Source: Jimgerdemannia flammicorona (Eukaryota). From it: a stretch of 38,635 nt of DNA. Below the pieces are notes generated by a model. The model saw only the letters and a program-made list of their open reading frames with translations. It did no database searches and was not told where the DNA came from. Numbering within the stretch: the first letter of the stretch is position 1; every line of letters starts with the position of its first letter. The translations under genes were made by a program, and so were the position numbers. Shown piece after piece: positions 1 to 38,635 of this stretch. The stretch covers positions 1 through 38,635 of the forward strand of contig RBNJ01000158.1 in NCBI GenBank assembly GCA_003990765.1. The letters are read 5' to 3'.

Positions 1-9
1 AAAAAAAAA
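1..9 (+). other. A-tract truncating the inverted PLE copy; probable poly(A) tail of an element lying left of the window
   Basis: Similarity to the reverse complement of the forward copy stops at position 7 (aaagacaataag = rc of cttattgtcttt, ending 6307). The As further left do not match the forward copy. Confidence 0.45.
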
Positions 10-1361
10 GACAATAAGATCATCAATATACCAGAGGAACTTTAGCCCGGCAGCAACGGCTCGGCTGAGCAAATGATCAGACGCTTGCAAGGCACGTAAC
101 TCATGAGCAAAACCAATAAGATTGGTAAGATCTGGAGCACAATTAGTGCCCATAGCAATACCAGTCACAGAGCAGAAGGAACCGATGGTGGATATGAACG
201 TCGTATGAGTCATGACTATGCGGACAAGGCCGAGAATGGCTTCAAGTGGCAAAGAGCCAGGGGGGAAGGCCACCATCGACAAAAAGGTAAGACAGTCGAT
301 ACACTCATCTAATGTGATCCTGGTGTAGAAGGCAGTGAAATCTCCAGTAGCGACGTAAGAGCAATCTGACACATCAAGGTAATCCGATCGAATCAATTGA
401 AGCAGTTCTAACATATCACGTAGAGGTGAATAACGCGAATAACCCACATTATGGTGCAGATGGGCTGACCACAGATGGAGAAAGTGAGATAGGAAACGCG
501 AAATCTCGGTCGTGGGAGAGTTGAATGCACCAACGATAGGGCGCCATGCCACGCAAGCCCCTTTGTGTACCTTGGGCAGAGCATGAAACATGGGTAGCTT
601 ACAATTGTTAGGCTCTATGAGGTGTTCCCAAATCAGCATACAATTATGATCGCCGATGCAGAACTCGAGTAGACCAAGCAGGTCAAGCCTCACTGATTCC
701 TTAACATTATCAATCATAGAGGGATCATTCACGTACGTAGGATCGTGAAGGAGGGACCGAAGACCATCGAGATATAGAGCATGCAGTATAACGGCGAACT
801 CCAGATTCTTGTCAGTAAGACAGACAGTAAAGTCATCATGAGTATGGACGCCTTTAAGAAGACATCGGAACTTCTTCGGTACAAGCGTGCCGGACACATT
901 CGTCGTGGGTCGGATAGCTTGATTCAAAGCGGCACTCATATGGAGCATAATTTGCATATTTTCCATACAGTGTGGTGGTCACCATTTCGATGGCACCCAG
1001 GTGGAGATCTCCGGGACGTCATCAGAATTACCCATAGAGGTCCAGAAGGTGGCAAGGTAGAGACGCCGTTGGAACAATGACAATGAAATTGGGTCAATGG
1101 TGCTGTTCATCAACACCGACCCGGGGAGAACAAACTTAGGGCCAAAGTTCAGCATATATGTGAGCTCGGGGGTAAGCCAAGGCAGAGGTATATCAGTAAC
1201 AAAGCCCTCCTCGGTAAATATCCGAAACCGAGGAACGAAAAACTGACTTAATCGGGAACCGGGAAGAGAAGACACAAAGGCAAAATCCTCAATTGGTGTC
1301 GAGGCCGCTACTCCATGTGGAATGGGGACATCGGGGCCAAACCATGCTGCCGGGAAGTCAT
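7..1361 (-). pseudogene. PLE reverse transcriptase, inverted copy, truncated after the catalytic YIDD motif
   Basis: Reads LNFGPKFVLP, HALPKVHKG..WRPIVG, TGIAMGTNCAP and YIDDLIVF on the - strand. Confidence 0.9.
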
Positions 1362-1385
1362 ATAAGACCTCCAGGCTGGGGACCT

Positions 1386-2546
1386 CTAGTTTTTTGATGC
1401 TAGAGGGCAGACATCGCTGGCATTATGCCAGACGATATGACATTTAGCAGCAGTACACTTGTTGCACTGTAGTATAAACGCCCTGGCGGCACTCTTAGAC
1501 AAGCGGCTCGAAGTCGACGAGCGGCTGGTCCCAGTAGAAGCAGAAGAAACGGACGGGGAAGGTGAAGCCTTGCATGCTCGCTTGACCCCTTTTACAGAAC
1601 CCTCTGTCACAGCGGGGGCTAGGGGGCAAGGACCCTGGTGGGTCTTCGTAGGCACACCAAGGCGTCCAGAACAGCTACGGCAGTTCGGCGCAACGGAGGC
1701 CGAGGTCACCTTCACCTCCTTCATCTTTTCTGCAGCCCCCGCAGGCACGGCGGTAGAGGTTAGGGGGGTGGGGATGCTCTTTTTCGGTCAGGCAGAACCA
1801 GCGGCAGCAGAGGCAAATGTGCATTTGGCACCTGGAGTAGCGATTTCGGAGCGCTTCCCAAGCTCCTCGACCACGGCTTTGCGGGCAGCGGCGGAAATCC
1901 CATCTTGCAGGGAGGAGGATGCGGAGACTGTTGGGCAGACAGCAGCAGCAGCAGCTTTAGCAGTGGTGGCGGCGGCCAGACGGCGAGACTGACGCACGAC
2001 AATGTCAAAACCATGGAACAGAAACAAGTTTGTCTTGGCTCGGTCGGTGGCAGCAAGGGTAGCGATATTCTTGCTAACCCCTTGAGTGATATCAACGGAC
2101 ACACCAAAAAACTGGTAAGCATCAGAAGAACCACCCATGGCCTTGTCGATTTTAGCACGCTGGTCCTTAGCATGCTGGGTGGCGGCTTCTTGATCAGAAA
2201 CAGCAGCCTCGATCGCGGCAGTGGCACAGCGCTTAGCTTCTGCTGAAGCAGTAGTAAGGGCGGCATCATGCTGCTCCTCAGGTAGGAGAGCGATGGTAGC
2301 GGCAACCTTCTTGGAAGGAGTAAACCTCCAATCGGCAACCTGGGCCTGTAAAAAATTGGTGTGGCATTCCTTCGCGGCAGCGACCTCAAGGGCAGAAAGC
2401 ACTCCGGTGCAAGCAGCATGGAAGTAAGCAGGGACCTCGGCAGACGCAGCAGCGACATAGGCTGCAAGGTTGTTGAACTCTGCCAAATCGGTGAAGGAAG
2501 CTTTGGGGACGGCAGTATCGCCATCTACATTCATATTATCTGTCAT
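1386..2546 (-). pseudogene. PLE ORF1, inverted copy (Ala-rich helical N-terminus, two Cys/His knuckles), internal TGA at 1788-1790
   Basis: ORFs 1788..2546 and 1386..1748 are in one frame and mirror 3767..4927. Confidence 0.8.
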
Positions 2547-3056
2547 GTTGTGTATTATAAAACGAGTAGATAATAGCGGAAGAGTTTAGAGCGAGATGTG
2601 ATACTGTTATGGCGGATATGAAGGTCAGCAGTAAAAGGTCAAGCAGTTGGAAACAAAAAGCTTATGTGAATTTTCACGATAGAACAGAAAGTGGAATAAA
2701 GTGTTTTCCGAAGTAAGGTGCAATAGATCTGCAACCCACCCTCAGTACCACAATACATGGTGGTCTTTATTCATTTTGAGAAACAAAGTTCGGGTAAACA
2801 AAGACACGGATCTAACCCCATAATTCCGGAATCGGATAGGTGCATAAGTACCCGGACCTTGCCCTGATCCAAATAAAAGTCTGAATCAGGCTTCGTTGAT
2901 CTACACATGTGACGGGCCATTAAAAAACTGGATATAGTAACAATCAGGAAAAAGGTTCCAGTCATGTGATCTAATGTTACACAATCAGTAAACAATACCA
3001 AAAATGGAACTAGACCAATGACCCATCACGTGTTGTCACGTAATTGTCACTTATAG

Positions 3057-3760
3057 GTTTAAAAATGTGAAAAATCGCTGGACAACCTTCGGCATGAGGC
3101 TCTAGGCCTGACGCCTGTGTACTTATGCTTCATGACACCTGTCTACCTCCACTCGCTTCGCTCACTCCGGTGCTGAGGCTCTACTCTGCTCCAGTCACGA
3201 GGCTCTAGACCTGATGCCTATGCCTTCGGGTGCTGATGATTTTTAGATTTTTAAACCTATAAGTGACAATCACATAACAACACGTGATGGGTCATTGGTC
3301 TAGTTCCGTTTTTGGCATTGTTTACTGATTGTGTAACATTAGATCACATGACCGGAACCTTTTTCTCAATTGTTATTATATCCGGTTTTTTAATGGCCTG
3401 TCACATATGTAGATCAACGAAGCCCGATTCAGACTTTTGTTTGAATCAGGGCAAGGTCCAGGTACTTATGCACCTATACGATTCCAGAATTATGGGGTTA
3501 GATCCATGTCTTTGTTTATCCGAACTTTGTTTCTCAAAATGAATAAAGACCACCGCGTATTGCGGTGCTGAGGGTGGGTTGCAGATCTATTGCACCTTGC
3601 TTCGGAAAACACTTTATTCCGCTTTCTGTTCCATCGTGAAAATTTACATAAGCTTTTCATTTTCAACTGCTTGACCTTTTACCGCTGACCTTCATATCTG
3701 CCGTAACAGTATCACATCTCGCTCTAAACTCTTCCGCTATTATCTACTTGTTTTATAATA
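3057..3760 (+). repeat. 5' pseudo-LTR (704 bp) of the PLE
   Basis: Direct repeat of 6962-7665, from gtttaaaaatg to ttttataata. Confidence 0.95.
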
Positions 3761-3766
3761 CACAAC

Positions 3767-4927
3767 ATGACAGATAATATGAATGTAGATGGCGATACTG
3801 CCATTCCCAAAGCTTCCTTCGTCGATTTGGTAGAGTTCGACAACCTTGCAGCCTATGTCGCTGCTGCGTCTGCCGAGGTCCCTGCTTACTTCCGTGCTGC
3901 TTGCACTGGAGTGCTTTCTGCCCTTGAGGTCACTGCCATGAAGGAACGCCATGCCGATTTTTTACGGGCCCAGGTTGCCGATTGGAGGTTTACTTCTTCC
4001 AAGAAGGTTGCTGCTACCATCGCCCTCCTACCTGAGGAGCAGCGTGATGCCGCCCTTACTACTGCTTCGGCAGAAGCTAAGCGTCATGCCACTGCCGCGA
4101 TTGAGGCTGCCGTTTCTGATCAAGAAGCCGCCGCCCAGCATACTAAGGACCAGCATGCTAAAATCAACAAGGCCATGGGTGGTTCTTCTGATGCTCATCA
4201 GTTTTTTGGTGTGTCCGTTGATATCACTCAAGGGGTTAGCAAGAATATCGCTACCCTTGCTGCCACCAACCAAGCCAAGACAAACTTGTTTCTGTTCCAT
4301 GGTTTTGACGTTGTCGTACGTCAGTCTCACCATCTGGCCGCCACCGCCGCTGCTAAAGCCACTGCTGCTGCTGTCCACCTGACAGTTCCCATGTCCTCCT
4401 CCCTGCAAGATGGGATTTCCGCCGCTGCCCACAAAGCCATGGTCAAGGAGCTTGGGAAGCACCCCGAAATCGCTACTCCGGATACCAAATGCATGTTTGC
4501 CTCTGCTGCCGCTGGTTCCGCCTGACCGAAAAAGAGCGTCCCCACCCCCCTACCCTCTACTGCCGTGCCTGCGGGGGCTGCGGGAAAGGTAAAGGAGGTG
4601 AAGGTGACCTCGGCCTCCATTGCGCCAAACTGCCGTAGCTGTTCTGGATGCCTTGGTGTGCCTACGAAGGCCCACCGGGGTCCTTGCCCCCTAGCCCCCG
4701 CTGTGACGGAGGGTTCTGTAAAAGGGGTCAAGCGAGTGCGCAAGACTTTGCCTTCTCCATCCGTTTCTTCTGCTTCTACTGGGACCAGCTGCTTGTCGAC
4801 TTTGAGCCGCTCGTCTAAGAGTGCCGCTAGGGCGTTTGTACCACAGTGCAACAAGTGTACTGCCACTAAACGTCATGTCATCTGGCATAATGCCAGCGAT
4901 GCCTGCTCTCTAGCATCAAAAAACTAG
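3767..4927 (+). pseudogene. PLE ORF1 (~386 codons): Ala-rich predicted coiled coil plus two atypical Cys/His knuckles; internal TGA at 4523-4525
   Basis: 3767..4525 and 4565..4927 share a frame. Motifs CRSC-x10-H-x3-C and CNKC-x9-H-x5-C are present in both copies. Confidence 0.8.
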
Positions 4928-4951
4928 AGGTCCCCAGCCCGGAGGTCTTAT

Positions 4952-6931
4952 ATGACTTCCCCGGCAGCATGGTTTGGCCCCGATGTCCCCATTCCATATG
5001 GGGTAGCAGCCTCGACACCAATTGAGGATTTTGCCTTCGTGTCTTCTCTTCCTGGTTCCCGATTAAGTCAGTTTTTCGTCCCTCGGTTTCGGATGTTTAC
5101 CGAGGAGGGCTTTGTTACCGATATACCTCCGCCTTGGCTTACCCCCGAGCTCACGTATATGCTGAACTTTGGTCCTAAGTTTGTTCTCCCTGGGTCGGCA
5201 TCGATGAACAGCACCATTGACCTGATTTCGTTGTCGTCGTTCCAACAGTATCTCGACCTTGCCACCTTCTGGACCTCTATGGGTAATCCTGACAACGTCC
5301 CAGAGATCTCCGCCTGGGTGCCATCGAAATGGCGACCGCCGTACTGTATGGAAAATATGCAAATTATGCTCCATATGAGTGCCGCTTTGAATCAAGCTGT
5401 CTGACCCATGACGAATGTATCTGGCGTGCTTGTACCGAAGAAGTTCCAACGTCTTCTTAAAGGCATCTGTACTCATGATGACTTTACTGTCTGTCTTACC
5501 GACAAGAATCTGGGGTTTGCCGTTATACCGCATGCTCTATATCTCGATGGTCTTCGGTCCCTCTTTCATGATCCTGCATACGTGAATGATCCCTCTATGA
5601 TTGATAACGTTAAGGAATCAGTGAGGCTTGATCTGCTTGGTCTACTCGAGTTCTGCATTGGCGATCATAATTGTATGCCGATTTGGGAATACCTCATGGA
5701 GCCTAACGATTGTAAGCTACCCATGTTTCATACTCTGCCCAAGGTATACAAAGGGGCTCGCATGGCATGGCGCCCTATCGTTGGTGCATTCAACTCTCCC
5801 ACAACCGAGATTTCACGTTTCCTATCTCACTTTCTTCATCTGTGGTTGGCCCATCTGCGCCATAATGTGGGTTATTCGCGTTATTCACCTCTATGTGATA
5901 CATTAGAACTGCTTCAATTGGTTCGATTGGATTACCTTGACGTGTCAGATTGCTCTTACGTCGCTACTGGAGATTTCGCCACCTTCTACACCAGGATCAC
6001 ATTAGATGAGTACATCAACTGCCTCACCTTTTTGTCAATAGTGGCCTTCCCCCCTGGCTCGTTGCCGCTTGAAGCCGTTCTCAGCCTTGTCCGCATAGTC
6101 ATGACTTGTACAATGTTCACATCTGCCATTGGTTCCTTCCGCTCTGTGACTAGTATTGCTATGGGCACTAATTGTGCTCCGGATCTTACCAATCTTGTTG
6201 GTTTTGCTCATGAGTTGCGCACCTTGCAAGCGCCTGATCATTTGCTCAGCCGAGCTGTCGCTGCCGGGCTAAAGTTCTGCCGGTATATTGATGATCTTAT
6301 TGTCTTTACGCCCACGATTATGGACTTGGCCTCAATCTTTGCTGCTGTGTACCCACCGCACCATTGTATCGAATGGGAAGTCTTATCCGCTGGACCGTGC
6401 CATTACTTAGACCTGGAAATCCGAGTCGCACCATTCCACACAGGCCGCTTTGCTAAGTTCTCGCGTAGTACTCAGTTTGTCGACTGGTTGAGTAATCATC
6501 CTAGGAAGACACTCCGTCTATACATTGTGAATGAAGCCTGCTGCCTTTCGTTACTCTGCTCATCTCACCGTAATTGGCTTGATGAGTGTCGGTCTTTGGC
6601 CGAATTCCTGGTTCACAGGAAAGGATACCCTATTGATGTTGTAACCACTTAATTGAGTTTGGTTGATTGGCTTGAGGTCTGAACTTCACTTCTCACCCCT
6701 CCCCTTATTTCCCACCCCCCTATCCCCCACTTCGCTTTTCCTCCCCCGTTGCTTGTCGTCCAATATGACACGGCCTGATGGCTACATCAACAGCCTGACA
6801 AGACTCTACATACCACTTTGCTTCGTTTTGGTTTCCCTGCGACCGCCCGATGACCAATCATCGCCCGGAAGAATGGTTTTACCATTCTTAACGCTGTCTC
6901 AAACACCAGCTTTACTTTAAGTCCTCCTTGA
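4952..6931 (+). pseudogene. Penelope-like reverse transcriptase without endonuclease domain, several C>T nonsense changes
   Basis: LNFGPKFVLP, TDKNLG, LPKV(H/Y)K..WRPIV...SPT, GDFATFYT, IAMGTNCAP, RYIDDL, YLDLEI, WLSNHP, RKGYP. The TGA at 5402 is CGA in the inverted copy. The frame continues past stops to PIIARKNG..SPP* at 6929-6931. Confidence 0.92.
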
Positions 6932-6961
6932 AGGCCGCACCGCCTGTACGTGCCGTGCGAT

Positions 6962-7665
6962 GTTTAAAAATGCAAAAAATCGCCGGACAACCTCCAGCGC
7001 GAGGCTCTAGGCCTAACGCCTGCGTACCTATGCTCTGTGACACCTGTCTACCTCCACTCGCTTCGCTCGCTCCGGTGCCAAGGCTCTACTCTGCTCCGGT
7101 CGTGAGGCTCTAGGCCTGATGCCTACGCCTTCGGGTGCTGACAATTTTTAGGTTTTTAAACCTATAAGTGACAATCATGTGACAACATGTGATGGGTCAT
7201 TGGTCTAGTTCCGTTTTTGGCATTGTTTACTGATTGTGTAACATTAGATCATGTGACCGGAACCTTTTTCCCAATTGTTACTATATCCGGTTTTTTAATG
7301 GCCCATCACATGTGTAGATCGACGAAGCCCAATTCAGACTTTTGTTTGGATCAGGGCAAGGTCTGGGTACTTATGCACCTATCCAATTCCGGAATTATGG
7401 GGTTAGGTCCGTGTCTTTGTTTACCCGAACTTTGTTTCTCAAAATGAATAAAGACCACTGCATATTGTGGTGCTGAGAGCGGGTTGCAGATCTATTGCAC
7501 CTTGCTTCAGAAAATACTTTATTCCGCTTTCTGTTCCATCGTGAAAATTCACATAAGCTTTTCATTTCCAACTGCTTGACCTTTTACCGCCGACCTTCAT
7601 ATCCGCCATAACAGTATCACATCTCGCTCTAAACTCTTTCGCTATTATCTACTCATTTTATAATA
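6962..7665 (+). repeat. 3' pseudo-LTR (704 bp) of the PLE, followed by poly(A)
   Basis: Direct repeat of 3057-3760; the A-run 7665-7676 joins Gypsy RNase H sequence. Confidence 0.95.
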
Positions 7666-7676
7666 AAAAAAAAAAG

Positions 7677-9160
7677 CTTTTGGGAAAGGTAGGCTACTGG
7701 ATGATCTTCTTGACTGAGTACTGCTCCAATAGCAATGTCAGAGGCATCTGTGGTCAGAGTGAATGGTCTGGTAGAGTCAGGTGCAATTAGCACTAGGGCC
7801 TTGGTAAGGAGTCTCTTGAGATGGTCCATAGCCAGGGTGCATTTGGGGGTCCATTCAGCTTTAATGTTCACTCCTTTGCGGGCCAGACTGGTTAATGGAG
7901 CTGCAATAGCAGAGTATTCTTGGATAAACCTTTGGTAATAACTGGCAATACTCAGAAAGTACTAGAGTAGCTTGAGGGTAGTAGTGATAGAGATATCCTT
8001 AAGGGCTGATACCTTTCGGGGGTTCACATTGATACCTTCAGCAGAGATAATATGTCCTAGATATTCAATCTGGTCTTGGTAAAACTTGCATTTGCTCATC
8101 TTGGTATAGAACTGGTGTTCTCGCAGGAGGATCAGTACTTATCTGAGATGGGTGTAGTGTAGCTCTACTGTCTCACTGTAGATTAGTATATCATCAATAT
8201 ACACAAGAACATAGATGTTGAGGAGTGGTCCAAAGATGTCATTCATCAGATACTAGAATGTTGCTGGTACATTGGTTAATCCAAAAGGCATAACTCAGAA
8301 CTGGTAGTGTCTAAACCATGTTCGAAAAGCTGTCTTTTCAATGTCCTTCTCATCAATGAGAATCTGGTAGTAGCTATTTCGCAAATCCAGTAGAGAAAAG
8401 GTCTTGGCCTTGAAGATTTGGTATAGCAACTCATCAATCCTGGGCAAGGCATACCAGTTCTTGATAGTGATCTTGTTGAGGGCTCTGTAGTCAATACACA
8501 TTCACAGAGAGCCATTCTTCTTCTTGATAAATAGAATGGGAGCTCCAAATAGAGAGTGGCTGGGTTCAATATATCCTTGGGCCAGTAGTTTGGTCAATTC
8601 AACCTTGAGGATCTTGGAATACATTTTGGAATTCTTCAAACAGTTCTTGAGCTTCTGTTGGAATTGGGCTGCTTGGAGCTTCAGTGACTTCTTGTACTGT
8701 ACAGATGAAGTAGGTGTTTCCCTTTTTTCGAGAGAGTCTCTTCATTTGAATGGCAGAGATGATTTTAATTCCTTGGTGGTTGGTACCTTCCTAGGGTATC
8801 AGGGTGATCTCTCTGCCTTCATGGGTCAGGTTAACCTCATTGGTTCTTCAGTTGATATCTGGGTTGTGCTGGGTCAACCAGGCTTTTCCTAAGATAATAT
8901 CTTATCCTGGAAGGTCTATAATGCTAAAATTCAACTTCTCTTGATATTTGCCAATTTTGAGCAAAAGGTCTTCACAGATCTTGGTCAATGGTGCAGTCTT
9001 TCCATCACCAAAGATAACACTTCTTTTCTCAGGAGTTGGTCTGCTTTGGGCTCTAATTCTCTTAGTAGTCTTGGTGCTGATGTAGTTTCCAGTAGCACTA
9101 CTATCAAGCAAGACATTGACATTTTGTCTGTGGACTTGCCCTGTGAACTTGATACAACTG
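7677..9160 (-). pseudogene. Gypsy A pol: aspartic protease, RT, RNase H (N-terminal part)
   Basis: Motifs as listed for element A; multiple stops and frameshifts; boundaries approximate. Confidence 0.9.
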
Positions 9161-9479
9161 TCCTCCTTCTTGATGGTATTGAGCTCTTCATCCTTATTGT
9201 TGTCCCAATTGCTGTCAGTCTCCTCGAAGTCAGTTTCTCTCCATCCTTCACAAGGAGGGTTGTCTTGTTTGGGTTCCTCAGTCTGTTGAGCTTGGCACTT
9301 CTCAGATTGAATTTTGAAAACTTTGGAGAGACATGCATGGCATTCACCAATATGTTCTATGCAGTACATTCAAATCGAATGAGGGCATCATCCACATAGT
9401 GCATAACCATCTACAATTCTCTTGTACCAGTTTTCATCATCTTCCTTCATGGTAGTAACCTTTTGACTGGGAGGTTTGT

Positions 9480-9880
9480 TGGTAGATCCAAACCCTTTCT
9501 TGCCACAATCTGTCTGGGAGAGTTTGGGGACTTCTTCAATGATGAGATCTTGACAGATTTCTTTAATAATTGCTTGGGCAATTCTTTGGCCTACTTTGAC
9601 TTCAAATGATATATCTCCAAAATTTCACAAGATGACATAGATTTCACTAGTAAATTCTTGGTCAACTACTCCTCCTCCTAGCCCAATGTTGAACTCTTTA
9701 GCTAGGCTGCTTCGCTCAGTAAGGCAGATGTATATACCTCTGGAAGCTTGCATTGCAATTCCTGTTCACACTGTAGCATTGATACTTGGTGGGATGGTGA
9801 GGTCTTGGCTACTGTAGAGGTCATATCCAGCATCAGTTGGGTGGGCCTTAGTGGAGATGGTAGCCTTGTACCATATCTTC
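9480..9880 (-). pseudogene. dut: dUTPase domain of Gypsy A, between nucleocapsid and protease
   Basis: KAHPTDAGYDLYS, TGIA, (R)SSLA, GGVVDQEFTSEI, GQRIAQ, GKKGFGST: all five trimeric dUTPase motifs in order. Confidence 0.9.
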
Positions 9881-9982
9881 TGTACTTTGATGACATTCTT
9901 GGGATTCTTCTTTCCTGGGCCTTCTCCAATAATAGTAATGTTCTGGTTACTAGGTTCACCTATTCTATTCTTCTTCTCAGGG

Positions 9983-11000
9983 CATCTGAATGAGATGTGT
10001 TCTGCCTTCTTACAGATGAAGCACAATCCTTTTTTGTGGAGCTGCTTCTTCTCATCCTCAGTGGGAGGTCTGGGTTCTCTGGGGTTTCACTGGTTCCTTT
10101 GATCATTCCTATGATCATATCTTTGGTCATTCCTTTGATCATTTCTCCTGGTAGAGTTTCTCCTATCTTGGTTATCTTTCTTGTATTCTTGATTTCGTGG
10201 AGCTTGTGCAGCAAGGATTTCACAAGCTCTTCTTTGTACTTGGGCAAAGCACCATGAGTAGTGGGGACATCCTTGGGAAAGACCTTGTTCCTTGATTTTC
10301 TGAGTGAGCCAGTCTGGTAGGGCTGCAAAAAGATGGTTGGCTCTGGTATCATTAATGGCCAAATTGTTCTCCTGATAGGTAAGTTCAACAGTTTTGAGAT
10401 AGGCATCCATTCTGGTGGCAAAGGTCTCTAGATCCTCTTTGCTATTCTTGTGGAACTTCATCTGAGTTAGTTTATTCCAAGTTTCTTGTATGTAGGCTGT
10501 ATTTCAGAATTTGGTCAGTAGCAAGGCCTTGAGTCCTGAGCCTGCTTCATAGTTATCCCAACCTGGTCTATTGTTGCCAGGTACTTGTCCATTGACTTGA
10601 GGGTGGGCTTCCCAGGTTACTGGGTGTTATTCTAAGATTCGCCAGAATTTGGCTGCTGTTCCAGTGAAGAATGTAGCTACTGTTTCTACTTATGCTGCTG
10701 ATGTGGCAAACAGCTGTTGAAGGGTGCTGTTCTGGTTGTTGGTGAACATTTCTATAGGTACTTAGTTGTCATTCCATTGATTTGCTCAATAGCCTGTATC
10801 AACTGCATTAATGAAGTTTTTGATATCGCTGTTTTTTCAACTGAATGTTGGAATTCGCAAGGTCTTGGTTGGTTTGTTCTGTTCAGCAATCTGCCCTACT
10901 ATCCCTGCTAGTGCTACTAGCTGGGTGGTCAGTGCTGTAATATTGGCATCTACCATTGTGTTGACTATTGGTGGTGGGCCTGTTGGGGTAGATTCTCCTG
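9983..11000 (-). pseudogene. Gypsy A gag with CCHC zinc knuckle
   Basis: CFICKKAEHISFRC at ~9983-10024; capsid-like segment EDLETFATRMDAY upstream; start not resolved. Confidence 0.75.
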
Positions 11001-11484
11001 AAGATTGTTCTGCTTGATGAGGTTGTGGTGCTATATGACTTGGAGTTACTTGATTCCCAGATATTAAGTCAAAGAGTCCTGTGAGAGAGGGTAAACCAAA
11101 CTTCTGTATAGGTGGCTGGGTTAGTTCTGGGGTCTGATCTTCTTGACCTGTGATTCCTTGGTAAATTCCTAGGCCTGCTGTTCCTTATTAGCTATCATCA
11201 GACTGGTAACTTGTAGAGTCTTTGTCTGACTCTCTTCTCTGATGAGATAGTGCATCCTCATACTGACTAGGTCCTTCAAAGAGGATATCAGTCTCTGGCT
11301 GGGTTGATGGGCCTGCTCCTTGTTCAGCAGTAGAGGATGGGTGGCCTGCTTGTTCATTCTCATACCTAGTTATAGTAGAGGTATAGTATACAACTAGTCT
11401 GTAGTAGAGGGAGGTCTTGGTTGAAGTATGATGATACCTGTCAGAGGCAATCTACTCGACAGCTGCTTCTCTTGCAGCAGGGGG

Positions 11485-12633
11485 TGTAATATAATCTAAA
11501 AAATCCTGAGTGGCTGCAGCAGTAGATTCTGGGGTCCTAGTGGTTCCAATGTATTCTCGGAGGAGTTCATAGAACCTACAGTGGCTAACAATATTCCTAA
11601 GTCCTGGAAGGTATGTCCTAAAGGCCTAGTATAGATCCTTGTAAGTCTGGTCAATTACAAGCTAATGGGTTCTTGGATCTGTAGTTTCCTGGTACCACCT
11701 GGTCCTAATGGCAAGGACTTCTCTAGCTCTGGTTTGGGGATCCACAGTTGGTTCTGGGGGTTACTCCTGTCCAAGGTTGGTCTTGTTTCAACTTCAGAAG
11801 TATATCTTTGGTGCCTTCTTGGCTGGTAATCTACTGCTACCAAGTTGTAATAACTTTCACTTCTACCCCTCTCTTATCCTTAGGATAATTAGGGAAGTGG
11901 ACTATTACTTAGGGACTTAGTACACAATGTGTACCAAGAAGCCTTTAGTTTGAGGAAGTGCTCACTTATAAGTAAGTTGTAGTAGCAGTACCTTCTATTT
12001 TAAAGGTCTTTTTCTTGTGCCCTATTTCAAGGGTCTTGTTCTTTGCTGTGCACAGATTGAATTTGCCTTGGAATTCAGGTTCAATGAGTTTACTTAAGTC
12101 TTTGGGGATTTATATACTGGTCTCAGTTCTGGCAGAAGTTAGCTAGGCTTCTGGAGTTTAGTTAGAAATACTAGAGTCACTTAGATATCATTACTAAGAC
12201 TCAGGGGAATGTATGTATGTGGGGGGGACTTGATTCTTGTATCAAGAACTGAACTAAAACTGCTTTATTTCAGATGGAAACTGGGGGGTATTTATACAAG
12301 TTGGTCTGCGATTTCTGACTAAGTATGAGTGACTAATTTGGTAACTATAATGAGGTTTGTGATCGTGACCTTTGTCAGATGGTTTTTGGTAAAGAATATC
12401 TTTGTGATCAGGACCTCAATTACTAGGCAATAATCAGCAGCTGTAGCAACTATTGCTGTAGTGCCAGTTGTTAGGGATAAGCTAAATATTGTTTTCCACA
12501 TCATTCATTTACATCATTCATCACTTGTTATTCATATGCTACACTCGATCATATGATGATGTCATCACTGGGTCATGTGATCATTTGTAATCGCTTGTCG
12601 CATTCCATCTATTCACTTATTCATTCTATTACA
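11485..12633 (-). repeat. 5' LTR of Gypsy A (~1149 bp)
   Basis: 7-bp terminal inverted repeat TGTAATA..TATTACA; TATAAATA and AATAAA on the - strand near 12260-12300; abrupt switch to element B pol at 12634. The partner LTR is not in the window. Confidence 0.7.
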
Positions 12634-15600
12634 CTACCCAAGACCTGGAACAACTACAGAAGTCCATGCCTTTCTTGGACTGGCCAGCTACTATAGAAGA
12701 TTCATCAAAGAATACTCCAACATTACAGTATCTATTTATGAGCTACTGAAGAAAAAAACCAAATTTGAATAGACCAAGGAATGCTAAGAAATCTTTAATG
12801 AACTCAAGACTAGATTGACCCAAGCACCTATCCTCAAAAGATTAGATTGGAATCTAGAATTCAACTTGTAGATAGATATAAGTACTATAGGACTTAGAGC
12901 AGTCTTAGCTCAGAAGAAAGATAGATATGAATATATTATCTCTTATGGATCTACAGGCTGTAAGAGTATGACTGTACTGTCAAGCACTGCCCAGGAAGAA
13001 CCAATGCCAATGCTGATGCACTCTCAAAGATACTCTGAAACACTCTCATCAAGACTATTTAATATGAATAAGGAGTTATACTATAGATTAATTAGCTATC
13101 TTAAGCAGCAGAAGATACTCAACCACCTTAAACCCTGGACAATCACCATTATCAACTAGACTTGGAAACAGTTTAAACTAGACAACACTATATTCAGAAA
13201 AGGAGAAAAGCTTATAATACCTGAATATAAGAAGTATTAAGTAATAAAGGAAGTATATGAACAAGGATACTTAGGAGGAATCAATATATATGACAAGATA
13301 AGAAGAACTATGTAGTGGCTCAAGATAGAAGAAGACCTATGTCAATTTGTCAAAGAGTGTGACAAGTACCAAAAATAGAAATAAGATCAGCAATATCAGA
13401 CATCTGAGTTATCAAAAATTGAGTCTATCCCCTTCCACTACATCACAATAGATATTATTGGGCCACTATCAGTAACACTATCAGAAAACTACTATATTAT
13501 AGTTATTGTAAATCTCTTTATCAAATAGATAGAAGCAGGAGCATTATAAGAAGCCAATACCCTCTCTATAGCTAACTTCCTGTACTGAGAAATCATCTGC
13601 TACTATAAGATACTAAGGCAAATTACCACAGACCATGGTACAGAATTTGTCAATAGATTCCATGAGATAATATATCAGAAATATAAGATTCAGTATATCA
13701 AGACCACTGCATACTACCCTCAAGAAAATAGATAGATAGAGAGAACCAACAAGACCCTCAAGAACATCCTGGCAAAGATCTCAGACATATATAAGAATTG
13801 AGATAACTACCTCTCAACTGCCCTCTCTATCCTATGAGACATATAATCACAGAGTACACATTTTACCCAAGAGAACTGCTCTTTAGAGAAGAAAATTCTG
13901 ATAGAACCTCAGCCATAAATCTAGACCTAACTTAGAGACAGATTGACTCAGAAATCTGGAGACTATATCAAATCAGAAAGAAGGCTAAAGATTATATCAT
14001 CAAGTCACAAGCACTGATAAAAAAGAATGCAGAAAAAAATTACAAGACCCTAGAACCTATTCAAATCAGAGAAAAGGTCCTACTGTATTGAAATATAGTA
14101 GAAGCCTCATAGTTATGAAAACTGAAGCCCAAATAGGAAAGACCCTTCTATGTATAAGATATCAAGAAAACTACCTTCTGGCTTAGAAAAATCTCAGAGA
14201 CTATACTGCCTACTATAGTATATAGGAATAGACTTAAGAAATACCATGAACCTATACAAGAGAAGTAAAATGTAATGACTGCCCATAAGGTTCTAGTCCA
14301 CAAATCATAATAGTATATCTCATGACTAGTAGGCTATCTGTCTGGACCATTCTCTAAGAGATACAGCACCAGCAACTACTCATCTATAAGACTTTCAAAG
14401 CCAGAGGAGTTTGAACTATTAACTGATTGGTCAAGATCAGAATCAAGTCCTTACTCTATATGAAGGGAACAACTTTTCACCATTATACCAAAATATAAAG
14501 AGAAGATACTAGCTCATAAATACTACTTTTTGACCCCTTATCAGAGGTTATGGGATCAGTAAATTTTTTAGAACTAAACTAATAAATAAGAATATTCAAG
14601 AAGATCCTTATTCAGGAGGAAGATGTAATAGTGACCTCAGAATGATAACATCAGCACAAGAGACAGCCTTTCCTTGTAAACCACTAGATCAGAATACAAG
14701 AAGATCATATAGCATAACTCAGGCTATGAGATGAGTAATGATGACTAACTGTAAGTCATTATGACCACAGGTCAGACATCTTGAGAAATATAAAAGAAGA
14801 ATCAAGAAACTATAGTAGTAGTAACTCAACAAGACCCACTAATCCCAAAATAGCTCAAAGACTTACTATAAACAAAATACCTACTGCTTGCCAAACCTCA
14901 AGGTCAAGGAACTATTAAGATATCTCAGTTAAAGAAAAGATGTTTCAAGACATCAGAAGAGCTATGAGGATCTGTACAAGAAAGACTTCTAGCCTTAACC
15001 TGAGTACTATAGATTCTTATCACTTTATTCTCTACTACCATAAAATGGAAACAAGGATCATCATTGCTACTGAATATCTCTAAATATGATAGAAGTATGA
15101 AATAGGAAACCTTCTCTGCTAGAAGTTCTCATAGGCTAGCTCTTAAAAGTTACAAAATACCACTCTTATAGATATATACAAAACAAAGATAGCTAAGAAG
15201 ATTCATCAGATCTTCAGATATGTACCATAGTCAATATCTAACTTGGAGTATATTAGAGTCTCAGATTTCAGAGATCTGTCAGCCCACTATATCAATATAC
15301 TAGAAGCCAGGGTGGCTATAGAAGCCCAGTCCACCATTACTCTTAATAGTGATGAAGTAGAAGACTTCTGGCATCCTATCCTTTAGGATAACTCAGATCA
15401 ATTCTTATAAGGATTGATCTCAGTATTTCAAGGCTCAAGCATCTAAATTAGATCTCCCTAAGACTCTATATTTGTTTCTTATTTTGTAGAAGAGAATCTT
15501 ATAGATTAGAGAGCCCCTGATTTCCCTACTACTGAACATAATGACATCATTGGCAATGGTGTCATCTTGTATAATATATGCAAAGTATGTAAAATATATA

Positions 15601-16080
15601 ACCTATGTAATGAGATCAAAACATTTGCAGACCTCATCTTCTTTAAGAACAGCAATGATGAGAATGTTGCCTCTATAGTTCTGAACATTCTGCTCTAAGT
15701 CCCTTAGTTACATGAAATTATACTAGTATCCTGAACCTATGCAATCATCTGTGCCAACTCTAGAACTTAGTAGTTTTCTATATTCCAGCATTTTATTGGT
15801 TATTGAAATTTATATTTAGCTTTATATCTTAGCAACCATTGAATTATATTTTGTATAAATACCCTTCTTATTTCCTCTGAAATAAAGTCAGTTAAGTTCA
15901 CTTATTCTCAATTTCTTATAAGTAATCTAAGAGATAACAAGATAGTTTAAAAATAAGAAGTTTGAGGACTATAAGACCTTGGGAAGGTACTCCAATAAGA
16001 ACTTGCTTATAACAAACTTGAGTTAGTCTAAGAGATATACCTTGAAGAGAATCTGATGTATTTGAAGGACTCAGCAACTA
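12634..16080 (+). mobile_element. Ty3/Gypsy LTR retrotransposon B, 3' part (RT tail, RNase H, integrase, probable 3' LTR), strongly decayed
   Basis: EVHAFLGLASYYRRFIKEYS, GLRAVLAQ, NANADALS, IDIIGPL, ITTDHGTEF, IERTNKTLK, YRNRLKKY; right boundary uncertain. Confidence 0.85.
14624..16080 (+). repeat. Probable 3' LTR of Gypsy B
   Basis: Purine tract AGGAGGAAGA directly before TGTAATAG at 14624; TATAAATA..AATAAA at ~15855-15886; end not resolved. Confidence 0.5.
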
Positions 16081-16083
16081 TTA

Positions 16084-16470
16084 TGTGATAATATCTAATA
16101 TAAAAGTTTTATTAATTCTTAATTATATCTTAAAGATATCTTTTAAAATTTATATTATTATTTTTAACTATTTGTTTTTAATTCTTTTAAATACTTTTAT
16201 AGATATATATTTTATTTAAAGTATTTTAATATTCTATTTTAATTAAATAATAGTTTAAATTGATATTTATAGTATTAAGAACATTACTCTCTTATAATTA
16301 TTCTTTTCTTTAATATAATAAATACAGAACTACAAAACAACTCTTACAATATGCGCTCTTTTATTCAATTCTAGTTTTATTTTATTCTATATCTCTTATT
16401 ATTTTGCTTCTCTTGTTTAAATTGTTTTATTTCAGTTTAATCTAATATACTTATTATAATATCTCTATCT
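16084..16470. other. Extremely AT-rich low-complexity tract, possibly a fully decayed repeat
   Basis: Almost no G/C; lies between Gypsy B and the CLC gene. Confidence 0.55.
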
Positions 16471-16568
16471 GTGATTCCTACTACTAAAAGTCGACTGTAA
16501 AAGGTAATGCGTAAAATGTATGTCACGAAAACATTCCATTTTCTATATCATACCTTACCAATCTCTGG

Positions 16569-19500
16569 ATGTCTCGGCCTTATTCCTATATCCCTGACAA
16601 CCCATGGACGGATGCGCATGGTACCGCAGATTGGAGGGCTTCCGCCAGTGGTTTACTGAACAGCAATCGTTCAATTCCGGCTAGCTCAACCGAATTGTCG
16701 CCTCCATTGTCGCCCAACGTCGACACCGAAACGAATAGCACCGTAAGGCAGATTCACAATCCGTAAGTAGACGAAACAACTATAAATGTTTCCAGTTCTT
16801 TCATCATACTAATCTAAAGATAGAACACTCCTCACTGGCTTAGTTTTGTTGTTGAATCGACTTTCCAACGAAAACACAGCGGCAACGGAGCTCGTTCGTC
16901 TTTTATTGACCTGGCATCTCCGTTGCGCTTCCCGGAGGCAGCAGCTGTGATTGGAAACATTGCACCTCTGTTTGACAGGGATGATACAGAGAATGGAAGG
17001 CTACTGAACACCATCTCCGACAGAGAGGACCTTTTCACCGATACCCCAGACGCATCGGATTGGAACGTAGAAGGCACCGGTAGGAGGGTGGCCTACGATG
17101 ATTTCACGACCATCGGTGCGTGCTAAGGAATATTTTTTGGGTGGCGGTTGTTACTGATGCGTCGACAGCGCGAGCACGGACCTGGAATGATACTTAAAAC
17201 ATGTAATAAAGTGAACGGCATGATATGCCTCTTGCTATTACGTAGCAAATATCGCTACTAAAAACAACTGCCGGATATTTGTGCTGCAGTTTGATGTCTA
17301 AGAAGCTTGATATTCTCATCGAAGTATCTAATATTATAACCCTCTTTTAACCACAGATTGGATTCATGATTTCGCAAAAGAGCGGTCCCGGCAACGTCTC
17401 CTCAAAGAGAAGAATGGCTTTTATGGTCAGCTTGCCATCATGTACGATGCCACACAAGGCCCATTTATCGTTCTGATGACTGGGATAGCCTCTGGTATCC
17501 TTGCTGCTTCAATTGACATAACTTCAGAGTGGCTCAGAGATCTTAAGGAAGGACATTGCGATACTGCCTTCTATCTGAATAAACAATTTTGCTGCTGGGG
17601 CCTCGATGGTATGTTACGATTGCTTCTAGTTAAGACATATTAGGGTTATAAAGAGGGTTCAATAACCTATGCTTTGTTCCTGTACAGTACCTACAAACGA
17701 GATGTGTGACATGTGGATCCCATGGAGCTCAGCAGTGCATGCCAATCCCGAGTGGGGTAGTTTCTTGGTACAATACACAGTCTACGCGGGATTCGCGGTA
17801 TGGACCAACTGCCGTTTTTCTTTGCAGTATACCTTTTCCTAATTGGTTCGTTGATCTCGTGAATGCAGTAGTCATTGTAACGCCATTTACAACAGATGAT
17901 CTTGTCTGGTGTCGCATCGACGCTGGTAGTGAAGTTTGCTCCTTACGCGGCGGGAAGTGGGATCCCTGAGGTGAAGACGATCCTTGGTGGATTTGTGATA
18001 AGAAAATTTCTTGGTGTTTATACCTTGGTTGTAAAGAGTATTGGTCTTGTAAGTGTCTTGGTCTCATAAAAGCAAGCATTGGACGCAGAGTCAGATCAAC
18101 ACAGCCTTTTAGAAATAGCGTTGTTCTGTTTCTACTGCTGATCTCTGACCGACGTATTTTTCAATGGTATGATGCAGGTTTTAGCCGCTGCATCTGGCCT
18201 ATCTTTAGGTAAAGAAGGCCCCTTAGTTCACCTTGCTTGCTGCTGTGGTAATATCTTATCCCGCATATTTCCAAAGTTTCGGAATAATGAAGGTATTTCT
18301 TTGGTAAATCTGAGAACCAGAGCTTATTAGTCTCGTATATTAGATATTAATATCGTCTCTCGCTCCGAAAGCCAAAAAGCGTGAAATCCTGTCTGCTGCG
18401 TCAGCAGCTGGCATCAGTGTAGCTTTTGGGTCGCCGCTTGGAGGCGTTTTATTTAGTTTGGAGGTATGTGCCCTAATAGTTCCCATTGTAGATCATTGCA
18501 AATGGCAGGTTTAAAACTGACATCAAACTTGTTCGTCAAATCCTTCTCAAGGAAGTATCGTATTATTTTCCATATAAGACCATGTGGCGCAGTTTTTTCT
18601 GCGCGATGATCGCTGCAGTGTCGTTGCAGGTATGTCAAGCACAACATCATCGACATGGCGATCTAAAATATCAGCCACTAATGGCCATTACATACTTCTT
18701 TTCACAGTTGATGAATCCCTTTCGGACGGGGAAGCTCGTTTTGTTTCAGGTCTCCTATGATCGTGATTGGCATGGATTCGAGATGATTTTTTTCGCTTTA
18801 CTGGGCATTGTTGGAGTGAGTTTCGTTTCTAACCCTGTAGTTGTGACAGTCTTGACACGAGATTTTCACTTTGGTTTGTATTTGCAAACTTGCTTTCTAA
18901 TACGCCACCGCTGACGCCACTTCTAGGGTCTTTACGGAGCTTTCTTTATTCGTATGAATCTCATGGTCACTGCGTTCCGGAAGTCGTCGTGGCTTCGCAG
19001 GTTACCGGTCCAAGAAGTGCTGATCGTCACGCTCGCCACTGCCGTTCTGGGATATTTGAATCGATTCATGAGGTACATGTATTTGTTCGATTTGCTTAAT
19101 GTCAAAGTTACTATATGAGGCAATGACCACCTGGTGATCGGTATAGCAACAATGAATTCTGAACGGTTAGTTCTCATTCATTTACAGAGTTGGCGGATCC
19201 GAACTTGTTGCAAAGCTTTTTCGTGAATGTGAAAGCGGCGACTTTCAGGGTGTTTGCAAGTATGGTCTTGTTTATGCAATGTTGTCCTTTTTCGAAATTC
19301 GGATCGGCTAGTAGTGCGCCAAAGAAAAAGAAAAAAAAAAAAAAAACCGCTATTGGTTAAGGAAGCCTATATTAATGCGACAATTATATAAATTGTAGCG
19401 ACGATGTCATCGTCAAAAATATTGTGCTTTTACTTATGGCTGCGGCGATGAAGATTGTATTCTCAATCGCTACATTTGGCATGCATGTCCCTGCCGGGAT

Positions 19501-21144
19501 TCTAATGCCCTCCATGGCAATTGGCGCATGTGTAGGCAGATCCCTGGGGATGGCAGTGCGACTCTGGCAACGGTAGATTTTCACTCTCTTCCATTCGTCA
19601 TATGTATTTGAAGTCGCACATGTAGATCATTCCTGTGAATTGAAGCTAATACTTCAATAATTGTGATTTACAAAATTATAGAAACGACCCTGCCTTTTGG
19701 TTATTCGCGGCATGTAAACCAGATGTACCGTGCATCACTCCGGGAACGTATGCCATGGTGGGGGCTGCAGCTGCATTAGGTGGCACCACCAGAATAACGG
19801 GTATTTATTGAACTCGCTATATGTTGATTTTTGTCTGCGTGCACTCACCTCTGTACCATTATTCCCGTCCTCAATTACCTTGGTAGTATCCCTCGTTGTG
19901 ATCATGTTCGAACTTACGGGGGCTCTCACTTATGTTCTCCCAACCATGGTGGCAGGTGCTTATCGAACGTTCGTTACTCAATCGAAATTGAGAATATGGT
20001 ATCATATTATTCACTCGGCGCTTCGAATCTGTTTATAGTGATGCTGAGCAAGTGGGTGGGCGATGCATTTGGTATAGAAGGCATCTATGATGGCCTCATT
20101 CGTCTCAATGGCTTCCCATACCTTGAAAGCCAAGTCAATTATACCTTCAATACCCTCGCCGCGCACGTAATGACTCGCGTCGAAGATCTGGTAGTTATAA
20201 ATGCAACAGGCCACACCATCGATGGCTTGGGTAAGTTTGCATGGTTTTCGTTGATATTAAATCTTTGTTTATTATTGTCTCTGTCTTCGTTACCTTGGGA
20301 GTTTCGACAGTTGAGTTTTATTCGTCATTTGGCATTTACATAATTCAGGTGACATATTACACGAGACTGATTATAAAGGATATCCCGTTGTTGGCGGCAC
20401 CCGGGATATGCACCTGCTTGGGTACATTTCGCGATCGGAGCTGCGTTACGCGATCGGTATGTATGTGCAAAATGACAATGAAAATGTGTCCGTTGTTTCC
20501 AACCTTAACAATATAGCAATTGGAATTGTCATTCTAATAACTGATTATCGTTCTACATATTGGTACGATTGGCTATATTTCAGACCAGGCGCGGAAAGCA
20601 CCAGGGATTACGGGATCCACCCCTTGTTACTTCACTGGGAACATACCGCAATTATCAGAGTCCCAACTTTTCGTTGACTTAAGGCCTTGGATGGATCAAG
20701 TGAGGATTCTGGGATAAATGAAGTTGTACTCCAGTTCTGAGCAGCAAATCGAGCTATACACTTATTAACTTCATCGCGTTACTCTTATATTCCTTGTAGA
20801 CTCCAATCACAGTTTCACACAAATTTCCAATGGAGATGGTAGTTGAACTGTTCCGCAAAATGGTATATTTTCTTTTTCTCTGCTGATTTTAACCATTTGT
20901 GCCGCACCATTATGTATTAATTAAGCGAATATTTTGTAAAACTCAGGGCGTGAGATATGTTCTGCTTACACACGGTGGAACTATCCTCGGGCTGATTACC
21001 AAAAAGGATGTTCTTCGCCATCTTGCTGTAGTTGACAGACCAAGATCGTTGAGTTGGAATGATACATTTGAGCAAGATGAGAGTCGAATTTTTTTAACCT
21101 CTGGGCGACGTTTATCTGGATTATCCATTTCAACATCTGTTTGA
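16569..21144 (+). CDS. CLC-family Cl-/H+ exchanger (Gef1/ClC-3-like) with two CBS domains. 19 exons: 16569-16762, 16844-17115, 17357-17608, 17688-17797, 17896-18048, 18178-18292, 18372-18463, 18552-18629, 18708-18815, 18927-19072, 19188-19259, 19399-19572, 19682-19800, 19887-19955, 20039-20230, 20349-20456, 20584-20699, 20800-20862, 20947-21144
   Basis: Spliced at GT-AG introns it reads [70 protein letters not shown] with the frame maintained. The first intron has an alternative solution (16743-16823). Confidence 0.95.
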
Positions 21145-21399
21145 CCAGCATATTTTCTACAATACGAAGTAATATATTACTGTTATCATCTCCTTGCCTT
21201 GGACACGTTTCTCTTGTTGTTCTTTTGTTACATTTGAAGGCCTAATATCGGGAAATTCCAGTCATTCGGCGGACAATTGCTCTCCAGCGAACAAGGAAAC
21301 CACTGAGTATCTTGCAACACATCCAAAATATTAGATGATTCAAACCCATTATGACAATCCATATAGAAGCAGACAAATTGACTGACTCTGTTCTCCATT

Positions 21400-21633
21400 T
21401 AATATATTAATTAATATATTATTATATTTAATATTATAATAAATTTAATTATTTTAAATATTAATTTAGAAATATAATAATAAAAATAGTATTTTTAATT
21501 ATATTTTATTTAATTTTAAAATTATTATTATATATTTATAATTAGAAATTAACCCTATAATAAGATATATATCTGTGTTAAAATTTTATATAAACTAAAT
21601 ATAATAAATTAAGAATTAAAAAGTTATATATAG
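21400..21633. other. Extremely AT-rich tract; continues at ~37724-37980 on the other side of Gypsy C
   Basis: Nearly pure A/T on both flanks of the ATAG target duplication. Confidence 0.55.
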
Positions 21634-22974
21634 TGTGACAAATCTAAACATATCACCTGAATTATAACTTAGCCAGATGATGTGAACACCCAGCATAGTA
21701 ACCAGCAACCATTGCTGCAGAAACTGTATAAATAGCCAGACTATCAGATAAGGTATATCTGTGCAGGACCTATACACCTGTGCCAGACCTGCATACTTGT
21801 ACTGGACCTATACAACTTGCCATAAGTAGCAAATCTATAGTTAGCCACATAGCAATCAGATAGCAACCAACTTGTATAAATTACTCTAGAGACAAGAGTA
21901 AATAAACCTCAGTCTGAAATACAAATACCAAAGAAGCTTCTAAAGATTGAGCATTGGTCTCCTTTTCACTCTAGTCTACTTTCTGATATAAAGCTGATTT
22001 TGTTACCAAGTTCAAGTGAAGAACTTCACTGCCTTTAGAATTATTAGTATGCTTGTCAGACTAAGCCTAAAGAACCTGCTGTTTAAGGAATAAGCTATAC
22101 TATTGGTATACTTACCAGACTAAGCCTGAAGAATCTGAGTTTGCTGCCAAGTTCGAGGAGAACTTTGCCACCATTTCTAAGTTATTCATTATATTCCCAG
22201 AAAGCTGTCTTGCTCAAGTCAGTTTCTGATACAACTTTGTAGTGATCTATTTGTATAAATAAAGCCAGTCTTTGATGCAACTTTGCCAAGAGATCCTTTC
22301 CAAGAAGCTGTTAGCACATTTCCCAGTTAAAGCTACTAATTCAGAAGAATCCACACCATCTGAGTTAATTCCCAGAGAACTCTACCAATTCAGGAAGAAT
22401 CCATAACAACCAAGTTATTCATTTGTTCCCAGTGAGCCTAGTACAGAAGAACCTATGCTATCTTCTATTTCCAGTGAGCCAAATTGAGTTATCTGTCAGA
22501 AATTACATATTTTTGGAAATCATCATACTATACAGAGATTGTCATATAGAGATCACCATTGTCTAAGAAGGAAAACTGCTAAATTAATAGACCATTATAT
22601 ATAAGAAATCCATACTACACAAAGATCATCATGCTACACAAGATCATTATACTCAGAGATTACATACTTTTAGAGACTGTTACCCAAGAAGGAAACTGCT
22701 CACACTATATATGAAATCCTACCAATTCCTAGTTGACCCAAAAAGGAAAGATACAAATTACCACTATATCTAAAGAACTGTCCCAATTAGGAAATCAATA
22801 TACAAATTGCTCATAGATATCCAGCTTTGACTATTATATGTACTACTAAATACTAAGAACCTCAAGAATCATAGAACATTTTGTTGCTTTTTAACAAAAG
22901 TAACTGGGGGCTCAAGCCAAACTACATCAACCCCCAACCTTATAATTTGTCTCCATTGAGCCAGGCATGTTATA
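21634..22974 (+). repeat. 5' LTR of Gypsy C (1341 bp)
   Basis: TGTGACAA...GTTATA, collinear with 36387-37723. Confidence 0.95.
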
Positions 22975-22976
22975 TT

Positions 22977-22993
22977 TGGGGGCTTAACTGGGA
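22977..22993 (+). promoter_or_regulatory. Primer-binding site, tRNA-Pro-like
   Basis: TGGGGGCTTAACTGGGA 2 nt after the LTR. Restoring CpGs gives TGGGGGCTCGACCGGGA, close to the tRNA-Pro PBS TGGGGGCTCGTCCGGGA. Confidence 0.7.
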
Positions 22994-23525
22994 AGATTTC
23001 AAAATTGACATGACTTTTTAGCTCACAAGAACCCACAGTCAAACTAGATACATTTGATATAACAATAACCTCTGCTACTACAGGAGAACTAGTTATCACT
23101 GTATCTGGACAAGAAGAGAAGTAATTACATCAAGACTTGTCAACTACCCAGCATCAGAAGGTTCCCAACCAGAAGACAGTACAGCTTGAAATCCCCAACC
23201 AGATCAACTAGACAATACAGGCAGCCCTGCTAGAGATTTTGAAGAACTTGCACAAGAACTAAAAGATCTTATCACACAAACCTGAGACCTTACAGCCAGA
23301 TGCCCCATACCAGTCCCATCAATCTCACTAATAGAACCTTTACCACAACCTCTTGCAGAGTTGGAAGTAGCTCCTACAAGAATACCTTGGCTTATTCTAC
23401 TTCATCCAAGGTCCAGAACACCATCCTCAAGATACCCAAGCACTTCCATCTCCAGTAACAGTTCAGAAAGCAAATCAGAATCAGAATCCAAACTTGAACC
23501 AAAATCAGAAGAAAGTGACAATAAA

Positions 23526-26500
23526 ATGGCCACCTCATTGCCAACCTTTGCAGGATACCTAAAGGAAGACCCCAGAGAATTCCTTGATAGAATTGAAGGA
23601 ATCACAGCCTTGAGGAATCTCTCAAATAAAAGAAAAATTGCCATTTACAAAGCTCAGCTCAGAGAACCAGTTAGAGAAATTTTCCATTGAACAGCAAACA
23701 ACTCAGATTCAGAACTGGCAAGACAGATACAAGCAGCAATGTCTTATGAGCTAGAATATGAGGCCATGGTTCACTGGCTTATTGAAAAGTATGCAGGAAA
23801 TGAAATCTGCCACAAGGCTCAAGAATCCATCATGGGGATGAAGATGAATCTTAGAGAATCACTCAGAGTCTTCTTCACAAGATCCAGAAGAGAATGCATG
23901 CTGCCAGGTTCAATGCCACCAATCAGGACATCATTGTTCCAATGACCTTCATGAATAGAATTCCCCCAAACATTGCCCAGCATATTCACACCCTAGGCAT
24001 TAGAAGGTCCGAGGAGTAAGTAGATGTAGCCTAAGAATTCTTTGATGTTAGACAAGGAACTACCTGGAGTGATCATGATAAGAAAGAAGATAAAGAAGAT
24101 ATCCTGGTCAAAGACCTACAAGGACTCCTTTAAGGACAAGAAAGATCTGAAGAAAGAAGACTAGCCAAGGAAGGAAAAAAGAACAGAAGTGAAATTCAAG
24201 ACCTCAGCTCCAAATTGAACTAATTGGTTAGACAGATTGAAAAACTTACCATATGTGAAAATTGGGGCTACCAAGACAACAGAGGATATCCACCACAGAG
24301 GAGCCAAGGTTATCTACCAAGAGATAACAGGAATTACCAGTAAGAAGAAAGAAAGTATCCTATCTGAGACAGAGCCCAAGTCCAATGCTTTCACTGTAGA
24401 CAATTTGGACACTATGCCACTGAATGTAACAACAAAAGAAGTAACCAAAGGGACTCAGAATCATCAAACTGAAGGAATGACACCCAGTACAAGAAGACCA
24501 AAGCCCATCCTATTGAAGATTTCAAGGAAGTAAGCAATAGTGAAGACTACATTGACCTAGATCTGTACCCCACCAAGGCTACTACCTGAAAAATGGTCTA
24601 CCCAGCAGAAAAGAGGAAGAGACCTGTAGGAAGACCATCTAGGAATGTCAGCAGAAGAATCATCCAAGAGGAAGATGAAGAACATAAAGAAGAACAAGTA
24701 GAAACACCTCCCCAAACCCCCTCACCTTTTGTCTCTGAGACAAATGAGTTGCCACCAGAAGATGAAGAAATGGAACAAGAAGAATGGGAACCTGTTGCCC
24801 AAAGCCTAAGAAAAAGTACACCCCAAAGACCATATCTAGAGATATCTACAATGAAGCCTGACAGAAGATCCAAGAGGCCAAGATGGAAGTCCCTCTCCTA
24901 CAGTTTCTACAACTGACACCAGCTGGAGTCTGAAACAAATTGCTAAGAACCACCAGGTCTAGCACTGGCTGAGTTCTAATTCCACAGCAAGAATCAGTTC
25001 CCACCCCTGTACAAGCAGCTAAAAGATATGTCAGCACCTACCTATATGAAGATATTGGAGGACAAAAGGTGAAGATCCTTATAGATACAGGAGCAGCTGT
25101 CTGTGTCATTGCCAAATGGTTCCTGGACACCCTTCAATGGCCCATTGATGGACCATCCAATCTCAGTATCATAGTAGCAGATGGAGCCTGAACTCAACCC
25201 CTTGGAGAAGTATGAAACATCACCATATCCCTTGGACACATTCAGTTCTCCATCTCCAAAGCTGTTGTCACAGAAGCCATCACCTATGACATGATTCTTG
25301 GCACCAACTGGATGAAGGAAATGAATACAGTCATTGATATTGGTCAATAAGTACTCAAGTTTGACTACTGGGGCAAGAAGTACAGAGTTAAGGTGACTAG
25401 TTGTGAGCAATTGAAGAAGAAGAAGAAGATCACTATTCAGAAAGAATATGCCAGTAGTGAGGAGTCTACTACAGAAGAAGAAGAAGAATCTGAAGATGGA
25501 AATGATCCCAGACTCAATCCCCAAATTAACCTGGTGGATGACAGACCAGAAGACAATGTGTGGATCAAGAACACTATCCCTATTACCATTAGAGCTATTG
25601 CAGGAGAAGCCAAAGGATGCCCTATCTGCCTCAAGAGACATAAGTATTCTGAGCACTCCTCCAAGATCATAGGAACAAGGAAATCACCTGGCACAGCCTG
25701 CCCAGAATACAGAAAGAAGAAGAAAAAATGCAGATATATTCCAGAAACACCTGCAACTGAAGCTGCAGAAGTACAAGAAATTTGGGGTTAAGAATCATCT
25801 AAGGAAGAAGAAACTTCTGACCAAGAAGTTTCTGAACAAGAAGTATCTGAAGAAGAAGAGGTCCCTGAACTCATTCCCTGGAATGATCCTCACTGGACAC
25901 TATCTGAAGACAATGACCCTTGGAATACAGAAGAAGGATCCAGTATAATCACCATTATTCCAAAGAAAGAAACTCACCAAGAAAAGACTTTTTGGCTAGG
26001 AAGATGTCTACACCAAATGGTCTTCCACTCTCCTTGAGACTACTGCTATCAGTACCATTTACTAGACTAACAGGAGAGACAGAGACCCCAGAGATCAGAA
26101 CTCCCAAACATACTTACACAGTCAACTACCTTCCAAGAAGTTACCACCAAGTTACAAAGCTGATTCAGGGGACAAGGCTTCTTCACTTGGACAGAAATAT
26201 ATCTCTTGTCTACTCTTCTACCCACTTATAATCAAGATGGGTATCAATTCCCAAGATAATAAGAGATCAATAACCAGGAACATTATTTTTGAGTAATGAG
26301 ATATTGCAACCATAGAAGACACCCAGACTGCTGAGACTGTAGACATCAGAAGATCCATATCAGTTATGATATTGTAGTTCACACCTTGAAGAGAGGAGAT
26401 AACCAAAGCCAGATCTGAAAAAGTCAGACCAAAAAGCCAGGAAGAAGGACCCTCAAAATCTATGATTTAGGAGAAAACATCTTAGCTCTCATCAGATATA

Positions 26501-29313
26501 CAACCTACCAAGGATGGGCAGAAGATGCCACCAACTTCATGGAAGCCCTAGACCCTATAGAAAGAAGGGGAATCAACTATCTTCAAGACCCCTCTACTGG
26601 AGCCAGATGGCCACACCTCAACCTTAGAGCTTGGAGGCTCTCCACTAGTGGAGTTTCAGCCTTAGAAAAGCCCAAACTCAGCAAGGATATTGCCCAGTAT
26701 GCCCTGCTGCACCCCAAGGCCAAACCCCTGACCAAAGCCCATCCAGAGGATGTAGGATATGATCTTCACAGTCTGGAGGATAAATCTATCAAGCTCAGAA
26801 AAACCTTCATGATCAGAACCAGATTAGCTATATAGTCACTCCAAGGATCTTACATTCAACTGACCTCAAGGTCCGGACTTACCAGACAAGGAATAACTGT
26901 GGAAGGAGGAACCATTGACTCAGGATATACAGGCAAATCAAGGTTATCTTACACAACAGCAGTGCAGAATGACATCGAATCATTAGAGAACAGAAGATTG
27001 CCCAAGCAGTCTTCATGAAGGTCAAGACTCCATAGTTACAAGAAGTCTCCAAACTAACTGAAGAAACAAGACAAGCCAAGGGATTTGGAAGTTCAGACAA
27101 GAAGGAAGTACATCTCCTTTAAGTCAACTACCTCAAAAGGAATGTTCTCCAGCAAGTGTATCAGCAACCAGTCAGACTGCATAAAAATCTTATCCTGGAG
27201 CCTGGAGAACAACCACCTTCAAAATCTTTATACCACCCAACCCCAGAAACCTTTTCTTCGAACCCAAGGAAGATATTCCCCACCTGGACATAGAGGGGCA
27301 CACATTCCCTGATAAGATAAATCTGGTATATTCCCAAGCAATCAACCAAAGTTGGGAAACCATCATCTTGCCAAAAGGAACCATCATAGGACATCTGGTG
27401 CCCTTTCTCAACCAAACTCATAGAGAAGTTTATGAACTAAACCTATTGGGAAATGGCAAAAGATCCCAGAAGAAAGGAAAGACCCCTCTGCAACCCAGAA
27501 GATAGTGAAGCCTTCCACCAATATTGGAGAAGAATTGATACCCCAACAACAGCAACAACTAGTAAAAATTCTCAAAAAATATCAAGATATCTTTATCACT
27601 AATTATGGCAACCTGCCATACAATCCATCATATCACCACAGCATAAATACAGGAAATGCCACACCCATTCAGCAGAAACCCTATAGAATACCCCATCACT
27701 TGAAAACATTTGAAAAGGAGCACATTTAAGAACTCTTAGACAATGGGGTTATCTGACCCTCTACCAGTCCCTGGACTAGTTCTATACTTATTGTACCAAA
27801 GAAAGGAGGATGGAGACTTTGTGTGGATTACAGAAAACTCAATTCAGTCACCAAAAGGATATATATTCTTTGCTCAGAATCAATGATCTTTTGGATCAGT
27901 TACAAGATACCAGATACTTCAGCAGTATGGACCTCTTTGTGAGATTCCATGAGATCCCCATGGACCCCAAAGACATTCAAAAGACAGCCTTTCTTACTCT
28001 AGGAAAACTGTTTGAGTACCTTTGAATACCCTTTGGACTCTGCAATACACCTCCCATCTTTCAGAGAATGATAAATTCAGTCTATGCCCCCTTGATCCAC
28101 CACTGTCTGATTGTATATATGGACAATTCCAACATCTATTTAGCAAATTTCGAGGAATACCTGCACCACCTAGAGGAATTCTTCAAGCTCATCCACAAAA
28201 ACCACTTGAGACTAAATGTAAAGAAATGCTACTTTGGGAAACAGAAACTTGAATTCCTTAGATTTATAGTTTCAAAAGAAGAAACCCATACAGACTCAAA
28301 GAAAACCGAGAAGATCAACAATTGGCTAATACTCAAAACTCTGAAGGAAATGCTATCATTCCTGATACTAGTATCCTACTACAAAAGGTTTATTAAGGAC
28401 TTTGCCCAAATTGCCACTCCAATCTGAATCCTTCTCAAAAAAGGAGTGCCATTCAAATGGACAGAATCATAAGAAAAAGTCTTCAAAGAACTCAAGAACT
28501 GTATGACTACAGTACCAATCCTTGTGTACTCCAATCTACAGAAGCCATTCATCTTATATACAAATGCTTCTAAATATGGCCTTAGAGCAGTTTTAGCCCA
28601 AGAAGGACCCAATCAACAGCATCATATGATAGCTTATGCAAGTAGAGCTACTAATTAGCAGCAGATAAACTATAGTAGCACCAAACTAGAATGTCTTATA
28701 GTCATATGGACAGTCACCCTGTTCAAGCATTATCTCATCAGAAAAGGTTTACTCTGATCACAGACTATACAGCCCTCAAATGGTTATTTAACTACAAAGA
28801 ACTCACTGGAATCTTAGCCTGCTGGATCCTTATTCTTTAGGATTACAAAATTACCATCATTTACAAAGTAGGGAAAGCTCACAACAATGTTGATGTACTT
28901 TCCTGCCAGCCTCAATGAACCAGAAGAAGGGTGTCCCAAGGAACTATACCCTAAAGAAAGCTCCTCAGACCATTAAGGCACAAGAAGATCTCATCCAAAA
29001 ATAATATCAGAAAGCCCATCAGAGATAAGCAAACATAGAAGAGAGGCTGCAAACAACATGCCAACATTGGCCCAATCTCAGAACATAAGTCTGGAACATA
29101 CTCAAGAAATATGACACCTGCCAGAAGTATCAAGGAAAGAAGAACTATCAAGCACTATTGCAACCAATCATACTACTAGACAATATCTTTCAGAGATGTA
29201 ATTGGACCTCTCCCAGTTATATCAAGAAGAAATAAATATATCCTTATATTTGTGGAATATCTGACCAAGTGGCCCAAGGCTTTCTCAATAGAAATCACAG
29301 ATGCCCTAACTAT
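23526..29313 (+). pseudogene. Gypsy C gag-pol (gag, CCHC, protease, dUTPase, RT, RNase H, integrase N-terminus)
   Basis: LPTFAGYLKEDPREFL, CFHCRQFGHYATEC (~24385), ILIDTGA (~25075), WRLCVDYRKLN, KTAF, YMDN, NASKYGLRAVLAQ, EYLTKWPKAF. Confidence 0.92.
26690..27096 (+). pseudogene. dut: dUTPase domain of Gypsy C, between protease and RT
   Basis: KAHPEDVGYDL, SRSGL, GGTIDSGYTG, KIAQ, RQAKGFGSSD across frameshifts. Confidence 0.9.
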
Positions 29314-29460
29314 GGACTTCTTTTGCTCAAACCACTCAGAGCAAGCTAAGCCACACAGGCATCTTTTGGTAAAAGACAACATATTTTTAAGTTTTTATTT
29401 CAAACATACTGATGTATATCATGTGACAGGAGTCAACCTATAAGGCACAACAAGTTTTAA

Positions 29461-31350
29461 GAAAAACTGTCAAGTTTTGGTGATATAGCTAGTCAAGGTT
29501 TCTCTAGCTCTGAGTGTCTGGAGAGGAGGAGACCTGGTCTGGGTATTCCTAAGAGCTTTGCAGCTGCTGCAGGGGCTGGTGTGGCTGCAGGAGGGGCTGG
29601 TGGACAGAGGAGGTCTGGTGGGATTGAGGCCTAGCATACGGTGGTTAGGAATAGGAGGGCTGTAGCTAGGCCCATAGGGGTGGGCCAGGGGGGGCATAGT
29701 GTTGACAGGGGGAGGGGTCAGGTGATGAGTCAGGTGACAGGTCAGATGGCTGGCAGGGGACAGAGGTCTGGTGGTGTGATGCTAGAGACTGGTTCTTCTG
29801 TGGCTGGGCAGGTGGCTGGAGAGAGGACTGCTGGTGGTACAGCTGTGACTAGTGAGGTGACTACTGGTGTTTCTGGGACCAAAGGAAAGGTGACTCTGGC
29901 AGCAGGGACAGGCAAGTTGGTGGTGAGGCCTTTCTTCCACAAATCGGTATAAATATGAGTAATCTTGGTGAACTTTCTGGGATTGGTGATGTCAGCGAGA
30001 GAGGTTCTGAGGCTGGTGGGGGAGGAAGTGGCTGGGGCAGAATCTCTGAAGTTCATCTCTTTGACAAAGGCTGTGGAGATTGGATTCATGGAGGAGGATG
30101 TGATGGTGAAGGCACTGGAGAAAGGGATGACAGTCAAGAATGTCCATATTGGGATAGCAAGGTGTCTGAGGTGGGATCTATGTGCTGTTTGACTGATGGT
30201 AGAAGGATTGCCAACTCTGGGCAGACAGGAGATCAAGGAGATAGTAGTAGAGGCACTGGGTGGATATAGTGAGATGGTGGACTTCAGGTTCATGTTCTGG
30301 GAGGGTACTAAGTTAAGGAATGATAACTGCGAGATAATGCTGCAACTGGAAGGCAAGGAGGTGATGGGGCTAGGATATGACTGGCCTGAGGGGATTAGAA
30401 TTGGGGGGCAAGAGTGTAAGGTGTGGAGGAGGAAGGGAGTGGAACTGGAGGAGAAAGAGTTGGCAATTGCTCTGGAGGAGAGAGAGGCAGCCAAGGAGTT
30501 GTGAAAGAGGAAGTGGGAGGAGTATGCCAAGGATTGGGTCTGGATCCAGGCAGATGGCAAGTGGAAGAGGTGGAGGAAAAGAAACTGAGAGCATCTGCAG
30601 GTGGCCCTTCAAGGGGCAGCAGTGGAAGAGGAGGCAAGAGTAGAGGTGGCCAAGAATCAGATGGAAGGAGTGGAGATAGCAGAGGTTTCCTTCTCCCAGC
30701 TGGGTGGTGTAGAGAACTCAGTATATGTGCTGGTGAGAGGAAAGTGGGCAGACAAGGAGGAGGTTGGTGAAGAAGGCTTTGAGGTTGATAATGAAGTAGT
30801 GCCAGAGACTCAGGTGGAGGATACCTATATGGCTGGGGTAGCAAATGTACACTGGGAGTGCCCAGAAGCTGGTGAGGTAGTTTATTTGGAGAAGGTTGCA
30901 GAGGAGGATGAGCTGGTGGATGTGGCCTCTAATGTGTCAGTGGACAGGGAGCAATTGCAAGAGCTGAGCAGGACCCCCAGGCCTTCGACTCCCAGACCCC
31001 TGATAATGACAGTGGAGAGCTGGTATCAGGAAGTGCTTGTGGAGCTGGCAGAGGAAGACATCAAAGAGATGGACATATTTCAGAGTTCTCAGGAGGCATG
31101 GGAAGGATTTCTCAATGTAGCAATGCAGGGGCCTAAGCTGGTGATGGCAATAGTAGCCACTCTTCTGAATAATGAAGGATATGATGTTGATGAGAGCAGA
31201 ATGGCCGACATCAGGAAGATGGCAGCAGAAAGAGTGGACCTTTTCTGCAGCAGTGCAAATGGTGATCATATCTGGAGGGCAATTTGTAAAGACCAGTGAG
31301 AGATTATTAGAGAAAGGGCTGAGAAGGTGGTGGTGGTCCTAGCTGAGCTT
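29461..31350 (+). pseudogene. LINE ORF1 (SFAAAA motif, RRM-like middle, acidic C-terminal part)
   Basis: In-frame fragments 29641, 29965, 30196 and 30601 separated by stops; boundaries approximate. Confidence 0.7.
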
Positions 31351-31365
31351 TAAACAATTTCCTTG

Positions 31366-34300
31366 ATGATGAAGAACAGTCTACATATTTTATCAATCAA
31401 TGTCAATGGATTGCAGGATGGTATTAAGAGACAGCAGCTTTTCAGGTGGCTTAAAGTCAGGAGGTATGATGTGGTATTTCTTCAGGACATTTGGGCTTAT
31501 GGAGTATTAGACTATGAGATGTGGAATAAAGAATGGTATGGTGGAGTAGGTTGGAATAAGCAGGTGGGTATCTTGGTTAGTATAGGCAAAGGCGAGCTAG
31601 TGGATGTAGAGATCTATAGTAACAGATTGATTTGGAGAAGACTAAAAGGAGGGGCAGGTGATGGTTTGATAGTTGGATCAGTTTACCTCCCTGCAGTTGG
31701 CAGAGAGTGAAAGCAATGAGTTGAGAGATGGCAGGCATGGAATGGGTGGGAGGCAGTTGCTTTGGACATTTTGGGGGAAGACTTCAATATGGTGCATGAT
31801 AGAACATTAGATAGGTCTGATGGTGGAGCAGGAGTTGCAGTGTTCTCTGGACTTTCTCAATGGCTTCAGGTGGAGCAAGACATGGGTTTAGTGGATGGCA
31901 TTTGTCAATGATAAGGGGATAAGTTAGGGCCTTTTACCCAGTGGTATCCTGTTGGAACTGCCTTGGTTGGGATACGAATAGATTGGGTACTAGTGATAGA
32001 GTGCTGGGGCAATATACTGGATATGGCTGAGGTACACTGGTGCACTTGGTCTGATCACTGGGGAGTGGAGGTTTGCAGTAGATTCCAAGTGGTGGGCAGT
32101 GGTGGAGGGCACTGGCACCTCAATATAGTCTTACTCAGAAGGAAGAAGGAGAAGGACCATTTTGTGACAGTTGTGAGACTGGAAGTAATGCAATGGCAGA
32201 ATGAAGAGCAGTTGATAGTAGAATGGTGGGGCAAATTCAAACATCTGGCTGGTACTTACTGGCATGATGTTGGAGAAGTGGCTGAGAAGGAGCAGAAAGA
32301 CAAGGAAAGGAGAGTAGAGAAGGGGCTGAGATGGTGATTGAAGCTTTTGGAAGGGGGGAACTTATCTGGAGAGATATGCCACCAGTTGGCAGTAGAGGTG
32401 GCAGAGCTGCAGGTGGATTTAAGGGTATCTGAGACCAGGGTGGTATATGGCCTGCTGGCCAGACTGCGAGCTAGATGGTTGGAAGAAGGAGAGAGGCCAA
32501 CAAGATATCTGTCTGGTATTTTGAAGGCTAGAAGAGTATGGCATAGTTGGGCCTTGGTGTTGTGTAAAGATAGAGTCAAGGTCTCTGGGATTGCTGACAT
32601 ACTAGAGGAGGTATCTGGCCAATGGCAAGCTCTCTGGCAGGATGACAGGGAGCATGCTGAGGATACCAGGCTTGGAGAGAATGATAACAATATGGTAACT
32701 GATTGGCCAGTGACCATGATACCTAAGATAGGGGAGGCAGTCATGGGGGAGGTGTCTCTAGATGAAGTATTGGAGGTACTGAGAAAGACATAGACTGGTT
32801 TGTCTCCTGGGGAGGATGGATTGCCCTGGGAATTCTGGAAGGAGTTCAAGACAGAGTTTGGTGACTGGTTGGTAGAGATGGCTAATGCCATTCTGAAGGA
32901 GAGTAGTTGGATTAGCAATGGCTCCTTGGGACTAGTTTCTCTTCTATATAAAGAAAAGGGAGATAGACGAGTGTGGTATAATTGGCAACCTATCATACTG
33001 CTGAATGTGGATAGAAAATTAGTATCCAAGATTCTAGTAGAGAGGATGCAACAGTATGTTGGTGTACTTGTTGGGGAGGAGCAGCGAGGCTTTGTCAAGG
33101 GGAGGCAGATCAGAGATAGTACTGCTTGGGTGCAGAATGTCTTAGAGGGCTGTAGGAGCCAGCAGATTGATGGTCAGATGGTCTTTTTAGATCAAGAGAA
33201 AGCCTATGACAGAGTGTGGTGAAGCTACTTGGAGGCTGTTCTGAGGAGAGCAGGGTTCGGTGAAGTAGAGGCAGGGTAATTGATGGGCTTGATACAGGGA
33301 TACTGAGCAGTGGTAATAATGAATGAATGATGTAGACCAGAGTTTGCCTTGGGGTGTAGAGTACCAAAAGGGGACCCTCTCTCCCCCCTTCTCTATGTAC
33401 TTTCTCTAGAGCCTTTGCTGGTGTGACTGAAGGGGTGGCTTTCTGGACTGTGGATGGGAGATGTGGTCTGGCAGTTGGGTGTTTTTACAGATAACATAGT
33501 GGTAGGGTTGGGAAGTCAGGAGGATGTCGAAGTCCTACAGAAAGGAGTTGGACAGTATGAGAGGCTGGCAGGGGCTAAGTTGAATTGGGGCAAGTGCAAG
33601 ACAATGGAACTTGGTACTGGCCTGGGGGAACATGGACAATTCAGACAATTGGTAGCTACAGGGAGTGCTGTTCAGTATCTGGATATCTGGTTCTCAGTAT
33701 ATGGGACAGTTCTGCCAAAGGAGTGGTGGTGTGGATTGATTCAGAAGCTGGAAGGTGCACTGATGGGATGGTCAGGAAGGAACTTCTCTTTAGTGGGCAG
33801 GATAGTAGTTTTGAATATATATTGGCTGCCCAAACTGTGGTACCTCGGTTACCATCTGGATTTTCCAGAATGGGTGGTGCAGCAACTGAAGAAAATTATA
33901 GAAGGGTGGTTATGGCATGAGAGGTGTCTACAGATTGGGTGGGAAACTTTGGTGATGAGGACTTCTGATGGGGGCATGGGGCTGGTGGATTTCAGGTACT
34001 GGCTGAAGGTACTTAGGGGTTAGTGGGGGTGCCAAATACTGGAACTAGGTGAGAAAGGGTGGGGCAGACTGACCATGGACAATTGGGAGATCTGGTTCTG
34101 CTCAAGGAGTGAGGTGTGGAAGAATATGTGGGGCTTGCTTCAGGTTGGAAGTGTAGGGAGACTGCAGTTTAAGGGGTTCTGGTGGGGTATTGTAGAGGCC
34201 TGGCTGGCCATGGGGTTGGCAGGCCCAGAGATAGAGGTGGGTGAGAACCCTGAGCTAAAATGGTGGTGACTGAAAGACCTTCACATTTGTGGCCACAGTT

Positions 34301-35010
34301 TGAAGGAGTACTCTCTGGTTGGGTGATGGAGTGGATCAGGTCAGGCCCTCTGGAGAGATGGCCACCTGGTTGACAGAGAGTTGGTATTGGTGAAGACTGG
34401 GAGTGGGTTCAAATCTGGAATTGGAGAGCCTTGGTATACAAGATGGGTGCCTCTCAAGTACTGGATGGTTTGGTGGCGATTCTTGAGGCGCAATGTGATG
34501 CTGAGCTATTGGACAGGCTGGATGGAGATAGATGGCTGTCAGGACTGTAAGTAGTATAATGAGGTGGATAGAGGAATTGTTCAGATACCAGAATATGTTC
34601 TGGTGGCCTGCCCAGGTGTGGAAGGGTTTTGGCAGAGTTTGGAAGATTACTGGGGCCCAGAGAGACAGAGGGCAGAAGATCCAGCCAGTCTGGTGGCCAA
34701 GCACCAGCTAGTGGGGGAGATTGGTGATATCTGGAGTGGTCTAGGCTGAGTTTTGGAGGTCTGGGTCCTGATGGCAGTGCATTGGCAGTGGATTTTTGAA
34801 CAGAACCCATGGATGGAAATTGGAGAGATGGTGGAGCAGTGGAGGTGGCTTCTCCAGGAGGTGGTACAGGGGTGGTAGTACCAGGGGAAGCAACTTCAAC
34901 CAGGGGTCTTAAAAAAGGTACAGGACATTGTACAGCAGAGTCGAGGGTACTTGGTGTTAGATGATATGGGGTAAGATGGAAGGAAGGGGTTGGCTGAAGG
35001 AATCTACTAA
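31366..35010 (+). pseudogene. LINE ORF2: APE endonuclease, RT, C-terminal Cys motif
   Basis: SINVNGL, FLQD, SVYLPA, GEDFN, RIDW, SDH; SPGEDGL, WQPIILLN, QRGF, DQEKAYDRV, KGDPLSP, FTDN; CQDC...C. Confidence 0.93.
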
Positions 35011-35099
35011 GTGTATTATATGTTATTATGTGAGGTTCATAGTGGTTGTAGTTAGTTATTATTGTATTAGATAGTTCATAATAAAGGAGTCCAAGTGAC

Positions 35100-35167
<68 letters not shown>

Positions 35168-35177
35168 CCCTAACTAT

Positions 35178-35847
35178 TATAGACCTTCTCCATAGACTCA
35201 TACTCAGATATGGACCCCCAGAAGAACTTATCTCTGACCAAGGCACAGAATTCATCAATAACATAATCACAAGTTATGTCTAAATTTACAAGATCTACCT
35301 CAAATGGACTACATTATACCACTCTCAGACCAATGGCATGATAGAAAGAATGAACCAGACCATCTAGAAAGGACTTGCCTGAGTCAATCCTACCAATTGG
35401 GACCTCTGCTTACCTGAGATCCTATGGGAAATTCAGAACACCCCTGCTGCCTCCACCAAACAGAAGCCATTTGAAATGATGTTTACCAAGAAAACCAGAA
35501 CTGCTGACCATGAGAATCTTGGAGATCTTCTCAAGAAGGCAGAACAGTTACATAATCAAGCCCAAGGTCAGATTATCAAAGCTCAAGAAAGACAAAAGAA
35601 GTACTATAACCAAAAACAAAAGGATCAGAAGATCAAGATTAGAGATCAAGTACTAGTTTGGGGAAACATGATCAAAACAAATTTTGCTACCAAACTGGAA
35701 TCCAAATGAGAAGGACCTTATCTTGCACATAACATTAGAGGAACCAGCATCTATTTAAGAAGTATGGATAGACAAATCCTCAGGACACCAGTATACATCA
35801 ATTGTCTCGAAATATACTTTTCTCCATATCATGAATTAGAGAGTTGA
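35178..35847 (+). pseudogene. Gypsy C integrase core and C-terminus, downstream of the LINE
   Basis: RYGPPEELISDQGTEF, YHSQTNGMIERMNQT, K*EGPY. Confidence 0.92.
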
Positions 35848-36386
35848 CAACCACCTTCAAACTCTTGTCCTCAGCTCATTTTAATCACTACCAGTTTCCC
35901 TACCCCAATTCTGAGAAGTCAATGGAAACACTCTCCAGAAGATTCAGATTTATCAAGAGAATCTTGTCCTGACCAGATAGTTACTATAGGTCCACCAACT
36001 CCAGACCCATTATACAATTAGAAAACAATTGCAGAACCTCCCAGTTCCAGAACAAACATATATCAGAAATATCACAGAACTATCAAGGAGAGATGCCACT
36101 GCTACAGACAGGCTGTACACTCTTTATAAGTGAAATCCTATAGCCCTGATATAAGTATAATTCTCCTGGTATAATATATGAGAAATAAACCCAGTCATCT
36201 ATCTGAGTATCATTAATGCTATCAAAGTCCTATTTCCAGAAGAAGAAGAAGAACCCTTGGAATAGAGCAACTATGGTACAGATGATGAAGATGATGGAAC
36301 AGGTATTGATGCAGAAGATACTTACCTATACTGGGATGATGACTAAAGAACAGTCTGAGGACAGACCATCCTTTAGTGAGGGCTGA

Positions 36387-37723
36387 TGTGACAAACCCAA
36401 ACACATTACCAGAATTATAACTTAGCCAGATGATATGAATACTCAGTATAGTAACCAGTAATCATTGCTGTGGAAACTATATAAATAGCCAGACTACCAG
36501 ATAAGGTATATCTGTATAGGATCTATACACCTGTGCTGGATCTACACACTTGTACTAGACCTGCACAACTTACCATAAGTAGCAAATCTATAGTTAGCCA
36601 CATAGCAACCAGATAGCAACCAACTTGTATAAATTACCCCAGAGACAAGAGTAAATAAACCTCAGTCCAAAATACAAATACCAAAGAAGCCTCTAAAGAT
36701 TGAGCATTGGTCCCCTTTCCACTCTGGTCCACTTTTTGATATAAAGCTGATTTTGCTGCCAAGTTTAAGTGAAGAACTTTACTGTCTTTGGAATTATTGG
36801 TACACTTGCCAGACTAAGCCTGAAGAACCTGCTGCTTAAAGAATAAGCTATGCTATTGATATGCTTACCAGACTAAGTCTGAAGAATCCAAATTTGCTGC
36901 CAAGTTTAAGGAGAACTTTGCCACCATTTCTAAGTTATTTGCTGTATTCTCAGAAAGCCGCCTTGCTCAAGCTAGTTTCTGATACAACTTCACAGTAATC
37001 TATTTATGCAAATGAAGTCAGTCTTTGATACAACTTTATCAAGAGATCCTTTCCAAGAAGCTGCTAGCATATTTTCCAGTTGAAGCCACCGATTTAGAAG
37101 AATCTATGCCATCTGAGTTAATTTCTAGAGAACTCTGCCAATTCAGGAAGAATCTGTGACAACTGAGTTATTTGTTTATTCCCAGTGAGTCTGGTACAGA
37201 AGAACCTATGCCATCCTCTATTTCTAGTAAGCCAAATTGAGTTATCTGCCAGAAATTGCATACTTTTGGAAATCATCACACTATATAGAGATCATCATAC
37301 AGAGATCACTGTCACCCAAGAAGGAAAACTACTAAATTAACAGACCATCATATATAAGGAACCTGTGCTATATAAAGATCATTGCACTATACAAGATTGC
37401 TATATCCAGAGATTGTATACTTTTAGAGACCATTACCCAAGAAGAAAACCACTTGCACTATATACAAAATCCTACCAATTCCCAGTTGACTCAAGAAGAA
37501 AAGACACAAATCACTGCTACATCCAGAGAACCATCTCAATTAGAAAATTGACATACCAATCACTTGCAGATATCCAGCTTTAACTATTATACCACTAAAC
37601 ACCAAGAACCTCAGGAATCATAGAATATTTTGTTGCTTTTTAACAAAAGTAACTGGGGGCTTAAGCCAAACTACATCAATCCCCAACCTTATAATTTGCC
37701 TCCATTGAGCCAGGCACATTACA
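36387..37723 (+). repeat. 3' LTR of Gypsy C (1337 bp)
   Basis: TGTGACAA...ATTACA preceded by purine-rich GTGAGGGCTGA and followed by TSD ATAG. Confidence 0.95.
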
Positions 37724-38381
37724 ATAGCTAATCAATTAGATTAGATAAGCAAATTTACTAATGAGAAAAAAAAAACTTTTTAAAAAAAAAAGTTATATTT
37801 AAGTAAGCTAAGTATATCTCAATAAGAGTTATATAAGATTACTTTTTACTAAAGTATATAACTGAGATATATCGACTTTTATAATAGTATATCTTGAGGA
37901 AAAATATTATATTAAACTTTTAATTAGAATATTTAATAGTAGATAGAAGATTTGAGTATGAAAATTACTTTAATATAAGACAGAAAGAGGAAATTGTATA
38001 GATATCTGAACATTGGCTGAGAGAATACAAGATACTTAAAGAGAGATTGAGAACTGTCTGGAAATAAGATAGAGTATTGATAGAGGAGAGGAGCTGAAGA
38101 GATTATTAAGAGAAGAGAAGAAGACTTATATATGGGACGTGCTGCAACAAAACCAGACAAAGTGAACTTGTGAAAAAATGGCCCTAAATTTAGCTTTACT
38201 AGTATTGAACATATAGCAGGCTCAAGCGTAATGCACAGATATTACACTTCACATTGGAGTGCCGCCACCTATGAGAAAAACGCTGAAGAACAGGTGCAGG
38301 AGAAGAACGGGGGTTCAAATCCAATCTTTCCAAACGGAGGGAAATTAGACAACAATAATATTAGGTAAAAAATACCTCACC

Positions 38382-38635
38382 TGCTTTATCCCAGGCTCTG
38401 CGCTCCAGCTGAGTTTTCGGTGTCCACCATGGCTTGCGGATGTATTTAGATTTGCGGTTTGCAGGCCCGACTTCGTCGACGCCAAAAATTTCGTCAAACG
38501 GATGGTGGCATATCTGTAAACTTCCGATTGCATCGTTTCTTCCCTTATACATGTCCTATGTAATTATATTAATGACACATTTAAAGAAAACTTTCTGATG
38601 AAGAAGAGAGGGGAATCATCTTACCAAACAGTATT
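38382..38635 (-). CDS. 3' exons of an unidentified host gene running off the window (exon 38382-38555 and a partial exon from 38625)
   Basis: CpG-containing sequence; GTAAG..TAG intron 38556-38624 and GTGAG donor at 38381; spliced frame YCLDMYKGRNDAIGSLQICHHPFDEIFG... The last exon is not resolved. Confidence 0.55.

Follow-up and report, generated by a model that had tools for sequence, protein, structure and literature searches.

A head-to-head inverted copy adjoining an endonuclease-less PLE of Jimgerdemannia flammicorona, and its possible origin by fold-back of the minus strand

Features of the locus

The window, i.e. the whole stretch of DNA that was analysed (38,635 nucleotides of J. flammicorona, contig RBNJ01000158.1), contains near its left end a decayed Penelope-like element (PLE, a retrotransposon) with two ORFs, which extends from 3057 to 7665 and is organized as pLTR-ORF1-ORF2-pLTR (pLTR, pseudo-LTR). 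A partial copy of the same element lies head to head with it on the left. The features of the locus, in order of position, are as follows.

1..9, forward strand: A9 run that adjoins the inverted arm on its outer side and has bases 7-9 in common with it
7..3056, reverse strand: left arm, an inverted partial copy, reverse complement of 3257-6307 (BLASTN, alignment)
3057..3066, forward strand: junction microhomology of 10 nt (gtttaaaaat), with which the direct copy begins and which is exactly complementary to 3247-3256
3057..3256, forward strand: predicted imperfect hairpin of about 200 nt, closed by a 10-bp stem, at the centre of the palindrome and the 5' edge of the upstream pseudo-LTR
3057..3760, forward strand: upstream pseudo-LTR, 704 nt, 91.3% identical to 6962-7665
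3247..3256, forward strand: internal stretch complementary to the first 10 nt, where a fold-back is proposed to land
3767..4525, forward strand: ORF1, 252 aa, Ala-rich, intact in both arms
4952..6652, forward strand: ORF2, 566 codons, with a DKN motif, the RT core, YIDD and then the thumb
6962..7665, forward strand: downstream pseudo-LTR, in which both the hairpin (6962-7161) and the 9-nt pair (6962/7153) recur
7666..7675, forward strand: A10 tract past the last shared base of the element, interpretable as a poly(A) tail or as A-rich target sequence
7676..10086, reverse strand: Ty3/gypsy pol fragments (RNase H, RT, protease, dUTPase), target and flank

The two arms were recovered as one BLASTN match, which pairs 7-3076 with 3238-6307 in inverse orientation at 91.892% identity over 3071 columns; aligned to each other, they differ by 247 mismatches and two single-base gaps. 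A repeat search returned them as two sub-arm pairs (7-1354/4960-6307 and 1352-3073/3240-4961), each with a complementarity of 92%. It is impossible that an inverted repeat of 3 kb arose by chance. An earlier note on this DNA, made from its letters, had described arms inverted around a loop of about 180 nt, which is correct: 180 nt of spacer are left after the 10-bp stem. The left arm contains an intact copy of ORF1 (1788-2546) and ORF2 as far as the YIDDLIVF codons. The break of the arm thus falls within the RT active-site codons of ORF2, and the inverted copy, about 3 kb long, is without its 3' end. On the outer side the arm ends at base 7, six bases from the start of the window, and its outer context lies beyond the window.

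With Pfam at its curated cut-off, ORF1 matched no family. In ORF2, the DKN motif is located at 5501-5509, the RT core at about 5768-6343 and YIDD at 6284-6295, and the recognizable motifs are TDKNLG, RPIV, AMGTN, RYIDD and SNHP...GYP; the frame ends about 118 residues beyond YIDD. Its one premature stop, a TGA at 5402, reads CGA in the left arm. A frameshifted C-terminal extension of ORF2 (6657-6917) was considered and rejected, because it shows no similarity to the C-terminus of the closest relative. No tRNA-like primer structure was found in 1-8000.

On the right-hand side, the match to the gypsy RNase H breaks off at profile position 65 of 100, at the end of the PLE, after the residues SQKL. 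Read on the minus strand, the junction runs from the gypsy sequence (...SQKL) through a T-run into the 3' end of the element, which is what primed reverse transcription would leave. A/T runs of at least 9 nt occur six times in the window, and two of the six flank the inverted complex. The A9 run on the left may stem from an A-tract of the target, from the tail of an element upstream or from a second jump that landed on poly(A).

Class and relatives of the element

The DKN motif, the missing endonuclease (EN) domain and the presence of two ORFs point to a Coprina-like element. The DKN motif is described as a hallmark of Coprina/PLE, and Coprina-1_Alen as having two ORFs (PMC13159263). In these features, and in its RT with a thumb, the element resembles the EN-deficient PLEs of the Coprina/Athena kind, which have one or two ORFs. 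The endonuclease was sought with Pfam at E <= 1 in a 974-residue read-through (stops as X), which gave only RVT_1 and a weak unrelated match, and the EN domain is also absent from two close relatives. The assignment to a PLE without endonuclease, already made in the earlier note, is supported, with DKN, RT and thumb present and no EN domain.

The A1 profile search returned 37,888 proteins at E <= 0.001. Among 15 more distant matches that were scanned for GIY-YIG, a single one (P0085, RVT_1 followed by a C-terminal GIY-YIG) carried it; in a direct BLASTP comparison with the RT of the window, P0085 gave an E value of 5e-23 over 326 residues. The nearest named relatives are proteins of Gigaspora and Racocetra (30-31% identity). 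Relatives from metagenomes comprise 22 loci on short contigs (22-36% protein identity), the genome collection gave one locus (26% identity), and no relative was found in the viral collection. Relatives take the form of tandem or circular-mapping units. Within the window, BLASTN revealed no further copies of the element's family. A profile search of the PDB produced only weak, generic RT matches, the best with an E value of 0.0017, and these say nothing on the class.

Unlike Coprina/Athena elements, the Jimgerdemannia element is at no visible telomere, ends with an A-run inside a gypsy pol and shows no hammerhead motif. No telomeric repeats, either of the (CCCTAA)n type or of the G-strand, were found in the window. 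As for the hammerhead, Rfam gave no match that reached its gathering score anywhere in the window, for this or any other RNA family. When the threshold was relaxed to E <= 5 for 2400-7900, hammerhead families were again missing, and the two weak matches obtained are at chance level; 20 relative loci yielded neither a hammerhead nor another RNA family. Minimal PLE variants may, however, escape these models.

The pseudo-LTRs of PLEs are described as deriving from a partial tandem, which is frequently accompanied by an inverted copy beside the upstream pLTR (PMC8557442), and this insertion architecture is present in the element. As in the EN+ PLEs (Pen2a_Av and Pen3a of Adineta vaga, Penelope, Naiad), direct pLTRs flank the ORFs and an inverted copy abuts the upstream pLTR. 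The palindromic overlap is short in both cases: inverted and direct pLTRs of EN+ PLEs are reported to overlap by 15 bp (PMC3846280), compared with 10 bp here. The same source gives palindromes of 18 bp and 38 bp at the 5' ends of pLTRs, and deduces self-priming from them (PMC3846280). The differences are also clear. The Jimgerdemannia element lacks the GIY-YIG domain, C- or N-terminal, of EN+ PLEs (Penelope/Poseidon, Neptune, Nematis, Naiad/Chlamys, Hydra). Whereas the palindromes of EN+ PLEs are contiguous, the complement here closes a 180-nt spacer, i.e. a hairpin; in addition, the inverted copy is 3 kb long, is without the 3' end of the element, and is not accompanied by a detectable hammerhead ribozyme.

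The junction and the age of the arms

The 9-nt pair that the earlier note had pointed out at the junction (3057-3065 against 3248-3256) is exact, and extends to 10 nt (3057-3066 against 3247-3256). Two further details of that description were also found to be right, namely that the pair is present in the downstream repeat (as a 9-nt pair at 6962/7153) and that the inverted arm begins without extra bases, the junction having zero filler. The base following the 10-nt pair differs between the arms by a G/C transversion. Because transversions account for only 6 of the 247 differences between the arms, the remaining 241 being transitions, homology by descent ends at the 10-nt pair; the apparent extension of the arms to 3073/3240 is a similarity of A/T runs, with two mismatches.

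In the 4.6-kb element, distinct inverted repeats of at least 10 nt within 300 nt are two in number and take up four positions that overlap; 100 shuffles gave 1.0 positions on average and 6 at most. At 9 nt, nine positions were counted, compared with a shuffle mean of 4.9. A lone inverted repeat of 9-10 nt is, in other words, near chance frequency. The exact coincidence of the arm breakpoint with the 10-nt pair is not a matter of chance: a 10-nt microhomology at a random joint would be expected about once in 10^5 to 10^6 (our estimate, not a computed value), and such low odds, with an exact complement and no filler, imply that the joint was made by annealing. It should be noted that annealing junctions always need a built-in complement, and therefore the presence of the pair in the downstream repeat, where bases equal to the start at 3057 lie internally at 6962, 312 nt past the ORF2 stop, proves nothing further.

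The predicted hairpin closed by this pair has a minimum free energy of -66.6 kcal/mol as RNA (z -2.95) and of -28.9 as minus-strand DNA (z -1.96), which is better than the average 200-nt window of the element by about one standard deviation only. In each pLTR the fold takes in the initial 200 nt from one end to the other, and 60 pairs are common to the copies at 3057-3256 and 6962-7161. Compensatory-looking changes between the two copies affect 3 of the 60 pairs. They are not attributed to selection, since the decay of paired CpGs, which affects about 30% of them in each copy, can yield such changes.

As for the decay of the arms, 148 of the 241 transitions are at CpG; each arm has lost 62 CpGs, and 80 are retained in both. 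The codon differences between the arms (61 synonymous, 125 non-synonymous) are as neutral decay predicts. In a three-way comparison of the left arm with both pLTRs, over 504 ungapped columns, the three sequences carry 18, 18 and 19 private changes, 45 of the 55 being C>T or G>A, and the pairwise identities are 92.9, 92.7 and 92.7%. The left arm and the two pLTRs are therefore of the same age, and an arm as old as the pseudo-LTRs must have been made at, or very near, insertion. From the private-change counts we estimate that, of the time for which the element has been resident, roughly the first fifth at most had passed when the duplication took place. This equality of age favours an event coupled to reverse transcription.

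Origin of the inverted arm

The direct copy ends in an A-run inside the RNase H domain of the gypsy element, and its 5' end is abutted, head to head, by an inverted copy of 3257-6307. The reading that we favour, at about even probability, is that the locus is the fossil of a single insertion of an EN-less Coprina-like PLE, in which the minus strand folded back and so gave rise to the inverted arm. Minus-strand DNA would have been primed at the right-hand flank and its synthesis on the RNA would have proceeded leftwards, across the pLTR; after the hairpin of about 200 nt had been copied, the 3' end of the minus strand (the complement of 3057-3066) may have annealed to its own 3247-3256 and have been extended on itself for about 3.05 kb. 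Synthesis would then have stopped, or jumped, at the TTT at 6305-6307, and its product would have been joined to the A/T tract on the left. The end of the arm inside ORF2, next to a plus-strand A-run, needs an extra step in this scheme, either a premature stop and joining or a second jump. PLE RTs are not known to have an RNase H, and a host activity would be needed to free the cDNA from the RNA.

The earlier note had explained the palindrome by snap-back, self-primed synthesis of the second strand; in this it agrees with our reading, to the extent that the topology, the pre-existing pair and the lack of extra bases all fit a fold-back. What counts against a fold-back is the hairpin, whose advantage over shuffles is moderate (z -2 to -3); moreover, there is one instance only, and the metagenome, genome and viral collections yielded no copy of the family closer than 22-29% protein identity. 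We read the palindrome as an accidental, dead-end by-product, akin to the inverted 5' copies that are typical of PLE insertions, rather than as proof of an obligatory priming step. The linear retroplasmids pFOXC of Fusarium have a terminal hairpin that gives a primer to the RT without an endonuclease; they are extrachromosomal plasmids of mitochondria, whereas the Jimgerdemannia copy is chromosomal, is flanked by gypsy sequence and cuts the RNase H domain. In HIV-1, the RT is reported to extend a folded-back 3' hairpin of the minus strand, yielding dead-end products (PMC6088434). [quoted passage not shown]

The sequence alone would fit cDNA fold-back, priming on the opposite strand and antisense-RNA self-priming, and cannot tell them apart. 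Opposite-strand priming, of the twin-priming kind, is unlikely in our judgement. The 3' end of the A-run of the top strand would prime internally at UUU (6305-6307) and copy towards the 5' end of the RNA, and the two cDNA 3' ends would finally anneal via the 10-nt complement. The template would have to be a second or a multimeric PLE RNA, because 3257-6307 is present both in the direct copy and, inverted, in the arm, so that one unit-length RNA cannot have served both primers; multimeric templates are plausible, given that the relatives are tandem or circular-mapping. The 3-nt A/T overlap at the outer end of the arm, adjoining A9, is in line with such priming, and a PLE protein is reported to extend both target strands in vitro (PMC11167929), although this precedent relies on the GIY-YIG nuclease, which the element lacks. 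The 5' inversions of L1 are explained by twin priming, and L1 twin priming and TPRT fold-backs likewise produce inverted segments within one insertion, joined by microhomology (bioRxiv 10.1101/2024.12.14.628481). In L1 twin priming, however, an adjacent and non-duplicated part of the RNA is inverted, whereas the part inverted in Jimgerdemannia is also present in the direct copy. A further difficulty is that two independent stops would be required, exactly at both halves of the 10-nt pair.

We are more doubtful of a fold-back at the DNA level, in which a break beside the inserted element would be resected, the 3' strand would snap back on the 10-nt repeat and a host polymerase would extend it. 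The geometry of the product would be identical, and around L1 insertions, break ends with fold-back junctions are on record (bioRxiv 10.1101/2024.12.14.628481), but the private changes (18/18/19) leave no measurable interval between the duplication of the pLTRs and the formation of the arm. In addition, a bounded 3-kb arm rejoined to its flank would be unusual for chromosomal fold-backs.

There is, in our view, only a slim chance that the 5'-terminal complement and its hairpin are a dedicated, regular primer of the second strand, which in the earlier note would amount to a distinct replication route, and the palindrome an unresolved replication intermediate. Pair and hairpin occur in both pLTR copies, and it is precisely at the first base of the copy that the hairpin is closed by the pair; moreover, an EN-less element must obtain its 3'-OH primers somewhere, and palindromes at the 5' ends of pLTRs are reported to recur in EN+ PLEs (PMC3846280). 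Nevertheless, this part of the proposal is not borne out: the instance is single and dead, the inverted arm is incomplete, 10-nt inverted repeats are near chance frequency, and the three compensatory-looking pairs are as expected from the decay of paired CpGs. The absence of a comparable inverted copy in the 21 relative loci scanned (22 were fetched) is a weak argument, as these are short metagenome contigs from distant families. The general form of the idea, that EN-less Coprina-like PLEs have a built-in 5' hairpin which pairs the first nucleotides of the template, and that the minus-strand cDNA routinely self-primes the second strand, is just as unlikely. If true, the tandem and inverted pLTRs of all PLEs would be a property of RT and RNA, not of the GIY-YIG nuclease.

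The self-priming of antisense RNA, after the model of Arkhipova et al. 2013, would again leave the same geometry: a transcript ending opposite 3057 would fold back, and the RT would extend the 3' end of the RNA. It was proposed for the head-to-head junctions of PLEs and for intron retention (PMC3846280); the A-run after the sense 3' end at the right junction fits a sense, A-tailed template, and we regard antisense priming as very improbable. Least probable of all is an assembly misjoin or a pair of independent head-to-head insertions: palindromes are described as error-prone in assemblies (PMC8557442), but arms that differ at 8% of sites are no chimeric fold-back read and an overlap of 10 nt would be too short for the assembler's join, while two insertions are unlikely given the equal age of the three copies and their zero-distance abutment on the 10-nt complement.

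Self-priming as such is already known as an idea, having been advanced by Arkhipova et al. 2013 from the palindromic inverted-pLTR junctions of EN+ PLEs (PMC3846280). The new point is the inverted-pLTR architecture in an endonuclease-less PLE. Two views of the tandem and inverted ends of PLEs compete in the literature: in one account their origin is still called undefined, and the GIY-YIG nuclease is considered a very likely explanation (PMC8557442), while the other invokes self-priming (PMC3846280). A same-age, microhomology-joined, head-to-head copy in a nuclease-free PLE would favour the self-priming, RT-driven view. The architecture would also extend to the EN-less, fungal-type branch, said to be without it; where the source compares them, fungal and protist EN-deficient PLEs are stated not to share the inverted-pLTR organization (PMC3846280). 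A single decayed example amounts to no demonstration, but it does suggest a family that would repay collection.

Two minor observations may be added on related sequences. Sense-strand (CCCTAA)2-3 or (CCTAA)2 is present in 4 of the 22 distant relative loci. The neighbours of the RT in the atlas carry HTH_animal and DUF8422, which is to be taken as a lead only.

Architecture and coding capacity of the element

The repeat search of the window resolved the inverted arms into two blocks, 7-1354/4960-6307 and 1352-3073/3240-4961, with 92% complementarity each, while BLASTN returned them as a single merged inverted match (7-3076 vs 6307-3238, 3071 columns, 91.9%); the arm-to-arm alignment contained 247 mismatches and two 1-nt gaps. 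The 3-kb palindrome described in the earlier note is thus borne out by repeat search, BLASTN and alignment. To the right of the palindrome, the two pseudo-LTRs (pLTRs) of the Penelope-like element (PLE) form a direct repeat of 704 nt (3057-3760 vs 6962-7665, 91.3% by BLASTN). The upstream pLTR ends in the same bases as the element's 3' end, and is followed 7 nt downstream by the ATG of ORF1. The features are as follows:

3057-7665, + strand, direct copy of the PLE, with its 3' end followed by an A-run (7665-7675)
3767-4525, + strand, ORF1, 252 aa
4952-6652, + strand, ORF2, 566 codons, in agreement with the length of its 554-562-aa relatives
7676-10086, - strand, decayed Ty3/gypsy pol with matches to RNase H, RT, aspartyl protease and dUTPase

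An open frame running from 3728 to 6649 is interrupted by three in-frame stops. Because the stops at 4523 and 4925 are common to both arms, while the one at 5402 reads CGA in the left arm, the two-ORF layout would be ancestral; the left arm in turn has lost 1 nt and carries a stop of its own at 5333. The shared in-frame stops (4523-4525 and 4925-4927) could mean that the element simply had two ORFs, that a stop codon was read through, or that an intron was retained. The 400-nt stretch separating ORF1 and ORF2 is in frame with both.

ORF2 contains a DKN motif and a thumb as well as RT motifs, RYIDD among them; "DKN, RT and Thumb" are named as PLE-typical features in a paper describing a Coprina element (PMC13159263). 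Its closest named relatives are proteins of Gigaspora and Racocetra (30-31% identity), and the best match overall reaches 43%. A profile of the family matched 37,888 proteins; one of the 15 profile matches scanned combines RVT_1 with a C-terminal GIY-YIG domain, i.e. the canonical PLE architecture, and this protein aligns directly with the RT of the window with an E-value of 5e-23. No nuclease domain was found in the read-through ORF or in two close relatives by Pfam at E<=1. On the basis of the DKN, RT and thumb motifs, the GIY-YIG-fused kin and the outcome of the Pfam scan, we regard the element as an endonuclease-less PLE, and accept the previous assignment. In contrast to the described Coprina and Athena elements, it has no hammerhead motif, no telomeric repeats occur anywhere in the window, and its position looks interstitial.

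Age of the copies and site of insertion

The differences between the arms comprise 241 transitions and only six transversions, and 148 of the 241 transitions fall at CpG sites; each arm has lost 62 CpGs, and 80 are retained in both. Codon differences are synonymous in 61 cases and non-synonymous in 125. Judging from this spectrum, the divergence is the neutral deamination decay of two originally identical copies. A chimeric read or a fold-back artefact of assembly was considered, and is excluded by the deamination-type divergence of the arms.

In a three-way comparison over 504 ungapped columns, private changes numbered 18 in the left arm, 18 in the upstream pLTR and 19 in the downstream pLTR, with pairwise identities of 92.7-92.9% and C>T or G>A accounting for 45 of the 55 private changes. 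These counts make the left arm the same age as the pLTR pair; by our estimate from them, it would have formed at insertion or within about the first fifth of the time elapsed since. Throughout the repeats (7-7665), decay is almost wholly C>T and G>A, favouring CpG and then CpA/TpG, and about 30% of CpGs have been lost per copy, a spectrum which points to cytosine methylation or repeat-directed deamination in this genome.

To the right, the PLE complex borders on, and interrupts, a minus-strand Ty3/gypsy pol gene: the RNase H domain is cut at the PLE end, at profile position 65 of 100, its last residues being SQKL. The dUTPase domain of this pol is placed between the protease and the upstream regions. 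On the left side of the complex there is an A9 run (1-9), and six bases are available left of the arm. The window holds only six A/T runs of at least 9 nt, and the complex has one of them on either side, both on the same strand. This suggests either that insertion took place in an A-tract that was already there, or that a second jump led onto poly(A).

The junction and its possible origin

At the joint, 3057-3066 is the exact reverse complement of 3247-3256, with no filler. The complementary pair, reported before as 9 nt, is therefore exact and actually 10 nt long, and its recurrence in the downstream pLTR (6962/7153) was found as described. The base beyond the pair is a transversion between the arms, and as transversions make up no more than 6 of the 247 differences, homology by descent ends at the pair; the residual similarity out to 3073/3240 is a resemblance of A/T runs. 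Exact complementarity over 10 nt without filler shows that the joint formed by annealing.

The 10-nt pair per se is unremarkable. The 4.6-kb element contains two distinct inverted repeats of at least 10 nt spaced within 300 nt, at four overlapping positions, whereas 100 shuffled controls averaged 1.0 position and reached 6 at most; for 9-nt repeats the figures are nine positions vs a mean of 4.9. The pair forms the closing stem of a long, imperfect predicted hairpin (3057-3256), for which folding gave -66.6 kcal/mol as RNA (z -2.95, equalled by 2 of 200 shuffles) and -28.9 as minus-strand DNA (z -1.96), with 60 predicted base pairs common to both pLTR copies. Compared with 200-nt windows across the element, this hairpin exceeds the average by only about one standard deviation; on a 25-nt grid, no other 200-nt window of the element had its first 10 nt fully paired with its last 10. 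The proposal of a "dedicated" primer and route finds no support, and the presence of the pair in the downstream pLTR adds nothing to it, because any complement used for annealing must pre-exist in the element.

The inverted duplication is old and real, and was made during one insertion. As to how, it is most likely a by-product of fold-back self-priming, to which we give about an even chance. If minus-strand synthesis was primed in the right flank, its product would read as a T-run, the complement of 7665 to 3057, and then sense sequence from 3257, exactly as the window's bottom strand does. By the simplest path, the 3' end of this strand, having just copied the hairpin, would fold back onto 3247-3256 and extend itself for about 3.05 kb; extension would end at TTT (6305-6307), within the YIDDLIVF codons, and the extended end would be joined to the A/T tract (A9, window 1-9). 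Two alternatives are equally compatible with the product sequence, namely priming on the opposite strand followed by annealing of two cDNA ends, and self-priming of an antisense RNA; from that sequence, they and a fold-back on cDNA are indistinguishable. The equal ages of the left arm and both pLTRs speak against a late fold-back during DNA repair, and classical twin priming is made less likely by the fact that the direct copy also contains the sequence of the inverted part.

Snap-back self-priming is a reasonable and partly supported reading that the window strand fits, but as a route it is of a known kind, self-priming having previously been inferred for endonuclease-containing PLEs. An inverted 5'-truncated copy adjoining the upstream pLTR is "often" seen in PLE insertions, according to PMC8557442, where its cause is termed undefined and tentatively assigned to the GIY-YIG nuclease. 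Arkhipova et al. (2013; PMC3846280) report an inverted pLTR overlapping the direct pLTR by 15 bp, and palindromes of 18 bp and 38 bp at pLTR 5' ends; they also state that endonuclease-deficient PLEs of fungi and protists are not organized in this way. By title and abstract, this paper alone concerns PLEs among the literature found on self-priming. [quoted passage not shown] What is new is that a PLE lacking a nuclease carries this architecture, and not the mechanism.

Distant relatives and surrounding repeats

The relatives for which DNA was available are distant (22-36% identity), on contigs of 1.2-11.8 kb. No comparable inverted copy was seen in the 21 loci scanned (22 fetched), a result of low weight as metagenome assemblers break at such repeats. 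Distant metagenome RT relatives (L001, L003-L005, L007-L010, L013-L015) lie on contigs of about 3.1-3.7 kb. Exact end overlap occurs in 11 of the 22 loci, or 12 with L014, in which a 3196-nt unit is repeated identically in tandem 3.7 times; near-terminal repeats are present in L002, L012 and L018. These relatives map as circles or as tandem units of 3.07-3.58 kb, and their RT ORF measures about 650-950 residues from stop to stop; one possibility is that they are endonuclease-less PLEs in collapsed telomeric tandem arrays, another that they are circular forms. Short reverse-complement telomeric repeats, (CCCTAA)2-3 or (CCTAA)2, are found on the sense strand in four of the 22 loci (L003:348, L006:95, L012:21 and L019:175), and G-strand repeats in none of the 22, which fits pairing of endonuclease-less PLEs with telomeric overhangs.

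Further along the window, a G-rich stretch (29745-35165), whose GC skew reaches 0.49, has + strand fragments of endonuclease/exonuclease/phosphatase and RT domains, and 63 uninterrupted A residues (35103-35165) at its end; a long-tailed LINE-like element is the probable source. It is bracketed by a direct repeat of 1.33 kb (21634-22967/36387-37716, 85.7% identity, 14.7 kb apart), which may represent a pair of LTRs or some other repeat present twice. Finally, a short ORF at 18492-18911 gave a weak match, just under the Pfam cut-off, to voltage-gated chloride channels (CLC), and is probably a host-gene exon amid repeats.

Follow-up and report, generated by a model that had tools for sequence, protein, structure and literature searches.

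How a Penelope-like element (PLE) that lacks a recognisable endonuclease enters a chromosome away from its ends is the question raised by this locus. The origin of the inverted-repeat insertions of PLEs and the primers used by endonuclease-less PLEs off telomeres are both treated as open matters in the sections of the literature available to us (PMC8557442, PMC3846280, PMC11167929). The locus lies in a stretch of 38,635 nucleotides of Jimgerdemannia flammicorona (contig RBNJ01000158.1), the whole of which is called the window here. Our favoured reading is that it belongs to an autonomous PLE family, now decayed and without an endonuclease, which inserts at pre-existing DNA ends.

A Palindrome Inserted in a Gypsy Element

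Positions 3057-7675 of the window hold a decayed PLE. It forms the right arm of a palindrome of about 9 kb whose two arms stand head to head. The 4.6-kb arm consists, in this order, of a 704-bp pseudo-LTR, ORF1, a -1 slippery site, a reverse transcriptase (RT) with the fold of TERT, a second pseudo-LTR and an A11 tail. The original prediction took this 4.6-kb element for the unit of insertion, a view that has to give way to the 9-kb palindrome; absent from it were the pseudo-LTRs, the inverted arm (92%), the ORF1/ORF2 frameshift and the 478-bp target duplication.

The left arm (7..3076, reverse strand) corresponds to 3238-6307 of the right arm, with 91.9% identity over 3071 columns, and is the right arm's nearest relative (rank 1 of 42). 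It carries ORF1 (2546 to 1386) and the RT as far as the YIDD motif, and is without the first 180 nt of the pseudo-LTR. The contig breaks at a LINE-like oligo(A) end (1..9, forward strand) of a later insertion that splits the left arm, the remainder of which resumes on contig G000:C12870 with 17 bp of the element (positions 6291-6307) duplicated. The splitting insertion is probably LINE-like, as C12870:1-442 resembles flanks that run into LINE sequence. The window's left end depends on joining these two contigs.

The centre of the palindrome is the "head" of the pseudo-LTR (3057..3256; this and the following features are on the forward strand unless stated otherwise), where an imperfect stem (3057-3076 / 3238-3256) closes a loop of two repeat units of ~80-100 nt; as RNA, a little-decayed head folds as a rod (z -4.9). 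The 5' pseudo-LTR (3057..3760) is joined to ORF1 without an A tail and is 91.3% identical to 6962-7665, while the 3' pseudo-LTR (6962..7665) has its head at 6962-7161 and runs into the tail (7665..7675). Its terminal TATAATA, together with the tail, forms an AATAAA that is absent from the end of the 5' pseudo-LTR. An A run had been predicted here as A12 joined to AAGCTT. The run exists, but it has 11 residues, and the AAGCTT is formed by the tail, since the target reads GAGCTT.

The target is a decayed Gypsy LTR retrotransposon on the reverse strand (7676..12582, limits approximate) with RNase H, RT, protease, dUTPase and zinc knuckle domains by Pfam. The insertion into its RNase H was foreseen correctly (Pfam RT_RNaseH_2, E 9e-19), as was a host gene some 9 kb away, which is a CLC channel gene (PF00654) starting near 16.6 kb. 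Directly at the tail begins a target-site duplication of Gypsy RT/RNase H sequence (7675..8152; 476-478 bp, 97.5%). Its second copy lies at 1909-2386 of C12870, after the 90-nt tail of the left arm, and the Gypsy frame continues beyond it. Among the 40 matches scored of 1057 candidates, this copy was the best non-self match, the others reaching 92-94%.

Coding Capacity of the Family

ORF1 (3767..4927) has 386 codons in the family and ends with a TAG at 4925 in 39/39 arms; the window copy has one decay stop (4523), which is not the majority state. The N-terminal half of the protein is Ala-rich and its middle is of low complexity, and the shared transversions number 28/25/57 at codon positions 1/2/3. 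A possible similarity to long endonuclease-less RTs, at their N-termini, was rejected, with 1.8 bits against 2.1 for the best shuffle. Directly before the ORF1 stop lies an A-AAA-AAC heptamer (4918..4927), a putative site of programmed -1 frameshifting into ORF2 that fits the consensus of -1 slippery sites; AAAAAACTAG was found in 85/89 arms. The 90 nt downstream of the heptamer fold at -34.8 kcal/mol, a value without a shuffle control. ORF2 is in the -1 frame in other arms, and a 1-nt insertion near 4962 is private to the window copy.

ORF2 (4919..6931) comprises an N-terminal region, a DKN motif, the RT core and the thumb. It ends ~80 residues past the thumb with a TGA at 6929-6931 in all 38 arms that cover it, just where the RT frame had been said to end. 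Five further stops in the window copy (5402, 6650, 6680, 6776, 6851) are decay, none being the majority state, and the shared transversions number 8/12/52 at codon positions 1/2/3. The structure model of the RT has a pLDDT of 82, with the first 60 ORF2 residues unstructured, and its five best Foldseek folds in the PDB are TERT (E 1e-9 to 2e-8, TM ~0.4). A single-sequence structure model reached a pLDDT of 37 and was not usable. By feature search the RT clusters with PF26215/PF28514 (scores 0.96-0.97); a viral fold library returned generic polymerases only, and a PDB sequence search gave no match.

The predicted lack of a GIY-YIG domain is borne out in copies that are still open. Pfam scans of three naturally open 679-codon copies of ORF2 returned RVT_1 or nothing, and those of three open ORF1 copies no nuclease family (both E up to 1). 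Neither ORF1 nor ORF2 contains a CxC motif or anything resembling GIY..YIG. The same scan does pick up GIY-YIG in 18 distant relatives among 133 proteins. A loss limited to the window copy is ruled out by the 38/38 ORF2 stops together with the Pfam negatives in open copies; judged by sequence, the endonuclease is absent from the whole family.

With two Cys/His clusters in its sequence and none of 8000 scored candidates homologous to it (best feature score 0.82), ORF1 may still contain an unrecognised nuclease. Such an enzyme, or a nickase supplied by the host or by an element other than the LINE, could cut the two strands far apart. The genome has 37 GIY-YIG matches, and the rotifer element R9, which reportedly cuts the strands apart over 126 bp, is a precedent for long duplications. 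We nevertheless hold this explanation to be decidedly unlikely. Besides the Pfam results, none of 15 GIY-YIG loci examined has this RT or the element within ~1.5 kb, and the target outcomes described below span a 14-nt deletion to a duplication of ~2.8 kb, with no common target motif seen.

Palindromes Across the Genome

The head-to-head arrangement is stereotyped. Exact centre junctions number 55 genome-wide and exact in-body head starts (the 3' repeats of arms) 116, with 0 in the control for each, which gives a ratio of centres to arm heads of 1:2.1; all 41 centres matched by pattern have the identical junction. Other structural features include 73 A-tailed 3' ends with AATAAA, the continuation of 42 of 87 distinct LTR ends into the start of ORF1, and tandem units without a tail in C720, C19187 and C4132. 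Rfam scans, run on the window and on a copy with less decay, found no ribozyme, and CTGANGA is absent from both strands of one LTR.

Could the palindromes and long duplications be artefacts of assembly, or products of later recombination between independent copies? The assembly is fragmented (35,354 contigs), and the element breaks contigs at its A tails, 11 of 45 free ends having < 60 nt of flank. This explanation is nonetheless exceedingly unlikely, for the one exact centre occurs in both orientations and across subfamilies of different age, and the duplications abut both tails to the base. Since the arms differ by 4-18% and the duplication copies by 1-8%, they are not collapsed or re-used reads.

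Subfamily markers within pairs are found in both arms in 1659 cases and in one arm in 103, as compared with 5002 and 24110 in cross-contig pairs. Going by these markers, the two arms of a pair are of one source. As to how they are made, we consider it on balance probable that priming on the A tail takes place at both 3' ends of a break and that the two cDNAs join through the 200-nt terminal hairpin. Alternatively, one break end could prime a full-length cDNA whose 3' end folds back onto the head stem. The RT would then make a second arm by copying this cDNA, and the other break end would capture the oligo(A) end of that arm; this route, too, would be independent of an endonuclease. The latter proposal has real attractions. 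There are no mixed-subfamily pairs (0/35), which a single template explains more simply than two separately primed cDNAs; arms are mutual nearest relatives in 12/14 pairs; and the little-decayed head folds strongly as minus-strand DNA (-48.7 vs -32.1 +/- 3.0 kcal/mol). Self-priming has also been proposed for Penelope palindromes, but on antisense RNA, in the part of PMC3846280 available.

What makes a folded-back cDNA rather unlikely is found at the outer ends of the arms. The tail of the headless arm is a prefix of that of the full-head arm in only 5/17 pairs, and in 7/17 the headless, supposedly second, arm has the longer tail, including the window (10 vs 90 nt). The tails of two arms, being non-identical, thus look independently made, an argument weakened by the mutation of A tails once they are inserted. 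C5137 has a full-head arm that is an A-tailed LTR only (700 nt) while the other arm reaches ORF1, lengths that one folded-back cDNA cannot produce; this is weakened in turn because later recombination between LTRs can also leave LTR-only arms. Inspection by eye of the second ends likewise showed no copy of the first flank in inverted orientation. A four-LTR test of LTR regeneration in nine palindromes gave 6 (3' vs 5'), 4 (arm vs arm) and 7 (cross) non-CpG splits.

Target Sites and Telomeres

Both ends were available for 19 palindromes, and a target outcome could be assigned in 10 of them. Duplications abutting both tails were found in five of the 19 (311, 457, 476-478, ~700 and 752 bp). A partly seen duplication in C1023 (98%) has an implied length of ~2.8 kb, and one of at least 2.5 kb in C5772 is uncertain. 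Relative to paralogous empty sites, C11, C2197 and C722 have deletions of roughly 4-14 nt. No long target duplication was found in C4132, and a 3.6-kb duplication predicted for C1563 did not appear in a comparison of 4189 x 1435 nt.

It is worth pointing out that short target duplications were found in 0/17 palindromes tested, with AT-only duplications, mis-parsed ends (C634, C1470), flanks that are too short (C270, C3297) and rows with one free end left out of the count. This result bears on the original suggestion that the family borrows the endonuclease of an L1-type LINE in trans. The idea is a natural one, given the A-tailed 3' ends, the abundance of LINEs with an AP-endonuclease domain and the several PLE copies that lie in LINE sequence. 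However, LINE insertions in the same genome have target duplications of 12-13, 15 and 17 bp (in one set of ends, a duplication was resolvable in 2 of 9), the 12-13-bp one belonging to the LINE in the window (29315..35165, A63 tail), which serves for comparison only. Borrowing is therefore disfavoured, indeed largely refuted already, and we regard it as very unlikely. The companion suggestion of T-rich nicks as primers fares no better, as resolved PLE junctions share only ~0-4 bases with the A tail. Priming on breaks, the remaining suggestion, is favoured by the long or missing target duplications and the lack of an endonuclease.

The family is not telomeric either, within the limits of the assembly. 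The host telomeric repeat is TTAGGG (883 matches vs 5 in the control), yet neither (TTAGGG)2 nor (CCCTAA)2 occurs in any element locus examined, in keeping with the predicted absence of such repeats at the window copy. None of 13 stretches with TTAGGG repeats carries an element or RT match. Two telomeric units were found in 0/34 flanks of at least 60 nt, the 11 shorter flanks mentioned above being too little to judge. Genome-wide, no 3' end is followed within 30 nt by (CCCTAA)2, the orientation expected for telomere attachment, or by (TTAGGG)2, the orientation not expected.

A Proposed Mechanism of Insertion

If two cDNAs are primed separately, as preferred here, the course of events might be as follows. 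A 4.6-kb A-tailed RNA, running from head to A tail, would yield ORF1 and, through a -1 frameshift, ORF1-RT, in line with the conserved frames. At a broken or overlapped site, two chromosomal 3'-OH ends would each pair with the A tail over 0-4 bases and prime a cDNA from a source element common to both, in agreement with the two outward tails observed. Contact between the cDNAs would be made at the 200-nt head: one cDNA, through its 3' end, may pair with the stem copy that lies inside the other, and by templating each other the two would produce the exact centre seen at the junctions, in either orientation. Flush break ends would lose a few bases, and overlapping ends, e.g. from repair synthesis or converging replication, would on filling in leave a duplication of 0.3-2.8 kb, the two outcomes found at target sites. 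Should the second cDNA join at the 3' head instead, the product would be 5 kb long and bear a short inverted LTR, which is the canonical Penelope layout. According to the text available of PMC11167929, a PLE protein that does have an endonuclease extends both strands in vitro, and dimerisation is predicted for it; the part of PMC1920257 available links endonuclease-independent insertion of L1 to deletions at the target.

RT Relatives and Significance

In a tree of 135 rows, the query RT groups with P0001 (99) and with P0006/7/8/135 (95), separate from every one of the 18 GIY-YIG rows as well as from a 47-row endonuclease-less group; the tree has unnamed rows only (no Coprina or Athena reference), long branches and a midpoint root. 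The query falls outside the tree's large endonuclease-less group with RPIVPSHSW, which we take to be Coprina-like. P0008 is from Racocetra fulgida; metagenome scans with P0006 and P0001 returned no loci.

Tentatively, and with more doubt than confidence, we suggest that the family forms a fungal PLE lineage of its own, which also has relatives in at least one glomeromycete. Its obligate mode of spread would be two-ended break capture, A-tail priming and cDNA joining via a dedicated single-stranded DNA hairpin. The palindrome would be the functional unit because, as we propose, the other arm takes its promoter from the inverted LTR. The 0.3-2.8-kb duplications would record the overlap of repair or replication, and the inverted-repeat layout would be a property of RT and head, older than the GIY-YIG fusion. 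The value of the system lies in a single family that offers 55 or more stereotyped palindromes, all centred exactly to the base, no confounding nuclease, and target sites that separate break capture from nuclease cleavage. The RT, the 200-nt head and the A tail make up a small system open to in vitro study, and a TERT-like RT healing internal break ends bears on the origins of telomerase.

Comparison with Known Systems

The family shares with PLEs an RT closest to TERT, direct and inverted pseudo-LTRs, partial tandems and, as in Coprina and Athena, the lack of an endonuclease. Not found were a hammerhead, which is common among PLEs though not universal, a C-terminal GIY-YIG in the same ORF, an N-terminal GIY-YIG or CxC, a short duplication and a telomeric location. 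Frameshifts reportedly occur in Athena.

The layout recalls Pen2a_Av of Adineta vaga and PAc, in which direct pseudo-LTRs flank the coding region next to a head-to-head inverted copy (PMC3846280, PMC11167929, as far as available). The inverted copy overlaps the direct repeat by 15 bp in canonical Penelope/Poseidon and by ~20 bp here, with its 5' part absent in both; a short palindrome at the junction and the TERT-like RT are also common to both. In contrast to the canonical elements as described there, ours lacks GIY-YIG and has two ORFs and a slippery site where those have a single ORF. It has an A tail in place of a 30-40-bp ORF "tail" and a usually full-length inverted copy (the 9-kb palindrome), and no hammerhead was found. 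Its target sites show small deletions or duplications of 0.3-2.8 kb, as against the 8-10 bp duplications of endonuclease-bearing Penelope/Poseidon (PMC3846280). The same source, in the part available, states that fungal endonuclease-deficient PLEs do not share the canonical Penelope organisation; contrary to this, the layout does not need GIY-YIG.

Coprina and Athena likewise have an RT without an endonuclease and a separate or fused ORF1-like region; Coprina-1_Alen is likewise flanked by direct repeats, and the use of an existing 3'-OH is their proposed mode (PMC8557442, PMC13159263, PMC6431247, in the sections available). Unlike them, the present family is not at telomeres, has a 3' end without a reverse-complement telomeric repeat or hammerhead, and forms dozens of dispersed interstitial palindromes. 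Closer in location are PLE-X (Chara, Selaginella) and MjPLE01 of shrimp, which are endonuclease-less and away from telomeres, the Chara families appearing genome-wide, and which according to the authors need other sources of 3'-OH (PMC8557442). PLE-X has a CxC motif and hammerheads, neither found here, and palindromic dimers or long duplications are not mentioned for these elements in the available part of that paper.

A parallel in outcome is endonuclease-independent L1 insertion, which also has no endonuclease signature, is accompanied by target deletions and is read as break repair (PMC1920257, as far as available). For L1 this is a rare by-product, whereas here it is apparently the family's only route, and it goes beyond the L1 case in its intact 3' ends on both sides, its fixed centre and its long duplications.

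Layout of the Element and Its Palindromes

The Penelope-like element (PLE) on the plus strand of the window, which is contig C158 of a 231 Mb assembly in 35,354 contigs, is bounded by repeats of its own sequence. In self-comparison, positions 3057–3760 recur at 6962–7665 (91%) and an inverted copy of 3238–6307 lies at 3076–7 (92%). Because of these direct and inverted repeats, 3057–7675 can be read as pseudo-LTR, body, pseudo-LTR and A11, which together make up one arm, the right one, of two that lie head to head. The original prediction of a single element at 3057–7676 was right about a PLE with an A tail, but it covered one arm only.

The left arm resumes at 6291 in a second contig, C12870, which also carries a LINE-like insertion within a 17-bp duplication. 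This arm is the nearest of 35 to the right arm of the window (2.8% vs. 4.1% for the next, non-CpG). Beyond its 90-nt tail comes a second copy of window 7675–8152 (97.5%), and the frame of the Gypsy RNase H carries on behind it; among the 40 scored of 1057 Gypsy candidates this copy is the best non-self match, the others reaching 92–94%.

The palindrome is the rule for this family. The best 40 of 247 genomic matches to the reverse transcriptase (RT) are 88–100% identical and often form minus/plus pairs about 4.5 kb apart, and a genome-wide search with exact patterns located 55 junctions at palindrome centres and 116 head starts within the element body (control 0 for each). The fold-back point is identical in all 41 pattern-matched centres of the fetched loci: an imperfect stem that closes the initial 200-nt part of the pseudo-LTR, the head (3057–3256, again 6962–7161). 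Both arms extend into ORF1 in 29 of the 41; in two, one arm is an A-tailed LTR alone, in one the LTR terminates on the flank without a tail, and the remainder are cut or interrupted, these shares being biased because loci were picked through RT or centre matches. Paired arms are each other's nearest relative at rank 1 in 12 of 14 pairs, and share 1659 subfamily markers with 103 found in one arm (control 5002 and 24,110). In one locus, C35:33610–47236, the insertion comprises three arms, tandem and inverted, and one 457-bp duplication encloses them all; the extra arm abuts the preceding A tail and starts at position 3084 of the head.

Target Sites and Priming

Nineteen palindromes have both outer ends, and a site outcome was assigned in 10 of them, with no assignment in the other nine. 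Duplications abut both tails in five (311, 457, 476–478, ~700 and 752 bp), longer ones are partly seen in two (~2.8 kb in C1023; uncertain in C5772), and three show deletions of roughly 4–14 nt against paralogous empty sites. A target duplication of 4–39 bp was found in none of the 17 palindromes tested, and a 3.6-kb duplication predicted for C1563 was not found. LINE insertions in the same genome have target duplications of 12–13, 15 and 17 bp. The LINE of the window, at 29.3–35.2 kb, probably inserted into a second Gypsy element, whose LTRs would be the direct repeats at 21634–22967 and 36387–37716 (1334 bp, 86%).

Since the outcomes span small deletions to kilobases of duplication, they fit the use of existing 3' ends rather than an endonuclease of fixed stagger. 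Target deletions mark endonuclease-independent L1 insertions (PMC1920257). We infer that existing chromosomal 3' ends, whose overlap would be the source of the duplications, prime the cDNA. On balance we lean towards both ends acting as primers and the two cDNAs then being joined at the head, and a PLE protein does extend both strands in vitro (PMC11167929). A single cDNA folding back on itself would also give a palindrome and agrees with the lack of mixed-subfamily pairs, but it appears less likely, as in most pairs neither tail copies the other: the tail of the headless arm is a prefix of the other in 5 of 17 pairs and the longer one in 7 of 17, a comparison blurred by tail instability and LTR–LTR recombination. 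In C5137, moreover, a short full-head arm faces a long arm. It is the tails and these arm lengths that favour two-ended priming.

The Head and the Joint

The head RNA folds as a rod (z −4.9), and its minus-strand DNA folds at −48.7 vs. −32.1 ± 3.0 kcal/mol. On the minus (cDNA) strand, little-decayed copies read GAGCGAGCGAAGCGAGCGG at window 3146–3170 and 7051–7075, a mini-hairpin of the GCGAAGC type, which contains tandem G.A pairs and is a DNA-specific motif. A GCGCC-UUCG-GGUGC hairpin is present on the plus strand. The G.A ladder pattern has 119 matches in the fetched loci with CpG decay allowed. In six centres (C2487, C436, C2627, C5680, C4132 and C23727) two normally differing stem bubbles have become identical, in either direction, which is what would result if the stem at the joint had been a heteroduplex and was then repaired. 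An inner head repeat is present one, two or three times (C5955, C12712, C13682, C634), and in some elements the 5' head and the 3' head differ in its number. Immediately past the head on its downstream side, window 2990–3056 and 3257–3320 contain several CACGTG boxes and, on the minus strand, CCAAT; in a palindrome these therefore lie directly upstream of the opposite arm's first base and may form a promoter.

Reading Frames and the Reverse Transcriptase

Among 42 arms observed, ORF1 (3767–4927, ATG at 3767) ends at a TAG at 4925 in 39/39, and ORF2 (4919–6931), encoding the RT, at a TGA at 6929 in 38/38. Six further in-frame stops in the window copy are minority states across arms, and a 1-nt insertion near 4962, private to this copy, brings both ORFs into one frame. 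The family arrangement places ORF2 in the −1 frame, following A-AAA-AAC-TAG (85/89 arms); the frames are directly observed, and from them we infer −1 frameshifting, the RNA ends being likewise putative. Counted by codon position (1/2/3), the shared transversions (28/25/57 in ORF1, 8/12/52 in ORF2) show that purifying selection acted on both. Copies decay mainly by C>T and G>A at CpG. The window also has a CLC gene with short introns, which, together with the telomere arrays and the Racocetra fulgida relative described below, indicates that the host is probably a fungus.

The genome contains ORF2 copies that are naturally open over 679 codons. For these Pfam returns RVT_1 or nothing, and no GIY-YIG; the same scan detects GIY-YIG in 18 of 133 distant relatives. 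Known nucleases are thus absent from the family, and the RT frame ending near 6931 is without GIY-YIG, as originally seen. Elsewhere the genome has 37 GIY-YIG matches, several per contig (C509, C6559, C1998, C24471 and others); the 15 fetched loci have a GC of 37–50% and no link to the PLE.

An alignment-based model of ORF2 (pLDDT 82) has 60 unstructured residues at its start and ends shortly past the thumb; its five best PDB folds are all TERT. GIY-YIG was not seen in the closest relatives, P0001 (44%), P0006, P0007 and P0008, of which the last two are cut-short sequences; P0001 and P0006 terminate where ORF2 does. One RT relative comes from Racocetra fulgida. A quick tree, which covers 135 of the 138 rows and contains no named reference sequences, groups ORF2 with its closest relatives, apart from every GIY-YIG row and from a large endonuclease-less group. 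Homolog searches with ORF1 yielded none detectable. Among other proteins, P0084 fuses a PLE-type RT to an Ulp1 protease domain, and P0067 to immunoglobulin domains, possibly a gene-calling chimera.

Telomeres and Comparison with Known Elements

The host telomere repeat is TTAGGG (883 matches vs. 5 in the control), with arrays at contig ends. The PLE occurs in 0/13 TTAGGG-bearing stretches, two TTAGGG units in 0/34 PLE flanks (11 of 45 free ends being too close to contig ends for their flanks to be judged), and genome-wide no PLE 3' end runs into the repeat in either orientation, against 73 A-tailed ends. As far as this assembly shows, the family is not telomeric, and the lack of telomeric repeats noted originally is borne out. 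At C52:1–1578 unique sequence breaks up a telomere array and a GC-rich ORF comes after it, with no match to the PLE RT within 10 kb; this is possibly another telomere-associated retroelement.

An endonuclease-free, interstitial PLE was thus correctly observed. It is not new in itself, since PLE-X and MjPLE01 are described as endonuclease-less PLEs away from telomeres (PMC8557442). Searches of the openly readable journal literature (including PMC7943196 and PMC13443276) turned up no account of PLEs that form full-length palindromic dimers at dispersed sites or leave 0.3–2.8-kb target duplications. Endonuclease-bearing PLEs have the same layout as the window element (PMC3846280, PMC8557442), whereas fungal endonuclease-deficient PLEs are stated not to share it (PMC3846280). 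Coprina and Athena attach to telomeres via repeats and hammerheads (PMC8557442, PMC13159263, PMC6431247); none of these features was found for the window element. It resembles Coprina in its apparent use of existing ends and Penelope in its layout, and on the features tested it is a PLE by membership and a member of neither.
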